From: Candidatus Omnitrophota bacterium
GTDB taxonomy: Bacteria; Omnitrophota; Gorgyraeia; Zapsychrales; Zapsychraceae
Direction: 5' to 3'
DNA length: 64,000 nt
Assembly: GCA_018062515.1 (NCBI GenBank)
Contig: JAGOSC010000005.1
Coordinates: 880-64,879, forward strand
Positions 1 to 64,000 of the stretch are shown here, piece by piece. Positions within the stretch are counted from its first letter, which is position 1. The number at the start of each line of letters is the position of its first letter. Below the pieces are notes generated by a model. The model had not been told where the DNA came from and ran no database searches. It saw only the letters and a list, made by a program, of their open reading frames with translations. Made by a program: the position numbers and the translations under genes.

Positions 1-2
1 TT

Positions 3-128
3 AGCCGAATGGAAAATAATAAATTAACAGGGAGCATTAAAACCTATATTGCGATTGCGAATGTATTAGGCTTTCGATTAAGTGAGATGTTTGCCATGAT
101 TGAACAGATTGAAAAAAGTCGAAATTAA
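3..128 (+). CDS. 3' end of an ORF cut by the window edge; possible XRE-type HTH protein tail
   Basis: Frame 3 is open from the edge to TAA at 126-128 (..NKLTGSIKTYIAIANVLGFRLSEMFAMIEQIEKSRN*). The IANVLG..LSEMF stretch resembles the end of XRE-type HTH domains. Too short to be sure. Confidence 0.25.
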   Translation, partial: SRMENNKLTGSIKTYIAIANVLGFRLSEMFAMIEQIEKSRN

Positions 129-144
129 AAGGAAAGGTATTACC

Positions 145-699
145 ATGACAAAGAAAGAGTCAGCAGAAAACGCGGTTAATTTAATACCCCACGAAAAAAT
201 TGAAAATAATATTTATTTAATTAGGGGCAGAAAAGTAATGCTTGATGAAGAATTAGCCGAACTATATGGTGTCCCAACAAAGTCGTTAAATTTGGCAGTT
301 AAACGAAATTTGACGCGTTTCCCGTCGGATTTTATGTTTCAATTAAATGAAAAAGAGAGCCAGTTTTTGAGGTTTCAAAATGAAACCTCAAATAAAGGCC
401 GTGGTGGTCGCAGATACTTACCTTATGTTTTTACTCAAGAAGGCGTTGCTATGCTTTCGAGTGTATTAAACAGTGAAAGGGCCATTCAAGTCAACATCCA
501 GATTATGCGGGCGTTCGTAAAGCTTCGAGAATTGATGATTTCACATAAGGGATTAGCCCAAAAAATCAATGAATTGGAAAAAAAATTTAAGGATCATGAC
601 AAAAGTATCGCCTTGATTTTTAGGGCAATCAAGGAATTATTGGAAAACCCACCTGAACAGGATAAATCTAAGCAAGGAATTGGTTTTCATGTGAGGTGA
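145..699 (+). CDS. ORF6N / KilA-N-like DNA-binding domain protein (phage or island accessory gene)
   Basis: IYLIRGRKVMLDEELAELYGVPTKSLNLAVKRNLTRFPSDFMFQL...RYLPYVFTQEGVAMLSSVL matches the ORF6N-type pattern as I remember it. ATG at 145 is preceded by AAGGAAAGG, so I prefer it to the TTG at 100 in the ORF track. Confidence 0.6.
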   Translation: MTKKESAENAVNLIPHEKIENNIYLIRGRKVMLDEELAELYGVPTKSLNLAVKRNLTRFPSDFMFQLNEKESQFLRFQNETSNKGRGGRRYLPYVFTQEGVAMLSSVLNSERAIQVNIQIMRAFVKLRELMISHKGLAQKINELEKKFKDHDKSIALIFRAIKELLENPPEQDKSKQGIGFHVR

Positions 700-702
700 A
701 AT

Positions 703-897
703 ATGGCTGTCAGTGTAAACAAAAGGTTTTTAAACGTGGAAGAATTAGCTGAGTTTTTGGGAATTGCTGAAGGCACCGTTTATGTTTGGGTCTGTCATCG
801 AAAAATACCGTTTTTAAAAGTTGGACGTTTGGTTAAATTTGATCTTAGGAAGATAGAAAAATGGCTAGAACAAAAATCAGTTGAAATGTATAATTAA
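703..897 (+). CDS. Excisionase/AlpA-family helix-turn-helix DNA-binding protein
   Basis: 64 aa. LNVEELAEFLGIAEGTVYVWVCHRKIPFLKVGRLVKF is the classic Xis/MerR-type HTH_17 pattern. It sits immediately upstream of the integrase. Confidence 0.7.
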   Translation: MAVSVNKRFLNVEELAEFLGIAEGTVYVWVCHRKIPFLKVGRLVKFDLRKIEKWLEQKSVEMYN

Positions 898-929
898 TCA
901 TTAACTTTTAATATATATATTGATTAATT

Positions 930-2012
930 ATGGGCGTATATTTTAAAAATCAAAATTGGCATATTGACTATCGTTTGAAAAACGGCATACGTAGGCGTGA
1001 GAAAGTTGGAACGAGTAAAAAGCTTGCAGAAACCGTTTTAGCAAAACGCAAAGTTGAGATCGCTGAAGATAAATTCTTAGATGTAAATAAAAAAGAAAAA
1101 ATTCGTTTTGAAGAATTTTCAATCGAATTTTTAAACATTCATTCCAAACCAAATAAAAAAAGCTGGATTTCGGATTTATACAATATAAATCGTTTAAAAA
1201 AATCCTTTAAAGGTAAATATATTTTTAGTATTACTTTAAAAGATATCGAAAAATATAAAGCTGATCGCAATGAAGAAGTTTCTTCTGCCACTGTAAACCG
1301 TGAATTGGCAACTTTAAAAACAATGTTATCTAAAGCTGTTGCGTGGGGAAAATTATCTTCAAATCCAGCTCAGAATGTTAAGTTTCTCAAAGAACCTAGT
1401 GGGCGTCTTCGTTTTTTAGAACGTGAAGAAATCTTAAAACTACTCACCAATTGCAATAAACACATGAAATCGATTGTTATACTTGCCTTAAACACCGGAA
1501 TGCGAAAAGGTGAAATTTTAGGACTTAAATGGCGGGATATAGATATTAAACGTAATATAATTACTATATTAGATACAAAAAACGGTGAAAAAAGAGAAAT
1601 TTATATGAATGAACAGGTGAAAACGGCCTTGATTAGAACCCCGAAGCATCCTGATAGCCAATTTATTTTTTGTAAAGAAGATGGTAAACCGCGTCAGGAT
1701 ATACGCAAATCATTCTTTACAGCCCTACGCAAATCTGGTATAAAAGAATTTCGTTTTCATGATTTGAGGCATACTTTTGCAAGTCAATTGGTTATGTCTG
1801 GTACAGATATTAATACTGTAAGAGAATTATTAGGACATAAGGATATTAGAATGACACTTCGATATAGCCACTTGTCACCAAGTTATAAGCAACGGGCGAT
1901 TGATATTTTGGGCAGAAAAATGGACACTTTTTGGACACTTGGCCAATCACAGGTTATTTCTGAAAATTCTGAATTATCACAAACCCTTGATAATAAATCA
2001 TTAACAGTTTAA
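930..2012 (+). CDS. int: Tyrosine recombinase / phage-type integrase
   Basis: The catalytic pattern is present: ALNTGMRKGEILGLKW (Arg), HDLRHTFAS (His-x-x-Arg), LLGHKDIRMTLRYSHL (His, Tyr). There is also an N-terminal SAM-like core-binding region. Confidence 0.9.
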   Translation: MGVYFKNQNWHIDYRLKNGIRRREKVGTSKKLAETVLAKRKVEIAEDKFLDVNKKEKIRFEEFSIEFLNIHSKPNKKSWISDLYNINRLKKSFKGKYIFSITLKDIEKYKADRNEEVSSATVNRELATLKTMLSKAVAWGKLSSNPAQNVKFLKEPSGRLRFLEREEILKLLTNCNKHMKSIVILALNTGMRKGEILGLKWRDIDIKRNIITILDTKNGEKREIYMNEQVKTALIRTPKHPDSQFIFCKEDGKPRQDIRKSFFTALRKSGIKEFRFHDLRHTFASQLVMSGTDINTVRELLGHKDIRMTLRYSHLSPSYKQRAIDILGRKMDTFWTLGQSQVISENSELSQTLDNKSLTV

Positions 2013-2086
2013 CGGGGCGTAGCGCAGCTGGCTAGCGCACTTGTATGGGGTACAAGAAGTCGTGAGTTCAAATCTCACCGCCCCGA
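2013..2086 (+). tRNA. tRNA-Pro (anticodon GGG), no encoded CCA
   Basis: Hand-folded cloverleaf. Acceptor CGGGGCG/CGCCCCG; D stem GCGC/GCGC; anticodon stem CTTGT/ACAAG with loop ATGGGGT; T stem GTGAG/CTCAC with loop TTCAAAT; discriminator A. Followed by TTT. Confidence 0.85.
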
Positions 2087-2114
2087 TTTTAATTTAAAAC
2101 TAAAAGGAGCTATT

Positions 2115-2501
2115 ATGCTTCCCAAGAAAAAAGAAGAATCCTTTACTGAAAAACGTAAATACAAACGTTTCCGAAAGCATTTCTTATTACGTTATTACGA
2201 CATTAGGACCCCACAAAATAAGGAAGAGCTAACGCAGTTAAAAAATATTAGCCAAGGCGGAATGTGTTTTGTCACAACATCAGCGTTTCCCATCGGCACG
2301 CACATGGGTGTTGAATTGAATACACCTTTTATTACCGGCACGACCATACTTGAAGGCATTGTTCGCGGCAGTAATGAAAAAGTCAAAAATATGATCTATG
2401 AAACACGCTTGGAATTTGAAAACCTAAATACCGAGGCATTGGTTGTCCTCGATAAGTTGATTACCTTTTTTAATCGGGCTGAAGGAGCTACACATGATTA
2501 A
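2115..2501 (+). CDS. PilZ domain protein (putative c-di-GMP receptor)
   Basis: RKYKRFRKHF (RxxxR-type motif) followed by NISQGGMCF (D/N-x-S-x-x-G motif). AAGGAG lies upstream of the ATG. Confidence 0.65.
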   Translation: MLPKKKEESFTEKRKYKRFRKHFLLRYYDIRTPQNKEELTQLKNISQGGMCFVTTSAFPIGTHMGVELNTPFITGTTILEGIVRGSNEKVKNMIYETRLEFENLNTEALVVLDKLITFFNRAEGATHD

Positions 2502-3804
2502 ACACCGCAAAATTTCAGATCGAATGAACGTTGGGCTCGTCGGATATGGTGTTGTCGGCCAAGGAGTGGTTCAAATTTTAAAGAAAAACAGACGAACCTT
2601 CCAAGAAACGTATAACACGGATTTTAATCTCGTCGCTATCTGTGACCGCAGTATTCACAAAAAAAACACATCCGGCCTAACTGGAGTTAAGAGGACAAAA
2701 AATATTGATGATGTCCTCAATGATCCTAATATCGATATCGTGATTGAACTTATCGGTGGAAAACAGCCGGCTAAACAAATTGTTGAACGGGCCTTGAAAA
2801 ATGGCAAGGACGTTATCACCGCGAATAAAGATTTAATCGCGAATCATGGCCTCGAGTTATTTAAACTTGCCCAAGACAATGGCCGGCATCTTTACTATGA
2901 ATCTGCCGTTGGTGCTGGTATTCCGATCATCAAAATGATTTCTGAAACGATTGCCGGAAATTCCTTTAAAGGTCTTTACGGAATTATCAACGGGACATGC
3001 AACTTTATCCTCGATGAAATGACCACCAAACATTGTTCCTTTCAAGACGCTTTAAAAGATGCTCAAGCCAGAGGTTACGCGGAGTCTGATCCGACGCTGG
3101 ATGTCAATGGGATGGACACTACCCATAAACTCGCCATTTTAACTTTTCTTGCCTTCGGAAAAATGTTTCCGGTTAAATCTATTTATACAGAAGGGATCAG
3201 TGATATTTCTCACATTGATATTACTTATGCCGAAAGCCTTAATTTATCGATCAAATTACTCGCCATTGCAAAAGAAACAAAAGGAAACTTGGAAGTACGC
3301 GTTCATCCGACGCTGATTTCTAAAAACCATCCATTGTCGACGGTACGCGGAATTTTCAATGCTGTGTATTTAAACACAGATCCTCTGGGAAATGTGATGG
3401 TTTCCGGCGAAGGAGCCGGCCAAATGGCCGCTGCCAGCGGCGTTGTCGCCGATCTTATCAATGCGGCGAATGCTCCCAACAATCCTATGTATTGTAACCG
3501 TTATGTGCAATCAAAAGGCATACGGCTCAGAACCATTGATCATATTGAAACAAAATTTTATATACGTATTCTCGCCGCTGATAAGCCGGGCGTTTTGTCA
3601 CAGGTAACCGGTATTCTCGGTCGCGCTGGTATCGGCATCAATTCGGTAACACAGCAAGCCCATGATGCAGATTTGAAGGCCGTTCCGGTTATTATGTTGA
3701 CCGATTATTCGACGGAAAAAGCGTTACGGAGCGCGCTAAATAAGATTGAAAAATTATCCAGCGTTAAAAGCAAACCTGTAGCAATCAGGATGGAGCAATT
3801 ATAA
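2494..3804 (+). CDS. hom: Homoserine dehydrogenase with C-terminal ACT domain
   Basis: NVGLVGYGVVGQGV Rossmann motif, VITANKDLIA, ESAVGAGIPII, and a C-terminal ACT-like FYIRILAADKPGVLSQVTGILG. An alternative start at ATG 2524 (MNVGLVG) is at least as likely. Confidence 0.9.
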   Translation: MIKHRKISDRMNVGLVGYGVVGQGVVQILKKNRRTFQETYNTDFNLVAICDRSIHKKNTSGLTGVKRTKNIDDVLNDPNIDIVIELIGGKQPAKQIVERALKNGKDVITANKDLIANHGLELFKLAQDNGRHLYYESAVGAGIPIIKMISETIAGNSFKGLYGIINGTCNFILDEMTTKHCSFQDALKDAQARGYAESDPTLDVNGMDTTHKLAILTFLAFGKMFPVKSIYTEGISDISHIDITYAESLNLSIKLLAIAKETKGNLEVRVHPTLISKNHPLSTVRGIFNAVYLNTDPLGNVMVSGEGAGQMAAASGVVADLINAANAPNNPMYCNRYVQSKGIRLRTIDHIETKFYIRILAADKPGVLSQVTGILGRAGIGINSVTQQAHDADLKAVPVIMLTDYSTEKALRSALNKIEKLSSVKSKPVAIRMEQL

Positions 3805-4862
3805 TGAGTTACAAAGGCCTCATTCATCAATACAGAAAATTTTTACCACCGATCAAAGATGAAAACATCGTGACTCTTTTGGAATGCAACACCCCATTGA
3901 TTTATTCCGAGGATTTATCTAAACGCACCGGTTTAAATGTTTATCTTAAATATGAAGGGCTTAATCCGACGGGATCGTTTAAGGACCGCGGAATGACCAT
4001 GGCTATTTCGATGGCCAAGGAAAAAAACGCCAAGATCGTTATGTGCGCCTCGACGGGAAATACATCTGCCTCCGCGGCTGCATACGCCGCTAAAAGCGGG
4101 AGCATGGAATGCGTGGTTCTTATTCCCGAAGGTAATATTTCCCTCGGTAAATTAGCGCAAGCGATGATTCATAATGCCAAAGTCATACAGATTAAAGGAA
4201 ATTTTGATCACGCGCTTGAATTGGTCAAAAAAATTGCCGACGAGTTTCCCGTCGAATTGGTTAATTCGATTAATCCTTATCGCATTGAAGGTCAGAAAAC
4301 AGCGGCATTTGAGATTTGTGATGTACTCGGCGACGCGCCGCATTTTCATGCCATTCCCGTCGGAAACGCAGGAAATATCACCGCGTATTGGAAGGGTTAT
4401 AATGAATACGAACAGGCATGTATCAGCGAAAGGTTGCCGAAAATGCTTGGATTTCAAGCCGCAGGGTCAGCGCCGATTGTTCATAATAAAATTATTGAGA
4501 AGCCGGAAACAATCGCAACAGCGATTAAAATAGGAAACCCGGCGAGCTGGAAACAGGCTGTTGCCGCGCGAGATGAGTCTGGCGGATTAATTGAAGCTGT
4601 CACCGACGAAGAAATTCTTGAGGCTTATAAAATTTTAGCTAATTACAGCGGTGTGTTTTGCGAACCAGCGTCGGCAGCTAGCGTCGCAGGTGTTCTCAAA
4701 TTACATAAACGTGGTTATTTTAAGAATGATTCAGAAGCAAATTTAGTGTGCACCTTGACGGGACATGGACTAAAAGACCCGACTTCTGCTATTAATCTCA
4801 TTGGTAAACCAGTAACGGTTGAGGCTGATATATCGGCTGTACTTAAAGAAATAGGATTATAG
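3804..4862 (+). CDS. thrC: Threonine synthase
   Basis: PLP-lysine motif NPTGSFKDRGMT, ASTGNTSAS, GNAGNITA. Its ATG overlaps the hom stop by 1 nt (TAATG). Confidence 0.9.
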   Translation: MSYKGLIHQYRKFLPPIKDENIVTLLECNTPLIYSEDLSKRTGLNVYLKYEGLNPTGSFKDRGMTMAISMAKEKNAKIVMCASTGNTSASAAAYAAKSGSMECVVLIPEGNISLGKLAQAMIHNAKVIQIKGNFDHALELVKKIADEFPVELVNSINPYRIEGQKTAAFEICDVLGDAPHFHAIPVGNAGNITAYWKGYNEYEQACISERLPKMLGFQAAGSAPIVHNKIIEKPETIATAIKIGNPASWKQAVAARDESGGLIEAVTDEEILEAYKILANYSGVFCEPASAASVAGVLKLHKRGYFKNDSEANLVCTLTGHGLKDPTSAINLIGKPVTVEADISAVLKEIGL

Positions 4863-4929
4863 AAGTCACAAGACACAAAGTCACAAGTCACATCTGACCT
4901 TGTGACATGTGTCCTGTGACATGTGACTT
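4863..4929. repeat. GTCACA-rich imperfect palindrome, copy 1 (two arms of ~31 nt)
   Basis: Left arm is AAGTCACAAGACACAAAGTCACAAGTCACAT. Right arm is CTTGTGACATGTGTCCTGTGACATGTGACTT, and its reverse complement matches the left arm with mismatches and one indel. It fills the thrC-coaB gap and ends 5 nt before the coaB ATG. Confidence 0.8.
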
Positions 4930-4933
4930 ATAG

Positions 4934-5575
4934 ATGAGTAAACTTAAGAACAAATCAGTGCTGATCACATGCGGGCCCACATGGGTTCCGATTGATGATG
5001 TGCGGGTCATTAGTAATATATCGACGGGTGAAATGGGACAAACTCTTGCGCTCGAATGCAAAAAACGAGGAGCTAAAGTTACTTTAATTGAAGGTCCCGT
5101 CGAACGTCGCTTAGTCTCCAAGGGAATTAATGTTAAACCATTTAAATATTTTACCGATTTGGCAAAAATCATTCGGAAAGAATTGAAGAAAAATTACGAT
5201 GTCATCTTTCATGCGGCAGCGGTGAGTGATTACGCCGTGAATAAACCGTCTAAAAACAAAATCAAATCGGATCGATCACGTTTAACTTTGAACTTAGTTC
5301 CATTACCAAAATTGATCCAGTCATTACGGAAATTTAGCCCTAAAGCATTCATTGTTGGATTTAAACTGGAATCTGACATGACGGAAAAAACCGCACTGGA
5401 GTCGACTCGCGGATTATTTAAAAAATCATTTTGTGATCTTGTCATCGCGAACACCGTCCGGAAACAGAAATATCTGGGTTATATTGTTGAGCAAGATAAA
5501 GTTTTAGCGAAGGGAATCACATCGCGCTCGGCAATGGTTAAAAAAATATTAAATACGGTTGAAAATAAAATATGA
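4934..5575 (+). CDS. coaB: Phosphopantothenate-cysteine ligase (CoaB-only DFP-family protein)
   Basis: VLITCGPTWVPIDDVRVISNISTGEMG matches the CoaB pattern ITAGPT.E.IDPVR.I.N.SSGKMG as I recall it. 213 aa, with no CoaC flavoprotein half. Confidence 0.75.
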   Translation: MSKLKNKSVLITCGPTWVPIDDVRVISNISTGEMGQTLALECKKRGAKVTLIEGPVERRLVSKGINVKPFKYFTDLAKIIRKELKKNYDVIFHAAAVSDYAVNKPSKNKIKSDRSRLTLNLVPLPKLIQSLRKFSPKAFIVGFKLESDMTEKTALESTRGLFKKSFCDLVIANTVRKQKYLGYIVEQDKVLAKGITSRSAMVKKILNTVENKI

Positions 5576-6774
5576 AATACGTCGTGATTGTGCCGGATGG
5601 TATGTTCGATCATCCGCTGGAAAATTTTGATAATCGTACACCTCTGGAAATCGCTCGCACACCGAACATGGATTATCTCGCGAGAAATGGAATGAGCGGT
5701 TTGGTGCAGACTATTCCTGATAAGCTTCCCCCAGGGTCTGACGTCGGAAATATGGCCATACTTGGTTATAATCCTGAAATTTCTTTGACTGGGCGATCGC
5801 CGCTGGAAGCTGCGAACATGGGCATCGATTTAAAGGAAGATGAGATTGCATTTCGCTGCAATATGATTACCGAAATGAATGGAATCATGGCAGATTACAG
5901 CGCCGGGCATATCCGGACAGAAGAAGCAGCAATTTTGATCGAAGCGTTAAAAAACCACCTCGGAACTAGAGAGGTAAAATTTTACGCGGGAAAAAGTTAC
6001 CGCCACATTATGGTTCTAAAAACCACGAATCTTAATGAATTTCTAGCGATTAAAACTGTGCCGCCGCATGACATCATCGACCAACCCATTGAAAAGTATT
6101 TGCCGCATGGCCCATTAGCGGATAAACTCATCGGTATTATGGAACAATCCAAAGCGATTTTTGCGGAAAATTCCATTAATCAAGTCCGCATTGATTTAAA
6201 AGAAAATCCGGCGACGATGATTTGGTTGTGGGGACAAGGGACGAAACCAAATCTTATACCTTTTAAAAAAAAATATGGGATTAGCGGATCCATTATTTCC
6301 GCCGTGGATCTTGTCAACGGTTTAGGACGATTGGCCGGATTAAATGTGATTGATGTCCCAGGCGCGACGGGTTACTACGATACCAACTACCAGGGAAAAG
6401 CGGATTATGCGATGGAATCGTTAAAGAAACATGATTATGTCTATATTCACATTGAATCACCCGACGAAGCTGGCCATAACGGAGATGCGCAAGCGAAAAT
6501 TGAAGCGATTGAAAAAATTGATAAGTATGTCGTCGGAACTGTATTAAATCACTTTGGGGACCATCCGGATGCGCGTATCCTAGTTTTACCAGATCATCCG
6601 ACGCCAGTTGTATTACGTACTCATACTCATGAGCCGGTCGGTTTTGCTATGTACGGGCGCGGCATTCCACCCAGCGGTGTAGATTCATACACTGAATCAT
6701 CGACACAAGAAATAGGAATGAAATTCAAGAGTGGCGAAGAAATGATTGAATACTTTATTAAGAAAAATTTATAA
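5572..6774 (+). CDS. Cofactor-independent phosphoglycerate mutase (ApgM) family protein; by context likely the proposed alternative homoserine kinase
   Basis: MKYVVIVPDGMFDHP...RTPNMDYLARNG...LPPGSDVGNMAILGY...IHIESPDEAGHNGD fits the ApgM/metalloenzyme superfamily. It is embedded among hom, thrC and lysC, and no GHMP-type thrB is present. The ATGA overlap with coaB suggests coupling. Confidence 0.7.
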   Translation: MKYVVIVPDGMFDHPLENFDNRTPLEIARTPNMDYLARNGMSGLVQTIPDKLPPGSDVGNMAILGYNPEISLTGRSPLEAANMGIDLKEDEIAFRCNMITEMNGIMADYSAGHIRTEEAAILIEALKNHLGTREVKFYAGKSYRHIMVLKTTNLNEFLAIKTVPPHDIIDQPIEKYLPHGPLADKLIGIMEQSKAIFAENSINQVRIDLKENPATMIWLWGQGTKPNLIPFKKKYGISGSIISAVDLVNGLGRLAGLNVIDVPGATGYYDTNYQGKADYAMESLKKHDYVYIHIESPDEAGHNGDAQAKIEAIEKIDKYVVGTVLNHFGDHPDARILVLPDHPTPVVLRTHTHEPVGFAMYGRGIPPSGVDSYTESSTQEIGMKFKSGEEMIEYFIKKNL

Positions 6775-6776
6775 AT

Positions 6777-6832
6777 GACACAAGATACAAAGTCACAAGT
6801 CACATGTGTCATTGTGACCTGTGTCTTGTGTC
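6777..6832. repeat. GTCACA-rich imperfect palindrome, copy 2
   Basis: GACACAAGA (6777-6785) pairs with TCTTGTGTC (6824-6832), and GTCACAA (6792-6798) pairs with TTGTGAC (6812-6818). The 28-nt core at 6779-6806 matches 4866-4893 at 26 of 28 positions. Confidence 0.8.
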
Positions 6833-6856
6833 TGATATGAAAGGACATAATCACTC

Positions 6857-8083
6857 ATGAAAAAAGATATTGTCGTGCTAAAATTCGGCGGTTCTTCCGT
6901 CGCAAATATTGACCGCATTAAAAACGTAGCCCGGCGCATTGTCGACTCAAAAACGAAAACGAATAATTTAGTCGTTGTCGTTTCGGCCCTGGGAGATACG
7001 ACGGATGAATTAGAAGAAATGGCCTTTAAACTCTGTGATAATCCGCCGGACCGTGAAATGGATTTACTCATGTCAACTGGCGAACAAATTTCTTCTGCGC
7101 TTGTGGCTATGGCGATTAAATCACTGGGTCTTGACGCCATTGCCTTTACCGGCCCGCAAGTCGGAATTAAAACCGATAAATCGCATACAAACGCACGGGT
7201 CATGTCGATAGAATCGCCGCGCATCAAAAAAGCGCATCAGCAAAATAAAATTGTCATCGTCGCCGGTTATCAGGGAATTACCGAGGATGATGAGATTACA
7301 ACACTTGGGCGAGGCGGATCGGATCTGACAGCCGTTGCTTTAGCCGTCGCTCTTAAAGCCAAGGTATGTGAAATTTATACCGACGTGACCGGCATCTTCA
7401 CGACGGATCCACGCAAAGTTAAAGATGCGCGTAAAATAAAAACCATCACGTTTGAAGAAATGCTCGAAATGGCTTCTCTGGGCGCGCAGGTTATGCAGGC
7501 CCGCTCAATCGAAGTCGCCAAACGTTTTAATGTGCCAATCCATGTTCGATCAAGTTTTTCTAAGGAGGAAGGAACCATGATAGTGAAAGACGCACCTAAA
7601 ATCGAAGATATCGCCGTACGCGGCATTACCAGCAATACATCTGAAGCAAAAATTACCATACACGCCGTTCCTGATCAAACAGGTATCGCGGCGAGTATAT
7701 TTACGGAGATTTCTAAAAAAGGTGTCAACGTCGACATTATCGTCCAGAATGTTTCTAACACAGGCTTGACGGATATTTCTTTCACGGTTCCAAAAAAAGA
7801 ATTAGGGAAAGCTTTAGACGCATCCAATAATGTCGCCAAAAAAATTAAAGCCGGGCAAGTTACGTCGGCATCCAACATTGCCCGCGTGTCAATTATCGGT
7901 TCAGGCATGCGCTCGCATAATGGTATTGCAGCTAAGATGTTTGACACATTGGCTAAATTAAAAGTCAATATTGAAATGATTTCCACGTCGGAAATAAGCA
8001 TTTCTTGTATCATTAACGAAAAGCACGCCGAAAAGGCAACACTGGGATTACATAAAGCGTTCGCGCTCGATAAAATAAAATAA
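6857..8083 (+). CDS. lysC: Aspartate kinase with tandem ACT domains
   Basis: VLKFGGSSVA, LGRGGSDLTA, IYTDVTGIFTTDPR. The C-terminal half has two ACT-like repeats. Confidence 0.92.
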   Translation: MKKDIVVLKFGGSSVANIDRIKNVARRIVDSKTKTNNLVVVVSALGDTTDELEEMAFKLCDNPPDREMDLLMSTGEQISSALVAMAIKSLGLDAIAFTGPQVGIKTDKSHTNARVMSIESPRIKKAHQQNKIVIVAGYQGITEDDEITTLGRGGSDLTAVALAVALKAKVCEIYTDVTGIFTTDPRKVKDARKIKTITFEEMLEMASLGAQVMQARSIEVAKRFNVPIHVRSSFSKEEGTMIVKDAPKIEDIAVRGITSNTSEAKITIHAVPDQTGIAASIFTEISKKGVNVDIIVQNVSNTGLTDISFTVPKKELGKALDASNNVAKKIKAGQVTSASNIARVSIIGSGMRSHNGIAAKMFDTLAKLKVNIEMISTSEISISCIINEKHAEKATLGLHKAFALDKIK

Positions 8084-8120
8084 TCAATCCATACAAATTC
8101 TATTTGGAGGATTTTCATAC

Positions 8121-9689
8121 ATGCAACGATTTATCATTTATGACACGACATTACGCGACGGCAGTCAAACCGAGGGTGTCAGTTATACGGTAAGCGACAA
8201 AATCAAGATCACCCACAAACTCGACGAGCTGGGCGTGCATTATATCGAAGGCGGTTGGCCGGGTTCTAATCCAAAGGACCAGGAATATTTCGCGCATTTT
8301 AAGGGCAAGAAATTAAAAAGCGCCGTTATTACCGCGTTTGGTTCGACTCGACGGGCTAAATCACCGACGGCAAAAGACGCGAATATCCGCGCACTCATTC
8401 AATCCGGAGCCAAGACCATTTGTATTTTCGGTAAATCGTGGGATTTGCATGTGACCGATGTCATCAAAACAACACTCGAAGAAAATCTAAGCATGATTTA
8501 TGATTCGGTTCAATATCTTAAAAAACAAAAGAAAGAAGTCTTCTACGACGCTGAACATTTTTTTGACGGGTTTAAAAATAATCCGGAATACGCGCTTAAG
8601 GCCGTCTTAACCGCCCAGAAAGCAGGGGCCGATTGTATTATTTTCTGCGATACCAATGGCGGAACCCTTCCAAGTGAAGTTTATAAAATCATCAGCGAAA
8701 TCAAACATCACTTTGATATCCCTTTGGGTATCCATTGCCATCATGATATGGAATTAGGTGTAGCGAATTCAATTGCAGCCGTCGAGGCTGGATGTAAACA
8801 AATTCAAGGAACATTTAATGGTTTAGGCGAACGTTGTGGAAACGCGAATCTTGCGACAATCATCGGCATTTTGCAAACAAAAATGAAATTCGAATGTTTA
8901 CCCAAAGCTAATTTAAACAAGTTAATGGACACTTGTTATTTTATCAGTGAAATCTCGAACAATCTTATTCCGAACAATGCCGCGTTTGTCGGTCATTCAG
9001 CATTCGCGCATAAAGGTGGCGTGCATATTGATGCCATGATGAAAAATCCGCTCGCGTATGAGCATATTGATCCTAAGCTCGTTGGAAATCACAGCCGATT
9101 TATCACATCGGAACTCGCCGGAAAAATGCCGATTGTTAAAAAAGCTGAACAGATGAATGTTGTACTCGATAAAAAGTCCCCTCAAACGAAAAAATTGATG
9201 AAACAACTGCAAGATAAAGAACACAGTGGTTATCAATTTGAAGCGGCGGATGCATCTTTTGAACTGTTTTTGAAACGCCAATTGAAAAAATATAAACCAT
9301 TTTTTATCCTCGAAGGTTTCCGAACCTATTCTGAAAAACGTCAGGATGGACGAGTGTTTGCGGAAGCGACTGTACGCTTAAGTGTTGACGGTCAGGAAAA
9401 GTACGCGGCCGTTGAAGGCGATGGCCCCGTCGACGCATTGGATAAGGCTTTACGGCAAGCATTAAATCCTTTTTATCCCAAGCTCCAGGAAATGCGTTTG
9501 TCTGATTATAAAGTCCGGGTGTTAGATACTAAAGAAGGAACGGGCGCTAAGGTGCGGGTCTTAATCGAAACACATGATGAACATGATTCTTGGACCACCG
9601 TCGGAGTTCATGAAAATATCATTGAAGCCTCGTGGGAAGCCTTAACCGATGCAATCGAATATAAATTATTAAAAGACCAAAAGAAATAG
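8121..9689 (+). CDS. cimA: Citramalate synthase / 2-isopropylmalate synthase family (CimA-type)
   Basis: IYDTTLRDGSQTEGVSYTV, HYIEGGWPGSNPKD, HCHHDMELGVANS. The ~520-aa length with a LeuA-dimer-like C-terminus fits the CimA subgroup. Confidence 0.8.
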   Translation: MQRFIIYDTTLRDGSQTEGVSYTVSDKIKITHKLDELGVHYIEGGWPGSNPKDQEYFAHFKGKKLKSAVITAFGSTRRAKSPTAKDANIRALIQSGAKTICIFGKSWDLHVTDVIKTTLEENLSMIYDSVQYLKKQKKEVFYDAEHFFDGFKNNPEYALKAVLTAQKAGADCIIFCDTNGGTLPSEVYKIISEIKHHFDIPLGIHCHHDMELGVANSIAAVEAGCKQIQGTFNGLGERCGNANLATIIGILQTKMKFECLPKANLNKLMDTCYFISEISNNLIPNNAAFVGHSAFAHKGGVHIDAMMKNPLAYEHIDPKLVGNHSRFITSELAGKMPIVKKAEQMNVVLDKKSPQTKKLMKQLQDKEHSGYQFEAADASFELFLKRQLKKYKPFFILEGFRTYSEKRQDGRVFAEATVRLSVDGQEKYAAVEGDGPVDALDKALRQALNPFYPKLQEMRLSDYKVRVLDTKEGTGAKVRVLIETHDEHDSWTTVGVHENIIEASWEALTDAIEYKLLKDQKK

Positions 9690-9698
9690 AAAAATAAC

Positions 9699-9793
9699 TA
9701 AGTGGTAAGTGGTAAGTGGTAGGTGATAAGTGATATGAAATTTTACTAACCACTCACTGATGACTTACCACATATCACTTACCACTTATCACT
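9699..9793. repeat. AAGTGGT heptamer-based hairpin between cimA and valS
   Basis: (AAGTGGT)x3 then AGGTGATAAGTGATATG at 9700-9737. The reverse complement of 9771-9793 matches 9715-9737 at 20 of 23 positions (33-nt loop). Alternative 12-bp perfect pairing: 9700-9711 with 9776-9787. Confidence 0.8.
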
Positions 9794-9798
9794 CTAAT

Positions 9799-12408
9799 AT
9801 GGAACTAGATAAACGTTTTGATTTTAAAACTGTTGATGCCAAGTGGACGGCTTACTGGGAAAAGAATAATTGTTTTCACGCCACACCCAGCGATAAGAAG
9901 CCTTATGTCATCACCATCCCGCCCCCGAATGTTACCGGTATTCTTCACATGGGACACGCACTCAATAATACTTTGCAAGACATTCTCATCCGTTACAAAC
10001 GCATGCAAGGTTTTGAAACCTGCTGGATGCCGGGAACGGACCATGCTGGGATCGCCACGCAAAACGTCGTCGAGAAACAGTTAGCCAAAGAAGGGACTAA
10101 CCGTCATGCGGTCGGGCGGGAAAAACTTCTGCAACGCTTGTGGGAATGGAAACAGCAGTATGGGGACACCATCATCAATCAACTTAAAGCTATTGGCGCG
10201 TCCTGCGATTGGCCCCGCGCCGCCTTCACGATGGATGAACAATACAGCGAAGCCGTTAAAAAAGTTTTTATTGAGCTTTACAAAAAAGATCTCATTTATC
10301 AAGGCGAGCGAATTATCAATTGGTGCCCGCGTTGCCGCACCGCTTTATCTGATGAAGAAAGCGAACACGAAGAAAAACAGGGCACGTTAACGCATATCAA
10401 ATATCCGCTTAAAGATGATCCAAATCAATTTATTACGGTAGCGACCACCCGTCCTGAAACCATGTTAGGAGATACCGCCGTCGCTGTTCATCCGAATGAT
10501 GAACGCTACAAAAACCTTCATGGTAAAACACTTATTTTACCTATATTACGTCGAGAAATTCCTATTATTACCGATGAATTCGTGGATCCGACATTCGGCA
10601 GCGGAGCTGTCAAAGTAACGCCAGCGCATGATCCCAATGACTTTGATATGGGACGTCGCCATAATCTTAAATTTATCCGTGTCATGAATGAAGATGGAAC
10701 AATGAATGAACAAGCCGGCCCTTTTGCTGGTCAAGACCGTTTTGTCGCCCGCAAAGGTGTCCTCGAAGCTCTTAAAAATGAAGGCGTGTTTGTGAAACAA
10801 GAAGACCACACACATTCAGTCGGGCATTGTTATCGATGTCACTCAATCGTTGAACCTTATTTATCCAAACAATGGTTTGTCCGTATGGAACCGTTGGCTC
10901 GTCCAGCCATTGAAGCTGTCCGTTCCGGAGAAATAAAATTTCATCCCGCGCGTTGGGAAAAAGTCTACATGAACTGGATGGAAAATATCCGGGACTGGTG
11001 TATTTCTCGTCAGATTTGGTGGGGCCATCGCATTCCAGTTTGGTACGATGAACAAGGCAATCCTTATGCGGCGAATAATGAAGAAGAAGCGATCAAACTT
11101 TCCGGAAAGAAAAATTTACGCCAAGATGAAGATGTTCTCGATACCTGGTTCTCGTCGTGGTTATGGCCATTTGCCACGTTTGGTTATCCCAACAAAAATA
11201 AAGATTTGGAATTTTTTTATCCAGGCGATGCGCTTTTTACCGCCTCAGAAATTATCTTTTTTTGGGTGGCGCGTATGATCATGGCCGGATATGAATTCAT
11301 GGGCGATTTACCATTTAAAGACGTTTTCATTCATGGAACCGTGCGCGATGCACAAGGTCGTAAAATGAGCAAATCGCTAGGCAATGCCATTGATCCTCTG
11401 GAAATCGTCGACGAATATGGCGCCGATGCTTTAAGATTTTCTTTGATTCATAATTCCGGGCAAGACTTGTATATATCCAAAGATAATTTTGAGGTAGGAC
11501 GAAACTTTGCGAATAAAATTTGGAATGCTTCACGCCTTATATTAATGAATGTAGAATCCCGCGAATCCAAAAACACGAGTTCACTTGTTCCTATCGATGG
11601 AGATTTGGCCAGCAAGTGGATCGTTTCCCGGTTTTATTCAACATTAAAAAATGTGGAGGAAGCCATCGAGAATTTTCGTTATTCCGAGGCTGAACATTTG
11701 ATTTATGAATTCTTCTGGACGAATTTATGTGATTGGTATTTCGAAATTATTAAAAGTCAAAATCGATGGAATGAACCAGCTGTACAAAGATTGGTAGTAC
11801 AAATTCTCGAAGAATCCTTAAAGATGATGCATCCGTTTATTCCCTTTGTCACCGAGGAGATTTGGGAACATTTAAACAAAGAAAAAGGGCCACTATGCCT
11901 TCAAGATTGGCCTAAAGTTAATCAACAATTCATCAATGCTGAAATTGAGTCAGACATGCAGCAATATATCATGAACACGACTATTGCTATACGTGATATC
12001 CGAGCCACGCGGAATATTCCTCTCAAAAAAAATATACCCGTTAGCTATGATGGAGAGACCGAAGACATTGAACGTTTTCTGAAAAACCAAGATATTGTCA
12101 CATCCCTTACAAACTCTACAGTAAGTCTGGGACGAATAGTAACGGTTAACTGTGCTACTGCAATCGTCGGTAAAATCACATTGACCGTTCCCTTGGAAAA
12201 TCTTATCGACAATGAGGCCGAAAAAAATCGCATCCAAAAACAAATGGACACAGCGACAAAAAGTTATGATTCGTTGAAAAACCGACTCTCCAATGAAAGC
12301 TTTCTCGCTAAAGCCCCCGAAGATGTAGTCAAGAAAGAACAAGAGCGCTTAAAGACGTTAGAACATGAAATTACTGAATTTCAAAACGTTTTAAAAAACT
12401 TGAAATAG
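9799..12408 (+). CDS. valS: Valyl-tRNA synthetase
   Basis: PPPNVTGILHMGHA (HIGH), KMSKSLGN (KMSKS), an editing-domain insertion and a C-terminal coiled coil. I chose the start at ATG 9799 (MELDKRFDF...) because the 13 extra codons from 9760 simply translate the hairpin repeat. Confidence 0.93.
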   Translation: MELDKRFDFKTVDAKWTAYWEKNNCFHATPSDKKPYVITIPPPNVTGILHMGHALNNTLQDILIRYKRMQGFETCWMPGTDHAGIATQNVVEKQLAKEGTNRHAVGREKLLQRLWEWKQQYGDTIINQLKAIGASCDWPRAAFTMDEQYSEAVKKVFIELYKKDLIYQGERIINWCPRCRTALSDEESEHEEKQGTLTHIKYPLKDDPNQFITVATTRPETMLGDTAVAVHPNDERYKNLHGKTLILPILRREIPIITDEFVDPTFGSGAVKVTPAHDPNDFDMGRRHNLKFIRVMNEDGTMNEQAGPFAGQDRFVARKGVLEALKNEGVFVKQEDHTHSVGHCYRCHSIVEPYLSKQWFVRMEPLARPAIEAVRSGEIKFHPARWEKVYMNWMENIRDWCISRQIWWGHRIPVWYDEQGNPYAANNEEEAIKLSGKKNLRQDEDVLDTWFSSWLWPFATFGYPNKNKDLEFFYPGDALFTASEIIFFWVARMIMAGYEFMGDLPFKDVFIHGTVRDAQGRKMSKSLGNAIDPLEIVDEYGADALRFSLIHNSGQDLYISKDNFEVGRNFANKIWNASRLILMNVESRESKNTSSLVPIDGDLASKWIVSRFYSTLKNVEEAIENFRYSEAEHLIYEFFWTNLCDWYFEIIKSQNRWNEPAVQRLVVQILEESLKMMHPFIPFVTEEIWEHLNKEKGPLCLQDWPKVNQQFINAEIESDMQQYIMNTTIAIRDIRATRNIPLKKNIPVSYDGETEDIERFLKNQDIVTSLTNSTVSLGRIVTVNCATAIVGKITLTVPLENLIDNEAEKNRIQKQMDTATKSYDSLKNRLSNESFLAKAPEDVVKKEQERLKTLEHEITEFQNVLKNLK

Positions 12409-12413
12409 TCTCT

Positions 12414-13196
12414 ATGGAATACTTGATCGTATGCTTAGCATCACTCCTCGCCTCGGGATTAACATTATTTTCCGGGTTTGGTTTAGGGACTATTCTTACG
12501 CCGGTATTCGCCATATTCTTTCCCGTTCCCGTCGCTATTGCCGCCACCGCCGTTGTCCATTTAGCCAATAATATTTTTAAATTATTTTTAGTCGGCCAGA
12601 ACTCAAATAAAAAAATCCTAATCCGTTTTGGCATACCCGCCGTCGTTGCCGCCTTTTTGGGGGCATTTCTTCTCAAGTATGTGAGCGCTTTTCCTGTTCT
12701 TTGGTCTTATTCCATAGCTGAACACAGACATGAAATTACGCTCGTTAAATTAATCATTGGATTTGTTATTATTCTTTTTTCTGCCCTTGAACTTAACCCG
12801 CATTTCCAAAAAAAATCGATCGACGAAAAGTATATGCCGATCGGCGGAATATTATCCGGTTTCTTTGGCGGCCTGTCTGGTCATCAAGGCGCGCTAAGAT
12901 CTATGTTTTTAATTCGCGCCGGGCTTAGCAAAGAAGAGTTTATTGGGACCAACGTGGCATTAGCCATCATGGTCGATATGGGAAGACTTATCGTCTATGG
13001 AATGGGGTTTTATTCCTCAAAATTTTTAGCGATGGACGATATAAAGGGCCTGGTGTTGGCTGCTACTTTTTTCGCCTTCATCGGCGCGTATATCGGAATG
13101 AAATTCTTTAAAAAGGTGACTTTAACTGTTATACAAAATCTCGTCGGAATTATGCTGATTTTTCTTGGGTTGGGATTAAGCACTGGCCTGTTATAA
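12414..13196 (+). CDS. TauE/SafE (TSUP) family membrane transporter
   Basis: Polytopic hydrophobic protein with the duplicated glycine-rich motifs FSGFGLGTILTP and LSGFFGGLSGHQGAL, which are typical of TSUP. Confidence 0.65.
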   Translation: MEYLIVCLASLLASGLTLFSGFGLGTILTPVFAIFFPVPVAIAATAVVHLANNIFKLFLVGQNSNKKILIRFGIPAVVAAFLGAFLLKYVSAFPVLWSYSIAEHRHEITLVKLIIGFVIILFSALELNPHFQKKSIDEKYMPIGGILSGFFGGLSGHQGALRSMFLIRAGLSKEEFIGTNVALAIMVDMGRLIVYGMGFYSSKFLAMDDIKGLVLAATFFAFIGAYIGMKFFKKVTLTVIQNLVGIMLIFLGLGLSTGLL

Positions 13197-13214
13197 TAAA
13201 ACCCGGAGGTGGTG

Positions 13215-13622
13215 ATGATAAAACATTTTTTTATTCTGTCATTTTTATTTCTTTTTTCCTCAACAGCTCAGGCTGAACCACAAACCTATGGAGCATTTGA
13301 TCTACACCTTGAATCTTCTAAAAAAGCATTTGCCGTAGAGGAAAATTTAAATATCAAAATAGTTATCTCACACTCGTATCCAGCTGCCTTGCCAGGAACA
13401 TTTAAGGTCGAGCTTTTTCATGATGGAATTAAGTGGTCGGAAAATTTAATTAATCTCGAGGCCATTTTGCCCGGAGAAAATGATTTTACTCTTAAAGAAT
13501 TTAATATTCAGCCATTTAATCGCGACAATTCCAGCGTCGGAAACTGGCGCATCCGTATTTTTCCTATAACGGATGAAAAAAAAGCGCAAGAGATACGGAT
13601 AACCATTCATCCACAAAATTAA
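13215..13622 (+). CDS. Small secreted hypothetical protein
   Basis: GGAGG lies upstream of ATG 13215. The leader MIKHFFILSFLFLFSSTAQA|EP looks like a signal peptide. No recognisable domain. Confidence 0.5.
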   Translation: MIKHFFILSFLFLFSSTAQAEPQTYGAFDLHLESSKKAFAVEENLNIKIVISHSYPAALPGTFKVELFHDGIKWSENLINLEAILPGENDFTLKEFNIQPFNRDNSSVGNWRIRIFPITDEKKAQEIRITIHPQN

Positions 13623-13646
13623 TTGTTTTTTAAAAATGATTTGCGT

Positions 13647-13720
13647 GCGGGTGTAATTCAGTGGCAGAATGTAAGCTTCCCAAGCTTAATACGACGGTTC
13701 GATTCCGTTCACCCGCTCCA
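13647..13720 (+). tRNA. tRNA-Gly (anticodon CCC), CCA encoded
   Basis: Acceptor GCGGGTG/CACCCGC; D stem ATTC/GAAT; anticodon stem TAAGC/GCTTA with loop TTCCCAA; T stem GACGG/CCGTT with loop TTCGATT; then T-CCA. Confidence 0.85.
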
Positions 13721-13751
13721 TTAACAAATGTAAATCAACCGAAGGAGAGAT

Positions 13752-14213
13752 ATGTATAATTTGACTTTATTCGTTCATTCATGGTTACGCTGGGTGATTG
13801 TTATTTTATTAATTCTTTTAGCGGTTAAGTCATGGAGAGGATGGCGGAGTAATAGCACGTATACGAAATCAGATAATATTCTTCGCTTAGTCACCGTTTT
13901 AGTTTTTGATCTGCAAGCTCTCGTGGGAATTTATCTGTATTTTTTTCTCAGTCCCGTCGTGAAAGCGGCTTTTGAACCGAACAGTCATTTCATGAAAGAT
14001 TCACAATTAAGATTTTATGCGGTCGAACATATATTTTTGATGACCATAGCTTTGGTTATTTTGCATGTCGGGAACTTCTTGTCTAAAAAGGCACTGCAAC
14101 CACAACAAAAATTCAAAAGGATGGCGATAACCATTGCCTTGATTTTAATTTCCGTTTTAATATCGATTCCATGGCCGGGCCTGCCATATGGACGTCCGTT
14201 ATTACGATTCTAA
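13752..14213 (+). CDS. Hypothetical integral membrane protein (4 predicted TM segments)
   Basis: GGAGAG lies upstream of the ATG. Four hydrophobic stretches; no family recognised. Confidence 0.45.
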   Translation: MYNLTLFVHSWLRWVIVILLILLAVKSWRGWRSNSTYTKSDNILRLVTVLVFDLQALVGIYLYFFLSPVVKAAFEPNSHFMKDSQLRFYAVEHIFLMTIALVILHVGNFLSKKALQPQQKFKRMAITIALILISVLISIPWPGLPYGRPLLRF

Positions 14214-15388
14214 ACAAATTGAGCGGCGGCATGGCCTGACGACCAGGCCCATTGAAAATTATAACCTCCCAGATGGCCGGTCACATCCACCACTTCACCG
14301 ATAAAATAAAGACCTTTGACTTTATGCGATTCCATAGTCTTAGATGATAGTTCGTCGGTGTCAATACCACCGAGCGTTACTTCTGCTTTTGAATATCCTT
14401 CCGTCCCGGCTGGATAGATATCCCAACGATGTAAACGCTGCTCAATCTCGGTTAACTCTTTAACCGAATACTGATTCAATGGTTTATTATCTAAATACAA
14501 TTCACAAAAAACTTCAGTAAACCGCTTAGGAAGATGATTAGCGAGAAAATTTTTAAGAGTAATTCTTGATGAAGAGGATGATTTAAAAAGTTTATCTTTT
14601 TTATTAGGAAGAAGATCGACGAGAATGGGCTGGTTCTTATTCCAATAAGAGGAAATTTGCAGGACAGCCGGGCCGCTTAAACCACGGTGAGTAAAAAGTA
14701 AATTTTCTCTAAACCTTATTTCAGGCACGGAGACATCAGCGTCGAATGATAGGCCAGACAGTGCTGCGAAATGCGCTAAATCAGCTTTACTTAAAGTTAA
14801 AGGAACAAGGCCTGGTAGACGAGGGCGGAGCTTGATACCAAATTGATCCGCCAATTTATATCCAAAATCAGAAACACCCAAAGGGGGAATGGAAAGACCT
14901 CCGGTAGCAACGACGAGACTTTGACATAAAATACTTCCCTGATCCGTGTGAACTAAAAACTTATCCGTCTTAACAACTTCTTTAACACGTGTGTTTAATT
15001 GGATTTTAACCTTAACAGCCGCGCATTCTTTTAATAACATATCGATAATTTGCTGCGCGCTTTCATCACAAAAGAGTTGGCCAAGCTTTTTTTCATGAAA
15101 ACGGATATGATTTTTTTGTACGAGTTGAATAAAATCCTGCGGAGTATAACGAGAGAGGGCCGAACGAGCAAAATCTGAATTTCCGCTTAGATATTGTGCA
15201 GAACCGGCATAGACATTCGTAAAATTACAACGGCCGCCTCCGGAAATACGAATTTTTTTACCGACTTTGTCATTGTGTTCGAGAAGAAGAACCGATCGCC
15301 CGCGCTGCCCGGCTTGCATGGCACACATTAATCCAGCAGCACCAGCGCCGATAATCACGACATCATATTGTTTTTTTTGTTCAGACAT
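14210..15388 (-). CDS. HI0933/BaiN-family NAD(P)/FAD-dependent oxidoreductase
   Basis: YDVVIIGAGAAGLMCA dinucleotide-binding motif, ISGGGRCNFTN, and C-terminal GGYNFQWAWSSG. These are typical of the family. Confidence 0.8.
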   Translation of the reverse strand: MSEQKKQYDVVIIGAGAAGLMCAMQAGQRGRSVLLLEHNDKVGKKIRISGGGRCNFTNVYAGSAQYLSGNSDFARSALSRYTPQDFIQLVQKNHIRFHEKKLGQLFCDESAQQIIDMLLKECAAVKVKIQLNTRVKEVVKTDKFLVHTDQGSILCQSLVVATGGLSIPPLGVSDFGYKLADQFGIKLRPRLPGLVPLTLSKADLAHFAALSGLSFDADVSVPEIRFRENLLFTHRGLSGPAVLQISSYWNKNQPILVDLLPNKKDKLFKSSSSSRITLKNFLANHLPKRFTEVFCELYLDNKPLNQYSVKELTEIEQRLHRWDIYPAGTEGYSKAEVTLGGIDTDELSSKTMESHKVKGLYFIGEVVDVTGHLGGYNFQWAWSSGHAAAQFV

Positions 15389-15566
15389 AATTATCCTAAT
15401 AACCCGCGCTCATTGTAATCATTCACCTCAAAAGATCAATAAAAAATTAGCACCAATTCCACCTAATAAAACATTTGATATGTTTATATAACAAAAATAA
15501 ACTTTGTAGTAAAATTTTTATATGTTGATTTTATTTAATTAATTATTATTTTATTTTTCGAAACTT

Positions 15567-17228
15567 ATGACCGTTCATTATAAACCTTCGATCATTTTAC
15601 TCAGCATTATTGTCCTGGCCGCTTTTGCCATCCGGATCTCCTATCTAAACGCACTCAAAACCCATCCGCTCCCGATTCTTGCCAATCACGCGGATGAATT
15701 TGACCAATCACGCTTTATGAATCTTGCTGATAAAATAAGCGCGGGAAAATGGGAAGAGGCAGGTAAATCATTTTTCTCACCCGTCTATTCGATCTTAATA
15801 AGTCTGATTTTTTATTTCTTTGGCCACGATTTTTATAATGTATTTCTTTTTCAAAGCATCATCGCTTGTCTATCGATCATTACGGTTTATAAAACCGCGG
15901 AATTAGTATACAACAATCCGAGGATAGGCATTATTGCCGCATTCCTCATGGCTTTCTACGGGCCACTGATTTATCATGACAGTAAAATTGAGCGAGGCGC
16001 TTTAATCGCTTATTTAAATCTAACAAGCTTTTATTTCCTGGTAAAATTTCTCCAATTTAAAAATAAAATTTTTTTAGTTCTTTCCGGATTTGTGACGGGA
16101 TTATCCTTCATTATGAGAGACAATTTTTTGCCTTTTGTGGTTTTACCGTATCTTTTTATTAACGTGGATAAAAATTTTAAGGATAGAATTCTTTCTTGCG
16201 TACTTTTTTTATCAATTTTAGCTATTCCGATCGGATCCTTAATTATATTGCAAAAAACCTCTGAAAATAAAGGGATATTCACGACTCAAGGTTCTTCAGT
16301 TTTTTGGATTGGAAATACTCCGGATGCGATGGGAATCGGCCTTTACCGGTCACCGATACGGGAAGTTTATGATCAAAAAACCGAAGGAAAAGCATTAAAA
16401 ACCATCGGTCTTTTTTTAAATGAAGTTGTACATAATCCTTCGGTCTATTCAAGATTATATTGGCGTAAAATTCAAATGTATTTCAATGGTTATGAAATTC
16501 CCGGCAATTTAAGCTTTGACCTTTTCCGTGAAGATATAAAAATACTTCGTATAGGATTTGTTACTTTTACTTTTATTTGCCCTTTAGCACTTATGGCGAT
16601 GTTGATTGGCTGGAAAAAATTTGCTTATCATCGGCTTTTGGTTCTGTTCACGTTCGTTTTAAGCATGTCGGTCATTGCTTTTCATATTCAGGGACGTTAC
16701 CGTATTCCTTCCATACCATTTTTTATTTTATTAGCTGCTTTTACGATTGAATGGTTTATTCAAAAACTCGGCAATAAACAAACACTGAAGCTTATAATTG
16801 GAAGCGTAGTGTTCCTTTTATTGTTTAATTTCTGTTCTCCCAATGAGAGGATTATAAAAACATACTTCGGGGATAAAGTACGTCCGCTTGATTACGTTAA
16901 TACCGCCATTGCCTATCATTATTTACTTTTAACATATCCAGAGCGGTATCCATCTTCCCAAAAAGCAATCATTTATCAAAAAGTGATTGAATATTTTTCG
17001 AAGGCAATCGAAAGCACCCCCGGTACAGCAAAAAACTTTCGAACGGATCTTTATATCAATAAAGGATTGTTTGAAAAGTTGACCGGCCAAGAAAATGCCG
17101 CCGAAAAATCTTTTCAGGAAGCCTTGAGCCTTAATAAAGGAAAAGAAGACACGATATGGACAAATATCAAGGAAAGATGGCGCGTGTTATCCATTAGCCC
17201 TCAAGACACACAATACGTATATTTTTAA
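15567..17228 (+). CDS. GT-C-type (ArnT/PMT-like) membrane glycosyltransferase with C-terminal TPR-like region
   Basis: About 11 hydrophobic segments followed by a soluble helical-repeat tail (..AIESTPGTAKNFRTDLYINKGLFEKLTGQENAAEKSFQEALSLN). The architecture fits, but I could not verify catalytic motifs. Confidence 0.45.
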   Translation: MTVHYKPSIILLSIIVLAAFAIRISYLNALKTHPLPILANHADEFDQSRFMNLADKISAGKWEEAGKSFFSPVYSILISLIFYFFGHDFYNVFLFQSIIACLSIITVYKTAELVYNNPRIGIIAAFLMAFYGPLIYHDSKIERGALIAYLNLTSFYFLVKFLQFKNKIFLVLSGFVTGLSFIMRDNFLPFVVLPYLFINVDKNFKDRILSCVLFLSILAIPIGSLIILQKTSENKGIFTTQGSSVFWIGNTPDAMGIGLYRSPIREVYDQKTEGKALKTIGLFLNEVVHNPSVYSRLYWRKIQMYFNGYEIPGNLSFDLFREDIKILRIGFVTFTFICPLALMAMLIGWKKFAYHRLLVLFTFVLSMSVIAFHIQGRYRIPSIPFFILLAAFTIEWFIQKLGNKQTLKLIIGSVVFLLLFNFCSPNERIIKTYFGDKVRPLDYVNTAIAYHYLLLTYPERYPSSQKAIIYQKVIEYFSKAIESTPGTAKNFRTDLYINKGLFEKLTGQENAAEKSFQEALSLNKGKEDTIWTNIKERWRVLSISPQDTQYVYF

Positions 17229-17355
17229 TAGAAAGATATGCCTACATATATAGGAAATTTTTAATACACATAAAAAATCAATGGAATAACCACCCCGGAT
17301 ATGTTGTAATGAAATTTAGTATTTCGAAACCTCCTCATAAAACGGCATATTCAAC

Positions 17356-17835
17356 ATGACAAATCTGTTCGACTTTATTCAATCAACCCTGTATGGAATT
17401 TTTCCACATCCGGATATTACCGGTTTTTATGGAAACAGCCATGTTATTTACTTTGTAATTTACACACAGATCGTTTTACTTACTTTACTCATCAGTTTCT
17501 TTAAACCCTTACAAAAATATTTTGATCCATTTTTAATCTGCTTCTATCACGGCTGGAGAAACTATTTCTTTTCCCTTTTTATTTTCTTTTTTCTTCTGAT
17601 TTCTTTTACTCAGATCAGCATGCATGTTCGGTATTTTTCAAACCGCTATACCCGCCTGGTCAGTTTTGGCCCAGGCTATTTTAATAATTCCACACGCATC
17701 AAAAATTTTGCAAATGGATGTCAGCAATTTTTTGGGAAAGAACGCTTAAAAGGAAAGCTGATCACTGATTTAGACATAACGGATGATCCCGGTATGATTA
17801 TGCATAAGAATTTGCGTACCAAGCTTACCCGGTGA
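17356..17835 (+). CDS. Hypothetical membrane protein
   Basis: ORF with 2-3 hydrophobic segments. No family recognised. Confidence 0.35.
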   Translation: MTNLFDFIQSTLYGIFPHPDITGFYGNSHVIYFVIYTQIVLLTLLISFFKPLQKYFDPFLICFYHGWRNYFFSLFIFFFLLISFTQISMHVRYFSNRYTRLVSFGPGYFNNSTRIKNFANGCQQFFGKERLKGKLITDLDITDDPGMIMHKNLRTKLTR

Positions 17836-17982
17836 TCAATATTCGTGCGCACAATCGGCAGGAACAACCGGATTGCCTCGTCTATTTTTATAAGCTTAAT
17901 GCCCAACAATTCATTCCAGATGGATACGAAATTAAGTATAAATTTGATGAAATAAACATGATCGCGATGAAAAAAGAATCCA

Positions 17983-19344
17983 ATGGAAATCCTTAAACTT
18001 ATTTACAGCCTATCTTTACCCTGGTGGATGGGATATCAAATTTTATTCTTGATAGGTGGAAGAAATAAATTAGATTGGACCGTTTCCTCAGCTATTGCTT
18101 TCGGGATTGGATTCGGCATTTTGAGCCAAATCATGCTCATATTAGGTATTTTGAATGTTGAATTTTCCGTTTTTAATATTAGCGCTGTGCTTATTTTTCT
18201 AGGAGGAGGGAGCTGGCTGATTAAAAAAATAAGAACGTCCGGTAAAGAGGTTATGCCCATTATCCTTCCACATAAATTATTCACCGGCTATGATATTTTA
18301 AGTCCGTCCATGATCATTCTGATCAAGGCGATTATCGTTTACTATATTGTATACGTATTTTGGAATGCTATCAGTTTTCCTGTATACGAATGGGATTCCG
18401 TTTCGACCGCTATTTATAATGCCAAAGTTATATACTTTGACCGGTCATTAAAATCATTTGAATTTTTAGCTCATCGGGCTTACCCATTGCATATTCCATT
18501 TCTGACGGTATGGATTTCCACTAATTTAGGATTCTGGACAGAACAAACCTTTAAGATTATTTTTCCATTAACCCTGTGCATGTTTACCGGAGTGTTTTAT
18601 CAATATTTAGCGTCTCAAACCAATAAAAACTGGTCGCTGTTGGGTGTTTTTATGCTTTTTTCATCGAACTTGCTTATCTTTCACGCCAGTGCGACTTACC
18701 GTGATTTATCACTCATGTTTTATAACTGTTCCGCGATTATTTTTTTGCTCATCTGGAAAGATCAAAAACAAGACACATTTCTCATTTTGGCTGCGCTATT
18801 TTCCGGATTTGGTACTTTCATCAAGCAGGAAGGCACTGCCTATCTTTTAGTACATATTCTGGTTATGTTGACGATATTGATAAAATATAAGACCGAAAAT
18901 AATAAAGCGAAGGCGGTAAAGGCGGCAATTTTTTTAATTTTGACTTTAGGAATTTACTCGCTGTTTTTCGGCTATAAAATCCTGAATGGTTATAATACGA
19001 CGGAGTATTTGAGCTTTAATTTTTATTCTGCCTTTCAGCAGATTCCATTGATCCTTGTAGCATTTATCAAAGCCCTTTTTTTCACGGCTAATTGGAACAT
19101 ATTGTGGGCGCTTCTCTTTGTAAGCGCTGCCTTTAATATTAGAAAAATTAAAAACGATTCAAATATTCAGGTATTACTGATCACGATCACTTTATTCTTT
19201 GCTTTACTCATGTCTTTGAGTTTGGTAGTTGAAAAGGGACTCATTATTAATGTCTATAATATCTCAAGAATTTTACTTCATTTTTTCCCACTGTGCCCTT
19301 TAGCAATCATTCTTTTGATTAGTCGCTCCGATGAACAGCCTTGA
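17983..19344 (+). CDS. Polytopic membrane protein (GT-C / O-antigen-polymerase-like architecture)
   Basis: 453 aa, more than 10 hydrophobic segments. Neighbour of the GT-C-like gene. No specific motif verified. Confidence 0.4.
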   Translation: MEILKLIYSLSLPWWMGYQILFLIGGRNKLDWTVSSAIAFGIGFGILSQIMLILGILNVEFSVFNISAVLIFLGGGSWLIKKIRTSGKEVMPIILPHKLFTGYDILSPSMIILIKAIIVYYIVYVFWNAISFPVYEWDSVSTAIYNAKVIYFDRSLKSFEFLAHRAYPLHIPFLTVWISTNLGFWTEQTFKIIFPLTLCMFTGVFYQYLASQTNKNWSLLGVFMLFSSNLLIFHASATYRDLSLMFYNCSAIIFLLIWKDQKQDTFLILAALFSGFGTFIKQEGTAYLLVHILVMLTILIKYKTENNKAKAVKAAIFLILTLGIYSLFFGYKILNGYNTTEYLSFNFYSAFQQIPLILVAFIKALFFTANWNILWALLFVSAAFNIRKIKNDSNIQVLLITITLFFALLMSLSLVVEKGLIINVYNISRILLHFFPLCPLAIILLISRSDEQP

Positions 19345-19492
19345 TAAAATCTTTATTTATCCGCGCCCAGATAAAGATGATTTATCTTTTAAAAAATCGT
19401 TCTTATCTTTTTAGGATAATCTGCTAAGATAGTTCGTTGTATTTTAGAATAATCGCCACACATAGCATTAACCATAGAGAAAGAGGTCATAT

Positions 19493-19867
19493 ATGCAAAA
19501 CCCGCTGGTAGTTACCTTTCATGATCTTCCGCATTATCCCCAAATTGAAAAACTTATATCCGAAAAATTTGCTAAACTTCAAACTATCAACTCCGACGTG
19601 ACTAAATGCCATGTCATCCTCGAAAAATTGAGCAAACATCATCAAAAAGCCAACTCATCGTGCGTGCGCCTCGACCTGAAAGTGCCGCATTTAGATGATA
19701 TTGTTATTACCGAGAAATGCAGCGATGACGAAGCGGATCTTGCTTCAAATGTCATCAAAGTTTTTAAACTCGGACAATTGTCAATGCGCGAAGGAATTAA
19801 ACGTAAGCAAGATCGTCAGCGCGTCCCACGGCCAAATCTGGTAGAATCTGTCGAGGAACCTGAATAA
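19493..19867 (+). CDS. hpf: HPF/RaiA-like ribosome-associated (hibernation) factor
   Basis: Its size and pattern are colinear with short HPF/YfiA proteins as I recall them (..IEKLISEKFAKLQTINSDVTKCHVILEK....VRLDLKVPHLDDIVITEKC.D...A...VIKVF.KL..Q). AGAGG lies upstream of the ATG. Confidence 0.5.
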   Translation: MQNPLVVTFHDLPHYPQIEKLISEKFAKLQTINSDVTKCHVILEKLSKHHQKANSSCVRLDLKVPHLDDIVITEKCSDDEADLASNVIKVFKLGQLSMREGIKRKQDRQRVPRPNLVESVEEPE

Positions 19868-19883
19868 AATTACAGATACGAAC

Positions 19884-20201
19884 ATGCGTACAGATTTATC
19901 CCGGGAAGAAATCCTTAAATTCCGTCAAGACCGAACGAATTATATTTACGGCGGAACGGTGTACGCGTGCAAATCGGATCCATACGTCATTCTCCCTAAA
20001 AAAATAAAGTGGATGGGATGGACCATCAACATGGGGCATCATGACGCCCTTGCAACGTTGATGCTTATTATTTTATGGACGACGATCCCGGTTCTTTTGG
20101 TGATTTTCTTGTTTCAAAATGTACTCGCTATTTTTATCGCCGTTGTTATCGATACAATTTTATTATGTGCGTGGTGTGCCAAGAAGGCCAAGCTCACGTA
20201 A
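19884..20201 (+). CDS. Small hypothetical membrane protein
   Basis: 105 aa with two C-terminal hydrophobic segments. No family recognised. Confidence 0.35.
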   Translation: MRTDLSREEILKFRQDRTNYIYGGTVYACKSDPYVILPKKIKWMGWTINMGHHDALATLMLIILWTTIPVLLVIFLFQNVLAIFIAVVIDTILLCAWCAKKAKLT

Positions 20202-20207
20202 ATTTTT

Positions 20208-20444
20208 TTGAATGGAAAAACAGACTTTCTTATGGACAACTCATTATTAGAAAAAAAGATTATTGAACTGGAAAAACAAACGGCATTTTTAGACCAATCC
20301 GTCGATGAGCTTACCGAAGTAGTCAATAGTCAGAAGAAATTAATTGATTCCTTAGAAAAGAAGATTGAACAGCTCAGCATGCAGATGAGTGACGAACGTT
20401 TGGTTCGTCCGCTGGATGAAGAAGATAAACCACCGCATTATTGA
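20208..20444 (+). CDS. slyX: SlyX-family coiled-coil protein
   Basis: LEKKIIELEKQTAFLDQSVDELTEVVNSQKKLIDSLEKKIEQL matches the SlyX heptad pattern. The start may be the internal Met at 20232. Confidence 0.6.
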   Translation: MNGKTDFLMDNSLLEKKIIELEKQTAFLDQSVDELTEVVNSQKKLIDSLEKKIEQLSMQMSDERLVRPLDEEDKPPHY

Positions 20445-20453
20445 GAAATTTAT

Positions 20454-21782
20454 ATGACCGTGGATTTCCAAAAAATTAAAAAGTATTTAACAGACGATAT
20501 CTGGCGCATCCGTAAAAGTCAATTGAGTGGACGGCATTCGATGTGGATCAATCAATTACGGATCATGATGTTGGCTGTCCGCCGATTTGACGAGAACGAT
20601 TGCCAGCTGCGCGCCTCGGCCTTGACATTTTATTCTTTGTTATCCATTGTTCCCGTCGTGGCCATGGCCTTTGGCATCGCGAAAGGTTTTGGATTTGAAA
20701 AACTTTTGGAAACACAGCTGTATGAAAAGTTGAGAGGACAAGAAGAAGCTGTTCGTCAAATTCTGGCCTTTTCAAATTCACTTTTACAGAATACACAAGG
20801 AGGAGTCATTGCCGGAGTGGGCGTCGCCATCCTTTTCTATACAGTCATTAAAGTGTTGGGGAATATTGAAAATTCTTTCAACATTATTTGGGGTGTTAAA
20901 AAAGCCCGCTCATTCAGCCGTAAATTCAGCGACTATATGTCGATTATGATGATTTGTCCGATTCTGTTGATCATGTCGAGCAGTTTAACGGTGTTCATGA
21001 CGAGTCAAGTCACCCTCATCGTGGCAAAACTATCTTTTTTAGGGCCCGTCGGGGAAATCCTTTTATTATGTCTTAAAATTTTACCCTTTTGTGTGATGTG
21101 GGCTGTTTTTACTTTTATCTATATATTTTTGCCCAATACAAAAGTTAATTTTAAAGCTGGCCTGGTCGGAGGAATTATTGGAGGAACATTCTACCAACTC
21201 GGGCAATGGATTTACATTAAATTTCAAGTGGGTGTAGCCAGTTATGGCGCGATTTACGGAAGTTTTGCGGCTCTGCCGCTTTTTTTAATTTGGTTACAAA
21301 CCAGTTGGCTCATCGTTTTATTCGGGGCTGAACTTTCTTTTGCGGAACAAAATGTGGATACATATGAATTTGAACCCGACAGCTTAAAAGCCAGCCGGAA
21401 GTTCAAACAAATTGTCGCATTAGGCATAGCTCAAGTATCCATCAAAAGATTTTATCAAGCTGAAGTTCCTTTAACAGCCAATCAAATCGCCCAATCCCTT
21501 GAACTGCCCATACGCTTAGCGAATCAAGTTATTTTTGAAATGACTGAAGCGGGAATTCTCGCCGAGGTAAAATTCAATGAAGGAAAAATTGTCGCCTATC
21601 AGCCCGCCCGGGATATACATCAATTGACTATCCATCAAGTTTTACGTTTGATGGAAGAGAATGGACTATCCAATATTCCCTATGCGGAAACAGCGGAGAT
21701 TAAAAAGATCAAAGAATCCTTGGAATCTTTGTCGAGAAAAATCCAAAGCGCCCCGGAAAATCAGCTCCTCAAAGATATTTAG
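20454..21782 (+). CDS. YihY/BrkB-family membrane protein with C-terminal winged-helix-like extension
   Basis: DCQLRASALTFYSLLSIVPVVAM..., six hydrophobic segments, then a soluble ~130-aa tail. Confidence 0.7.
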   Translation: MTVDFQKIKKYLTDDIWRIRKSQLSGRHSMWINQLRIMMLAVRRFDENDCQLRASALTFYSLLSIVPVVAMAFGIAKGFGFEKLLETQLYEKLRGQEEAVRQILAFSNSLLQNTQGGVIAGVGVAILFYTVIKVLGNIENSFNIIWGVKKARSFSRKFSDYMSIMMICPILLIMSSSLTVFMTSQVTLIVAKLSFLGPVGEILLLCLKILPFCVMWAVFTFIYIFLPNTKVNFKAGLVGGIIGGTFYQLGQWIYIKFQVGVASYGAIYGSFAALPLFLIWLQTSWLIVLFGAELSFAEQNVDTYEFEPDSLKASRKFKQIVALGIAQVSIKRFYQAEVPLTANQIAQSLELPIRLANQVIFEMTEAGILAEVKFNEGKIVAYQPARDIHQLTIHQVLRLMEENGLSNIPYAETAEIKKIKESLESLSRKIQSAPENQLLKDI

Positions 21783-21822
21783 TTAATTAGTATATCAGTA
21801 TAGATAATTGTTAAAAATATTT

Positions 21823-21851
21823 TTGACAATGGATCGACTTTAATGTATACT
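21823..21851 (+). promoter_or_regulatory. Sigma70-type promoter for the giant-gene operon
   Basis: TTGACA (21823-21828), 17-nt spacer, TATACT (21846-21851). It lies ~170 nt upstream of the ORF A ATG in the only sizeable intergenic gap before the 30-kb cluster. Confidence 0.6.
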
Positions 21852-22018
21852 CGTTTCAATTCAATAAGTAGTTCCAAATTCCCCAATCTTTAGAAGTTAA
21901 ATTTCACCCAACTTTAGTTAATTTTATTTTTTGCAGCGCGTCTTTTTTTTGATGCCCTTTATATTTTTTTGTCAAATTTAGATAAAAATTTGTTTAAACT
22001 ATTGAGAGGAAATGAGTT

Positions 22019-23090
22019 ATGATGATTTTTAAAAGAAATAAAAGAAATTTAACCCGAAAAATAACTTCCACCTTTGTCTTATTTTCATTTATTTTCTCAT
22101 CAATACTACCTCCTCAAGTCTCGGCGCAGAGCGTATTCCATTTACCTATACCTGGGACCCTGTTTAATGTTACAAATACCTTTAATCCTTTTATCATTCA
22201 AGGGCTTACTGTAGATCCGCAAAATCCTCTTCATTTCAGTTTTATTATTGACACCGGCGACACGCAAACAAACGATCCAGACGCTTTCCGCTTAGAATCT
22301 ACAAAACTAGTCAAATATTTCTTAGCATCCTTAACCGTTCCCGAAGATCAAATGTGGGTTAACCTTTCTCCGTATGAAGGCAACCGCATTATTTCGGACA
22401 CATTTGGTCAAACCGAAATGGGCCGTGACTTATTAGCTCAAGATTATATTCTCAAACAAATGTCGGCTTCTTTAACGTATTCAGAAGAAGAATTGGGTGA
22501 AAAATTTTGGCACAGGGTCCACCAACGCGCAAAAAAAGAATACGGCGTTAAAGATATTCCTTTAAATACTTTTAATAAAGTATGGATCATTCCTCAGAAG
22601 GCAACCGTTTATGAACATGACGGCAGCGCGTATGTCGTCAATAGCCGGTTAAAAGTAATGATGGAAGAAGATTACTTAGCCTTAAACAAAAATATCGGTG
22701 AGCAAGCTTTTGGTATGAATAATGTCAAGCAAGATGAGGCGGAATCCACGAGTAAAGTTACTTCCGCCATCATTAAAGAAATTATTATCCCGGAACTCGA
22801 GAAAGAAGTGAATGAAGGCAGCCATTTTGCCAATTTGCGTCAAATTTATCAGTCGATGATTTTAGCGACCTGGTACAAAGTGAATTTAAAAGAATCACTT
22901 TTAGGAAAAGTTTATATTGATCAAAATAAAGTCCAAGGAATTGATTTAAACGACAAAAACGCGAATCAGAAAATTTATGAACAATATTTAGCCGCCTTTA
23001 AAAAAGGTGTTTACAACTATATTAAGGAAGACTACGATTCAGCCACTCATAAGTCAACACCTCGTCAATATTTCGCCGGCGGATTTGTTC
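22019..23090 (+). other. Leader plus shared N-terminal module, copy A (unknown family)
   Basis: MMIFKRNKRNLTRKITSTFVLFSFIFSSILPPQVSA|QS, then LPIPGTLFNV...GLTVDPQNPLHFSFIIDTGD...FLASLTVPEDQMWVNLSPYE...FGQTEMGRDLLAQDYILKQ...NLRQIYQSMILATWYK...AFKKGVYNYIKEDYD...PRQYFAGGF. Colinear with the same region of ORFs B, C and D. Confidence 0.85.
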
Positions 23091-26000
23091 CAAAAACCGA
23101 AGATAATGCGACTTTAGCAGAATTGATCACACGAGAGAAGACCACTCGTTTAGCCGCTACGGATCAGGCAGCTTTAACTCCGAAAGGAAACCAGATTCGA
23201 GCTGATTTCGCTTTATTAGAAGACTTAACCGATGAAGATGCTCCAAAGGTACAAAAACCGATTGAAAAAATTGAAGACGCGCAGATAGCTGTGGACCCTA
23301 ATTGGGTTGAGGACTATTTGGAAAATCTTTTCCCTGAAAACAGCTTTCCTAAACCAGTCAAACAAGAACCAGTCATTATCAGCAAAGAAAGAAAAGAATT
23401 AGAAGACGAATTAATCGCCAATCGTTCTCAATTCTCGGGCTCTAGAATAAATCGGAATATTAAGGAAAAAACAGGGCTTGACGTTCCCGAGGACACTGTC
23501 GATTATTTCGTCGAGCATAGTGGAACCCTCCCTGGATTAAATCACCGTGCTGACCGTTCCCAGGTTATAGGGCAACTTATCCGCAATCATCGTCCTTATG
23601 AAATCTCTAAATTATTTGCCTTATCAGAATCCAAAAATTTTGAAAGAAAATATTATCCTGCCTGGATCCAAGCTTTATCAAAAATATTTACTTTTTTGAA
23701 AGATAAAAATTCAACCATTAATACAGAATTAACCGTTCAAGTCAATTTAGACGGAATTCTTTTAATTAAAGACGGCTCGGGAGAAGAACTCAAGGCGTTT
23801 CAGAAATTGGATCAATTGCACACGGAAAAAGCTTCCGTCGGTGCACTGGCCCTTCAAATTGTCAAATTATTAACCCATGATTACGACGGTTTGGAACTCA
23901 CCAACACTAAAGAATTGTCAGATGATTTAGTATCCATCTTTAATATTTTCGGAATCAAGCCGACGGTGATTAATGATGCGTGGATGCAAACTGTCCTGGG
24001 ATACGGAGATTCTTCATTAAATCTTCAAGCTCTAAAAGAAGGCGTTGAAGTAACTGAAGCTGATGTCGACACTTATCTTTTCCGTCTGGACACAGAAAAA
24101 AGTTTAGCTCGTCAAGCCGGAGAGACTGTATATCTTTCTACGCGCTCAGAAGCCGTCGCTGAAATGATTAAAGAAAATAAATATGATTCTGCTCTTTTAG
24201 CCTCCATCGATGAAAAGGCTTTAACACCGGAAATTCTTACTGCTTTTGGCGGAAATGTAACGGCCGCACAAACGGTCGTGGCCGAGCGTCTTGAGGCTAT
24301 GCGCGTCGCTGATCCGAATGCCACCGTCGAGCAAGCTGTCGCCCGTTTAGCTTGGGAATATAAGCCGCGCGATATTCAAAACGTTTTTCCTGGAGACAAC
24401 TGGAAATTTATGTTTTTGGCCGCCAAAGCCGGCATGAAAGCTCCGATTCTTTTATTAGACTTGGAAGACGCAGTTGCGACAACTCGTAAAGAAATTGCCC
24501 GCGGTGTTATCGTACAATTGATCCGGGCTTTTAAAGGTGAAGGATTAACACAAGATGAATTTGATTTCTTGCAGAAGAACGCGCTTCAGGCTGATGATGA
24601 AAAATATCCGATGACTAGTTTCTTTACACAAAGTCTTGTCGACGGAAAAACTGTTTATACGTTAAATCCTGAAAATCAATTCCATAAAGATCAAATGGTT
24701 CTTTTCCGCCCGAATAATTTAAGAACAAAGTGGTCGGCAGGGGATTATTCTCAAGTTTTTCGTAAAGTCGGTCATTTGGTAGACGGTATTTATATGCCTA
24801 AAGTAGAAGGCCCAGAAGATATCAAAATCGGCGCGTCTATTTTACGCGCCATTCAGAAAGAACAAAACTGGGTCGTTGGTCGTCACAAAATTTTTGTTTT
24901 AACCGAACTTCCCGGCGCTGTTTTGACCGCTGAAAATATTTTAAAAATAGCTCCTGAAGTTGAAGAAGTTCAATTAGGAGTCGTCGATTACACCGCAGCG
25001 ACGGGTGGAAAAAATCAAGTTCAAATCGAACAATTTCCATTTATGCGTTATGCCTTATTACGCTTGGTTGAAGCCGCTAATAATATAGGGAAATCCGCCG
25101 GTTTAGGTATTACCGTTCAATTTACTCCAGAAGCAACAGCCGAGGATACAGTCAAGGCTATTAATATTGGCCTTCATCGCAAATGGAGCGTTCATCCAGC
25201 GCATTTGAAAGGCATGGAATCATTCATCGGAAAATTCCCAAAGATTGTCCGAAAAGATATTCAATATGATGAACTACAAGGATTTGATTTGGTACAGCTA
25301 GATCAATACGCTAGTGAAAGCCGTCCAATTTTAGCTCCTAAAGTTTTAACACCTAAAGATGTGGTTTTATCCAGAGCTGTGGTCACTGTTTCATCCGGAA
25401 ATATTGATGGGCTTAAAAAAGCTCTGGATTCAAATGCTGATACTATTATTTTGGATTTCGGGAAAAAAGAAAATTTGTCTGAAATTAAAAAAATATTAGT
25501 TCAGGCTAAAACAACAAAGAGTATTCTTGTTGTCGATGAGCTTGATTCCCTACAATCAATTAAACAAATTGTAACTGAGTTAAATGGATATTTTCAAGGA
25601 TTTAACCTGAATAACATACAGAATGCATCAACAGTAAGAGATGTGGATGGATTGTTATCAGAAGCAGAAAGTGATTTGGGATTAAACGCAGGCAGCTTAA
25701 AAATTGCCGTCAGCTTTAATGACCCGCAAGTGGTCGAGGAGCAATCCCGCTATCTCGGCACCGATCCAGCTAAAGCTCTTTTGTATTCCAGTCAACGCCT
25801 CAGCTGGGCCATCTTGAATTTGCCTACCATGCCGACTGAAGATTTAGATGATCCGGAAACGAGAGGATACAATTATTATCATTCTTTATTTATTGCCATG
25901 ACCGCTCATGCCGAAGTCGATTCCATCGACGGTTATAGCGCGGATGAGAATTTAACAGAACAAGTTGCGACCTCAGCCATTTGGGGATTTCAAGGAAAAC

Positions 26001-29000
26001 TAGCTAACTTGAATCAAGTTGATGAAATTACTGAAGCCATGAGCCCGCAGCGAGCTGGAATTATGCCAGAATTTTCTACTCCAGAGGAACGTAAAGCTTG
26101 GTTAGCTACTGCCGAAGGAAAAATTTATGTAGCACGTTGGAAAAATTCATTAGAACGAGATTTGGAACTGATGGATCTGTATGCCGAAGCGGATCAAGAA
26201 CGGCAATTAGGTGCGGTAGGTTATAAGGATCCTTTAACCGGCGCTATTGAAATCGTCGACGCTGCTTCAGCTCGAATTCCATTCCGACAATTAGAAAAAG
26301 CTTTAAAGACAAATCAATTAACCGATACGGAAAAAGTTCGATATGCAAAATCACGAGAAAAATTACTTTTAGCCATGCGTCCAGGCGGACGAGAAGGCAG
26401 CGGTGAAAAAGTTTTTGCCGGGCAAAAAATTACAGCTCCGGCCATTGTGATGCGTCCTTGGATGGTTAATGCGTTTGCTAAAGATGGCGATCAAAACCGT
26501 TATCATTTAGATGAAGCTTATGCCAACGCCTCAAAATTTAAAGGATTAGTTGCTCATGGATTATTGACGGTAACTAAGGCTTTAAGTTCTTTAAAAGCTC
26601 AATTACCGGCTTATAAAATTGAAGAAGTCGACGACGCTAAATTCTTAGCTCCTGTACGCTTTAATGATACGATTACCCCGGTCATTGATGTTACGAGTGT
26701 CGACAATGAAAAAGCCAATGTAAAAATTAGTGTAATCAATCAAGACGGAAAAACAGTCAGTGAAATCAAAGTTTTATTAATAGAAAGCACTGATTCTCAA
26801 ATCATTCCAAAAATTAATAATGATTCTTTAAAATCAGCAGAAAAGGTGCCGGCTTCTATTCCGGCCGTCATTTACGATTTTACTGATCCACAAAGTCCTC
26901 GAGAACAAACGTTCAAGCAGGAAATCACATCCAGTTATTTAGAAAATGTTCAAGGATCTAATTTGATTACAAGCCGGGATTTATTAAGTCAATTAGCTGC
27001 CTTTAAAATGATGGCCGGTACTTCCGCCAATGCCGTCCCAGGCCACATATTATTGAATGCAACAAATGTAAAATTCGGAGCTGAAATTCATTTAGGTGAT
27101 GTATTGACCGCCAAAGCTACTGTTCCTGCAGCTGATCAAATTAAATTGACTAAAGACAATCTTCCTAAAGTTCCAGTCACGATTGAAATCACGAATCAAA
27201 ATGGAGAAATGGTTTTAAAAGGACAAGTATTAAAACTCATGGAACCGGGTAAAGATCGAGCGATGCTGGCCAAAAAACCATACCTTCTGCCAAGAGGAAA
27301 AATTGTTACATCGCCGGATGAACTTCCAACACATATGGAAGCATATGTAGTCCGACGCGGTGAGCATGGTGACCCAATTGATGCGTTTAAAAAATCCATT
27401 CAACCCGTTCCCGATGTGGGCGATTATGAAGTCCTTGTCCAAGTTATGGCTGGAGGATTAAATTTTAATGGAACATGGGCCCTTCAAGGTCTTCCCATTT
27501 CTCCATTTACTTATCCTTTGAATAAATTCCACGATGAACAACGCTTAGGTAGTGATGCTTCAGGCATTGTTGTGGCCGTTGGCAAACATGTCACACAATA
27601 TAAAATTGGTGATCAGGTTGTTATGGCTACCGGTGAAGATGACCGCGCTGAAAAAGATCCTGATCATGGCGATACCATGCAAAAACGAACGTTTGTTATC
27701 ACCGGGTATGAAACTCCGGATGGAACGTTCGGTCAATTTGTCGCTTTGGATGAACGTCAAGTACATCCGAAAGAGGCAAATATGACTTGGGAACAAGCCG
27801 CCAGTTATCATTTAGTCGCCGACACAGCTTGGCGAGATATGAAATACAAACTGGGTGTTAAAAAGGGAGATACTGTATTAATCTGGGGGGCATCAACAGG
27901 AGTAGGAGCTTTTAATGTCCAGATCGCTAAATATTTAGGAGCCAAGAATATTGTGGCGGTTGTTTCCAGTGCTTCAAGAGCGGAACAAGCCAGAAAATTC
28001 GGGGCCACTCAAGTGATTAATCGAACTGAACTTCCTAAAATTTTGGGATACAGTGATGCTGAAATTTGGGGTGAACTCTCTAACAATCCCCAAAAGCAGC
28101 AAAAACAAATTGAAATGTTAAATAAGTTCAGAGAATATTTTCTTTCTCTAACGGGTGGTGAATTAGCCGATGCCGTTGCGGAACAAATCGGCCAAACAAC
28201 TTATCCAATTAGTCAATATTTAGCTAAAGATTCCGGAAAAGTCACTCATTTTGCCGGAACATTTGGTTTCAAATTTACCTTTATGGGAAAAGATTTACCG
28301 TTGGATGAGAATACAAAAAAGCAAAAAACGCCACTTCAAATGTTAGAAGAAGCTGGTGTACGCGACGCTAAACGAGTGCTGATATATGGTGCTGATCAAC
28401 TTTCTAAAGAAATTTTTGAGGAAGTTAAAAAATACAGCACTAATATTGCTTTCATCGTTAAAAGCCAAGAAGAACAAAATACAGTCGAAAACTGGGATTT
28501 AGAAAAGACATATATCAAAGGTATTGTAGATTTAAATCCGATTTCTTTTCCTGAAGATATGCCTACACCTCCTCATCCAGACATCCCGGCAGATAAACAG
28601 GCAAAAAATCTTGAAGAATTTAATGAGTATCGTATCAAAGTACTGGATCCAATCCGAGGATCGGTTGTAAAAGCTTTAGGCGGTCAGCCCGACTTAATTG
28701 TTGAAAGAGCGGGGAACAAAAATACTTTGGATATCAGCGTATTTGTCGTGCGTCCTCATGGCGTCGTAACATATGTTGAATCAACAAAAGGAAAACGTTT
28801 AGTCTTTGATGCCCGATTTATTTGGATGTTCCAAAAGCAAATTTATCCTTGGGTTCTTGGGACTCATTATGCGAACCACACACAAACCAAGGAATTAAAT
28901 GATTTAGTTTTAAAAGGCATCATAAGCGTACCTGAACCCGAAGTATTTTCTTGGGATGAATTACCCTTAGCCCAGCAGAAAATGTATGAAAATAAATTAA

Positions 29001-29941
29001 TCGCAACCAAAGCGTCTGTTCTTATCGGAGCTGTTAAACCAGGACTGAAAGGTCTGCCCGAAGAAACTGCGGCAGAACTGCCCATAAAAAACGAAGAGGG
29101 ATTGCTTCCGGCTTTCATGATTACCTCAAAAATCATAGAACCCACCATTTCTGATAATCAAATCAATCTTTATAAGAATCCGGCCATTGATCTATCTGAG
29201 AAATTCGCAATATTAGCTGCTAAATCAAAATTTAAAGACCCAAATAGCGCCCTAGGAATGTATGCCTTGGAAACAAAGGCATTTATACCTGCCATTGTTG
29301 AAAAAGTTTTCGGGAACACGGCGGAATTAGGGGAATTTAAATTAAAGGGGTTTACATCATTTGCTCCTAGCGGATTAGATGCTAATGATCAAATTCGAAC
29401 GACATTGCAAGTAAGCCGCAATTTTAAGATCGACGGGGATGATGTATACCTTAATGCCCGTATATCTTTGGATAAATTTTTTGTCGATTCCGGAAAATGG
29501 AAAGAGTTGTTGGTCGGAAATCAAATACTAAAAATGCCAATTAACGACTTAAACTCTTTAGGTTTTTACTTACCGTCTGAAAAAATTGACTCCGCTTTGA
29601 TTGGAGAAAAAAACGATGTTAGCCTGAATAATAATATCGCTGAATCCAAAAAAGAATACGGCGGTATTGACTTTAATTCAAAATTTTTGAATCTTCAGAT
29701 CAAGCGTGATGGACGAGGAATTCCATTGCCGGTGAATCAGCAGCCATTGATGAACATTCACATCAATGGATTTTATCCGGTTCTCATTGAAACAATGCCG
29801 ATTAATTTACCATTGATTCTCGGTTTAGAGACGGAAGAAGAAGATTCGAATTCAAGAACTCAACAAAGTTCACTTGATCCTTTGCATAAACAAGAAGACA
29901 TACGTATCGAAGATTTAGAAACAGCCAGCATACTAAACTAA
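22019..29941 (+). CDS. Giant fusion protein A (2640 aa): leader + shared N module + 2x CitE/HpcH-like lyase + 2x MaoC hot-dog + crotonyl-CoA carboxylase/reductase-like MDR + shared C module
   Basis: Uninterrupted 7.9-kb ORF in AT-rich DNA. GAGGAA lies 8 nt upstream of the ATG. Domain motifs are listed in the sub-features. Confidence 0.9.
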   Translation: MMIFKRNKRNLTRKITSTFVLFSFIFSSILPPQVSAQSVFHLPIPGTLFNVTNTFNPFIIQGLTVDPQNPLHFSFIIDTGDTQTNDPDAFRLESTKLVKYFLASLTVPEDQMWVNLSPYEGNRIISDTFGQTEMGRDLLAQDYILKQMSASLTYSEEELGEKFWHRVHQRAKKEYGVKDIPLNTFNKVWIIPQKATVYEHDGSAYVVNSRLKVMMEEDYLALNKNIGEQAFGMNNVKQDEAESTSKVTSAIIKEIIIPELEKEVNEGSHFANLRQIYQSMILATWYKVNLKESLLGKVYIDQNKVQGIDLNDKNANQKIYEQYLAAFKKGVYNYIKEDYDSATHKSTPRQYFAGGFVPKTEDNATLAELITREKTTRLAATDQAALTPKGNQIRADFALLEDLTDEDAPKVQKPIEKIEDAQIAVDPNWVEDYLENLFPENSFPKPVKQEPVIISKERKELEDELIANRSQFSGSRINRNIKEKTGLDVPEDTVDYFVEHSGTLPGLNHRADRSQVIGQLIRNHRPYEISKLFALSESKNFERKYYPAWIQALSKIFTFLKDKNSTINTELTVQVNLDGILLIKDGSGEELKAFQKLDQLHTEKASVGALALQIVKLLTHDYDGLELTNTKELSDDLVSIFNIFGIKPTVINDAWMQTVLGYGDSSLNLQALKEGVEVTEADVDTYLFRLDTEKSLARQAGETVYLSTRSEAVAEMIKENKYDSALLASIDEKALTPEILTAFGGNVTAAQTVVAERLEAMRVADPNATVEQAVARLAWEYKPRDIQNVFPGDNWKFMFLAAKAGMKAPILLLDLEDAVATTRKEIARGVIVQLIRAFKGEGLTQDEFDFLQKNALQADDEKYPMTSFFTQSLVDGKTVYTLNPENQFHKDQMVLFRPNNLRTKWSAGDYSQVFRKVGHLVDGIYMPKVEGPEDIKIGASILRAIQKEQNWVVGRHKIFVLTELPGAVLTAENILKIAPEVEEVQLGVVDYTAATGGKNQVQIEQFPFMRYALLRLVEAANNIGKSAGLGITVQFTPEATAEDTVKAINIGLHRKWSVHPAHLKGMESFIGKFPKIVRKDIQYDELQGFDLVQLDQYASESRPILAPKVLTPKDVVLSRAVVTVSSGNIDGLKKALDSNADTIILDFGKKENLSEIKKILVQAKTTKSILVVDELDSLQSIKQIVTELNGYFQGFNLNNIQNASTVRDVDGLLSEAESDLGLNAGSLKIAVSFNDPQVVEEQSRYLGTDPAKALLYSSQRLSWAILNLPTMPTEDLDDPETRGYNYYHSLFIAMTAHAEVDSIDGYSADENLTEQVATSAIWGFQGKLANLNQVDEITEAMSPQRAGIMPEFSTPEERKAWLATAEGKIYVARWKNSLERDLELMDLYAEADQERQLGAVGYKDPLTGAIEIVDAASARIPFRQLEKALKTNQLTDTEKVRYAKSREKLLLAMRPGGREGSGEKVFAGQKITAPAIVMRPWMVNAFAKDGDQNRYHLDEAYANASKFKGLVAHGLLTVTKALSSLKAQLPAYKIEEVDDAKFLAPVRFNDTITPVIDVTSVDNEKANVKISVINQDGKTVSEIKVLLIESTDSQIIPKINNDSLKSAEKVPASIPAVIYDFTDPQSPREQTFKQEITSSYLENVQGSNLITSRDLLSQLAAFKMMAGTSANAVPGHILLNATNVKFGAEIHLGDVLTAKATVPAADQIKLTKDNLPKVPVTIEITNQNGEMVLKGQVLKLMEPGKDRAMLAKKPYLLPRGKIVTSPDELPTHMEAYVVRRGEHGDPIDAFKKSIQPVPDVGDYEVLVQVMAGGLNFNGTWALQGLPISPFTYPLNKFHDEQRLGSDASGIVVAVGKHVTQYKIGDQVVMATGEDDRAEKDPDHGDTMQKRTFVITGYETPDGTFGQFVALDERQVHPKEANMTWEQAASYHLVADTAWRDMKYKLGVKKGDTVLIWGASTGVGAFNVQIAKYLGAKNIVAVVSSASRAEQARKFGATQVINRTELPKILGYSDAEIWGELSNNPQKQQKQIEMLNKFREYFLSLTGGELADAVAEQIGQTTYPISQYLAKDSGKVTHFAGTFGFKFTFMGKDLPLDENTKKQKTPLQMLEEAGVRDAKRVLIYGADQLSKEIFEEVKKYSTNIAFIVKSQEEQNTVENWDLEKTYIKGIVDLNPISFPEDMPTPPHPDIPADKQAKNLEEFNEYRIKVLDPIRGSVVKALGGQPDLIVERAGNKNTLDISVFVVRPHGVVTYVESTKGKRLVFDARFIWMFQKQIYPWVLGTHYANHTQTKELNDLVLKGIISVPEPEVFSWDELPLAQQKMYENKLIATKASVLIGAVKPGLKGLPEETAAELPIKNEEGLLPAFMITSKIIEPTISDNQINLYKNPAIDLSEKFAILAAKSKFKDPNSALGMYALETKAFIPAIVEKVFGNTAELGEFKLKGFTSFAPSGLDANDQIRTTLQVSRNFKIDGDDVYLNARISLDKFFVDSGKWKELLVGNQILKMPINDLNSLGFYLPSEKIDSALIGEKNDVSLNNNIAESKKEYGGIDFNSKFLNLQIKRDGRGIPLPVNQQPLMNIHINGFYPVLIETMPINLPLILGLETEEEDSNSRTQQSSLDPLHKQEDIRIEDLETASILN
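24360..25230 (+). other. CitE/HpcH-family (malyl-CoA lyase / citrate lyase beta-like) domain 1
   Basis: APILLLDLEDAVA, LFRPNNL, IYMPKVEGPEDI, IFVLTELPGAV, LGVVDYTAATGG, WSVHPAHL. This is colinear with CitE-family motifs from memory. Boundaries are approximate. Confidence 0.6.
25350..26060 (+). other. Second, degenerate CitE-like domain
   Basis: SRAVVTVSSGNIDGLKKALDSNADTIILDFGKKEN, where the DLEDAV-type motif is replaced, and later IWGFQGKLANLNQVDEITEAMSP (compare GF.GK..IHP.QV). Boundaries are approximate. Confidence 0.45.
26400..27240 (+). other. Tandem MaoC-like hot-dog (enoyl-CoA hydratase/dehydratase) domains
   Basis: DGDQNRYHLDEAYANASKFKGLVAHGLLT is the MaoC signature D.NP.H.D...A....F...IAHG. 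A second hot-dog-like half follows (...GHILLNATNVKFGAEIHLGDVLTAKATV). Confidence 0.65.
27330..29040 (+). other. Crotonyl-CoA carboxylase/reductase-like medium-chain reductase domain with an internal insertion
   Basis: EVLVQVMAGGLNFNGTWAL, LGSDASGIVVAVGKHVTQYKIGDQVV, ETPDGTFGQFVALDERQVHPK, GDTVLIWGASTGVGAFNVQIAKYLGAKNIVAVVSSASRAEQARKFGA. All are colinear with Ccr-type sequences as I remember them. It is ~120 aa longer than stand-alone Ccr. Confidence 0.65.
29657..29835 (+). other. Shared C-terminal module, copy A
   Basis: YGGIDFNSKFLNLQIKRDGRGIPLPVNQQPLMNIHINGFYPVLIETMPINLPLILGLE, followed by a polar/acidic ~35-aa tail. Confidence 0.85.
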
Positions 29942-29957
29942 TAAGGGACGCAGCTAA

Positions 29958-31000
29958 GTGATTAATCAATTTAAGAAGTTTCAGCCACGATTTGCTTATA
30001 AATTATTCTGTGCGGTCATCAATGTTGCGTTTATTTCAACTTCGGTTCTCCCACCGAGTTATGCTCAGGTTTTACCAACCGCATTTGCATTACCGCAACC
30101 CGGGGCAATGGTTAACCTAACGGAGAAGTTTATGCCGGTCATCGTGCGCGGCATAACCATTCATCCTGAAAATCCGCTTATGTTTGATTTTATGGTGGAT
30201 CAAGGCGACACAACTCTTGATGCGACCGCCCTCAAAAACGAATCGTTAAAACTAATTAAATACTTTCTCGCTTCCTTGACCATTCCAGAAAAGGAAATGT
30301 GGGTCAATCTTTCTCCGACGGAAAAAGATAGAATTATTCCTGATTCGTTTGGAGAAACCGAAATGGGACGGGATCTCTTAGCCCAAGATTATGTTCTCAA
30401 ACAGTTGACGGCCTCTTTGATGTATCCGGAAAAAGAATTAGGCCAAAAATTCTGGCAGCGCGTCCGTGAACGGGCGAAATCCGAATATGGTCTAACAGAT
30501 ATTCCGATGGATACATTTAATAAGGTATGGATTGTGCCTAAATCAGCGGTTGTTTTTGAAGGTAAAAATTCTGCCTTTGTCGTTGAGAGTGAGTTGGACG
30601 TCATGCTTGAAGAAGAGTATTCCCAGTTAGATGGTGTCATCCAGGCTCAAGGTTCCTCGTCGATAAAAAGTAGTTCAGCAAAAGAAATTATTAAAGAAGT
30701 CATTTTACCGGAAATCAAAAAAGAAGTTAACACGGGAGAGACTTTTGCGAATTTGCGTCAGATTTATAATTCCATGATCTTGGCTTCCTGGTATAAAGAT
30801 AATTTAAAAAAGAGTCTTTTAGGACAAGTATACGTCGATCAGAATAAAATACGCGGCATTGATGTTGAGGATAAAAATGTCAAACTAAAGATTTACGACC
30901 AATATATGAAGGCCTTTAAAAAAGGTGTTTACAACTATATAAGAGAAGATTATGACTCAGCATCTAAGAAAATGGTTCCGAGAAGATATTTTTCCGGTGG
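29958..31000 (+). other. Leader plus shared N-terminal module, copy B
   Basis: ..INVAFISTSVLPPSYA|QV, LPQPGAMVNL..GITIHPENPLMFDFMVDQGD..FLASLTIPEKEMWVNLSPTE..FGETEMGRDLLAQDYVLKQ..NLRQIYNSMILASWYK..AFKKGVYNYIREDYD..PRRYFSGG. Confidence 0.85.
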
Positions 31001-34000
31001 GGAAACATTTACAAATTTAAAAATCACTCGCCAGGATATAGATGATTCCGGGATGCTAAGCGCTTCACAAAAAGATGCAATGAATCCGGGTAATACCGAC
31101 GTCATTGTGACAGTAGCGTTAGCTGACTTTGGAAGCAATGTCGATACGACAACTTTAAAACAAGCCGCAAAAGAACTCAATGAAGATCAATCCATGGTTG
31201 GCGAAAATCCTGAGAATAAAAAGGGAATAACCGGAGGATTTTTAACGGACGGCAATTTGGTTGTATATGATAATCCTAAAATTGTCCTTTATCCGGAAAA
31301 TGTTAAAGATCATCCTGATGTCGACACAATGTATCAAATGTTTGAATCCATCTTGGGTCAAAATTCTGAAATTGTACAATCAGTGGGTGAAAGGATTGAC
31401 ACGAAAGAAATTCACGTCGAAGAACCATATGAAGTTACCGTTAACGGGAAAAATGAATCACGAGAAAGTTTAATTAAACAATTAGGCGGTTTAGGTCTTT
31501 TAGGCATGTCGGTACCGGCTGAATATCGAACCGTTGAACTCGGTGGTGATGGTAAAAAGGCCTTCCCTAAAATTGTTAAATCATTGGCGGATAAATGGGC
31601 ATGGTATGGGAACGCGTCTATTGGATCGCTGGTGCGTGTTCATGGCGGCGTGTCTACATTTCCAATTTTAATTTACGGAACGGAAGAACAAAAGAAAAAA
31701 TATTTGCCAAAATTAGCCTCGGGAGAAATGATCGGCGCTTATGCGTTGACGGAATCGAATCATGGGTCTGATACTCTTAATCAGGAAACTGTATTTGATA
31801 CCACCGGGGTTATCGTCGAGCAAGATGGCAAAAAGTATGTAAAAATAAATGGTTCAAAACAATATATTACCAATACACGTTTTGCGGATATTTTCACCGT
31901 GTTTGTGTCTGTCCAAAATCCTGAATGGAATAAGGATCAACCAGACGCAGCCCCACAATGGTTAAAAAGCGTTTTTGTCGTTGAGAAGAAAGATTCCACA
32001 CCGGATACTTTTTCATTTGGACCCGAAATGGAAAAAATTGGGCTTCCCGGATCTGCGACCCAAGAAATATTTTTTAATGATTTACTGATACCGATGGACA
32101 ACCTTTTAGGCAAATTAGGCCAAGGCGATAAAATCGGCATGAGTATTCTTAATTATGGACGATTAGCGATTGGCGCCGGATCTTTAGGCGGAAGCCAACG
32201 TATTCTCGATGAGAGTATACGCTGGATCCTTACTCGTCAGCAATTCGGACATCCCTTGGCCGACTTTAGCGCTGTTCAAACCAATATCGCCGAAATGGAA
32301 GCGAATATTTATGCGATGGAAGCCTTGGTTTATGCCGTCAGCGCGTTATTAGATAACAATGAAGCACCGGGGTTAGAAGCATCAATAGCCAAGGTCTGGG
32401 GGTCCAACACATTTCAGAAAATTGCCCAGATGGGTGTCAATCTGCGTGATGATGAAGGTTTTCTCAAATCAACGCATGTTAACCGCATACTCGGTGATTC
32501 CGTTGTCATGTCTATTTTTGAAGGGGCGAATGAAGTTCTTTCGTCACAGGTCATCGCCGCTTTATCCATGAAATACTTAGACAAAAAAGATAAATTATTA
32601 GGCAGCTGGACAATCCCTCAAGATAGCCCTGTTTACGACGAGAGTTTGCATATAAAACAGGCTGCCGAAACAATTATGCAAGCCAAGGATAAATTGATTA
32701 AAACCTACGGAACGACGTCGGTCTTGCGGGAGCGCGGGAAAGAACATCTTCAAGAATATTTTAATGCATTTGGATTAATGATCGCCGATCTGTACGTATT
32801 AGTGAATACGCTTAATCGAACACATCATTTGCTTTTGTCAAATCCTCAATCACAACATGAAAGGAATTTAGCTAAATTGGTTGTTGAAGAAGGTATTCGT
32901 CGAATCGAAAGCAATGCCGGGCTCATCTTGACTCAGGATGAAATTAAACTAGTTAATCTGGGTACCGAAAGCCCTGTGGAGCTCAAAATACAAGTAGCAA
33001 AACATATTTTAGAGAATAATAAATTTATGACGTGGACCCCTGCGACAGCCACCGACGAAGAAATAGTGAGTACGGAAGGCGCAAAACCGGTATCAACATT
33101 CCTCTTTAGTGGTCAAAAAGGTGAATACCCGGAATCAGCTTTACCATTTATGGAAGATAATGAGCAGTTTGCTGAAGGCCCGATGTACGAAGGTCTTAAA
33201 GAAATTTTCGCGGATATGGTCGTTTCTAAACAGATTAATAAAAATTTGGATGAAGGCCATTTAAAACTCACGCAGATTTGGGACGAACTGAAAGAATTAG
33301 GCCTTTTTGATCCGGAATACTCTACCATTGTAAAAAATTGGGTGAATCAATTTGCGGCATATGCCAGCCCGTCGCTAGGACTTACTTTAGCCGTTCATAA
33401 CGGCGTAGGTTCTATGCCCATTAAACTTTTTGGAAGTGATGCGCAGAAGGAAAAATATTTACCGCTATTTAACTCTGGTGAAAATATCGCGGCCATGGCC
33501 ATCACGGAAAAAGAGCATAACTCAGATATTTATTCTGACAATACGGTATTAGAAACGACCGCCACGCCCATCACCGACGAGAATGGAACGATTGTTTCTT
33601 ACCAAATCAAGGGTTCAAAAGATTATGTGATTAATGCGAGTGACAACAGCATATATATTATCTTAGCTTCGGTTTTGAATGAATCACAAGGAAAACAAAA
33701 ATCTTTATTTATCGTCGAGCATAACGATACTGGAAAAATTTCGGTCACAGAACAAAAAAATAAAATGGGTTTGAGATCAGCTATGACCGCGGTTGTTGAT
33801 TTTAATATCACCGTTCCGGCAGACCGCATGATCGGTGAGGCGGATCAAAGCGATATGATCAACCAAAACATTCAAGGTTATACGTGGACTGCTTTGGGTT
33901 CCATTTATTTAGGCGCCAGTGACATTGCGTTTAAAGAAACTTTAAAGTACGTAACTCAGCGCAAACAATTTTCCTACAAAAAAGATAATGTTTTAAAAAG

Positions 34001-35141
34001 AAAATTCATCGCGGATTTCGGTGCCGTACAAATATCCTTAGCCAACTCAGAAGCCATGTTATACGCCTTGGAATCGATGGTCTATGCTGTCAATGCAGAA
34101 TTTGATAGCGGCCGTAATCCCGTTTTTGAATCAGCTATTTTGAAAGTGATCGGGACAAACACATTCCAGGATATTGCCCGTCAAGGTGTGCAAAAACACG
34201 GCGGCATGGGTTTCGGGCGGGAAACGGAAGTCGCTAAATATTTCGAAGATTCCATCGCACTCGCGCAGATTGGCGGATCAAATAATGTCCTATTAGGTGT
34301 TGTTATCGGCCCCTTGGGATTAACGGCTTTAAAAGAAAATTCCGGCCTGAGCATTTTGGAAAACTGGAATATTCCGGAAGGCCCGTTGACGGATGATGTC
34401 CTTAGAATAAAAGTAGCCGCTAAAACTATTTTGAATATGGTGAGTGAATTTGAAAAACGCGGCATTACGAAAAATAACCCTTCCGCCAGTATATATTTTC
34501 ACCTGCTTGGAGAAATGTTTGTCCAACTCTATGTGATGACCACGACGGTGAACCGCACTCAACATCGTTTAGATAAGGGCATGGATTCTGCGCATGAAAT
34601 TGGTTTAACAAAAACCATTGTCATTGACGGGATACAAAAAATACAAAAATTAGCGCAAGAATTACGTATTTCTGCGCCATCCACGCCATCCCTAAACAGT
34701 GATCAATTGGTGGCCTTGAAAACAGAAATCGCGGAATCAACATTAGAACGCACGACCGATTGGGAAAAACCACAAACAGAAAAAGATATAGCCATGGTGG
34801 CAGAAACCGAAGATCCATACTTGATGAATAAAGCAGATCTCAATACACCGTCGACAAAAGATAAGGTAGGGGGTATTAATTTAGACCGTTCCTTACTGAA
34901 TATGCAAATCCTCCGGGATGAGGGCGGTGTTCCTCTTCCGCTCGACGATCAACCGCTTTTGGAAATGAATATCGAAGGGTTTATTCCGGTGATCATTCAA
35001 ATTACACCGGCTCTAAATGTGCCTTTATTGTTGGGGTTAGCCGGTGAAAAGAAAGATTCAAATTCAAACAGCCAACGCGGTTCGCTAGACCCTTTGCAAA
35101 AAAAAGAGCATATGCTTGTAGAATATGAGGAACGCAGCTAA
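29958..35141 (+). CDS. Giant fusion protein B (1727 aa): leader + shared N module + two acyl-CoA dehydrogenase units + shared C module
   Basis: GTG start 16 nt after the ORF A stop, preceded by AGGGA. 5.2-kb open frame. Motifs are in the sub-features. Confidence 0.88.
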   Translation: MINQFKKFQPRFAYKLFCAVINVAFISTSVLPPSYAQVLPTAFALPQPGAMVNLTEKFMPVIVRGITIHPENPLMFDFMVDQGDTTLDATALKNESLKLIKYFLASLTIPEKEMWVNLSPTEKDRIIPDSFGETEMGRDLLAQDYVLKQLTASLMYPEKELGQKFWQRVRERAKSEYGLTDIPMDTFNKVWIVPKSAVVFEGKNSAFVVESELDVMLEEEYSQLDGVIQAQGSSSIKSSSAKEIIKEVILPEIKKEVNTGETFANLRQIYNSMILASWYKDNLKKSLLGQVYVDQNKIRGIDVEDKNVKLKIYDQYMKAFKKGVYNYIREDYDSASKKMVPRRYFSGGETFTNLKITRQDIDDSGMLSASQKDAMNPGNTDVIVTVALADFGSNVDTTTLKQAAKELNEDQSMVGENPENKKGITGGFLTDGNLVVYDNPKIVLYPENVKDHPDVDTMYQMFESILGQNSEIVQSVGERIDTKEIHVEEPYEVTVNGKNESRESLIKQLGGLGLLGMSVPAEYRTVELGGDGKKAFPKIVKSLADKWAWYGNASIGSLVRVHGGVSTFPILIYGTEEQKKKYLPKLASGEMIGAYALTESNHGSDTLNQETVFDTTGVIVEQDGKKYVKINGSKQYITNTRFADIFTVFVSVQNPEWNKDQPDAAPQWLKSVFVVEKKDSTPDTFSFGPEMEKIGLPGSATQEIFFNDLLIPMDNLLGKLGQGDKIGMSILNYGRLAIGAGSLGGSQRILDESIRWILTRQQFGHPLADFSAVQTNIAEMEANIYAMEALVYAVSALLDNNEAPGLEASIAKVWGSNTFQKIAQMGVNLRDDEGFLKSTHVNRILGDSVVMSIFEGANEVLSSQVIAALSMKYLDKKDKLLGSWTIPQDSPVYDESLHIKQAAETIMQAKDKLIKTYGTTSVLRERGKEHLQEYFNAFGLMIADLYVLVNTLNRTHHLLLSNPQSQHERNLAKLVVEEGIRRIESNAGLILTQDEIKLVNLGTESPVELKIQVAKHILENNKFMTWTPATATDEEIVSTEGAKPVSTFLFSGQKGEYPESALPFMEDNEQFAEGPMYEGLKEIFADMVVSKQINKNLDEGHLKLTQIWDELKELGLFDPEYSTIVKNWVNQFAAYASPSLGLTLAVHNGVGSMPIKLFGSDAQKEKYLPLFNSGENIAAMAITEKEHNSDIYSDNTVLETTATPITDENGTIVSYQIKGSKDYVINASDNSIYIILASVLNESQGKQKSLFIVEHNDTGKISVTEQKNKMGLRSAMTAVVDFNITVPADRMIGEADQSDMINQNIQGYTWTALGSIYLGASDIAFKETLKYVTQRKQFSYKKDNVLKRKFIADFGAVQISLANSEAMLYALESMVYAVNAEFDSGRNPVFESAILKVIGTNTFQDIARQGVQKHGGMGFGRETEVAKYFEDSIALAQIGGSNNVLLGVVIGPLGLTALKENSGLSILENWNIPEGPLTDDVLRIKVAAKTILNMVSEFEKRGITKNNPSASIYFHLLGEMFVQLYVMTTTVNRTQHRLDKGMDSAHEIGLTKTIVIDGIQKIQKLAQELRISAPSTPSLNSDQLVALKTEIAESTLERTTDWEKPQTEKDIAMVAETEDPYLMNKADLNTPSTKDKVGGINLDRSLLNMQILRDEGGVPLPLDDQPLLEMNIEGFIPVIIQITPALNVPLLLGLAGEKKDSNSNSQRGSLDPLQKKEHMLVEYEERS
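31330..32580 (+). other. Acyl-CoA dehydrogenase domain 1
   Basis: LGLLGMSVPAEY, GAYALTESNHGSD, INGSKQYITN, RQQFGHPLADF, IFEGANEV (the Y-E-G-T-type position keeps the Glu). Boundaries are approximate. Confidence 0.7.
33200..34330 (+). other. Acyl-CoA dehydrogenase domain 2 (divergent)
   Basis: ELGLFDPEYS, AAMAITEKEHNSD, IKGSKDYVINA, RKQFSY. The C-terminal motif reads AQIGGSNNV, where ACADs of the MCAD type have Y-E-G-T. Confidence 0.6.
34866..35045 (+). other. Shared C-terminal module, copy B
   Basis: VGGINLDRSLLNMQILRDEGGVPLPLDDQPLLEMNIEGFIPVIIQITPALNVPLLLGLAGE, followed by a polar tail. Confidence 0.85.
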
Positions 35142-36200
35142 GTGATTATTCAGTTTAAAAAATTCCAGTTAAAATTTACCTATAAATTTCTTTGTACGGT
35201 TATCAATATTGCGTTTATCTCGACTTGTGTTCTACCGCCGAGCTATGCTCAGGTTTTATCTTTACCCCAACCTGGAACCATGCTGAATGTAAGCCCGGTT
35301 TATACTCCGCCCATGATCAAAGGACTGACCATTGATCAAGAAAACCCGCTGCATTTTCAATTTATTATTGATACTGGAAATGAACAATATAAAGATAATG
35401 ATCAGCTTCGAGAAGAATCAACACGCTTAATTAAATATTTCCTTGCTTCGTTAACAGTTCCTGAAAATGAAATGTGGGTGAACCTTTCACCCCATGAAAA
35501 AGACCGCATTATTCCCGACGGGTTCGGCCAAACCGAAATGGGCCGTGACCTTTTAGCCCAGGATTATATTTTAAAACAACTCACCGCGTCATTGATTTAT
35601 CCTGAAAAAGAATTAGGGGCTGAGTTTTGGAAAAAAGTGCATGACCGCGCTTGGAAAGAATTTAAAACAAAAGAAATTCCATTGGATACATTTAATAAGG
35701 TTTGGATTGTTCCGGAAAAAGCAGTGATTTATGAACATGAAAGAAGCGCTTATGTTCTGGAAAGTCATTTAAAGGTCATGTTGGAAGAAGATTATCAAGC
35801 ACTTATATCCAATACTTCGTCGACATCCGCGGACAATCAAAAATTAAAAGATGATAATCGGCAACTGACAGCGTCGATCATGAAAGAAATTATTATTCCG
35901 GAAATCGAACGGGAAGTTAATGAAGGTAAAAATTTCACAAATCTACGCCAAATTTACCAGTCGATGATTTTAGCGACGTGGTACAAGATGAACTTAAAAG
36001 AGTCATTACTTGGACAAATTTACGTCGATCAGAATAAACTCATAGGGATTGATCTCGACGATAAGAATGTTAAAGACAAAATTTACGCGCAGTATATAGA
36101 AGCCTTTAAAAAAGGTGTTTATAACTATATCAAAGAAGATTATGATCCTGACCAGCAAAAGACCGTTCCTCGTCAATACATTTCGGGCGGTTTCTCGACG
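35142..36200 (+). other. Leader plus shared N-terminal module, copy C
   Basis: ..INIAFISTCVLPPSYA|QV, LPQPGTMLNV..GLTIDQENPLHFQFIIDTGN..FLASLTVPENEMWVNLSPHE..FGQTEMGRDLLAQDYILKQ..NLRQIYQSMILATWYK..AFKKGVYNYIKEDYD..PRQYISGGF. Confidence 0.85.
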
Positions 36201-39200
36201 GTAGGAAAAGATAACGCAACGCTCGTTGATCTCGTTGGCCGAGAAATCATTAAGTCCAGCGCCGGCTATGTGAGCGCGGATCAATATAAACGTATTTCCA
36301 AAGGACTTAAACCCAGCGGTGATCAATTCAGAACAGATGTTCAATTATTAGAAAACGGAAATAATGGAATTATTAACGCCGATCAATCCATGCTGGTTAA
36401 GATCGACGATGCTTTACAAAAAAATCCTTCTCAAAAAGTTCATACGGTTAAAGGATACACACCGGCTGGAAATCCAATTGAAGATGTTCTTACATATCAG
36501 GATATCAGCGACCAATCCAATCAATTTGCCCATGTATTAAAAAATGCGGGGATTGAAAAAGGCGACCGTGTGGCTGTTATGTCGCCGGTCTCAGGTTTGG
36601 AAATGATCGCGTCTTTGGGAATTTGGAAAGCCGGGGCAGTACGTGTACCGTTTAAAACCCAATGGACGTCGAATGAAATTAAAAAATATTTGACCCAAAC
36701 CACGCCTGAAGCGATGGTTATTCTAAATGTGTATTACGATCAACATTTATTGTCAATTTTAAATGAATTTAAAGATTTAAAAGTTTATATCATTTCTTCC
36801 GGCGAAACTATTTCTTCAACACCTCACGTCATGACTTTTCAAAATAGTTTAATCAATCAAACAACGGATTTCTTAAATATTTCTTCCGATCCGAGGGATT
36901 TAGTCCAATTGGCTATTTCCACCGGAACAACCGGTGAATCAAAAATTGTAAAGCAAACACAAGAAAACTTTTATTTCAGTACGCAAGAGTATAGTGAGTG
37001 GCTTGATGATGCTCCTCAAGGCCCTGTCGTCAGCACTTTACCGCCGGGAACGTACGGAAGCCATAGTATTTTAGGAACTGTTCTGCGAGGACGTCCGTTA
37101 TATATCGTTCCCCGTTTACCCAAAAATCAAACGACCGATGAATATACCCAGACATTATCGGAAACATTGAAGAGAACAAACGCGAAAATTTTATTCGGCG
37201 TTCCAACGCAATTTCAGGCTTTAGCCATGACGGGAGAAAAATTCCCCGGCCTTATTGGTTTAAGCCGAGGAGCCGCGTTAAGAGATGTAAAACAATTATT
37301 TGAGTCGGTGACCGGAGGACGGGTTATCGAAGGTTATGGATTGACAGAAGGAACCAGTTCAGTCACCAATCCGATTAATAGAGATAAGCCGGGTACCGTC
37401 GGAATTCCGTCAAAAGATACGACATTTAAAGTCATTAATCCATCCACGCAAAAAGAACTTCCCATTGGTGAAGAAGGTGAATTAGTGTTAAAAGGCCCGC
37501 AGGTTATGGCCGGATATTGGGAAGATCCTGTGGGCACTAAAGCCGCTTTTACAGAAGATGGATTTTTAAGGACCGGCGATTTGGGCTCCATCGACAAAGA
37601 TGGTTATATAAAAATCACCGGCCGCTTAAAAGACATTATTATTTCCGGCGGTGATAATGTCATTCCGTCGGAGGTAGAAAAAATTATTAAAACCAACGCC
37701 GCTATCGAAGAAGTTACCGTCGTCGGTATAAGTGATCCTGGCCGTTTTCCTGATGATCCGGCATTTGCTGAGCTCGTTGAACATTGGGGGGAAGTTGTTG
37801 TCGCGTTTGTCGTCCCGAAAAAGGGCATGAATACTTTAAATTTAGAGCCATCCATACGAGAATTTGCCAAAAAGAATTTGGCTGCTTATAAAGTCCCCAA
37901 AAAAGTTGTTGTCCTCAATAAACTGCCTCTGCTAGGAGACCTTTTTAAAATTGACCGTCAACAACTCATCCGAGGCGACAATGACAATGCTGTTTTAGTT
38001 ATTCCTTCAGCCATCAAGAATATAGAAAATATAAAAGCCAAATTAGTGTTAAATTTTATGATAAATGAGACTTTAAGAAATGGTTTAATTTCCCAAATTG
38101 ATGGCGAAAAACTTATTCCTTCTGTGGCCATTGATGATGAACAAATAACAGTTGCAAAAAAAGTCAGCGATGAAGAATATGAACTATCCGGAACGAAGGC
38201 GGCTGTTGTCAATGGAGGCCGGGCTTCTTTTTATATTGTATTTGCGCAGCTCAACGGAAAATCAAAAGCGTTCTTAGTCGACAATCCAAAAGGGATAACC
38301 AAAAAATCTGTTCCCACCATGGGCTTGGCTGAAAATAATATTGCTCAAGTTCAGTTTAACCGTGTTAGAGCCAAACTCATCACTGATAATTTAGACGATT
38401 CCGAAATACTTAAAGCTGTACAAAATAAAGAAAATAAAATCATTCGAGCCCTGGCTATTTCCGAAGCCCAAAGGATATATAAAATGGGCGAGAAATATGC
38501 CGCCGAAAGACGCGCCTTTGGACAATCCATCAATAAATTCCCATCTTTAAAACGATTAATGGATGGTATTCAAACGGATGTAGAAAACATCAATGCATCC
38601 CCGAATCCAACCGCCATGCTGGTTGATATAGCCAACCGTGTCCTTCAAATTTTTGCGGCGCGCGGATTTGAAAATAATACGCCGGCTGTAAAAATCTGGC
38701 GTGAGGCACAGGCCCTACATGCCATTGTCACTTATCGGCAATCTTTAACAAAAACAACTCCGGAAAACATATCTCTTGACCCTGAAGAGGTATTTAAAAA
38801 AGGTTCATGGGAAGATTTTGGATTAACACCGGATCAGATTTCTCTAAAATCGAAAATTCGCAATTTTGCGGAAAATATCGTCGCGCCAATGTATGAAGAG
38901 CTTGATCGTGATGGACAGTATCCGCTTTCTATATTGAAGAAAATGGGGGATGCCGGCATTACAAAACCCGGTTATCCAAAAGAAGTTGGCGGTGAAGAAG
39001 CTGACACATTAAGCTGGGCCATCGTCGTCGAGGAACTGGTTAAAGCGGCTCCGGCCTTCGGTATATTTTCCGGTGTTCCGCACACGGCTTCCGTTCCAAT
39101 TCTCAAATCCGGCACTCCCGAACAGAAAGAAATTGTCGCGCAAGTTGTCCGCGGAGAAATTCCTCTATCTTACGGACAGAGCGAACCTCACAGCGGATCG

Positions 39201-42200
39201 GACGTTGGCGGAATTAAGACAACGGCTCATTTAACAAAACGTGATGGTGTTGAAGGTTATGTTATTAACGGTGAAAAAATTTGGATTGGAAGCGCGACCG
39301 TAGCTCCGTGGTTGGTATTATTGGCAAAAACAGGCGAGGCTACTGATCGAGATTTAAATAAATTTGCATTTTTCCTAGTCCCGTTTCGGGATCAAGATGG
39401 TAAATTCCAAAAAGGAATTGAAGTTCATGAAATGGATTTATTGGGAATGCGGGGAATTGGCAACAGCCATATCATTATGAAAGATGTATTTATTCCCAAA
39501 GAAAATATATTAGGTGAAGTTGGTAAAGGATTTAAAACCGCTATGCACGCCATGGATAGCGGGCGTATTTTTGTTTCCTCTCGAGGATTGGGCGTGATAA
39601 GCCACGCGGTGGAGAATGCCAAAGAAGCTTTAAAAGAAGCATTGCGAGAAAATCCGAACTTGCCCCACGCTCAAAATTATATTTCTCAGATTGACTTAAT
39701 GGAAGCCGAACGGCTAAGCGTGCGGGCTATGCTGCAAAAAACATCTGACATGAATGACCGAGGCAAACGCATGACTTATGAAACGGCGATCATGAAATGG
39801 ATTGCCGGAGAAGTTGCTGCCGACATTGCTCAGCGTTCCTACGATCTAATTCACACCATCTCATATAATCCATCACGATGGGCGCATTCCGAACGGGTTT
39901 TGCGGGATTCGCGGCAAATTCGTATCGGCGAAGGGACGCCGCAAATTATGCAACGTATCGCTGGTCTTAAAATCCGACGTCAAATGAAAAAAAAGTTAAC
40001 ACATTTATCAAGTGACATTATTTTACAGGATGCCCTAAAACAAATTCTCGACGAAAAAGAAAATGATTCTGTGCCTACCCGTCTGAATATTCTGTTTAAT
40101 ATAGCTCTGGCCGCATACCTCAAAGCGATTAAAGATGGACAATTTGATATTACGCCCGTCGAGCCATATGGCATTGAATTGGATTTGGCTAATTTAGAAG
40201 CCTTGCGTATGCGTGTGAATGATTTTCAAAAAATGCTCACACAAATGGCGCAATCTGGACAACCTTTTCCTTATGGAAATGCTGTTCAGATATTTATGAA
40301 TCAGAAGTATGTCGAAGCTGAGACGATAGTTCATAATATTTTTACACAATTAAGTTTTAAGACCGAATTGGAAGAAATAAAAGACTATGCTATGATCGCT
40401 TCACTGCAAGTCGAAGAGCTTCGCAAACGTTTTAAAGAAACCGGCGGAGCGATCACACGGGAAGAAGCGCAACAAATAGTAAAAGGTGCAAAGCCAGAAG
40501 AGGTTGCAGTTGTCCTTGAGCAAATAGCATATCAGTCAAGCCTTTATGGGCCTGTCAACGATCCTGCCATTAACAGAGTTGATCCAAAAATTTATGAATC
40601 TTTAATTGGAATTCCTGGTCAAGCGCCGTTTGTCCGCGGATTGTTTCCTTCAGTTACGCAGCGCGCTGCTGGCCGATGGCCGACGGTACGACGTTATGGT
40701 TCGTATGGAACTGCGGAAGAATCAAACGCCAATCTTAAAAAACAATTAGAAGCGGGTGTTACTGGATTTAGTATTGCTTTTGATTTACCGACTCAAAATG
40801 GTTATGACACAGGTCATCCTTTAGCTGTTGGAGAAGCTGGCCGCGTCGGTATCGCCATTAACACATTGCAAGATATGGAAGATCTTTTTGATGGACTGCC
40901 TTTAGAGAAAATTAGTACATCAATGACCATTAATCCAACCGCGCCAATTCTTTTTGCCATGTATGTGGCTGCAGCGCGTAAGAAAGGCGTGCCAGACAAA
41001 TTAATTGCCGGAAGCGTTCAAAATGATAGCTTGAAAGAATACACGGCGCGTAATACGTATGTTCTACCTTATAAAGGTATGATGCGCATGACCACAGATG
41101 TATTTCGTTGGACGAAAGACAATTTGCCGCGATTTAATACGATTACGATTTCTGGTTATCATATCCGTGAATCCAACGTCGATGCGGTTAAAGAAATTGC
41201 TTTTACGATAACGAACGCGCTTCAATATGTCGCCGAATTAAAACGCAAAGGTCTAAGCCGTGATGAAATCGCCGGATCATTGGCCACGATGGCTTGGTTT
41301 ATCAATTTGAAAATGAATACGTTTGAAGAAGTCGGAAAACTTCGCGCACTCCGACGGGTATGGTCGAAAATTGTCCGTGATGGATTAGGCATTAAACCTG
41401 AAAATGTGACTGATCCTAAGCTCAAAGATGTGTATCAAAAAGCAACGAACGCCCGGGTTGCAACCTGGTCGGGTGGAAGCGAAGTCCGGTTACCGTACGC
41501 AACGACACTGAATTTTGCCCGTAACGCTATCCGTGCTTTTAACGCACCGTTAAGCGGCGTTCAAAGTTGGGACGGAGCAGCCTTTGATGAATCCATCGGA
41601 ATACCGACGGATTTTGCTCAAGAAGAAGCTATGCTTCGGCTTTTCGCGGCACAGTCGGAAACAGGCCTTATGGAATTAGATGATCCATTCGGCGGATCAT
41701 ATTTCTTGGAAGCTGAGACAAATCGAATTGAGCAAGGAATTTGGAATGAATTATCTGAATTATCACAAAAAGATTCATTCTTGGATGTTCTCCAATTTAT
41801 GGTCGATGAACGAACGCGCTTAACTGATCAGGACCGAATAGATTTAGAAGGGGGACAACGAAAAATCGTCGGGTACAACATTTCCACCGACGGGGCAGAT
41901 GCTTATCCTCAACCCAAAGCTCGGCCGATGAACACCGAAAATTTCGATGTAAAACAGGGCAAAAGATTAAAGAAAGTTTTGGAAACTCGCGATAATGACG
42001 CTGTACAATCCGCCTTGGATGAACTTGAAAAAGCATTAAAAAATGAAACTGAAAATGTCCTGCCATATATTTTTAAAGCCGTCGAAGTTTACGCTACGGT
42101 TGGAGAGATTAGTGACCGCATGCGACGCATATATGGCGCCTCCGACGGAAAGACTCCATGGAATGCGCAACCTGTTTGGAAAGATTTGAAAGACAAAGAA

Positions 42201-45200
42201 TGGACTCCTCCAATACAAGAGAAGCCAGAAATTTTTGATCAAGATATACGGAACTTTATCGAAACACAAAAAAATCTTATTGGGAATAGCTATCAAGAAA
42301 TTTATGACCGAGGGATTGCCCGCGGATATTTCTTGGCTGGCGACATGCCATATGTTAGACATTTGCATGTTGAAGAGCGCCCCGGGGAGTATCCATATAC
42401 ACGCGGAATTATTAAGCAGCGACCAGAAAAATTAAATAACATTAGTGGATATTTATTAAGAGAAGCTGGGATGGATGGAATGCAGGAATTGGCTTTGAGT
42501 TTATTTGCTGCTAAAAAGGAAATTGAAAAAGGAAATACTCCCAGCGAACGTGCAGACATTGCCAATCAAATCCGTATTGTGCTTTCTTCCAGCGATAATT
42601 TTATGGAAGAAACCGCTCGAATATTTTTAGCACGTAGAATGTGGGCTGAAATGCTCAAAGAAATGGGAATCACCGATGAAAATGCATTGCAATTGATCGT
42701 CGGTGTTAAAACCGATGCAACCACATACACGGAAGATAAACATTGGCTGAATATTAGCCGCGGCACACGTCAAGCATATCAAGCTTATTTAGCCGGTGTT
42801 GATCCGCAAGATATTATCATTACCCGTTTTGATGCTCCTTATGGCCATACAGATCAAACTCGATTAGCCGAACAAATTGCCAAAGATACTCTCGATGTAT
42901 TCCGTTATGAATTACCCAAAAAAGTTCAAAATCCTTTAAGCGGAATGTTTGCTTTAGAAGCTAAGATCGAAACAATGGAAGGTGAATTAAAAGCTGAATT
43001 AACAAAACTTGAAGATTTGTCATCTGATAAAAAATCAATATCTATTTCCGCAGAATCTGAAATGAAAGCCCTTATACCTGTTACCAATGTTACTGGATCC
43101 ACGGGTGTTCCAACTTGGTTAACTCCGTCATTAGCGAATTATCTGATCACTTCACTTTTACATTCGCAGGCTGTTCAGCTAGCCAAAGTTACCGCCGGAT
43201 TGACTCCAAAAGTAGGCGAGAATATTAAAACCAGTTCGACGAAATATTTTCCGCCAATGAATACCGAGGCCATGGGTATGAAACTTCTACCGCCATCAGA
43301 ACAAGTCACCATTGATGCCTTAGCCTCTGATTCAGAGGATTTAAGAATTGCAATTGCGGACGCATGGTTCAATCAAGCTGCAAATTTATATACAAAACTT
43401 TTAGGCGCGCTTCATCTTAATAACAGTAATCGTCATATTACAAAACTCCTCAGAGGTTTAGCAGCGGCTAATTTAAGTGTGAATGCTGAACAATTTTCAA
43501 AAATTGCTGAAAAATGGTCAATTATTTCTGAAGGCGATCAATTCACTATTCAGACGGATAATGGATCACAACTGAATATTATCCGTGATACTGATCACCA
43601 AGGGAAAATGGGCATTGAATTGGCGGGAAATGTTTCAGAAATAATGCGGTATGTTTCACAGTATACACTAAAAAATAAAATGACTAAAAAAGATAAATTA
43701 CGTATTCTCGTCGCTAAACCAGGACTTGATGGTCATGATGTCGGTGCACGAACAATCGCCAATGGCTTTCGTGACGCCGGCTTTGATGTAATTTATACGG
43801 GATTGCAAAACACCCCGGAACAAATTGTGGAAACAGCTCGCCAAGAAAATATTGATGTCATTGGGTTAAGCATTCTTTCTAACGCTCATAATTCGATTGG
43901 ACCAAAAGTCGCTAGCCTTTTAAATAAGAATGGAATGGATGATGTTTTTGTCGCCATGGGCGGAATGATTCCTGACGATGATCAGCGTAATTTATTTCGA
44001 AAAAGCGCGGTCAACGCAATCTATATTGCCGGTACAACCATGCAAAAGATTGTTGACGATATCAACCATTGGAATGAATGGCGGGGGAAATCAGATAAAA
44101 TAAAAATCACAAATGATCATCAGTTTACGGCAACATTATTCGATGGAAGTTCAGTCGAAGTTGTTGTCATCAATAAGGAAATTCCAACAGCTAAACCGGT
44201 CACGGACGTAGAAGAAACGGAAATTCCTCAAACTGCTTTAGCCGTGCCAACAAAACTAGGCCCATTGCATCGATCAAATATTCCCGTCGTTGAAGGCGTT
44301 TGGAGCGATGATCCAGAAATTCGAAACCGTGCTCTACAACACTATGCTTTAGCTGGAGACATATTGTTAGAACAGGTCATAAAAACGAGTCCAGTACTGG
44401 GACGATTTATTATTCCGGTTTCGAATGCCGTTTCTCCTCATATTGAACACGCCACTGTTGCCTCAGCTGGAATTGCTTTAACACCCGAACATTTTGAACA
44501 AGCCTGGGAGGCTAATGGAAACCCTCATCGTTCCAATGTACCGGAAGACGTCCGTGCAGAAGAATTTGAAGTTATAGTAACAATGCCCGATGGAAGTAAG
44601 CGAATTTTGGATATTCTTCGTGATAAAAAGGATGACTTTGAAGCTGGCGATATTGTCCGAAGAAAGATAGACGTCTCACACACGTTGGTTGAAGCATGGA
44701 ATAAAAAAGCTAAAACCAACCCTAAAGCCAAAGATCAAGAAGCAGAATGGTTAAATATGACCATAAAACAAATTCTTAATCCGCCGTTTGCTTCAAATAT
44801 TTTTCCAGCTAATGCGATTGTGATAAAGGTTCAAAACAGAAATAGTGAATTGGACCGAGGTATTATTGAACTTGATCAAGAATTAAATATTTACGTGAAG
44901 GTTCTCGACGTCACCCCATTTAATCAACAAACTGTCGACGGAAAATCATTCATTAAAGCGGATGTCATCGTTAAAGATAAAGAAGAAAACATTCTCATCG
45001 ACAGTATCGTCACAGTCATGAAACCGCTGACCATCGCTCGTCATATTAATGAATACAGTGAAGCGGTGATTCAGCAAGTTGAAGTTTGGACCGACGACAT
45101 TCAAGCGGCTCACAAAGCGATTTCCGCAGCGGCTAAAGATAAAACAAATGGTATTAATGTCGTACTGCCTGTCCGTGACGGAGCGAATGGAACAAAGGTT

Positions 45201-45560
45201 TTCTTTACGATGGTGACAATCGAAGGCGGCGTCAAAGTTCTCGTTGAGTTAATTCAAAATCCAAAAGCCGCGGTTGATAACGCTTCGCTCAGCCAATACG
45301 GCGGTATCGACCTTAATCCAGCGCATTTGGATTTGCAAATCAAGCGTGATGGACGAGGAATTCCGCTTCCGGTTAATCAACAGCCAATCATCAATATGCA
45401 TATCGACGGTTTTTATCCGATTATTATTGAAATGACGCCAGTGAATTTGCCGATGTTGCTCGGTTTCGCGGATGAAAATATGCCTGCGGATGAAACAGAT
45501 GATTATTCTCAATCAGAATTAAACGCCAGAGAACCTGAAGATTTAAGTTATTTAAATTAA
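35142..45560 (+). CDS. Giant fusion protein C (3472 aa): leader + shared N module + acyl-CoA synthetase + partial ACAD + ACAD + B12-dependent acyl-CoA mutase barrel + truncated second barrel + B12-binding domain + unassigned region + shared C module
   Basis: The GTG start directly abuts the ORF B TAA, with GAGGAA upstream. 10.4-kb open frame. Motifs are in the sub-features. Confidence 0.88.
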   Translation: MIIQFKKFQLKFTYKFLCTVINIAFISTCVLPPSYAQVLSLPQPGTMLNVSPVYTPPMIKGLTIDQENPLHFQFIIDTGNEQYKDNDQLREESTRLIKYFLASLTVPENEMWVNLSPHEKDRIIPDGFGQTEMGRDLLAQDYILKQLTASLIYPEKELGAEFWKKVHDRAWKEFKTKEIPLDTFNKVWIVPEKAVIYEHERSAYVLESHLKVMLEEDYQALISNTSSTSADNQKLKDDNRQLTASIMKEIIIPEIEREVNEGKNFTNLRQIYQSMILATWYKMNLKESLLGQIYVDQNKLIGIDLDDKNVKDKIYAQYIEAFKKGVYNYIKEDYDPDQQKTVPRQYISGGFSTVGKDNATLVDLVGREIIKSSAGYVSADQYKRISKGLKPSGDQFRTDVQLLENGNNGIINADQSMLVKIDDALQKNPSQKVHTVKGYTPAGNPIEDVLTYQDISDQSNQFAHVLKNAGIEKGDRVAVMSPVSGLEMIASLGIWKAGAVRVPFKTQWTSNEIKKYLTQTTPEAMVILNVYYDQHLLSILNEFKDLKVYIISSGETISSTPHVMTFQNSLINQTTDFLNISSDPRDLVQLAISTGTTGESKIVKQTQENFYFSTQEYSEWLDDAPQGPVVSTLPPGTYGSHSILGTVLRGRPLYIVPRLPKNQTTDEYTQTLSETLKRTNAKILFGVPTQFQALAMTGEKFPGLIGLSRGAALRDVKQLFESVTGGRVIEGYGLTEGTSSVTNPINRDKPGTVGIPSKDTTFKVINPSTQKELPIGEEGELVLKGPQVMAGYWEDPVGTKAAFTEDGFLRTGDLGSIDKDGYIKITGRLKDIIISGGDNVIPSEVEKIIKTNAAIEEVTVVGISDPGRFPDDPAFAELVEHWGEVVVAFVVPKKGMNTLNLEPSIREFAKKNLAAYKVPKKVVVLNKLPLLGDLFKIDRQQLIRGDNDNAVLVIPSAIKNIENIKAKLVLNFMINETLRNGLISQIDGEKLIPSVAIDDEQITVAKKVSDEEYELSGTKAAVVNGGRASFYIVFAQLNGKSKAFLVDNPKGITKKSVPTMGLAENNIAQVQFNRVRAKLITDNLDDSEILKAVQNKENKIIRALAISEAQRIYKMGEKYAAERRAFGQSINKFPSLKRLMDGIQTDVENINASPNPTAMLVDIANRVLQIFAARGFENNTPAVKIWREAQALHAIVTYRQSLTKTTPENISLDPEEVFKKGSWEDFGLTPDQISLKSKIRNFAENIVAPMYEELDRDGQYPLSILKKMGDAGITKPGYPKEVGGEEADTLSWAIVVEELVKAAPAFGIFSGVPHTASVPILKSGTPEQKEIVAQVVRGEIPLSYGQSEPHSGSDVGGIKTTAHLTKRDGVEGYVINGEKIWIGSATVAPWLVLLAKTGEATDRDLNKFAFFLVPFRDQDGKFQKGIEVHEMDLLGMRGIGNSHIIMKDVFIPKENILGEVGKGFKTAMHAMDSGRIFVSSRGLGVISHAVENAKEALKEALRENPNLPHAQNYISQIDLMEAERLSVRAMLQKTSDMNDRGKRMTYETAIMKWIAGEVAADIAQRSYDLIHTISYNPSRWAHSERVLRDSRQIRIGEGTPQIMQRIAGLKIRRQMKKKLTHLSSDIILQDALKQILDEKENDSVPTRLNILFNIALAAYLKAIKDGQFDITPVEPYGIELDLANLEALRMRVNDFQKMLTQMAQSGQPFPYGNAVQIFMNQKYVEAETIVHNIFTQLSFKTELEEIKDYAMIASLQVEELRKRFKETGGAITREEAQQIVKGAKPEEVAVVLEQIAYQSSLYGPVNDPAINRVDPKIYESLIGIPGQAPFVRGLFPSVTQRAAGRWPTVRRYGSYGTAEESNANLKKQLEAGVTGFSIAFDLPTQNGYDTGHPLAVGEAGRVGIAINTLQDMEDLFDGLPLEKISTSMTINPTAPILFAMYVAAARKKGVPDKLIAGSVQNDSLKEYTARNTYVLPYKGMMRMTTDVFRWTKDNLPRFNTITISGYHIRESNVDAVKEIAFTITNALQYVAELKRKGLSRDEIAGSLATMAWFINLKMNTFEEVGKLRALRRVWSKIVRDGLGIKPENVTDPKLKDVYQKATNARVATWSGGSEVRLPYATTLNFARNAIRAFNAPLSGVQSWDGAAFDESIGIPTDFAQEEAMLRLFAAQSETGLMELDDPFGGSYFLEAETNRIEQGIWNELSELSQKDSFLDVLQFMVDERTRLTDQDRIDLEGGQRKIVGYNISTDGADAYPQPKARPMNTENFDVKQGKRLKKVLETRDNDAVQSALDELEKALKNETENVLPYIFKAVEVYATVGEISDRMRRIYGASDGKTPWNAQPVWKDLKDKEWTPPIQEKPEIFDQDIRNFIETQKNLIGNSYQEIYDRGIARGYFLAGDMPYVRHLHVEERPGEYPYTRGIIKQRPEKLNNISGYLLREAGMDGMQELALSLFAAKKEIEKGNTPSERADIANQIRIVLSSSDNFMEETARIFLARRMWAEMLKEMGITDENALQLIVGVKTDATTYTEDKHWLNISRGTRQAYQAYLAGVDPQDIIITRFDAPYGHTDQTRLAEQIAKDTLDVFRYELPKKVQNPLSGMFALEAKIETMEGELKAELTKLEDLSSDKKSISISAESEMKALIPVTNVTGSTGVPTWLTPSLANYLITSLLHSQAVQLAKVTAGLTPKVGENIKTSSTKYFPPMNTEAMGMKLLPPSEQVTIDALASDSEDLRIAIADAWFNQAANLYTKLLGALHLNNSNRHITKLLRGLAAANLSVNAEQFSKIAEKWSIISEGDQFTIQTDNGSQLNIIRDTDHQGKMGIELAGNVSEIMRYVSQYTLKNKMTKKDKLRILVAKPGLDGHDVGARTIANGFRDAGFDVIYTGLQNTPEQIVETARQENIDVIGLSILSNAHNSIGPKVASLLNKNGMDDVFVAMGGMIPDDDQRNLFRKSAVNAIYIAGTTMQKIVDDINHWNEWRGKSDKIKITNDHQFTATLFDGSSVEVVVINKEIPTAKPVTDVEETEIPQTALAVPTKLGPLHRSNIPVVEGVWSDDPEIRNRALQHYALAGDILLEQVIKTSPVLGRFIIPVSNAVSPHIEHATVASAGIALTPEHFEQAWEANGNPHRSNVPEDVRAEEFEVIVTMPDGSKRILDILRDKKDDFEAGDIVRRKIDVSHTLVEAWNKKAKTNPKAKDQEAEWLNMTIKQILNPPFASNIFPANAIVIKVQNRNSELDRGIIELDQELNIYVKVLDVTPFNQQTVDGKSFIKADVIVKDKEENILIDSIVTVMKPLTIARHINEYSEAVIQQVEVWTDDIQAAHKAISAAAKDKTNGINVVLPVRDGANGTKVFFTMVTIEGGVKVLVELIQNPKAAVDNASLSQYGGIDLNPAHLDLQIKRDGRGIPLPVNQQPIINMHIDGFYPIIIEMTPVNLPMLLGFADENMPADETDDYSQSELNAREPEDLSYLN
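36440..37980 (+). other. AMP-dependent acyl-CoA synthetase/ligase domain
   Basis: TYQDISDQSNQFAHVLKNAGIEKGDRVAV, ISTGTTGESKIV (a divergent SGTTG.PKG), EGYGLTEG, LRTGDLGSIDKDGYIKITGRLKDIIISGGDNVIPSEVE, AAYKVPKKVVVLNKLP. Confidence 0.75.
38000..38700 (+). other. Partial/degenerate acyl-CoA dehydrogenase-like unit (middle and C-terminal parts only)
   Basis: YELSGTKAAVVNGGRASFYIVFAQLNG..AFLVD, PTMGLAENNIAQVQFNRV, AERRAFGQSINKFPSL. No clear N-terminal helical domain. Confidence 0.45.
38800..39980 (+). other. Acyl-CoA dehydrogenase domain (complete)
   Basis: FAENIVAPMYEELDRDGQYP, MGDAGI, SYGQSEPHSGSDVGG, INGEKIWIGSA, DLLGMRGIGNSHIIMKDVFIP, IGEGTPQIMQRIAG. Confidence 0.75.
40590..42140 (+). other. 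Adenosylcobalamin-dependent acyl-CoA mutase catalytic (TIM-barrel) domain, methylmalonyl/ethylmalonyl-CoA mutase type
   Basis: PGQAPFVRG, WPTVRRYGSYGTAEESNANLKKQLEAGVTGFSIAFDLPTQNGYDTGHPLAVGEAGRVGIAI, ISTSMTIN, LKEYTARNTYVLP (Arg retained where I recall isobutyryl-CoA mutases having Gln), ISGYHIRESN, YATVGEISDRMRRIYG. Confidence 0.8.
42300..42990 (+). other. Truncated second mutase-barrel-like segment (beta-subunit-like remnant)
   Basis: PGEYPYTRGI jumps directly to LREAGMDGMQELALSLFAAKKEI...NFMEETARIFLARRMWAEMLKEMG...TDATTYTEDKHWLNISRGTRQAYQAYLAGV. It is colinear with the start and the last third of a mutase barrel; the middle is missing. Confidence 0.5.
43690..44060 (+). other. Cobalamin-binding (B12) Rossmann-like domain
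   Basis: LRILVAKPGLDGHDVGARTIANGFRDAGFDVIYTG contains the D-x-H-x-x-G motif (43728-43745). Then IDVIGLSILS and FVAMGGMIP. Confidence 0.8.
45295..45475 (+). other. Shared C-terminal module, copy C
   Basis: YGGIDLNPAHLDLQIKRDGRGIPLPVNQQPIINMHIDGFYPIIIEMTPVNLPMLLGFADE. A 26-nt run (45339-45364) is identical to 29699-29724 in copy A. Confidence 0.85.
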
Positions 45561-45566
45561 TAAACC

Positions 45567-46600
45567 ATGAAAAAGAAAATTTTCCTTATGAAAAAGTTTG
45601 TGTCTATATTAATTCTTTGCGCATTTACAATGAACACCATTGTTCCGCCGAGTTTGGCGCAGAGCATATCGTCAACGATCCTACCGCCGGTAGGTTCAAT
45701 GCTAACCATGACACCATCGTTTGTTCCGATACAAATCAAGGGTCTAACCATCGATCCCGAAAATCCTTTGCATTTTGAATTTATCATCGATACCGGCGAT
45801 TCAAAAATTGTAAACGATGAAGAATTGCGCGCCGAAACAACAAAACTGGTTAAATATTTTCTTACATCGCTGACCGTTCCGGAAGAAGATATGTGGGTCA
45901 ATCTTTCTCCTTATGAAGGAAATCGTATTGTTACCGACGGATTCGGACAAACGCAAATGGGTCAGGATCTCTTAGCGCAAGATTATATTCTAAAACAAAT
46001 CACCGCATCATTAATGTTCCCTGAAAAAGAGTTGGGCAAAAAGTTCTGGGATAAAATTTATCAGAGAGCAGAACAAGAATACGGAACTAAAGATATTCCA
46101 ACGAATACATTTAATAAAGTATGGATCATTCCGGAAAAAGCCACGGTTTATGAGCATGACGGCAGTGTTTTTGTTATCGAAAGCCGTTTAAAGGTTTTAT
46201 TGGAAGAAGATTATTTTGCCCAAAGAAAATCTGAAGGAGCCTCCGTCGATCCAAATAAATCTGTGTATACCGACATCGTTCGAGAAATTTTAATTCCGGA
46301 GATTGAAAAAGAAGTCAATGAAGGACAGCATTTTGCCAAACTGCGTCAAATTTATAATGCGATGATCTTAGCGACTTGGTATAAAACCAATCTGCAAAAA
46401 TCCGTCTTAGGACAAATTTATGTTGATCAAAATAAGTTGGAAGGCATTAACGGCGAGAATAAAAACGCTAAGTCAGATATTTATAATCAATATCTCAAGG
46501 CTTTTAAGGCCGGCGTTTATAACTATATTAAAGAAGACTATGATTCGACAACTCGGTCAACGATTCCCCGACAGTACTTCTCCGGTGGATTTGCCGCTAC
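45567..46600 (+). other. Leader plus shared N-terminal module, copy D
   Basis: MKKKIFLMKKFVSILILCAFTMNTIVPPSLA|QS, LPPVGSMLTM..GLTIDPENPLHFEFIIDTGD..FLTSLTVPEEDMWVNLSPYE..FGQTQMGQDLLAQDYILKQ..KLRQIYNAMILATWYK..AFKAGVYNYIKEDYD..PRQYFSGGF. Confidence 0.85.
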
Positions 46601-49600
46601 TTCAGATAAAGCGGCATTATCCACCGTAGTTAAGGAATCAAACCTGGGTCAAAACAACACGCCGTTATCCGACGAGGACTCAGCACTCATCGCAGATGCA
46701 TTATCCGCGCGAGGCAAACAGTTTAATACAGATATCCTCCTTAGAGAAGCCGTCTCGGGGATAACTTCCGGCGATGAAGCTATTCTTAGTTCTTTTACTG
46801 AAGATGAAATTGTGTCACGAATTCTAAATACTCCATATGATCCGATAAAAATTGGTCAGCAAATGCGGGCATGGTACGCTGATGGTAACCTCGACGCTGA
46901 TATCTTAAAAGCAACCTTGACCAATTTAAGCCGCCGTGTTGTGTACGTAAAAAGTACAGCTGATTTAAAAGACTATGAAAAAATGAAGCCTTTTTTGATC
47001 AAGACCTGGGCGCTGCTTAAAGAAGCGAATGACTCTCAGTATACCGAAAGCATTTCGATCATTGAGAGAACCATGGCCTACTCCTTATATATTTCGGATC
47101 CAAAATTATTTTATGCCGAACCGATTGAATCCATGGTCGCTGATTTAAGAAAAATTAAAGACAGCACCGCGGATGAACGTATTAAATTTGATGAAGCTTG
47201 GACACTGATTTCCAAACGCTACAGCCAAAAAAATCCGCGAGATATTTTTTATATCGCCCGGGCGATGAAACGTCCCAAGGCCTCAGATATTGTTAAAAGT
47301 TCTTTATTTAAAGATTTCATGGAATTGCGGGATGCCAAAGATCCGCTCGACCCTCAAAAAAATGAACGTTACACGCCGACGGAAAATGAGATTCAAGAGG
47401 CCATGTCGATCGGGTTCAAAGATAAATTAGAAGCCCGTGAATATGTCATTGCCAAACGAGACGCCCAATATGATGACGCATCCGTACTTACGGGAATAGG
47501 GACTTTTGTGGATCCAAAAACCGGAAAAGAGACAAAAGTTATGGTTGTTGCTTTACAAAATGGAAGTGATATTAAGGAATTATTTGAAAGAAATGCCGGT
47601 TTAAACCGCCCGTGGGGATATTGGAAAGCGATCCGCGCTTTTCGTTTGGCGGAATCTACAGAGTATAGAATTCCAATTGTCACTTTTGTTGACACGAAGG
47701 GGGCGGATAACACATTACCGTCGGAAATCGCCAATCAATCGGGCGTGGTTTCCTACGCCATACAAGTTCAACAAGAGCTGACGGTTCCGTTTATTTCCAT
47801 CATCAATATCGACGGCGTAAGTGCTGGAGGCATGGTTGTCACTCAAGGCGGCGCATTATATATGATGGATTATTCGAATCGATATTTAGCTGCTCCGGCA
47901 GGGTCTTTAGATATTATCGGCAAAGCAAAAACGACTATTCCCGTCGCTGAGCAACGCGGCGTGAAAGATACAATCGGAATGCAAATCATTGAAAAAGAAG
48001 TGCAAAGTGTGTGGGGAGATGCTTTTCATGCGGACGCGAAAAGATCATTGGAAGAATTAAAAACCATTTCCGGAATTATCCCTGAAGCGCTCGGTGGTGC
48101 GCATCGATTCCCTGAACTTTCTTATGAAATGATAGGCGATGTCATTCACAATTACTTAAAGGAAAATGCCAACAAAACAGTTGCGCAGCTTAAAGCCCAG
48201 CGTCATGACTTTTTCCGTCGATTAGGTGGAATTCCTGAAAAAGATTTTAGAATCGTCGACGATCAAGATGTCCCAACCTTGACCAAATCCATCATCACAC
48301 CGGATGAATTTGCACAGTTGGTGGAAACTATTCTTGACAATAAACAAAATACCGAACGTATGCTCCATGCGTATCGCCAGTACACTTTTACACTGAAATC
48401 AGCGAAACAAAAAAAAGAGGTTGTCGCTGTATGGATGAAAGTTTTTAGAGCTAACCGCAGCTGGTTTGATAATCGCTGGATGGTCAAAGTTTTAAATGCT
48501 TCGTTAACAGAATTTGAAAAGAAGGGAACGCAAAATGCTAAAACTCTTAAAGAGGCGATGATCAAGAGTTTCTTTCCGGAACCGCGCAGTATTGCTGATC
48601 GTCTCGAACAATTTGTCGACCGCAAAAAAGATGGAAGTTTGGAGATTATTGAAGAATTAAATGCGAATTTAGCCGAGACACCCATCATCGATTTTGATGA
48701 AACCATTCATGAAGCCTATCCCTTTTTGAAGATTGATGGCCAGGATATTGCGGCCAAGTTTGACCAATTCCGCAAATTAACCGGCTCATTAACCGGCGTT
48801 TGGACCGGTTATGTTAAAATCGGCGGAGTAAAGACGATGCTGGTTTTAAAAGATCCACGCTGGTTGAACGCCAGCGCAACAACGGCCGTCATCGGCGAGA
48901 AAGTGACCCGCGCCTTGGAAGATGTGCGTCAAAAATTTGATAAAACCAAAGAAAAAATTCCCGTGATCATGTTGACGACGGCGAGCGGTGCTCTTCAGCA
49001 AGAAGGCCAGCGCGCTATGGACCCGTTAAATAAAAAACTCGCTGGATTGGTTGAATTGAAGGAACGAAATATTCCCGTCGTGATTTTAGGTGCCTACGAA
49101 GTTTTCGGTGGTGATAGCGCCTCCGACGCGACATATCAAGATGCTGATCTTTTACTATTAGAAAAAGGGACAAGAAAAGGATTCACCGGCCACCCGACGC
49201 TGACCGGAGAAAATGATCGACGTAAGAAAAAAGGTGTTAAAGATACTTCGCAAAATGAGGTTGTGCCATTAACCGTTTTGCCTTTTCCATATCAGACTGA
49301 TCAGTTCTTAGACCGGCTTGGATTTATCGATGGAATTGTGACTGTCGAGCAAGAAACGCCTTTATTACAAGCTTTCTTACAAGACGTGACTAATAAAGAA
49401 CTGACTGTTAAATCCGAAGAAATTAAAGAACTTTTAAAAACCTTTAAAGACAAACGTGAAATGCGAGTAAAGCTTGTACGCGCCTTGGAACGAAAACCAT
49501 TTAAGACGACGTTTCAAAATGGAAATGAGGCTGAAGTTTTTAATCTGCGAAATAAGGCAAGACTATTGATGAATCAGCCAGGCATTGGCTGGCGTTATGA

Positions 49601-52088
49601 AAAGCCCGCAACAGGCCAAGAAACGGTGAATTCAGATGAAGCCATGCTGACCAACGTTTATGAAAATGCTGAAACGATGTATCAAAATTTGCCGCAAGAT
49701 ATTGAAAAATTTATGATGAGTACGGCATCGAAAATTAACGGCGGTGAAGCTGTAATGAATGATCAAAAAGCGATTACGGACATGATGTCCTTAATCGGAG
49801 AAATTTATGAAAAAGAAATGGACGGCCTGACGACGAAAAATTATCACAATCATATGCATAATCTTTCTGTCTCATTTGGAAGTTTAATTCTCGCCCAAAA
49901 TGCAAATTTAATTAAAGATAAGAATGATTTGATTATCGTCTTTTTAGGATCATTGTTTCATGATTTTCATGTGCGCGATGTCCGTCCTTTGCGTGAACGC
50001 GGCCCGGCAACGCCCGCCTTGGTTAATGAAACATTAGGTATTGAAGGATCAGGTGGGCAGCTCCCTGATTTATTAGCAATAGATGGATTCGTTTATAAAA
50101 ATCCAGCTATTGCCAATGCGCGTTATGGAGTGGTCGGAACCGATGTTAAAAAATCGGCCCGGGAAATCTATCAAACTTTAACTGGTAATGATGGTTCAAA
50201 TGGAATTTATAATGAAATTGCCGCCATTATACGGCGAACTGATTTTTCATCGGATCTCCCGCCAGCTATCGATAAGTATAAAAACCGTACTTTTGTTGTC
50301 CGCGATTTTATGGATGCAAAGGTTAATGAATGGTCACAAACGAAATCAGAAATATCCGACACTGATTTAACGCAACTCATTAATCAGGTGGAAAAACAAT
50401 ACCAGGATATTTATACTGATATGGCTCGGGACAAAGAATTGACTCCTGTAGGAAAAAGGGAAGTTTCCGAGAAGTGGGTAACACGTCAGCGTAATATTGA
50501 ACTGGCCTTCTTAAATGCTTTAACTAAAGTCAGATCTTCTCGACGATTAAATGTTTACCAAATAGCCAATCGTGTTGAGCTGGCCGATCAATCTGTTGCC
50601 TCGTGGATCGGATCCCCGGATATTGCCAAAAATATCACGTTAGGACTTAAAGAGGAACTGCCTTTTGTCAGCATCGAAGCTAATTATCCCTTATTTTATA
50701 CACCGCAATTATTACCCACACGGGTTTTATCACGCTTAAGAGATCTTCCCCTCAATTTAAGAATTAATTTCTTAAAAAATATGGAATATTTTGCCAGTTA
50801 TAGTACTGATTTCGCTAAAAATCTGAATGATGAGCAGAAAACGAAAATAAATGAATTTGTTTATAAGATGATGTTAAATTCTTTAGGAGAGTGGGACAAG
50901 ATTGAAGAAGATGTCCTTATGGAATTACGACTATATGTAGATGAAGAAGGTCAGATTAAACAACAAAGAATGGATCCTGAAGTAGTGCAGGGACTGAGAA
51001 AATCTATTATCGGAACAGTCTTTAACCTACGTGACATACATTCAATGGTTGCACAAAGAACAGTGAAAAAAATAAACTTGGCAGCAAATCAAACGATCAT
51101 TGAAGAAGGTGATGTCATTAATCACAAGAATTCAGAAGGTCTTTACATTATTATTTCCGGGGAAGTTAAGGTTATTGTCGGTGGAAGTCCTGTGGCAACG
51201 CTTAAGGCGGGGGACCATTTCGGAGAATTGGCCATCATCAGTCGCCTACCGCGCAATGCCACTGTTGTTTCCACTAGTCCTACAGTATTGGTTAAAATGC
51301 CGAGCAGATTTTTACATGGATTAAGATTAGTCAGCGATGAATTTAGTGATGCATTATATGCTGAAGCCAGAGCTAAAACGCGAAAAGGAACATCGATTCT
51401 GCCATATTGGGTTGAATCAGAAATTGTCATGAAAATGGCGCGGTCAAACCAAATATTAAATGAACAATCTAAAATTTTAGCTTGGCAGATGCCACAGTTT
51501 GTTAGGGGAAATGAAAATAAGAGCGAACGTTTAACACTCCAAAGCGTATATGACCGTTTACCAGCTGCCCTTTATGAATTTGAAAATGATTATCCTGAAA
51601 TAGGACCGATTAAGCTTGTTGGAATTGCCTCTAACGGACCGTCCGTCAGTGTTTATGTGGATCCGATTGACCATAAGTCGATTGTGGTTTTCTCCGATGA
51701 TTTCTTTAAGAGAGACTTGGACAACTTTAATCAACGTATAAAAACGGCTTTGCAGACTGCGATGAATGACGCGGCCATGTTCGCTGATGATGAATCTCCC
51801 AACGCTTTAACCAAAGGTGGTATTGATTTAAATCCCCAGGCGCTGGACCTAAAAATTAAAAATACCGGCACACAAATTCCTTTTCCCGTCGATGAGAACA
51901 TCGAACAGTTTATCGATATCAAAGGATTTTCTCCTGTCATTATTAATATAACCCCGATCCACAATCTTCCGCTTATTTTAGGAATCATTGATGGGAAGAA
52001 TGACCAATCTCCCCAAGTTAAAAGTGATCATTTTCCGTTATATAACGTGAAAGGTCGTTTTGAATCCGTCGAGGATTATCCTTCCTAA
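45567..52088 (+). CDS. Giant fusion protein D (2173 aa): leader + shared N module + AccA-like and AccD-like carboxyltransferase halves + HD domain + cyclic-nucleotide-binding domain + shared C module
   Basis: ATG 6 nt after the ORF C stop. 6.5-kb open frame. Motifs are in the sub-features. Confidence 0.88.
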   Translation: MKKKIFLMKKFVSILILCAFTMNTIVPPSLAQSISSTILPPVGSMLTMTPSFVPIQIKGLTIDPENPLHFEFIIDTGDSKIVNDEELRAETTKLVKYFLTSLTVPEEDMWVNLSPYEGNRIVTDGFGQTQMGQDLLAQDYILKQITASLMFPEKELGKKFWDKIYQRAEQEYGTKDIPTNTFNKVWIIPEKATVYEHDGSVFVIESRLKVLLEEDYFAQRKSEGASVDPNKSVYTDIVREILIPEIEKEVNEGQHFAKLRQIYNAMILATWYKTNLQKSVLGQIYVDQNKLEGINGENKNAKSDIYNQYLKAFKAGVYNYIKEDYDSTTRSTIPRQYFSGGFAATSDKAALSTVVKESNLGQNNTPLSDEDSALIADALSARGKQFNTDILLREAVSGITSGDEAILSSFTEDEIVSRILNTPYDPIKIGQQMRAWYADGNLDADILKATLTNLSRRVVYVKSTADLKDYEKMKPFLIKTWALLKEANDSQYTESISIIERTMAYSLYISDPKLFYAEPIESMVADLRKIKDSTADERIKFDEAWTLISKRYSQKNPRDIFYIARAMKRPKASDIVKSSLFKDFMELRDAKDPLDPQKNERYTPTENEIQEAMSIGFKDKLEAREYVIAKRDAQYDDASVLTGIGTFVDPKTGKETKVMVVALQNGSDIKELFERNAGLNRPWGYWKAIRAFRLAESTEYRIPIVTFVDTKGADNTLPSEIANQSGVVSYAIQVQQELTVPFISIINIDGVSAGGMVVTQGGALYMMDYSNRYLAAPAGSLDIIGKAKTTIPVAEQRGVKDTIGMQIIEKEVQSVWGDAFHADAKRSLEELKTISGIIPEALGGAHRFPELSYEMIGDVIHNYLKENANKTVAQLKAQRHDFFRRLGGIPEKDFRIVDDQDVPTLTKSIITPDEFAQLVETILDNKQNTERMLHAYRQYTFTLKSAKQKKEVVAVWMKVFRANRSWFDNRWMVKVLNASLTEFEKKGTQNAKTLKEAMIKSFFPEPRSIADRLEQFVDRKKDGSLEIIEELNANLAETPIIDFDETIHEAYPFLKIDGQDIAAKFDQFRKLTGSLTGVWTGYVKIGGVKTMLVLKDPRWLNASATTAVIGEKVTRALEDVRQKFDKTKEKIPVIMLTTASGALQQEGQRAMDPLNKKLAGLVELKERNIPVVILGAYEVFGGDSASDATYQDADLLLLEKGTRKGFTGHPTLTGENDRRKKKGVKDTSQNEVVPLTVLPFPYQTDQFLDRLGFIDGIVTVEQETPLLQAFLQDVTNKELTVKSEEIKELLKTFKDKREMRVKLVRALERKPFKTTFQNGNEAEVFNLRNKARLLMNQPGIGWRYEKPATGQETVNSDEAMLTNVYENAETMYQNLPQDIEKFMMSTASKINGGEAVMNDQKAITDMMSLIGEIYEKEMDGLTTKNYHNHMHNLSVSFGSLILAQNANLIKDKNDLIIVFLGSLFHDFHVRDVRPLRERGPATPALVNETLGIEGSGGQLPDLLAIDGFVYKNPAIANARYGVVGTDVKKSAREIYQTLTGNDGSNGIYNEIAAIIRRTDFSSDLPPAIDKYKNRTFVVRDFMDAKVNEWSQTKSEISDTDLTQLINQVEKQYQDIYTDMARDKELTPVGKREVSEKWVTRQRNIELAFLNALTKVRSSRRLNVYQIANRVELADQSVASWIGSPDIAKNITLGLKEELPFVSIEANYPLFYTPQLLPTRVLSRLRDLPLNLRINFLKNMEYFASYSTDFAKNLNDEQKTKINEFVYKMMLNSLGEWDKIEEDVLMELRLYVDEEGQIKQQRMDPEVVQGLRKSIIGTVFNLRDIHSMVAQRTVKKINLAANQTIIEEGDVINHKNSEGLYIIISGEVKVIVGGSPVATLKAGDHFGELAIISRLPRNATVVSTSPTVLVKMPSRFLHGLRLVSDEFSDALYAEARAKTRKGTSILPYWVESEIVMKMARSNQILNEQSKILAWQMPQFVRGNENKSERLTLQSVYDRLPAALYEFENDYPEIGPIKLVGIASNGPSVSVYVDPIDHKSIVVFSDDFFKRDLDNFNQRIKTALQTAMNDAAMFADDESPNALTKGGIDLNPQALDLKIKNTGTQIPFPVDENIEQFIDIKGFSPVIINITPIHNLPLILGIIDGKNDQSPQVKSDHFPLYNVKGRFESVEDYPS
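47200..48225 (+). other. Carboxyltransferase alpha (AccA-like) domain
   Basis: IARAMKRPKASD, NRPWGYWKAIRAFRLAESTEYRIPIVTFVDTKGA, SGVVSYAIQVQQELTVPFISIINIDGVSAGGM, IIPEALGGAHRFPE. It is colinear with E. coli AccA as I recall it, but the glycine-rich GEGGSGGA motif is altered. Confidence 0.7.
48690..49330 (+). other. Carboxyltransferase beta (AccD-like) domain, divergent, no zinc ribbon seen
   Basis: GYVKIGGVKTMLVLKD, AVIGEKVTRALE, IPVIMLTTASGALQQEG, IPVVILGAYEVFGGDSASDA, KGFTGHP, YQTDQFLDRLGFIDGIV. It is colinear with AccD. FMGGSMG is replaced by WLNASAT. Confidence 0.6.
49790..50300 (+). other. HD-domain (metal-dependent phosphohydrolase-type)
   Basis: NYHNHMHNLSVSFGSLILA....VFLGSLFHDFHV gives the H...HD pattern. 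Confidence 0.55.
51010..51330 (+). other. Cyclic-nucleotide-binding (CAP/PKA-type) domain
   Basis: NQTIIEEGDVINHKNSEGLYIIISGEVKVIVGGSPVATLKAGDHFGELAIISRLPRNATVVSTSPTVLVKM is the classic beta-roll with the FGE(L/I)A...R.A(T/S) phosphate-binding cassette. Confidence 0.75.
51813..51990 (+). other. Shared C-terminal module, copy D (most divergent)
   Basis: KGGIDLNPQALDLKIKNTGTQIPFPVDENIEQFIDIKGFSPVIINITPIHNLPLILGIIDG, followed by a polar tail. Confidence 0.8.
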
Positions 52089-52179
52089 AATAATTCGTTA
52101 AAAATATTAGTATAATCCTGAATATTTTCGTTATAATACTACACAAAAGTTATTCCAACCTATAACGTCAGGATTATAT

Positions 52180-52773
52180 ATGAACCCATCGATCAATTTC
52201 AGCGACCTACGAAAATCTCTGGATGAAGCAATCACGTTCGCCGAGCTCGAAAAAGCCGAACAAATTGCCGATCAAGGTTTAGAATTTGCCCTTTTTAAAG
52301 AAGACTTGGGCGAAATTATGTACTTCCAAGCACAACACGCCATTCTCGATGAGAATTTTAATCTCGCTATTCGATTTCTAAAAGAAGCGGTTGAATATAA
52401 CCCCTTCGACGGAGCCGCGTACAATGATATTGCTTTGTGTATGATTGAAATCGAAGAAGATGTTCACGAAACAATGTCTTATTTCGACATTGGCATAGAA
52501 GTAGAACCCGACTATGCCACCATTTTCCATAATAAAGGTTGGTTTTTGAATCAACTCGGACGCCCGCAAGAGGCAATTGCCTATTTAAATAAGGCATTAA
52601 CGATTGAACCAGATAGAGCGGTGACTTTCGAGAATTTAGCCGACGTTTATATAAAACTCGGTGAAACCGCCAAGGCCATCTCGGCCTATCAGACGTCCTT
52701 ACGTCTTCTCGATCAATCCTATCCTGATATTCGTCAGCAAATTTTCGAAAAACTCAAAATCCTGATGAGCTAA
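52180..52773 (+). CDS. Tetratricopeptide-repeat protein
   Basis: Repeated A..Y...G/A..A...Y..AL...P helical pairs (e.g. AAYNDIALCMIEIEE, FHNKGWFLNQLGRPQEAIAYLNKALTIEPD, FENLADVYIKLGETAKAISAYQTSL). Confidence 0.65.
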   Translation: MNPSINFSDLRKSLDEAITFAELEKAEQIADQGLEFALFKEDLGEIMYFQAQHAILDENFNLAIRFLKEAVEYNPFDGAAYNDIALCMIEIEEDVHETMSYFDIGIEVEPDYATIFHNKGWFLNQLGRPQEAIAYLNKALTIEPDRAVTFENLADVYIKLGETAKAISAYQTSLRLLDQSYPDIRQQIFEKLKILMS

Positions 52774-52780
52774 TCTTTGT

Positions 52781-53143
52781 ATGATTCATATTCCCGATAC
52801 TTTTCTCCCCAGGGATGAAAACGGACAAATCATCTGTCCAAAATGTAAACTTCCGACAAATAAATGTCAATGTCCTTCTTACGATCCGACACAGCCTAAA
52901 ACGGAACGCTATAGTCCGACGATCAAGTTAGAGAAGGCAGGCCGTTCAGGAAAAATTGTTTCGGTTATTCAGCATTTACCCAATGATGAGGCCTACTTGA
53001 AACGATTGATAAAAATAATTAAAACGAGGACAGCCAGCGGCGGAACCTTTTATATCCTCGACGCTGAAGGTGTCATCGAAATTCAAGGCAATCATCAAGC
53101 GATCATTGAAAAAATATTAGGTGATGAAAATTTTTCAGTGTAG
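52781..53143 (+). CDS. yciH: SUI1/YciH-family translation initiation factor-like protein
   Basis: The C-terminal RSGKIVSVIQHLP....LKRLIKIIKTRTASGGTF......IEIQGNHQAIIEKIL fits the SUI1 fold pattern. An N-terminal CPKC...C.C zinc-knuckle-like segment is present. Confidence 0.7.
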   Translation: MIHIPDTFLPRDENGQIICPKCKLPTNKCQCPSYDPTQPKTERYSPTIKLEKAGRSGKIVSVIQHLPNDEAYLKRLIKIIKTRTASGGTFYILDAEGVIEIQGNHQAIIEKILGDENFSV

Positions 53144-53157
53144 GAAAAATTAATCCC

Positions 53158-53814
53158 GTGGAAAAAATCCAATTTGATTTAGCGCAACACGACGGTAAAT
53201 TAAGTTTATTGTTTGCGGATGAACTTAAAATTAAACCAATTTCTGTTGATTTTACGTCGGACGTTTTGAATTATCGCCTCAAACATGGAGGCGGAAAAAA
53301 ACAATTAATCGCCCGCGCCGTCGGGATAAAATCAGGAAAAGATCTTCCCACCATCTTGGATGCCACGGCGGGTTTTGGACGTGATGCCTTTGTTTTGGCT
53401 TCGTTGGGATGCCGAGTACACATGCGAGAACGTTCAGCGGTAATTCGGGCTTTATTAGAAGACGGTTTGAACCGCGCTAAATTGGATCCTAAAATCGGCA
53501 GTTGGGTGGAAGAGCGTTTAAGTTTAGCATTGAATGATTCACAAAAAATACCGTTTAAACCGGATGTTGTTTATCTTGACCCTATGTATCCAACTAAAAA
53601 AAAATCAGCGCATGCTAAACAGGAAATGCGGATCATTAAAATGGTGGTGGGTGAGGATCCTGATGCGGATGAATTGCTGGAACCGGCCTTAAAAATAGCT
53701 TTAAAGAGAGTGGCTGTCAAACGTCCGGCCTATGCGGGCTGGTTGGCTGACCGAAAACCCGACGCTGTGATCGAATCTAAAAACAGCCGATTTGATATTT
53801 ATATGATTAAATAA
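53158..53814 (+). CDS. rsmJ: 16S rRNA m2G1516 methyltransferase RsmJ-like SAM-dependent methyltransferase
   Basis: ILDATAGFGRDAFVLASLGCRV (SAM motif I) and VVYLDPMYP (motif IV, D-P-M-Y/F). Confidence 0.75.
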   Translation: MEKIQFDLAQHDGKLSLLFADELKIKPISVDFTSDVLNYRLKHGGGKKQLIARAVGIKSGKDLPTILDATAGFGRDAFVLASLGCRVHMRERSAVIRALLEDGLNRAKLDPKIGSWVEERLSLALNDSQKIPFKPDVVYLDPMYPTKKKSAHAKQEMRIIKMVVGEDPDADELLEPALKIALKRVAVKRPAYAGWLADRKPDAVIESKNSRFDIYMIK

Positions 53815-53840
53815 TACCAAAGATCGTGATAGATTCTGTG

Positions 53841-53869
53841 TTGACGATGTGTACAATATCAATTATATT
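53841..53869 (+). promoter_or_regulatory. Candidate sigma70 promoter for the serpin gene
   Basis: TTGACG (53841-53846), 17-nt spacer, TATATT (53864-53869). This argues against the GTG 53849 start given in the ORF track. Confidence 0.4.
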
Positions 53870-53908
53870 ATTTACACATATCCACGGTCTAAACGCTTAA
53901 AAAAATTC

Positions 53909-55177
53909 ATGAATAAAATGCGAAAATCAATTTTTATTATGGGCAGAAAATTTACGATTTTATTATCCTTATTTTTAATTTTCTTAACATGTCAAGAAAG
54001 CTGCGTATTCGCTTCACAGGAAGAAGACATCAAGACGGTCGCTGAAAATAATCAGCAATTTGCCTTTGATTTGTATTCTCAAATTAAAAACAATGATGAC
54101 AATCTGTTCTTTTCTCCATTTAGTATTTCGATGGCTTTGGCCATGACCTACGCTGGCGCCCGCGGAAATACAGAAAAGCAAATGGCGGAAACTCTCCATT
54201 TTTCTCTCAACCAAGATGAGTTACATCCGATTTTCCTAAAAATCAACCGGGATTTACAAGCTGATCAAGGGGAAAAAGGTTTTGAACTTTCGATTGCGAA
54301 TGCCCTATGGGGAGAAAAAAGTTTTAAATTTCATAAGTCTTTTATCGATCTAACAAAAAATTATTATGAAGCCGGGTTTAAAGAAGCTGATTTTAAAAAC
54401 AACGCCGAACCCGAACGTCAAACGATCAATAGCTGGGTTGAAAAACAAACCAAAGATAAGATCAAAGACTTACTTCTCCCGAGAGTTTTGACAGAAATAA
54501 CAAAATTGGTTTTAGTAAATGCCATTTACTTTAAAGGACATTGGATATATCCATTTGAGAAAGAATACACACAACCAAGAAAATTTGAATTAATAAGCGG
54601 AGAGCAAATTGAAGTGCCGACGATGAATCAGGAAAGTTCGTATGGATATTCGGAAAATGAAACGCTTCAAATTCTTGAAATGCCTTACAAAGGCGATGAG
54701 CTGTCTATGGTTATTTTTCTTCCTAAAAAAGCGGGCGGAATAAAAGAATTAGAGGCTTCGCTTAAAACAGAGAATGTCCGAAATTGGCTTTCAAAATTAG
54801 AGAAACAAGAAGTCACTGTATTTTTACCAAAATTTACAATGACCAGAGAATTTTCTTTAAAAGAAAACTTTGAATCACTCGGAATGACCGATGCGTTTAA
54901 TCCATACGCGGCTGATTTTTCCGGTATGTCTCCGCTAGCCTTAGATACAGAATATCATTTATGCATATCGGAAATAATTCATAAAGCCTTTGTGGATGTG
55001 AATGAAGAAGGTACTGAGGCTGCTGCCGCGACCGCTGTTGTCATGGTCAAGATGACTGCCGCAGCCGTAGAACCAAAACCTATTTTTAACGCTGACCATC
55101 CGTTTATTTTTATTATTCGTGATAAGATTTCCGATAATATTTTATTTATCGGCCGGGTAATGGACCCTTTAAAATAA
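53909..55177 (+). CDS. Serpin-family protease inhibitor with signal peptide
   Basis: FSPFSISMALAMTYAGARGNT, VLVNAIYFKGHW, and a hinge/reactive-centre loop EEGTEAAAATAVVMVKMTAAAVEP followed by FNADHPFIFIIRD. Hydrophobic leader FTILLSLFLIFLTC. I chose the start at ATG 53909. Confidence 0.88.
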   Translation: MNKMRKSIFIMGRKFTILLSLFLIFLTCQESCVFASQEEDIKTVAENNQQFAFDLYSQIKNNDDNLFFSPFSISMALAMTYAGARGNTEKQMAETLHFSLNQDELHPIFLKINRDLQADQGEKGFELSIANALWGEKSFKFHKSFIDLTKNYYEAGFKEADFKNNAEPERQTINSWVEKQTKDKIKDLLLPRVLTEITKLVLVNAIYFKGHWIYPFEKEYTQPRKFELISGEQIEVPTMNQESSYGYSENETLQILEMPYKGDELSMVIFLPKKAGGIKELEASLKTENVRNWLSKLEKQEVTVFLPKFTMTREFSLKENFESLGMTDAFNPYAADFSGMSPLALDTEYHLCISEIIHKAFVDVNEEGTEAAAATAVVMVKMTAAAVEPKPIFNADHPFIFIIRDKISDNILFIGRVMDPLK

Positions 55178-55178
55178 T

Positions 55179-55496
55179 ATGAACTCAAACAATAAAGAAG
55201 TCAAAGAAGTTGACATCAATCAAGCCAAAGAAATGCTCGGGCGGGATGACACCATCATCATCGATATTCGTCATATATCCGATTATGAAGCCGGAAATAT
55301 CGAAGGCTCTCAACATCTAACGCCTGAAACATTCAAAGATTTTCTCGAATTAACTGATAAAACAAAAACAATATTATGTTATTGTTATCATGGAATCAGC
55401 AGCCTGGACGTATGCGAAACTTTGAAGGATCATGGATTTCAAAATCCTATCAGCCTCAAAGGCGGCTTCAGTGCCTGGCAGACAAATCAACCCTAA
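55179..55496 (+). CDS. Single-domain rhodanese sulfurtransferase
   Basis: ~105 aa with an active-site loop CYCYHGISS (C-x-x-x-G-x-x-S/R type). Confidence 0.75.
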   Translation: MNSNNKEVKEVDINQAKEMLGRDDTIIIDIRHISDYEAGNIEGSQHLTPETFKDFLELTDKTKTILCYCYHGISSLDVCETLKDHGFQNPISLKGGFSAWQTNQP

Positions 55497-55508
55497 AAGG
55501 AAATACCT

Positions 55509-55991
55509 ATGCAAATTGCGGATAAAAAAGTGGCTCAGTTTCATTTTTCTTTAAAGAATGATCAAGGTGAAATACTGGATTCTTCTAAAGGAGAAACACC
55601 ATTAGGATATATTCACGGTCAAAATAATTTAATGCCCGGGCTTGAAAAGGCGCTGGCTGGCCACAAAAAAGGCGACAAATTCAGCGTTAAACTTGATCCG
55701 GAAGACGCTTTTGGGTCTTACGCGGAAGAATTAATCAAAGAAGTACCGCTCAATGAATTTGAAAACCCAAAAGAATTAAAGCCGGGAACAAAAATGCAGG
55801 TCCACAGCCAACAAGGCGACCAAATCGTTACAGTTCTCGATATCGTTGGAGAAACGGTGCGCGTTGATTTTAATCATCCGTTTGCCGGCCAAACATTACA
55901 GTTTGATATTGAAGTTCTTGAAGTTAGAGATGCGACCGCGGATGAATTATCTCACGGCCATTTGCACGGAGACGGCGGTTGCTGTCATTAA
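55509..55991 (+). CDS. slyD: FKBP-type peptidyl-prolyl isomerase SlyD with short His/Cys metal-binding tail
   Basis: V.FHF.LKND.GE..DSS....PL.YIHGQNNLMPGLEKAL.GH..GDKF, an IF-domain insertion, NHPFAGQTL.F.IEVLEVR, and the tail HGHLHGDGGCCH. Confidence 0.85.
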   Translation: MQIADKKVAQFHFSLKNDQGEILDSSKGETPLGYIHGQNNLMPGLEKALAGHKKGDKFSVKLDPEDAFGSYAEELIKEVPLNEFENPKELKPGTKMQVHSQQGDQIVTVLDIVGETVRVDFNHPFAGQTLQFDIEVLEVRDATADELSHGHLHGDGGCCH

Positions 55992-56049
55992 TTTTTATTT
56001 ATCAGCGTCGATCATTTGAAAAATAATTGTCAATGAAAGGATCAATAAG

Positions 56050-56475
56050 ATGAGTTTAAACAGTGTCAATATGCTGGGGAATTTGACCCGGGATCCGGAA
56101 ATGCGCTTTACCACCGCCGGGCGTCCGGTCTGCAATATATCCATCGCGAATAACCGTATTTATACAAAAGACGGACAAAGAGTCCAGGAAGTATCTTACT
56201 TTGACGTTGAGGTATGGGGCACGATGGCGGAAAATTGTAATAAATATTTATCCAAAGGCAGCGGAATTGTCGTCGAAGGCCGGCTCAAACAAGACCGTTG
56301 GGAAAAAGACGGCAAAACACAAACCCGCGTGCGGATTGTCGCTAACAATATCCATTTTCTACCTAAGAAAAGTGGAGATAATTCAGCCCCGTCGGGAAAT
56401 GACTATCAACCAGAAGCTCAAATGGCCCCGGCCGCTCAAGATCCTGGCTATGATACAACCTCATGGGACGGATAA
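56050..56475 (+). CDS. ssb: Single-stranded DNA-binding protein
   Basis: An OB-fold pattern NSVNMLGNLTRDPEMRFT..G..V.N.SIA.N......G...E.VSYFDVEVWG..AEN...YL.KGS.IVVEGRL, then a Gly/Pro/Gln-rich linker. The C-terminal tip is atypical. Confidence 0.85.
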   Translation: MSLNSVNMLGNLTRDPEMRFTTAGRPVCNISIANNRIYTKDGQRVQEVSYFDVEVWGTMAENCNKYLSKGSGIVVEGRLKQDRWEKDGKTQTRVRIVANNIHFLPKKSGDNSAPSGNDYQPEAQMAPAAQDPGYDTTSWDG

Positions 56476-56478
56476 TTC

Positions 56479-56856
56479 GTGAGTGAACAGTATCAACATC
56501 CCAGTTTTATTGCTCAAGAAGTAGATGACCTGATCATTGTTCGCCTCTACGGTGATTTCAATCAGCATACGCTGCATCAATCACGGAAAATGATTGATGA
56601 AATGATGCGTATTCATCAAATCAATGAACGGCATAATCTCAGCATCATCATCGACTATCAAAATGTCAATGATGTTGATTCCTCGACGATAGCGGACATC
56701 TTGGAACATATTGAAGAGAACAGTGAGCATTCGCATAAAGTGGCATTCATCAATGTTCCGGACGAATTTATTAAATTACTGGAAATCTATAAGCTCCAGG
56801 ACAAAATCCTCGTTTTCAAAACAGAAAAAGAGGCTATCAAAGCTCTGCAACAATAA
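56479..56856 (+). CDS. STAS-domain protein (anti-sigma-factor-antagonist-like)
   Basis: GTG start. IIVRLYGDFNQHTL......IIIDYQNVNDVDSSTIADIL......KVAFINVPDEFIKLLEIYKLQDKILVFKTEKEAIKAL fits the SpoIIAA/STAS layout. Confidence 0.5.
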   Translation: MSEQYQHPSFIAQEVDDLIIVRLYGDFNQHTLHQSRKMIDEMMRIHQINERHNLSIIIDYQNVNDVDSSTIADILEHIEENSEHSHKVAFINVPDEFIKLLEIYKLQDKILVFKTEKEAIKALQQ

Positions 56857-56877
56857 TACATATCAATCTTTCACAGG

Positions 56878-57336
56878 ATGAATGTAAAACCACAATCAAT
56901 AACCGCAAAAACCTTCCGATCATATGGAAAATTGATTGAATATCCTGATCAAAATAAAAAGGGAACGGTAAGGAATTTGTGGCGGATAATCCATCGGGCG
57001 CCGAATAAAAATGGCTGGCGCGTTGCCTATCTGATTTTACGTGATCGTTCTATCGGCCGTTTGGAATGCCATCCAACCAGTGACGAAACATTCGAACCCA
57101 TTAAAAACAGCGCCTTATTTTTTGTATCTAAAACTAAAAACATTGACGACATTGAATGTTTTATCCTCGACCGTCCCATTATTTTATATAAAGGAATTTG
57201 GCATGGGCTCATCACGCAGGGAAATGAAGCCGAAATTAAAATAACCGAAAATTTAAATATTTCCAGCCGTTACTGGCCGTTTGGTTTCCGTATTAAAAAT
57301 TTAACTGATTTAAACCGAAAAAGGACAAGAACATGA
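56878..57336 (+). CDS. Ureidoglycolate-lyase-like (AllA/cupin-type) protein
   Basis: F..YGKLIE........LECHPTSDETFEPI....LFFV........ECFILD.PIILYKGIWHG is colinear with the AllA family as I recall it. Weak call. Confidence 0.4.
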   Translation: MNVKPQSITAKTFRSYGKLIEYPDQNKKGTVRNLWRIIHRAPNKNGWRVAYLILRDRSIGRLECHPTSDETFEPIKNSALFFVSKTKNIDDIECFILDRPIILYKGIWHGLITQGNEAEIKITENLNISSRYWPFGFRIKNLTDLNRKRTRT

Positions 57337-57716
57337 ACAAAACAATTATTCTTTCCACAAACGCACCGCAACCCGTCGGTCCTTATAGCCAAGCCGTTAT
57401 GTCGGGTCAATTCATCTTTCTGGCCGGACAGATTCCTTTGACGAAAGAAGGCAAGAAGATCGACGGTGGCATCACTGAGCAAACCGAACAGGTCATTACC
57501 AATATTATTGCCGTTCTCGCCGCCGGGGGAACAACGCTGGAAAGAGTCGTTAAGGTGACAGTGTTTCTACAAGATATGAATGACTTTAAAGCCATGAATG
57601 AAGTGTATGCCAAATATTTTAAGCCAGGCTATGCGCCGGCCCGCTCAACCGTTCAGGTCGCGCGTTTACCCATGGACAGCCTGGTCGAAATTGAAGCCAT
57701 AGCTGAAATCAGTTAA
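57333..57716 (+). CDS. ridA: RidA/YjgF-family reactive-intermediate deaminase
   Basis: APQPVGPYSQAV..GQFIFLAGQIPL, ...KVTVFLQDMNDF.AMNEVYAKYF....PARSTVQVARLP....VEIEAIA. Confidence 0.88.
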   Translation: MNKTIILSTNAPQPVGPYSQAVMSGQFIFLAGQIPLTKEGKKIDGGITEQTEQVITNIIAVLAAGGTTLERVVKVTVFLQDMNDFKAMNEVYAKYFKPGYAPARSTVQVARLPMDSLVEIEAIAEIS

Positions 57717-57744
57717 TCAAGCAGTCTAAAGAAAGGACGCTACG

Positions 57745-59502
57745 TTGATTAAAAATTTACTAAAGGATACGTCAGCCAAATTCATTCATATTTCCGCATT
57801 AATGATCATTGGCCTCATTATCTATGCGAATTCACTCCATGGTGAATTTATAGCTGATGATTTTGGTTCCATTCTCGCGCACGCGAAAGCACTTTCAACG
57901 TTTAATCTTATTGAACTTTGGCAAGCCTACAGCACACGTCTCATCGGAGGCCTGACTTTCGCGATTAATTATCAGCTTAGCCATGAAGATGTGCTTAGTT
58001 ATCATTTTTTTAATGTCATGATACATATCCTCAATGCCGTCCTGTTTTATCATTTTATTCTGCAGATATTCACAACACCCGTCGGGAAAAAATCATCAAT
58101 AGTCGATCATGCCGGCGGCGTAGCTTTCTTAAGCGCGGTTTTATTCCTTGTCCATCCAATCCAGAGCCAAGCGGTGGCTTACATCGTCCAGAGATATATT
58201 TCGCTGGCGACTTCTTTATGCCTGGCATCAATCTTGTTTTATGGGAAAGCCCGATTGATGGGAGATAAAAAATATTATTTTATTTCATTTCTATTTTTGG
58301 TTTTCGCCATGTTCACCAAAGAGTCGGCATACCCATTTTTCATTTTAATTATTTTGTACGATATTATTTTCTGGGGAAAGACAACGGCTTCACTAAAAAG
58401 GGTAGGGGCTTACGGGCTTTCGGCGCTGCTTTTTATTAGTTATATGCTTCGGTTGTCAACGTCTCGCGTTGAACAAAATCTTTTCGTGGATTATCCATCC
58501 TCTTCCATGCCCAGCCTTTGGAATCTTTTTTTAACTCAACTGAATGTTCTACGCACATATTTCCGTCTGCTTATTTTGCCCTATAAACAATCCTATTCCT
58601 ACGACTATAACATTGTTTCTCATTTGGATTTGAACACTTTGGTTTCGATTATTTTATTGTCATCCATTGGTATTCTGGCTGTATATCTATATAAGAAAAA
58701 TAAATTAATTCCGTTTTTTACTATTCTTTGGTATTTTTTAACGCTTTCGATTCATGCTTTATTTGTGATCGTTTATGGCCAAAACGGCGACGGGTTACTA
58801 AACGATCATTGGCTATATTTACCCACGGCCGGTTTCGCTTTATTTATTGTTTATACTCTGGTCGACTTGGTTAACATTAAAAATGCACGGCGAATACTGT
58901 TTATGGTCCTGATTGTTTTTTGTGTACTGACATTCCAACGGAATAAAGTCTGGCGGTCCAGTACTACATTATGGGAAAATGTCGTCAAGAATAACCCGGA
59001 TCGTTTTTACCATACTCTGGGGCTGGGAGGAAGTTATCAAGCGAAAGGTTTAACGGAAAAAGCTTATTCAGTCTATACAGAAGCATTATATCAGCATCGA
59101 TTCGAATCGATTAAAGACATGTTGCCCGCCCAACAGTTTTACATGGCGCAAATGTATTTTAATTTAGGATTAGCGGCAAATGGTCTGGGAAAAAAAGATG
59201 AATTTATTTCATCATTACATGCGGCCGTAGCTATTGCCCCGAAAGAACCTTTCTACACGTACCATTTAGGAATAGCCTATTATCAGTTATCCATACCGGA
59301 AAAAGCGATTTTCTACTTAAATCAGGTTGAAAAAAGATTTCAAAACGCCCCCTATTTGCATTATTATCTAGGCTCCGCGTATCTCCAAATAAACAACAAA
59401 GTTTTAGCGAAAGAACATTTGGACCACGCTTTGACCTTATTCCATGCGGCGGGAGATGTGGTCAAAGAGCAAGAGGTGGAAGCGATGGTCAAAAAACTAT
59501 AA
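57745..59502 (+). CDS. Polytopic membrane protein with C-terminal TPR domain (GT-C/PMT_2-like architecture)
   Basis: TTG start. ~10 hydrophobic segments, then TPR-like repeats (GLGGSYQAKGLTEKAYSVYTEAL; MAQMYFNLGLAANGLGKKDEFISSLHAAVAIAP; YHLGIAYYQLSIPEKAIFYLNQV). Confidence 0.55.
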   Translation: MIKNLLKDTSAKFIHISALMIIGLIIYANSLHGEFIADDFGSILAHAKALSTFNLIELWQAYSTRLIGGLTFAINYQLSHEDVLSYHFFNVMIHILNAVLFYHFILQIFTTPVGKKSSIVDHAGGVAFLSAVLFLVHPIQSQAVAYIVQRYISLATSLCLASILFYGKARLMGDKKYYFISFLFLVFAMFTKESAYPFFILIILYDIIFWGKTTASLKRVGAYGLSALLFISYMLRLSTSRVEQNLFVDYPSSSMPSLWNLFLTQLNVLRTYFRLLILPYKQSYSYDYNIVSHLDLNTLVSIILLSSIGILAVYLYKKNKLIPFFTILWYFLTLSIHALFVIVYGQNGDGLLNDHWLYLPTAGFALFIVYTLVDLVNIKNARRILFMVLIVFCVLTFQRNKVWRSSTTLWENVVKNNPDRFYHTLGLGGSYQAKGLTEKAYSVYTEALYQHRFESIKDMLPAQQFYMAQMYFNLGLAANGLGKKDEFISSLHAAVAIAPKEPFYTYHLGIAYYQLSIPEKAIFYLNQVEKRFQNAPYLHYYLGSAYLQINNKVLAKEHLDHALTLFHAAGDVVKEQEVEAMVKKL

Positions 59503-61166
59503 TGAACAAACAAAACGATTATAAATCAAATAAAATCACTGAATGGAAGAAGAAACTAGCACGTCCGACGAACCCGGTAAGCCTGGCTTGTTTCCGTATC
59601 GGCTTCGGTATATTCATGTTTTTTCACATTTATCTATACCAAACACCGGATGTGATTAATGCTGTTTATTTATCACCGGATTTTCACTTTACCTTTCCTT
59701 TATTTGATTGGTTACATCTACCGATCCCAACAGCGGTGAGCATTTCCATTTTACTAAAAATAATAGCTGTTTCAGCTTTATGTATTGCCATAGGGCTATT
59801 GACCCGTATATCGGCCGGTATTTTTTTCATCACGTTCGGTTACATCTTTCTCCTCGAGAAATCAGAATACAGCCAATATTATTATTTGGTTTTGCTATTA
59901 TCCTTTTTATTTATGATAACCAACGCGAACCGGTTTTTTTCCGTCGACAATCTTATATTCAAGCAATCAAAGAAAAATGCTATTCCCTATTGGAACCTTT
60001 TCTTATTTCAGTTTCAGTTTATTTTGGTGTACTTTTTCGGTGGCATAGCCTATTTGAATAATGATTGGATCAGCGGACGGGTGGTTCAATCGATTTTTGA
60101 AGGGGCGGGCGATTTATTTTTCTTTGCGACTTCGATCAGCGCATTGCTCATCCTGCTCAGCGCTCCGTTAATGTTAATTTATAAACCGTTAAAATATGCC
60201 GGAATCTTGCTTTTGGTGATTTTCAATGCATTTATCAAATATAGTCTTGGTTTTGGAATTTTTCCATATTTGATGATTATCTCGTCGGTGTTATTCATTC
60301 ATTTAGAGGAAATAAGAGGCCTTTCCCGTTTATTCCGTCCTAAGAAGGCTGCGGCAACTATTCAACCGGAAATGGCTCATTCCGAGGCGATAAAGCCGGG
60401 AGTTTGGTTATTTATTATCACTTATGTTTTCTTTCAATTTTTTATCCCCTTACGATTTTTATTAGAAAAAGGACCTGTACAGTGGACACTCAATGGCAGC
60501 CGTTTTTCCTGGAGATTGTTGGCACAAAATAATCTTGGCCATATTGATTTTTTTGTCACCGATATAGTGACGGGAGAAACAAAAGAGGCGCCCCGATTAA
60601 AAGGGATAACCGTTAGCTCTTATCTTCAAATGGCTTGTCACCCCGACATGATTATTCAATATGCAAGGTACCTGCACGACGTTTATCAAAAACAGGGAGT
60701 TTATAATCCCATTATCACGTCAAATTCTTTTGTTTCATTTAACGGCCGGCCTTTTTCTCTATTCATTAATCCTGAATTCAATTTAGCTCACCCCACGATT
60801 CATCCGAACAGCGACAATCTTCTCACGCCCGCGCCTTTTGTAAGGCAAGACACTATGATCACACCAAAAAATGTCGGACGGTTTTTCCCTCCTGAGTATC
60901 AGTTAGCGGTTATCGAAGAGGAGAGTTTACTGCCGGGTGATCATCCGACCGTTGGTGTCATGAACGATTTAATTTATCAATTGATCGGTGACCCGACGGT
61001 GAGCCCGGCTGAGATTTCAGATACCGTCGTAGAACTTCACAATATGCTTTATTCAAAATATGGCCGGCATTTCACCATCAAACAGATTCTGGAGACACTG
61101 TATGATAAAGCCGGTCAAATGACAACTGTACCTTCCATCGACGAACTCATAAAATATTTTCTTTAA
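59502..61166 (+). CDS. HTTM-domain (vitamin-K-dependent gamma-carboxylase-like) membrane protein
   Basis: N-terminal PVSLACFRIGFGIFMFFHI..., multiple TM segments and a ~250-aa soluble C-terminal region, as in bacterial HTTM proteins. Its ATG overlaps the upstream stop (ATAATG). Confidence 0.6.
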   Translation: MNKQNDYKSNKITEWKKKLARPTNPVSLACFRIGFGIFMFFHIYLYQTPDVINAVYLSPDFHFTFPLFDWLHLPIPTAVSISILLKIIAVSALCIAIGLLTRISAGIFFITFGYIFLLEKSEYSQYYYLVLLLSFLFMITNANRFFSVDNLIFKQSKKNAIPYWNLFLFQFQFILVYFFGGIAYLNNDWISGRVVQSIFEGAGDLFFFATSISALLILLSAPLMLIYKPLKYAGILLLVIFNAFIKYSLGFGIFPYLMIISSVLFIHLEEIRGLSRLFRPKKAAATIQPEMAHSEAIKPGVWLFIITYVFFQFFIPLRFLLEKGPVQWTLNGSRFSWRLLAQNNLGHIDFFVTDIVTGETKEAPRLKGITVSSYLQMACHPDMIIQYARYLHDVYQKQGVYNPIITSNSFVSFNGRPFSLFINPEFNLAHPTIHPNSDNLLTPAPFVRQDTMITPKNVGRFFPPEYQLAVIEEESLLPGDHPTVGVMNDLIYQLIGDPTVSPAEISDTVVELHNMLYSKYGRHFTIKQILETLYDKAGQMTTVPSIDELIKYFL

Positions 61167-61171
61167 TCTGA

Positions 61172-62569
61172 ATGAATCTAAAATATTTCAAAATTATTTT
61201 TCTTATTCTCAGTTTGCAAATGATATATATCCATCCGGCCGTATCTCAGGAATATCCGCCGCTGCCGAAAATTCTCCCTGAAGACCGTATATTAATTATC
61301 GCGCCTCATCCCGACGATGAAACCATCGCCGCCGCCGGTGTTATTCAGAACACACTAGAAAGTAAATCCCAACTTCGAATGGTATGGCTGACGAACGGAG
61401 ACAGCAATGAATATGCGTTTCTCCTCTACAAGAAAAAACCCGTCCTTAAGCGTTCCGCCGTTATAAAAATGGGGACTTTACGACGGAAAGAAGCTATTGA
61501 CGCCATGAAGGTGTTAGGCGTTGATGAAAGCCAACTGACTTTTTTGGGTTATCCGGACTTCGGCACCATGAGTATTTTTAAAGACTTTTGGAAAAGTTCA
61601 AAATCTCTGAAGAGTGTATTAACTCGGGTGCGAAGCGTTCCTTATTACAGCAGCCCATCATTCGGCAAGCCGTATATTGGAGACAGCATTCTCGAGGATA
61701 TGATCCGCATCCTCATTGAATTTAAGCCGACGAAAATATTCGTGACTTTATCGTCCGACTTAAATTCTGACCATCAAGCCGCTTTTCTTTTTTTGCAGGT
61801 CGCTGTTTGGGAAATAAAGGATCTGATCGGAGAGCCGGAAATTTATTCTTATCTCGTCCATTCCGCCCGTTGGCCAAAACCAAAAGGCTATCATCCCGAA
61901 TTGGCGTTTGAACCACCTAAACGGTTTAGTACATCGAGCATTCAGTGGTATACATTAAAATTAAATCCTGAACAAATCGAAAAAAAAAGAGAGGCAATAT
62001 TAAAATATAAATCTCAACGCTACAAGCCTGGTTATCTTTTAGCGTTTGCGCGCAGTAATGAATTATTCGGACAGTATCCCGATATTAAACTTTATGATAA
62101 AGAAGAATCACTTGATTGGAATTCCGTCGAGAAAGAAATGAATATTGAATCCCAAATCTATGATGAAGACTATCCGGGAAGTAATACCATCGAGGAAGTA
62201 CTTTACGCCAAAACGGCCGATTCACTGTATGTAAAAATCAAATCACCGACGTATAAGAGCCGATTATTCGGCGTTAATTTATTCTTGTATGGGTATAAGA
62301 AAGACAAACATTTTAGTGAAATGCCTAAACTGCGTTTTCATTTCCAACGTCCGAATAAAGTGGTTATTTATGATAAACGTCATCCCGTTATGTTGCCGGA
62401 TATTAAATATGAGTACAAAAAAAGAGAGATTGAGGTCCGGATTCCATTGAAATTATTGGATAATCCGGAAATGATCCTGACCAGCGTCTCGTCGTGGCTG
62501 CGCGGAATTCCTCAAGAAACAACGGCTTGGCGTGTATTGGAATTTCCATCGGAAGAGGACAATCCATAA
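61172..62569 (+). CDS. Secreted PIG-L/LmbE-family deacetylase with C-terminal extension
   Basis: A signal-like leader, then ILIIAPHPDDETIAAAG (P-D-D motif) and SDLNSDHQAA (H-x-D-H-type metal site). Confidence 0.75.
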   Translation: MNLKYFKIIFLILSLQMIYIHPAVSQEYPPLPKILPEDRILIIAPHPDDETIAAAGVIQNTLESKSQLRMVWLTNGDSNEYAFLLYKKKPVLKRSAVIKMGTLRRKEAIDAMKVLGVDESQLTFLGYPDFGTMSIFKDFWKSSKSLKSVLTRVRSVPYYSSPSFGKPYIGDSILEDMIRILIEFKPTKIFVTLSSDLNSDHQAAFLFLQVAVWEIKDLIGEPEIYSYLVHSARWPKPKGYHPELAFEPPKRFSTSSIQWYTLKLNPEQIEKKREAILKYKSQRYKPGYLLAFARSNELFGQYPDIKLYDKEESLDWNSVEKEMNIESQIYDEDYPGSNTIEEVLYAKTADSLYVKIKSPTYKSRLFGVNLFLYGYKKDKHFSEMPKLRFHFQRPNKVVIYDKRHPVMLPDIKYEYKKREIEVRIPLKLLDNPEMILTSVSSWLRGIPQETTAWRVLEFPSEEDNP

Positions 62570-62570
62570 C

Positions 62571-63215
62571 ATGAATGTCATCATTCGTCCCTACGAATCG
62601 AACGATTTAGAAGCGTTACGTCAAATCGCCTGCGATACGGTCTTTATGGGAAAACCCTATCACCACATCGTATCGAATGCCGAAGTTGTTGCCGACGTGA
62701 TAACCCTTTGTTATACGCAGTACGAACCTGAATCCTGTCTTGTCGCGGAAATTGGAGGTAAGGTCGTCGGTTATCTTATCGGGACAAAAGATATACGACG
62801 AATGAACAAAATAAAAGCAAAAATGATACCCCGCATAACGCTTAAAATCATCCGGTATGGTTTATTGTTTAACAAAAAAAATTTAAAATTTCTTTGGTTT
62901 AATTTATTTAGTTTTTTTAAAGGAGAAACTCGGAAGGAAGACTATGCGATAGAATACCCGGCGACAGGTCATATTAATATTGACGCTCAATATCAATCCA
63001 GCGGTATTGCGAGCAAACTACTGGGGGAATCTCTCCATTACTTACGAAAAAATAATATTCCCGGCGTACAAGTATCGATCAACACCGAAGCCGGAAAGAA
63101 ATTCTTTTTAAAGCATAAATTCAATTTTTTATATAGTCAAAAGAGAAGTGAGTTACGATATCTCATTCATCAAGACTTCACCAATTACATTTATGGACTG
63201 AAACTTTCCGAATGA
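62571..63215 (+). CDS. GNAT-family N-acetyltransferase
   Basis: MNVIIRPYESNDLEALRQI..., VAEIGGKVVGYLIG, IDAQYQSSGIASKLL (the Q/R-x-x-G-x-G/A acetyl-CoA motif). ATG 62571 sits 2 nt after the upstream stop, so I prefer it to the overlapping 62532 start. Confidence 0.75.
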   Translation: MNVIIRPYESNDLEALRQIACDTVFMGKPYHHIVSNAEVVADVITLCYTQYEPESCLVAEIGGKVVGYLIGTKDIRRMNKIKAKMIPRITLKIIRYGLLFNKKNLKFLWFNLFSFFKGETRKEDYAIEYPATGHINIDAQYQSSGIASKLLGESLHYLRKNNIPGVQVSINTEAGKKFFLKHKFNFLYSQKRSELRYLIHQDFTNYIYGLKLSE

Positions 63216-63236
63216 TGGTCGGGCAGGAAATAAAAA

Positions 63237-63326
63237 TGGCGGAGAGGCAGGGGTTCGAACCCTGGGTCCCGTTTCCAGGACAACTGCTTAGCAGGCAGCT
63301 GCAATCGACCACTCTGCCACCTCTCC
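63237..63326 (-). tRNA. tRNA-Ser (anticodon GCT), long variable arm, CCA encoded
   Basis: On the reverse complement: acceptor GGAGAGG/CCTCTCC; D stem GCAG/(C)TGC; anticodon stem GCTGC/GCAGT with loop CTGCTAA; ~18-nt variable arm; T stem CAGGG/CCCTG with loop TTCGAAC; then G-CCA. Confidence 0.85.
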
Positions 63327-63446
63327 GACAATATTTTATGGTAATACTTTGGCTAGATATTTAGTTAGGAAAATAACGAGAACTCTTTATACCAGACTTT
63401 ATCTTCAGTGTAAAGAGCGAAGTTTCGGAATCAAGGAAGAATGTAA

Positions 63447-63573
63447 GAGTTATTGAGTTATTTGTGTTTATTGCGTTTGCTGAGTTAAACACGGCAACTC
63501 AAAAACTCAATCAACCCAATCAACTCGACCAACTCAATTAACTCAATTAACTCAAGAAACTCAACAAACGCAA
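63447..63573. repeat. AACTCAA/TTGAGTT short-period repeat tract with inverted flank
   Basis: About eight AACTCAA-containing units of 7-11 nt at 63496-63565 (e.g. TTAACTCAA x2). The left flank GAGTTATTGAGTTA...TTGCGTTTGCTGAGTT carries the reverse-complement motif. 63471-63486 pairs with 63558-63573 at 15 of 16 positions. Confidence 0.75.
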
Positions 63574-63576
63574 GTT

Positions 63577-63597
63577 TATTTGACATTTCGTCAAATA
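63577..63597. other. Small perfect hairpin (8-bp stem, 5-nt loop)
   Basis: TATTTGAC-ATTTC-GTCAAATA. AT-rich, with no clear U-tract, so its function is unknown. Confidence 0.4.
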
Positions 63598-63707
63598 TAG
63601 TTTATTCTTTCTTCAGGTAATCGCCTCCCCAATAGTTCTACCCATAAACAGGCAAGCCTACGAAGGGTGTTAACATTACAAGTCTAATAATTCGGAATAA
63701 CCTGTTT

Positions 63708-64000
63708 ATGTTCAAAAATCCTATTCTTAAAATCATCCTTCTGATCGCAGCGGTTTTGTCCTTTTATATAAGGGAAGCCGACGCGATGAAACAAATCGAA
63801 CCCCGCGATAATAAAGTCCTAATCAACTTTACCCACAACGGAACTTGGCAAACCGTCAATCTTACGCCAATTCTTAATTTCAGCGGTTCTACCAAATTGG
63901 TAACAATCATGATTGTTTCAAGCGCGGACAGAAAGGTCGGGATCCGTCCGACGGGAACAACGTTCGGGGACGATAAGACCCGCTGGAGAACTGATCCGAC
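63708..64000 (+). CDS. 5' part of a hypothetical secreted protein (runs off the window)
   Basis: ATG 63708 opens a frame to the window end: MFKNPILKIILLIAAVLSFYIREADA|MKQIEPRDNKVLINF... with a signal-peptide-like leader. No domain recognised. Confidence 0.4.
   Translation, partial: MFKNPILKIILLIAAVLSFYIREADAMKQIEPRDNKVLINFTHNGTWQTVNLTPILNFSGSTKLVTIMIVSSADRKVGIRPTGTTFGDDKTRWRTDP

What the first reader, a model, noticed from the sequence alone, without database searches (positions are those of the whole stretch)
36440..45260. ORF C strings together acyl-CoA synthetase, ACADs and a complete B12 mutase system on one 3472-aa chain
The order is AMP-ligase, partial ACAD, full ACAD, ~200 aa unknown, mutase barrel, truncated barrel, ~230 aa unknown, B12 domain, then ~340 aa unassigned. 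The end of that last segment (GTKVFFTMVTIEGGVKVLVELIQNP) faintly resembles the C-terminus of VOC-type methylmalonyl-CoA epimerases. That is a tentative observation only. The ligase P-loop is divergent (TGESKI instead of TG.PKG). I know of no natural fusion of an activating enzyme, dehydrogenases and a radical mutase.
Basis: partly seen in the sequence, partly recalled or inferred. Interest (0 to 1): 0.7.

Follow-up and report, generated by a model that had tools for sequence, protein, structure and literature searches.

The report
Exported cysteine-free multi-enzyme giant protein
ORF C is a real 3,472-residue gene of an uncultured Omnitrophota bacterium that fuses a CoA ligase, a dehydrogenase, a vitamin-B12 mutase and an epimerase-like domain, and it is odd because this cofactor-hungry enzyme chain carries a secretion signal and has no cysteine after that signal.

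Summary
Window 35142..45560 (+) is one uninterrupted 3,472-aa ORF. Its domains run in the stated order: MatB-like CoA ligase, ACAD remnant, intact ACAD, full mutase barrel, half barrel, B12 domain. A VOC/epimerase-like domain near the end is supported by profile search only; it is split by a ~135-aa insert and lacks the usual His ligands.

ORF C is one of four adjacent giant genes (22019..52088). Each has a Sec-type signal peptide (PPxxA|Q), a ~365-aa domain of no known fold, enzyme cargo, and a ~57-aa C-terminal motif. This bracket occurs at 580 or more loci, nearly all titled Omnitrophota. Together the four cargos resemble an ethylmalonyl-CoA/3-hydroxypropionate-type set: Ccr-like reductase, malyl-CoA-lyase-like, MaoC, ACADs, mutase, carboxyltransferase. 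The same enzymes recur, reshuffled, in giants of two other contigs, one with MeaB fused.

The mature giants contain zero cysteine in about 9,850 residues (about 88 expected), a hallmark of exported proteins.

Best reading: active, covalently tethered enzymes that are exported. Where they then find ATP, CoA and B12 is unresolved.

Novelty: a new variant of the multi-enzyme long proteins already reported from Omnitrophota.

The parts
21823..21851 (+). Sigma-70-like promoter (TTGACA-17-TATACT) upstream of the four-gene giant operon.
   Evidence: 11 of 12 matches, the only such site in the 240-nt gap before ORF A. This is a consensus match only. The RBS GAGAGG lies before the ATG at 22019.
22019..29941 (+). 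ORF A, 2,640 aa. Signal peptide plus N-domain; HpcH/malyl-CoA-lyase-like domain; double MaoC hydratase; Ccr-type enoyl-CoA carboxylase/reductase with an insert; C-motif.
   Evidence: TIGR01751 341.7 bits against a cut-off of 378.55; best PDB hit Ccr 4gi2, 244 bits; then the Pcs reductase domain 6eqo; the best HpcH hits are malyl-CoA lyases, but weak.
29958..35141 (+). ORF B, 1,727 aa. Signal peptide plus N-domain; two VLCAD-like acyl-CoA dehydrogenases; C-motif.
   Evidence: The first ACAD keeps the catalytic Glu (IFEGANE). The second reads IGGSN at that position (read from the sequence).
35142..35249 (+). ORF C signal peptide, aa 1-36: K-rich n-region, 16-residue hydrophobic core, PPSYA|Q cleavage site. 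It contains both of the protein's only cysteines.
   Evidence: The GAGGAA RBS lies 8 nt before the GTG at 35142. The PPxxA|Q motif is conserved across the family.
35250..36341 (+). N-domain of about 365 aa (motifs WVNLSPxE, TEMGRDLLAQDY, NTFNKVWI, LRQIY, YFSGG), apparently confined to Omnitrophota.
36414..37976 (+). ANL-family acyl-CoA ligase, MatB-like (dicarboxylate-CoA ligase type).
   Evidence: malonyl-CoA synthase NF005702, 229.6 bits, below its cut-off; best PDB hit malonyl-CoA synthetase 4fuq/4gxq, about 170 bits. The motifs STGTTGESK, YGLTE, TGD, GRxKD and the C-terminal Lys in LFKIDR are all present.
38148..38717 (+). ACAD remnant: middle domain plus part of the C-terminal domain. No N domain and no catalytic motif.
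   Evidence: PF02770 at 1.2e-7 and PF00441 at 2.4e-5.
38826..39959 (+). Complete acyl-CoA dehydrogenase (N, M and C domains) with the catalytic Glu (RIGEGTPQI).
   Evidence: Best NCBIfam hit is acryloyl-CoA reductase AcrC at 199.6 bits, below its cut-off.
39960..40580 (+). Unassigned linker of about 200 aa between the ACAD and the mutase.
   Evidence: No Pfam hit at E<=10. No relatives in JGI metagenomes.
40581..42146 (+). Full acyl-CoA mutase substrate barrel of the MCM/ECM type.
   Evidence: TIGR00641 425.7 bits, above its cut-off of 303.8. HcmA 4r3u 303 bits, MCM 284 bits; the equivalents of Tyr89, Gln197, Arg207 and Tyr243-His244 are all conserved.
42384..42980 (+). Half pseudo-barrel. It starts with PYTRG and then jumps to the second half of the barrel. 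His244 is replaced by Leu (ISGYLLREAG).
   Evidence: The element is conserved collinearly in L001 and P0246.
43239..43676 (+). Helical hairpin plus a degenerate half VOC-like module, directly before the B12 domain.
   Evidence: by eye against L001 P1 and P0242, where the same module is clearer. This is an inference.
43692..44084 (+). B12-binding domain of the small-subunit type, with DGHDVG (DxHxxG) and SILS motifs.
   Evidence: HcmB 4r3u_C 2.8e-31, 2yxb 2.4e-30. TIGR00640 144.2 bits, above its cut-off of 57.45.
44445..44627 (+). VOC/epimerase-like domain, first piece.
44628..45029 (+). Insert of about 135 aa that splits the VOC-like domain. Unassigned.
   Evidence: No Pfam hit.
45030..45266 (+). 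VOC/epimerase-like domain, second piece. It reads IQQVE where epimerases usually have HH.
   Evidence: Profile hits: 6bu2 at 2.3e-9 and MCE 6wf6 at 2.1e-7.
45297..45467 (+). C-terminal family motif YGGIDLN...LQIKRDGRGIPLP...GFYPIIIEMTPVNLPMLLGF, followed by a 30-aa acidic tail.
   Evidence: It always lies at the ORF C-terminus in 79 loci. No Pfam hit. It is disordered in an AF2 model of the short family member P0045.
45567..52088 (+). ORF D, 2,173 aa. Signal peptide plus N-domain; AccA- and AccD-type carboxyltransferase; HD-like region; cNMP-binding domain; C-motif.

Best explanation
ORF C is a genuine gene, the third of a four-gene operon (22019..52088) in an Omnitrophota genome.

Shared frame. 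All four products have the same build:
- a cleavable Sec-type signal peptide ending PPxxA|Q;
- a ~365-aa N-domain of no known fold;
- a variable string of enzyme domains;
- a ~57-aa C-terminal motif.

This frame defines a large paralogous family that appears confined to Omnitrophota.

Cargo of ORF C:
- a MatB-like dicarboxylate-CoA ligase;
- an ACAD remnant and an intact ACAD;
- a B12 mutase built from a full MCM/ECM-type barrel, an inactive half barrel (functionally comparable to the inactive MutA subunit of heterodimeric methylmalonyl-CoA mutase), and a small-subunit-type B12 domain;
- a VOC/epimerase-like domain.

Proposed pathway. The neighbours add a Ccr-like carboxylating reductase, a malyl-CoA-lyase-like domain and MaoC hydratase (ORF A), two ACADs (ORF B) and an acetyl-CoA-carboxylase-type carboxyltransferase (ORF D). 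Together the operon encodes a covalently tethered set of enzymes for interconverting C3-C5 (di)carboxyl-CoA esters, in the manner of the ethylmalonyl-CoA or 3-hydroxypropionate routes: activation, reductive carboxylation, epimerisation, carbon-skeleton rearrangement, dehydrogenation, hydration and lyase cleavage.

What is shown: the architecture, the family, the intact catalytic residues, the recurrence of the enzyme set, and the exclusion of cysteine.

What is inferred:
1. The enzymes are active, and physical tethering aids hand-over of intermediates.
2. The proteins are exported through Sec and processed at A|Q. The signal peptide and the complete lack of cysteine in the mature chains both point that way.
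3. The N-domain and C-motif are handling, sorting or anchoring modules.

What is open: where the exported enzymes meet ATP, CoA, NADPH, FAD and adenosylcobalamin. A host or prey cell is my favoured guess, given the reported host-dependent lifestyle of the phylum.
For: Architecture and start site.

Four siblings with the same N and C modules, and no other ORF in the window carrying them.

The family:
- At least 1,444 protein hits, mostly named Omnitrophota or Omnitrophica, with diverse cargo.
- At least 580 loci in GTDB genomes, several per genome.
- In 79 loci the N-domain is always at the N-terminus of the ORF and the C-motif always at the C-terminus. 63 ORFs carry both, they range from 784 to more than 3,700 aa, and they often sit in tandem.

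Catalytic integrity:
- The mutase equivalents of Tyr89, Gln197, Arg207 and Tyr243-His244 are conserved in ORF C and in seven other signal-peptide-bearing giant mutases that are only 25-35% identical.
- The DxHxxG motif of the B12 domain is intact.
- The TIGR00641 and TIGR00640 cut-offs are passed.
- The ligase motifs are present, and the ACAD Glu is present.
- The Ccr CO2-site residues Asn, Glu and His appear conserved, read by eye from the alignment.

Recurrence of the enzyme set in other fusion orders:
- L001: Ccr + mutase + B12 + ACAD + HpcH in one chain; ligase x2 + ECH + carboxyltransferase in the next.
- L007: two MeaB + mutase + B12 + carboxyltransferase in one bracketed giant; ligase + MaoC + HpcH + ECH in the next.
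- P0246, P0249 and P0261.

Export:
- Conserved signal peptide with an AxA|Q site.
- No hydrophobic segment inside the cargo.
- Zero Cys in about 9,850 mature residues, against 0.89% in the window's 32 other genes (P about 5e-39).
- Family-wide, 0.055% Cys against 1.1% background.
- Two other signal-peptide proteins in the window are also Cys-free.
- Cysteine exclusion is a documented trait of exported proteins in bacteria that lack oxidative folding (PMC2823432).
Against: - Sec export delivers unfolded chains. FAD, adenosylcobalamin, ATP, CoA and NADPH are not expected in a periplasm or outside the cell, so exported activity needs an unproven destination.
- No MeaB, adenosyltransferase, ETF, biotin carboxylase/BCCP or thiolase is in the window.
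- Every enzyme domain scores below the NCBIfam equivalog cut-offs: MCM 520 against 876, Ccr 341.7 against 378.55, and the ligases and ACADs far below.
- Several elements are degenerate: the ACAD remnant, the half barrel, the VOC-like domain without the usual His ligands, and the second ACAD of ORF B without Glu.
- Signal-peptide cleavage and topology were judged by eye and by hydropathy only. No dedicated predictor was available.
- The pathway assignment rests on domain families, not on substrate-level evidence. The HpcH hits to malyl-CoA lyases are weak (E about 1e-6).
- ORF C's exact architecture is a singleton from one MAG.
Confidence: 0.6

Rival explanations
1. The hydrophobic N-terminus is an uncleaved membrane anchor. 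[quoted passage not shown]
For: All cargo domains need cytoplasmic cofactors. bioRxiv 10.64898/2026.06.07.730766 assigns 46% of Omnitrophota long proteins to a TM-only, cytoplasmic-domain class. Ordinary housekeeping genes flank the operon.
Against: The K-rich n-region before the hydrophobic core predicts an N-in, C-out orientation. The conserved PPxxA|Q matches a signal-peptidase I site. Near-total cysteine exclusion is unexplained for cytoplasmic enzymes, and is not shared by the neighbouring cytoplasmic proteins.
Confidence: 0.2
2. The enzyme-like domains are catalytically dead relics reused as structural or binding modules of a secreted or surface protein. No pathway is encoded.
For: ACAD remnant, half barrel with His replaced by Leu, VOC-like domain lacking His ligands and split by an insert. 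All scores fall below the equivalog cut-offs. No chaperone or adenosyltransferase is nearby.
Against: Active-site and substrate-binding residues of the main barrel, the B12 domain, the ligase, the ACAD and Ccr are kept, and are kept across giants that are only 25-35% identical. The same functionally coherent enzyme set recurs in three arrangements, and MeaB GTPases are fused to the mutase in L007. That makes sense only for a working B12 enzyme.
Confidence: 0.1
3. The giants are polyprotein precursors that are cut into separate conventional enzymes after synthesis or export.
For: West-Roberts et al. (bioRxiv 10.1101/2023.11.21.568195) propose autoproteolysis of Omnitrophota giant proteins through C39 and S8 peptidase domains. 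The linkers between domains are long and unassigned.
Against: Pfam finds no peptidase domain in ORFs A-D. No repeated cleavage-like motif was seen between domains. This rival is compatible with the best explanation rather than opposed to it.
Confidence: 0.07
4. ORF C is an assembly or binning artefact that joins separate genes.
For: It comes from a single MAG contig. No second copy of this architecture was found, and the gene was not on record in the contig index.
Against: GC content is uniform at 0.40-0.43 across the ORF. There are no stops in 10.4 kb. The family N and C modules sit exactly at its two ends, as in 63 other complete ORFs. The mutase composite is collinear with an independent ENA contig over 1,251 aa. 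Analogous fusions occur on further contigs.
Confidence: 0.03

Closest known systems
Multi-enzyme 'metabolic cluster' long proteins of Omnitrophota (Nielsen & Lui 2026, bioRxiv 10.64898/2026.06.07.730766; West-Roberts et al. 2023, bioRxiv 10.1101/2023.11.21.568195)
   Same: Same phylum. Many unrelated enzyme Pfams tile one polypeptide. An N-terminal signal peptide places metabolic content outside the cytoplasm, a puzzle those authors state openly.
   Different: Those studies treat proteins of 10 kAA and above, with sugar and regulatory modules. Searches of both texts find no mention of mutase, acyl-CoA, AMP-binding or cysteine, and the sections I read describe no N-domain/C-motif bracket. ORF C is 3.5 kAA with only two hydrophobic segments.
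IcmF (fused isobutyryl-CoA mutase with MeaB GTPase; PDB 4xc6)
   Same: A natural single-chain fusion of a B12 domain, an acyl-CoA mutase barrel and accessory function. The L007 relative also fuses MeaB.
   Different: ORF C has no GTPase. Its barrel carries MCM-type Tyr and Arg rather than the ICM Phe and Gln. The domain order is barrel then B12, with a half barrel in between. IcmF scores only 113-159 bits.
Heterodimeric methylmalonyl-CoA mutase MutA/MutB (PDB 1req) and split HcmA/HcmB (PDB 4r3u)
   Same: The active barrel plus an inactive barrel paralogue recalls MutB and MutA. The barrel and the B12 domain are individually closest to the split large and small subunits HcmA and HcmB.
   Different: Here everything is on one chain. 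The inactive copy is only half a barrel. A VOC-like half-module sits before the B12 domain. The substrate residues are MCM-like, not HCM-like (Ile/Asp).
Propionyl-CoA synthase of the 3-hydroxypropionate bi-cycle (PDB 6eqo)
   Same: A natural fusion of CoA ligase, hydratase and Ccr-family reductase that channels CoA-ester intermediates. ORF A's reductase aligns with its reductase domain over the full length, including the insert.
   Different: Pcs is cytoplasmic, 1,850 aa and trifunctional. It has no mutase or ACAD, no signal peptide and no bracket modules.
Ethylmalonyl-CoA pathway enzymes (Ccr, epimerase, Ecm, Mcd, Mch, Mcl1) of Rhodobacter and Methylobacterium
   Same: The operon contains a family-level counterpart of each of these steps.
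   Different: In the known pathway these are separate soluble cytoplasmic proteins. Here substrate specificities are unproven, thiolase and acetoacetyl-CoA reductase are absent, and a ligase and a carboxyltransferase are added.
C-terminal sorting signals and carrier domains (PEP-CTERM/exosortase, GlyGly-CTERM, T9SS CTD)
   Same: A short conserved element fixed at the extreme C-terminus of many otherwise unrelated signal-peptide proteins of one lineage. This is an analogy from my own knowledge.
   Different: There is no TM-helix-plus-basic-tail layout. The motif is followed by an acidic tail of variable length. No cognate sortase or secretion genes were identified. There is no sequence similarity (no Pfam hit).

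Membership tests
Coenzyme-B12-dependent acyl-CoA mutases (MCM-like) | Substrate TIM barrel recognised by the family models | tested here: met
   PF01642 E 1.7e-147. TIGR00641 425.7 bits, above its cut-off of 303.8.
Coenzyme-B12-dependent acyl-CoA mutases (MCM-like) | B12-binding Rossmann domain with the DxHxxG (base-off/His-on), SxL and GG motifs | tested here: met
   GLDGHDVG, GLSILS and MGGMIP are present. TIGR00640 144.2 bits, above its cut-off of 57.45.
Coenzyme-B12-dependent acyl-CoA mutases (MCM-like) | MCM/ECM-type residues that bind the substrate carboxylate and catalyse (P. shermanii Tyr89, Gln197, Arg207, Tyr243, His244) | tested here: met
   RRYGSY, VQND, TARNTY and SGYH are present. 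The HCM (Ile/Asp) and ICM (Phe/Gln) signatures are excluded.
Coenzyme-B12-dependent acyl-CoA mutases (MCM-like) | Equivalog-level match to methylmalonyl-CoA mutase (NF006944, cut-off 876 bits) | tested here: not met
   520.3 bits for the whole ORF and 385.1 bits for the barrel alone. It is a deep branch, about 33-37% identical to any plasmid-borne MCM.
Coenzyme-B12-dependent acyl-CoA mutases (MCM-like) | Placement in the MCM, ECM, ICM or HCM clade by phylogeny | not tested
   No named ECM reference sequences were available in the tools. Only signature residues were compared.
Coenzyme-B12-dependent acyl-CoA mutases (MCM-like) | Associated MeaB-type G-protein chaperone and adenosyltransferase | tested here: not met
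   Neither is present in the 64-kb window. The rest of the genome was not available. A related giant, L007, fuses two MeaB domains to its mutase.
ANL superfamily acyl-CoA ligases | Core motifs: A3 P-loop, A5 YGxTE, A7 TGD, A8 GRxKD, A10 Lys | tested here: met
   STGTTGESK, YGLTE, RTGD, GRLKD and LFKIDR are present. PF00501 E 2.3e-54. Best PDB hit is malonyl-CoA synthetase, which also has Ser-Lys in the P-loop.
Acyl-CoA dehydrogenases | Three-domain N/M/C fold and the C-terminal catalytic Glu (MCAD-type YEGT position) | tested here: met
   All three Pfam domains lie within aa 1229-1606. The motif IGEGT is present. FAD binding and the electron acceptor were not tested.
VOC-type methylmalonyl-CoA epimerase | Sequence or profile similarity to VOC/MCE | tested here: inconclusive
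   Pfam and direct PDB searches were negative. A five-sequence profile that includes a spliced ORF C segment hits 6bu2 at 2.3e-9, MCE 6wf6 at 2.1e-7 and 1jc4 at 1e-3. No structure model of this region was made.
VOC-type methylmalonyl-CoA epimerase | Canonical metal ligands (P. shermanii His12, Gln65, His91, Glu141; recalled from my own knowledge) in a contiguous domain of about 140 aa | tested here: not met
   SAGIAL and IQQVE stand at the two His positions. The terminal Glu (LVELIQ) is kept. The domain is split by a ~135-aa insert.
Ethylmalonyl-CoA pathway | Crotonyl-CoA carboxylase/reductase, the pathway's signature enzyme | tested here: inconclusive
   ORF A scores 341.7 bits on TIGR01751 against a cut-off of 378.55, with the match split by an insert. 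Best PDB hit is Ccr 4gi2. The CO2-site residues look conserved by eye.
Ethylmalonyl-CoA pathway | Full enzyme complement, including thiolase, acetoacetyl-CoA reductase and demonstrated substrate specificities | not testable with these tools
   Only one 64-kb window was available. Specificities need enzymology.
Omnitrophota multi-enzyme long proteins (Nielsen & Lui 2026) | Length of 10 kAA or more, many distinct Pfams on one chain, signal peptide and/or TM segments | tested here: not met
   The Pfam tiling and the signal peptide are met, but the length is 3,472 aa. It works like that class at a smaller scale.
Omnitrophota signal-peptide/N-domain ... C-motif bracket family (defined here) | Signal peptide ending PPxxA|Q, the ~365-aa N-domain at the N-terminus, the GGID...GFxPVII...LLG motif at the C-terminus, and near-absence of Cys | tested here: met

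The most novel reading that the evidence does not exclude
Omnitrophota, which are tiny host-dependent or predatory bacteria, export whole cofactor-dependent metabolic modules as cysteine-free giant proteins. Here the module is an ethylmalonyl-CoA-like route that includes a B12 radical enzyme. A lineage-specific N-domain and C-motif system delivers or anchors these proteins, and they work inside or at the surface of a host or prey cell. In effect they are metabolic effectors, or an outsourced metabolism, that draw on the host's ATP, CoA and cobalamin.
Probability: 0.2. Interest if true: 0.92.

Novelty: new variant of a known kind. Interest (0 to 1): 0.78.

Why it matters
If the enzymes are active, this is the first B12-dependent carbon-skeleton mutase found fused to its upstream and downstream pathway partners. 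It would serve as a natural template for channelled CoA-ester pathways.

The frame around the cargo matters more. Hundreds of Omnitrophota genes place typical cytoplasmic enzymes between a secretion signal with an unknown N-domain and a fixed C-terminal motif, and they purge cysteine from them. This gives a concrete, testable handle on an open question raised in recent Omnitrophota work: why does metabolic enzyme content appear on the extracytoplasmic side in these host-dependent nanobacteria?

The bracket and the cysteine signature together also offer a simple sequence rule for cataloguing the whole class.

Tried and rejected
1. Whole-cargo homologue search. The 8,000-candidate limit was filled by long NRPS proteins. 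It showed only that the sole full-length match is the protein itself, so it is a weak test of uniqueness.
2. The look-up of encoding contigs for the deposited protein found nothing on record.
3. Direct tests of the tail against Pfam at E<=10 and against the PDB found nothing. Only the transitive, profile-based route worked.
5. An AF2 model of a short family member (P0045, 549 aa, 22-sequence alignment) was made to see whether the C-motif docks on the N-domain. pLDDT was 53 and the motif was disordered, so there is no support for intramolecular docking.
6. A metagenome scan with the ACAD-to-mutase linker found no relatives.
7. A plasmid tblastn meant to supply named ECM references returned only generic 'methylmalonyl-CoA mutase' entries at 28-37% identity. 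A clade phylogeny was abandoned in favour of signature residues.
8. Considered and rejected: an NRPS/PKS-like assembly line. There are no carrier, condensation or ketosynthase domains in ORFs A-D.
9. Considered and rejected: a bacterial microcompartment or encapsulin cargo. No shell genes are in the window, and a Sec signal is not how those systems load cargo.
10. Considered and rejected: the giants as concatenated bracket units. No ORF in 79 loci has an internal C-motif-to-N-domain junction.


Full report
**Observation**

Window 35142..45560 (+) is a single open reading frame of 3,472 codons. It is deposited as MBP9853542.1, 'MAG: AMP-binding protein [Candidatus Omnitrophica bacterium]', on a 64,894-bp contig.

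- AMP-binding (aa 449-793) and AMP-binding_C (aa 880-930)
- an ACAD remnant (aa ~1003-1192)
- a complete ACAD (aa 1229-1606)
- an MM_CoA_mutase barrel (aa 1823-2332, E 1.7e-147)
- a second match covering only profile positions 202-381 (aa ~2433-2613)
- a B12-binding domain (aa 2854-2964)

GC content is even across the ORF. A GAGGAA ribosome-binding site precedes the GTG start codon.

**State of the enzyme domains**

*Ligase.* It is closest to malonyl-CoA synthetase MatB (about 170 bits). MatB also has Ser-Lys in the P-loop, so the 'divergent' TGESKI is a subfamily trait. The other ANL motifs are present.

*ACAD.* The full ACAD keeps the catalytic Glu, in IGEGT.

*Mutase barrel.* It passes the TIGR00641 cut-off. 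It is about equally distant from HcmA (303 bits) and MCM (284 bits). It carries the MCM-type Tyr, Gln, Arg and Tyr-His, not the residues diagnostic of HCM or ICM.

*B12 domain.* It is of the small-subunit type (HcmB, 2yxb), has an intact DxHxxG motif and passes TIGR00640.

*Second barrel.* It begins with PYTRG, skips the first half of the fold and has Leu in place of the catalytic His. It is not random decay. The whole block of barrel, half barrel, linker and B12 domain is collinear at 33% identity over 1,251 aa with a giant protein on an unrelated ENA contig, and with P0246.

*Tail.* Direct searches of the tail were negative. Its two pieces (aa 3102-3162 and 3297-3375), separated by a ~135-aa insert, align to a small family that JGI calls methylmalonyl/ethylmalonyl-CoA epimerase. 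A profile of that family finds solved VOC proteins and methylmalonyl-CoA epimerases at 2e-9 to 1e-3. The usual His ligands are replaced. A degenerate half-copy of the same module sits just before the B12 domain, as it does in L001.

ORF C is one of four consecutive giant genes:
- A, 22019..29941
- B, 29958..35141
- C, 35142..45560
- D, 45567..52088

They are separated by 0-16 nt, and a single promoter-like site lies upstream.

The N-domain family is large:
- It has at least 1,444 protein hits with very varied fused domains, including NUDIX, GNAT, ankyrin, phosphoglucomutase and ribosomal S9. Among those hits, the ones that carry a source name are mostly labelled Omnitrophota.
- It occurs at 580 or more loci in GTDB genomes. 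The 79 fetched are titled Omnitrophota, apart from some labelled 'uncultured Planctomycetales' and two labelled only 'bacterium'. There are several copies per genome.

In those 79 fetched loci the N-domain is always at the N-terminus of the ORF and the C-motif always at the C-terminus. 63 ORFs have both, with cargo of roughly 300 to more than 3,300 aa, often in tandem arrays. Most 'N-only' ORFs are followed by a 'C-only' fragment, which suggests frameshift splits.

**Pathway content**

- ORF A carries an HpcH domain whose best, though weak, solved relatives are malyl-CoA lyases. It also carries MaoC hydratase domains and a Ccr-family reductase: TIGR01751 at 341.7 bits against a cut-off of 378.55, best PDB hit Ccr 4gi2, then the reductase domain of propionyl-CoA synthase.
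- ORF B has two ACADs.
- ORF D has AccA- and AccD-type carboxyltransferase and a cNMP-binding domain.

With ORF C's ligase, ACAD, mutase and epimerase-like domain, this gives a family-level match to the steps of the ethylmalonyl-CoA pathway and partly of the 3-hydroxypropionate bi-cycle.

The grouping is not accidental, because the same enzymes recur elsewhere in different fusion orders:
- L001: one chain with Ccr, mutase, B12, ACAD and HpcH/MaoC; the next with two ligases, ECH and carboxyltransferase. This contig has a different shared C-terminal module and no N-domain.
- L007: a bracketed giant with two MeaB GTPases, mutase, B12 and carboxyltransferase; the next with ligase, acyltransferase, MaoC, HpcH and ECH.
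- L017: a bracketed giant with two ACADs.
- P0246, P0249 and P0261.

The mutase active-site residues are conserved across all these giants, although they are only 25-35% identical. A fused MeaB argues for real B12 chemistry.

**The cysteine signal**

ORFs A-D contain 0, 1, 2 and 1 cysteines, and every one lies inside the signal peptide. The roughly 9,850 mature residues contain none. The 32 other genes of the window have 89 Cys in 9,992 aa, so about 88 would be expected (P about 5e-39).

Across 111 N-domain ORF segments from other genomes the frequency is 0.055%, against 1.1% in neighbouring ORFs, and 69 segments have none. The L001 giants also have 0, 3 and 0. Two other signal-peptide proteins in the window are Cys-free as well.

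Cysteine exclusion is a known trait of exported proteins in bacteria without oxidative folding machinery (PMC2823432). Three observations together make export the most economical reading:
- the conserved signal-peptidase-type site;
- the absence of hydrophobic segments within the cargo;
- the cysteine exclusion.

**The resulting paradox**

ATP-, CoA-, NADPH-, FAD- and adenosylcobalamin-dependent enzymes appear to be sent out of the cytoplasm unfolded. The same puzzle is stated for much longer Omnitrophota proteins in bioRxiv 10.64898/2026.06.07.730766. Text searches of that paper and of West-Roberts et al. find no mention of mutase, acyl-CoA, AMP-binding or cysteine.

- I favour active, tethered enzymes that are exported, with an unresolved site of action (0.6).
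- Within that, delivery to a host or prey cell is the most interesting possibility (about 0.2).
- Rivals are a cytoplasm-facing anchored metabolon (0.2), dead domains reused structurally (0.1), a processed polyprotein (0.07) and an assembly artefact (0.03).

**Limits**

- Only one 64-kb window of one MAG was available.
- No dedicated signal-peptide or topology predictor was available.
- No named ethylmalonyl-CoA mutase references were available for a phylogeny.
- The second AF2 model, of a short family member, was of low confidence and showed no docking of the C-motif.
- The functions of the N-domain and the C-motif remain unknown.

Noticed in passing
window 22019..52088 (ORFs A-D); loci L002-L080; L001: Near-total absence of cysteine from the mature giant proteins. 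There are none in about 9,850 aa here, and the family-wide frequency is 0.055% against a 1.1% background. The few cysteines present sit in the signal peptides.
   Followed up: yes
window 35235..35252 and the equivalent sites in ORFs A, B and D: The signal peptides end in a conserved PPxxA|Q, so the mature N-terminus would be Gln. This recalls the 'Q-rule' (pyroglutamate N-termini) described for signal-peptidase I substrates in Bacteroidetes (PMC5837995, seen).
   Followed up: no
L007:1-9804 and L007:9878-20935: A bracketed giant fuses an AprA-like methyltransferase, two MeaB GTPase domains, a mutase, a B12 domain and an ACC-type carboxyltransferase. Its neighbour fuses a phosphopantetheinyl transferase, a ligase, an acyltransferase, MaoC, HpcH and ECH.
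   Followed up: partly
L001 (ENA ERZ21828377 contig-100_13), three giants at 2-9967, 9992-21730 and 21812-30748: A lineage without the N-domain or C-motif has short signal peptides. Its first two giants share a different C-terminal module of about 190 aa (...IILS(V/L)L(K/A)E... SF(S/M)SLALG...). They carry the same CoA-pathway enzymes. A third giant has NUDIX and proline dehydrogenase.
   Followed up: partly
window 34200..34300 (ORF B, second ACAD): The second ACAD of ORF B reads IGGSN where the catalytic Glu of the YEGT-type motif is expected. It may be inactive, or it may use a base elsewhere, as IVD and LCAD do.
   Followed up: no
P0242, P0244, P0245: The same helical-hairpin plus VOC-like module that flanks the B12 domain is fused to the C-terminus of TerC-family membrane proteins in other metagenomes.
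   Followed up: no
window 100..2086: An ORF6N/Rha-like gene and a tyrosine integrase abut tRNA-Pro(GGG) at 2013-2086, in the lowest-GC stretch of the window (0.33). This is probably the edge of an integrated mobile element.
   Followed up: partly
window 59502..61166: A 554-aa protein has an HTTM domain and a vitamin-K-dependent gamma-carboxylase lumenal domain. This is unusual in bacteria.
   Followed up: no
window 53849..55177: A full-length serpin (PF00079, E 2.8e-127) with a signal-peptide-like N-terminus.
   Followed up: no
loci L012, L021, L026, L035, L043, L050: Several bracket-family genes appear as an N-only ORF immediately followed, or overlapped, by a C-only ORF in another frame. These could be frameshifts, sequencing errors or programmed events. 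The cause was not examined.
   Followed up: no

What the first reader, a model, noticed from the sequence alone, without database searches (positions are those of the whole stretch)
47200..51330. ORF D couples inverted-order carboxyltransferase halves to HD and cyclic-nucleotide-binding domains; no biotin components in the window
An AccA-like half precedes an AccD-like half, which is the reverse of fused CT domains in propionyl-CoA carboxylase beta-type proteins. The glycine-rich oxyanion motifs are altered in both halves (GEGGSGGA to DGVSAGGM; FMGGSMG to WLNASAT). No biotin carboxylase or BCCP is encoded anywhere in the 64 kb. Downstream lie an H..HD phosphohydrolase-type domain and a canonical cNMP-binding cassette (FGELAIISRLPRNATV). 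The CT may act as a decarboxylase or transcarboxylase, or as a non-catalytic acyl-CoA binder. The cNMP domain suggests that the complex is allosterically regulated by cAMP or cGMP.
Basis: partly seen in the sequence, partly recalled or inferred. Interest (0 to 1): 0.65.

Follow-up and report, generated by a model that had tools for sequence, protein, structure and literature searches.

The report
Modular Omnitrophota enzyme polyprotein: carboxyltransferase plus phosphodiesterase
ORF D is one of four adjacent, almost cysteine-free giant enzyme fusion proteins in an uncultured Omnitrophota bacterium; it carries a rare reversed-order carboxyltransferase that is evolutionarily tied to a B12 mutase, and a separate cyclic-nucleotide phosphodiesterase-like sensor unit that probably does not regulate the carboxyltransferase.

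Summary
The domains are real. ORF D (45567-52088, 2173 aa) has an AccA-like half, then an AccD-like half, an H..HD domain and a canonical cNMP-binding domain. No biotin protein is encoded in the window.

Three parts of the interpretation do not hold:
1. The cited beta "oxyanion motif" is the wrong loop. The true Gly-Gly (E. coli AccD G204/G205) is intact. Only the alpha hole is altered (G206 to Ala).
3. The alpha-to-beta carboxyltransferase occurs in relatives without that unit, but repeatedly fused or adjacent to MeaB/methylmalonyl-CoA mutase/B12 modules.

ORF D is therefore a two-cassette cargo protein. It belongs to a large Omnitrophota family (more than 2400 proteins) with a shared N-terminal signal plus a 400-aa module, and an 80-aa C-terminal module. 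The family has almost no cysteine and carries D-x-A-M junction motifs.

The four tandem giants together carry an ethylmalonyl-CoA-pathway-like domain set. The carboxyltransferase most likely acts on methylmalonyl- or propionyl-CoA, possibly without biotin. This is inferred, not shown.

The parts
45567..52088 (+). ORF D, 2173 aa. In NCBI it is named 'MAG: cyclic nucleotide-binding domain-containing protein [Candidatus Omnitrophica bacterium]'.
   Evidence: P0001, 100% identity
45567..45662 (+). N-terminal Lys-rich segment and hydrophobic helix ending in ..PPSLAQ. It looks like a signal peptide or signal anchor. It holds the only Cys of the protein.
   Evidence: AF2 helix at residues 2-24
45663..46781 (+). 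N-module of about 370 aa. It is shared at 48-56% identity with ORFs A, B and C and with more than 2400 Omnitrophota proteins. Its fold has no recognisable relative.
47199..48236 (+). Carboxyltransferase alpha (AccA-like) half. The hole-2 motif is S752-A753-G754-G755. The GGAHR motif is kept (residues 843-847).
48237..48686 (+). Linker of about 150 aa between the two halves. It has no Cys and therefore no AccD zinc ribbon.
48687..49466 (+). Carboxyltransferase beta (AccD-like) half. The WLNASAT loop is at 1099-1105. ASGALQQEG at 1139-1147 carries an Arg->Leu change found only in ORF D. The hole-1 Gly-Gly in FGGDSAS (1180-1186) is intact.
49635..49646 (+). Junction motif D-E-A-M (residues 1357-1360) between the CT cassette and the PDE-like cassette.
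49704..50924 (+). All-alpha class-I-PDE-like (HD superfamily) domain. Candidate metal site: Y1426-H1427-N-x-x-H1431, H1465-D1466, and candidate D1559.
50931..51392 (+). Cyclic-nucleotide-binding (CNB) beta-barrel domain. Phosphate-binding cassette FGELAIISRLPRNATV lies at 51219-51266.
51423..51776 (+). Alpha/beta domain of unknown function. It is the conserved third part of the PDE-CNB cassette.
51768..51779 (+). Second junction motif D-A-A-M (residues 2068-2071), 16 aa before the C-module.
51816..52010 (+). C-module (GGIDLNP...GFSPVIINITPIHNLPLILG). It is shared with ORFs A-C and the whole family, and contains a hydrophobic stretch at residues 2123-2141.
22019..29941 (+). ORF A (2640 aa): N-module, HpcH/HpaI (malyl-CoA-lyase-like), MaoC hydratase, crotonyl-CoA carboxylase/reductase-like domain, C-module.
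29958..35141 (+). ORF B (1727 aa): N-module, two acyl-CoA dehydrogenase units, C-module.
35142..45560 (+). ORF C (3472 aa): N-module, acyl-CoA ligase, acyl-CoA dehydrogenase, methylmalonyl-CoA mutase, B12-binding domain, C-module. It ends 6 nt before ORF D.

Best explanation
ORF D is a modular cargo polyprotein of an Omnitrophota-specific family. Members have a signal-like helix, a conserved ~370-aa N-module, variable enzyme cassettes, a conserved ~65-80-aa C-module, and almost no cysteine. ORF D carries two independent cassettes.

(1) A single-chain alpha->beta carboxyltransferase. It belongs to a small clade found only in giant acyl-CoA-enzyme proteins. That clade is repeatedly fused to, or (as here) placed directly after, a MeaB/methylmalonyl-CoA-mutase/B12 unit. 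It most likely handles the mutase's substrate pair, methylmalonyl-CoA and propionyl-CoA. The acyl-CoA enolate hole is intact and the biotin-side hole is degraded. The likeliest chemistry is therefore biotin-independent decarboxylation of methylmalonyl-CoA (inferred). It would work inside a four-gene pathway similar to the ethylmalonyl-CoA pathway or to succinate-to-propionate fermentation.

(2) A self-contained signalling cassette. It consists of a divergent class-I-type cyclic-nucleotide phosphodiesterase domain, packed against its own CNB domain and a small alpha/beta domain. The CNB domain senses cNMP for the neighbouring PDE-like domain, analogous to cGMP-stimulated PDE2. It does not sense for the carboxyltransferase.

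Shown: domain identities, folds, motif states, co-occurrence patterns, cysteine exclusion. Inferred: substrates, biotin independence, direction of regulation, export.
For: Architecture:
- The N- and C-modules are shared by ORFs A-D and by more than 2400 proteins with diverse metabolic cargo.

Carboxyltransferase:
- Homology to AccA/AccD.
- Only 5 of 1.84 billion representatives reach E<1e-30.
- Relatives carry MCM+B12+CT (P0132, P0135), 2xMeaB+MCM+B12+CT (L003), or acyl-CoA ligase+ECH+CT next to an ADH+MCM+B12+ACAD+HpcH giant (L002).
- In the window, the MCM/B12 unit ends ORF C just upstream of ORF D.
- The beta-half Gly-Gly is invariant in all six clade members. The alpha-half G206 is Ala in all six, and G207 is Pro in two.
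- No biotin domain occurs in any of these proteins or their flanks.

Cassette:
- D 1356-2085 aligns with P0002, P0003 and P0004 at 32-49% identity. The PDE-like part occurs alone in P0005-7, P0105 and P0114.
- Stand-alone ~600-aa forms exist.
- AF2 gives pLDDT 85 and pTM 0.81.
- The profile aligns NYHNxxH...HDFH to PDE2A PYHNWMH...CHDLDH. The spacing matches the PDE4B Zn ligands H238/H274/D275.
- CNB fold matches have target TM-scores (TMt) of 0.74-0.81, and the PBC Glu and Arg are conserved.
Against: - No biochemical data exist for any member.
- The alpha half of ORF D still looks largely canonical (ACCA E 2e-36, S-A-G-G, GGAHR kept). G-A variants of the oxyanion holes occur in active carboxylases. 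A trans-acting BCCP/BC encoded outside the 64-kb window therefore cannot be excluded.
- ORF D alone has Leu for the Arg of the conserved SGGAR motif. This could mean reduced or lost activity.
- The PDE-like domain fails the PROSITE PS00126 signature (HDFHV, not HD-x-x-H) and gets no Pfam PDEase_I hit. Its sequence match to PDEs is sub-significant (E 0.5-1.7). Its substrate could be another phosphoester.
- Being on one polypeptide could still permit cross-talk between the cassettes.
- ATP/CoA/B12-dependent enzymes behind a signal peptide are hard to reconcile with a periplasmic location.
Confidence: 0.55

Rival explanations
1. The cNMP domain, with the HD domain, is an allosteric regulator of the carboxyltransferase. 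ORF D would then be a cAMP/cGMP-controlled decarboxylase or transcarboxylase.
For: The domains lie on one polypeptide in the order CT, HD, CNB. The CNB cassette is canonical.
Against: All five closest alpha->beta CT relatives lack the cassette. The cassette recurs with ADK+PGK and other cargo, and as stand-alone proteins in housekeeping neighbourhoods. It is predicted as a compact three-domain body on its own. A family-wide junction motif lies between it and the CT. The domain next to the CNB is PDE-like, which gives the CNB an obvious cis partner.
Confidence: 0.12
2. The CT is an ordinary biotin-dependent carboxyltransferase, of the propionyl-CoA or acetyl-CoA carboxylase type. Its biotin carboxylase and BCCP partners would be encoded elsewhere in the genome. 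It would complete an ethylmalonyl-CoA-type assimilation pathway.
For: The four giants hold Ccr-like, MaoC, HpcH, ACAD and mutase domains, and that pathway needs propionyl-CoA carboxylase. Both halves retain most family motifs, including Gly754 and GGAHR. G-A hole variants are active in mycobacterial AccD4/AccD5. E. coli accA and accD are themselves unlinked from accBC (abstract of PMC2831308).
Against: NCBIfam scores are far below the equivalog cut-offs (accA 123 vs 357; accD 41 vs 317). There is no zinc ribbon. G206 is Ala across the clade and G207 is Pro in P0132/P0135. No biotin domain occurs in about 145 kb of four loci (window 64 kb, L001 28 kb, L002 32 kb, L003 22 kb) or in any CT-bearing giant.
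Confidence: 0.25
3. The CT pair, at least in ORF D, is a catalytically dead pseudoenzyme. It would serve as an acyl-CoA-binding or scaffolding module inside the polyprotein.
For: The sequence is very divergent. ORF D alone has the Arg->Leu change in the SGGAR motif. The GYRKA motif is GYWKA across the clade. The FMGGSMG loop is altered.
Against: The core is 46-49% identical to P0121 over 786 aa. 77 columns are invariant across five distant members, including the hole-1 GGD-AS and GEK motifs. This indicates purifying selection on active-site elements. The neighbouring enzyme domains score as strongly conserved enzymes (MCM 520 bits, Ccr 342 bits).
Confidence: 0.15

Closest known systems
Bacterial acetyl-CoA carboxylase carboxyltransferase (AccA/AccD, E. 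coli 2F9Y; crotonase superfamily), including fused AccD-AccA proteins of about 576 aa
   Same: There are two paralogous crotonase-like halves. The beta-half Gly-Gly oxyanion hole, the GEK motif, the AccA N-terminal helix and GGAHR are conserved.
   Different: - The order is alpha->beta in one chain, with a 150-aa linker.
- There is no zinc ribbon.
- G206 is Ala.
- The SGGAR Arg is Leu.
- Scores are far below the equivalog cut-offs.
- There is no accBC nearby.
- The CT is embedded in a giant Cys-free protein.
- A near-canonical alpha->beta fusion with a zinc ribbon does exist (P0207, 625 aa). The order alone is therefore rare but not unique.
Biotin-independent CT-fold decarboxylase MdcD/MdcE of malonate decarboxylase; functionally also E. 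coli scpA-argK-scpB (mutase, MeaB-like, methylmalonyl-CoA decarboxylase). Both are cited from my own knowledge.
   Same: This is a precedent for AccD/AccA-like proteins decarboxylating a malonyl thioester without biotin. The mutase + MeaB + decarboxylase gene logic mirrors the L003 fusion.
   Different: ORF D gives no NCBIfam malonate_beta or malonate_gamma hit. There is no MdcA or MdcC. ScpB has a different (single crotonase) architecture.
Class I cyclic-nucleotide phosphodiesterases with an allosteric sensor domain (for example PDE2A, GAF-regulated)
   Different: - The host is bacterial.
- The PS00126 signature is not met (HDFHV).
- There is no Pfam PDEase_I hit.
- The sensor is a CNB domain placed C-terminal, not a GAF domain placed N-terminal.
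- An extra alpha/beta domain is present.
- Activity is untested.
'Multi-enzyme metabolic cluster' class of giant Omnitrophota proteins (bioRxiv 10.64898/2026.06.07.730766)
   Same: Many unrelated metabolic Pfam domains tile one polypeptide. An N-terminal signal peptide or TM helix is predicted. The phylum is the same.
   Different: That class was defined for proteins of 10,000 aa or more. Term searches in the paper found no mention of cysteine, acyl-CoA, mutase, carboxyl or cyclic nucleotide. Its only two mentions of 'N-terminal' concern the signal peptide, so a shared N- or C-module is not described. The D-x-A-M motif was not searched for.

Membership tests
AccA/AccD carboxyltransferase of acetyl-CoA carboxylase | Two crotonase-like CT halves recognisable by family profiles | tested here: met
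   Pfam ACCA E 2e-36; TIGR00515 accD E 1e-10; PDB AccA E 4e-23; PDB AccD E 1e-7
AccA/AccD carboxyltransferase of acetyl-CoA carboxylase | Score above the NCBIfam equivalog cut-offs (orthologue-level match) | tested here: not met
   accA 123 bits vs cut-off 357; accD 41.4 bits vs cut-off 317
AccA/AccD carboxyltransferase of acetyl-CoA carboxylase | Glycine-based oxyanion hole 1 (acyl-CoA enolate; E. coli AccD G204/G205) | tested here: met
   FGGDSAS, with G1181/G1182, aligns to PTMGGVSAS. It is invariant in six clade members.
AccA/AccD carboxyltransferase of acetyl-CoA carboxylase | Glycine-based oxyanion hole 2 (carboxybiotin; E. coli AccA G206/G207) | tested here: inconclusive
   S-A753-G754-G755 replaces S-G-G-A. 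The first position is Ala across the clade, and the second is Pro in P0132/P0135. G-A variants occur in active enzymes.
AccA/AccD carboxyltransferase of acetyl-CoA carboxylase | AccD N-terminal Cys4 zinc ribbon | tested here: not met
   There is no Cys in residues 888-1045 and one Cys in the whole protein. The ribbon is not universal among AccD proteins.
AccA/AccD carboxyltransferase of acetyl-CoA carboxylase | Works with biotin carboxylase and BCCP | not testable with these tools
   None is present in the 64-kb window or in the related loci. The rest of the genome is not available.
Biotin-independent malonate decarboxylase MdcD/MdcE | Match to the malonate_beta/gamma models and association with MdcA/MdcC | tested here: not met
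   ORF D gives no TIGR03133 or TIGR03134 hit at E<=1. No Mdc genes were seen in the window.
Class I cyclic-nucleotide phosphodiesterase (PF00233) | All-alpha class I catalytic fold | tested here: met
Class I cyclic-nucleotide phosphodiesterase (PF00233) | Metal-binding His/His-Asp/Asp set | tested here: inconclusive
   YH1427NxxH1431 and H1465-D1466 are invariant or nearly invariant in 14 homologues. They align to PDE2A, with spacing 34 vs 36. The fourth ligand (D1559?) is assigned by spacing only; the model's coordinates could not be inspected.
Class I cyclic-nucleotide phosphodiesterase (PF00233) | PROSITE PS00126 H-D-[LIVMFY]-x-H-x-[AG]-x(2)-[NQ] and a Pfam PDEase_I hit | tested here: not met
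   The sequence is HDFHVRDVRP. There is no PF00233 hit at E<=1.
Cyclic-nucleotide-binding domain (PF00027) | Profile match above the gathering score, beta-barrel fold, and phosphate-binding cassette with Glu and Arg | tested here: met
Omnitrophota N-module/C-module cargo proteins (defined here) | Signal-like helix plus ~370-aa N-module, GGIDL...LPxLLG C-module, and near-absence of Cys | tested here: met
   48-56% identity to ORFs A-C and 42-59% identity to the best 119 hits of a family of more than 2400. Cys is 0.05% here and 0.067% in the family, against 0.85% in the window's other proteins.

The most novel reading that the evidence does not exclude
The signal peptide, the conserved N- and C-modules, near-total cysteine exclusion and D-x-A-M junctions may mark a dedicated Omnitrophota export or sorting route. 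That route would move whole cytoplasm-type pathways out of the ordinary cytoplasm. Here the pathway is an ethylmalonyl-CoA-like acyl-CoA route with a biotin-free carboxyltransferase and its own cNMP phosphodiesterase. The destination could be a membrane-bounded or surface compartment, or a host or prey cell. The polyproteins would be cleaved at the junction motifs into working enzymes.
Probability: 0.2. Interest if true: 0.92.

Novelty: new variant of a known kind. Interest (0 to 1): 0.7.

Why it matters
- It corrects a tempting but unsupported model of a cNMP-regulated carboxylase.
- It gives a testable candidate for a second lineage of biotin-independent carboxyltransferase-fold enzymes, tied to B12 mutases.
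- It points to a bacterial, CNB-coupled relative of the class I phosphodiesterase fold. By my own knowledge, that fold is regarded as typical of eukaryotes.
- It exposes sequence rules of a very large, barely described protein family in an uncultured, possibly predatory phylum. The rules are shared end modules, cysteine exclusion and junction motifs.
- The family packages central-metabolic enzymes behind signal peptides. This raises the question of where these pathways operate.

Tried and rejected
Led nowhere:
- The word-indexed homologue search with the CT core found a single relative. With the HD-like profile it found only 8. The exhaustive HMMER search was the informative one.
- The cluster look-up gave no names for any relative.
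- The genome-contig scan found only 3 loci. Their submitters labelled them Planctomycetales, Planctomycetia and Actinomycetes. I treat these as submitter labels, not as taxonomy.
- The VMKM at residue ~1954 (nt 51426) was considered as a biotinylation site. I rejected it because the context is not BCCP-like and the site lies inside the conserved cassette.

Considered and rejected:
- That altered glycine motifs prove inactivity. The holes use main-chain amides, and S. aureus AccD (RMGSMG) and 9m70 (FMGASMG) vary in the FMGGSMG loop.
- That the order inversion is unique. P0207 is a near-canonical alpha->beta fusion.

Not resolved:
- The exact pathway. The ethylmalonyl-CoA, 3-hydroxypropionate-like, itaconate and succinate-to-propionate routes could not be told apart from domain content.
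Full report
**What is there**

The flagged interval 47200-51330 lies inside one ORF, 45567-52088 on the + strand, encoding 2173 aa. Profile searches confirm three of the four claimed domains:
- Pfam ACCA at residues 635-887 (E 2.4e-36).
- NCBIfam accD at residues 1041-1272 (E 1e-10; Pfam Carboxyl_trans is just at threshold).
- cNMP_binding at residues 1837-1917 (47.6 bits, cut-off 27.5).

No Pfam or NCBIfam model matches the H..HD region. The protein is identical to an NCBI entry named 'MAG: cyclic nucleotide-binding domain-containing protein [Candidatus Omnitrophica bacterium]' on a 64,894-nt contig.

**Biotin components**

I scanned all 36 window ORFs of 120 aa or more against Pfam. None has a Biotin_lipoyl or biotin-carboxylase domain. 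A six-frame motif scan found no BCCP-like MKM context. It covers only 64 kb of an unknown genome.

**Catalytic motifs of the carboxyltransferase**

Alignment to solved structures and a clade alignment give the following.

Alpha half:
- E. coli AccA E-G-G-S-G206-G207-A corresponds to D749-G-V-S-A753-G754-G755.
- The first hole residue is therefore Ala and the second stays Gly.

Beta half:
- By the chain numbering of 2f9y_B (304 residues, the native length), G204/G205 are the Gly-Gly of PTMGGVSAS. This aligns with EVFG1181-G1182-DSAS in ORF D.
- That the oxyanion holes are G206/G207 (alpha) and G204/G205 (beta) is my recollection of Bilder et al. 2006. PMC2831308 confirms only that both subunits have glycine main-chain oxyanion holes.
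- A 2026 preprint on mycobacterial AccD4/AccD5 places hole 1 at residues ~170-187 and hole 2 at ~405-429, and shows G-A variants in active enzymes. This agrees with the mapping.
- The FMGGSMG loop itself varies in bona fide AccDs (S. aureus RMGSMG; 9m70 FMGASMG).

Other differences:
- There is no zinc ribbon. Residues 888-1045 contain no Cys.
- GYRKA is GYWKA across the clade.
- The Arg of SGGAR is Leu in ORF D only (ASGALQQEG).

**How rare the arrangement is**

An exhaustive HMMER search of 1.84 billion cluster representatives with residues 545-1330 gave only five proteins at E<1e-30: ORF D itself, P0121, P0130, P0131 and P0132. P0135 is slightly weaker.

Among the best 150 hits:
- 63 are beta->alpha fusions (median 576 aa).
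- 78 are alpha only.
- 9 are alpha->beta. These are the six clade members, one near-canonical 625-aa AccA-AccD fusion with a zinc ribbon (P0207), and two proteins with a CitE/HpcH-like lyase inserted between the halves.

The inverted order is therefore rare but not unprecedented.

**What the carboxyltransferase travels with**

Architecture of the relatives:
- P0121 (46-49% identical over the whole core) goes straight from the CT into the C-module, with no HD or cNMP part.
- P0132 and P0135 are methylmalonyl-CoA mutase + B12-binding + CT.
- A 4013-aa ORF in L003 is AprA-like methyltransferase + 2x MeaB + mutase + B12 + CT, flanked by the same N- and C-modules as ORF D.
- P0130 is 2x acyl-CoA ligase + enoyl-CoA hydratase + CT. 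It sits next to a giant gene with ADH, mutase, B12, ACAD and HpcH domains.
- In L001 the neighbours are a Ccr-like ADH gene and an HpcH+MaoC+ligase+ACAD gene.

The window's own operon:
- ORF A has an HpcH/HpaI lyase, a MaoC hydratase and a crotonyl-CoA carboxylase/reductase-like domain (TIGR01751, 342 bits, cut-off 379).
- ORF B has two acyl-CoA dehydrogenases.
- ORF C has an acyl-CoA ligase, an ACAD, a methylmalonyl-CoA mutase (520 bits) and a B12-binding domain. It ends 6 nt before ORF D.

The same domain set is therefore conserved across four genomes while the fusion pattern is shuffled. This is classic evidence for a shared pathway. The repeated fusion or adjacency with MeaB/mutase/B12 points to methylmalonyl-CoA and propionyl-CoA as the CT's substrates. 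The full set resembles the ethylmalonyl-CoA pathway (Ccr, mutase, ACAD, MaoC hydratase, malyl-CoA lyase, propionyl-CoA carboxylase). Succinate-to-propionate and related routes are not excluded.

No biotin domain occurs in any CT-bearing giant or its flanks. The acyl-CoA-side Gly-Gly is invariant. The biotin-side hole is Ala in all members and Pro in two. A biotin-independent decarboxylase is therefore my preferred reading, by analogy to MdcD/MdcE (own knowledge). It is an inference.

**The 'HD' and cNMP domains**

D 1356-2085 is a mobile cassette:
- It aligns end to end with P0002 (49% identity; that protein's cargo is adenylate kinase and phosphoglycerate kinase), P0003 and P0004.
- Its first ~400 aa occur alone in P0005-7, P0105 and P0114.
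- Stand-alone ~600-aa proteins consist of just this domain plus a CNB domain behind a hydrophobic N-terminus (P0123-P0126). They lie in housekeeping neighbourhoods without any CT.

Conserved residues:
- Invariant in all 14 aligned homologues: H1465, D1466, F1467, R1470 (HDF.R), E1488-T1489 (ET), R1557-T1558 (RT) and D1674.
- Nearly invariant: N1425, Y1426, H1427, H1431 and H1468.

Structure:
- AlphaFold2 on a 14-sequence alignment gave pLDDT 85.2 and pTM 0.81 for the 706-residue cassette. It has an all-alpha domain, a CNB beta-barrel and an alpha/beta domain packed together.
- Foldseek confirmed the CNB fold.

Sequence support:
- A profile of the domain against all PDB sequences at E<=10 hit almost only PDE2A and PDE10A (47 of 48 hits, E 0.5-1.7).
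- It aligned NYHNxxH...HDFH onto PYHNWMH...CHDLDH.
- These are the positions of the PDE4B Zn ligands H238, H274 and D275.

Limits:
- The PROSITE class I signature is not met.
- Pfam PDEase_I does not hit.

I call it a divergent class-I-like PDE domain, not a member of the family. The CNB phosphate-binding cassette keeps its Arg in all 14 aligned homologues and its Glu in ORF D, P0002-4 and P0124/5.

The simplest mechanism is a cNMP-sensing, cNMP-hydrolysing unit that works on its own. The CNB domain has a cis partner, and its distribution is independent of the CT.

**The frame around the cargo**

Shared end modules:
- ORFs A-D share a Lys-rich/hydrophobic N-terminus ending ..PPSYAQ and a ~370-aa N-module (48-56% identity).
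- They also share a ~65-80-aa C-module (GGIDLNP..L.LQIKRDG.G.PLP....I.GF.PVII.I.P...LP.LLG) with a hydrophobic stretch.
- More than 2400 database proteins share the N-module. All of the listed hits that carry an organism name are Omnitrophota/Omnitrophica MAGs (one is named only 'hydrothermal vent metagenome').
- Their cargo includes phosphoglucomutase, UGPase, PGK, TIM, GAPDH, enolase, isocitrate lyase, malate synthase, kinases and response regulators.

Cysteine exclusion:
- The four giants contain 4 Cys in 10,012 aa (0.04%). The other window proteins have 0.85%.
- 119 family members have 0.067% (0.032% beyond residue 45), and 76 of them have none.
- Ordinary AccA/AccD homologues have 1.3%.

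Junction motif:
- A short motif D-x-[AS]-M-[LTVI] is about six-fold enriched in the family (313 observed vs 54+-5 in shuffles).
- All five occurrences in ORFs A-D lie at domain junctions. One lies between the CT and the PDE-like cassette, and one lies 16 aa before the C-module.

By my own knowledge, these features are typical of proteins that are exported or translocated unfolded, and possibly processed. For CoA-, ATP- and B12-dependent enzymes this is puzzling.

Literature:
- A 2026 preprint describes a 'multi-enzyme metabolic cluster' class among Omnitrophota proteins of 10 kaa or more, with predicted signal peptides and TM helices.
- A 2023 preprint proposes cleavage of giant Omnitrophota proteins.
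- Neither mentions cysteine or acyl-CoA, and the 2026 preprint mentions neither mutase nor cyclic nucleotide. Neither describes a conserved N-terminal module. C-terminal modules and the junction motif were not searched for in the 2023 preprint.

**Verdict**

The mechanistic reading is partly wrong. ORF D is not a cNMP-regulated carboxylase. It is a two-cassette member of a large Omnitrophota cargo-protein family:
- One cassette is a mutase-linked alpha->beta carboxyltransferase, possibly biotin-independent.
- The other is an autonomous PDE-like/CNB signalling unit.

Interest is raised mainly by the context, which deserves experimental follow-up. That context is a shuffled but conserved acyl-CoA pathway encoded as cysteine-free, signal-peptide-bearing polyproteins, plus a bacterial class-I-like phosphodiesterase fold.

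Noticed in passing
window 22019-52088 (ORFs A-D): Four tightly packed giant ORFs (gaps of 0-16 nt) share a ~400-aa N-terminal module and a ~80-aa C-terminal module. Together they carry Ccr-like, MaoC, HpcH, ACAD (x3), acyl-CoA ligase, methylmalonyl-CoA mutase/B12 and CT domains. This is an ethylmalonyl-CoA-pathway-like set.
   Followed up: partly
window 22019-52088; proteins P0002-P0120: Cysteine is almost excluded. The four giants have 4 Cys in 10,012 aa, against 0.85% in the other window proteins. 119 family members have 0.067%, and 76 of them have none beyond the signal helix. Ordinary CT homologues have 1.3%.
   Followed up: partly
window 49635-49646 and 51768-51779; also ORF A residue 1746, ORF B residue 1610, ORF C residue 1748: The short motif D-x-[AS]-M-[LTVI] sits at inter-domain junctions. 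In the family there are 313 occurrences against 54+-5 expected. It is a candidate polyprotein processing site or linker signature.
   Followed up: partly
L001 1-18439; L002 1-21733; L003 863-12904: Other genomes carry the same acyl-CoA domain set, but it is split and fused differently among giant genes. L003 fuses 2x MeaB + mutase + B12 + CT. Some of these proteins (P0130, P0132, P0135) lack the N- and C-modules but are still Cys-poor.
   Followed up: partly
P0164 (959 aa), P0211 (971 aa): These proteins have a CitE/HpcH-like (malyl-CoA-lyase-like) domain inserted between an AccA-like and an AccD-like half. This is another unusual link between a CT and a lyase.
   Followed up: no
P0123-P0126; L006 8001-9794; L007 6974-8782: Stand-alone ~600-aa PDE-like + CNB proteins have a hydrophobic N-terminus and lie in housekeeping contexts. 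In P0123 the CNB phosphate-binding cassette is degenerate.
   Followed up: partly
window 1-2086: The left edge has low GC (33%) and carries an ORF6N/Rha-like gene and a tyrosine integrase (930-2012) that abuts tRNA-Pro(GGG) at 2013-2086. It looks like the end of an integrated mobile element.
   Followed up: no
window 53849-55177 and 59502-61166: There is a full-length serpin (E 3e-127). There is also an HTTM / vitamin-K-dependent gamma-carboxylase-like protein with a VKGC lumenal domain. Both families are best known from eukaryotes.
   Followed up: no
window 51423-51776 (ORF D residues 1953-2070): A conserved alpha/beta domain follows the CNB domain in the cassette. It is confidently predicted but has no assigned function. 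It contains a VMKM string that is not in a BCCP-like context.
   Followed up: no
L006 2680-5676: An RtcB RNA ligase gene is interrupted by an intein. It lies near a stand-alone PDE-like/CNB gene in the MAG GCA_974485825.1.
   Followed up: no
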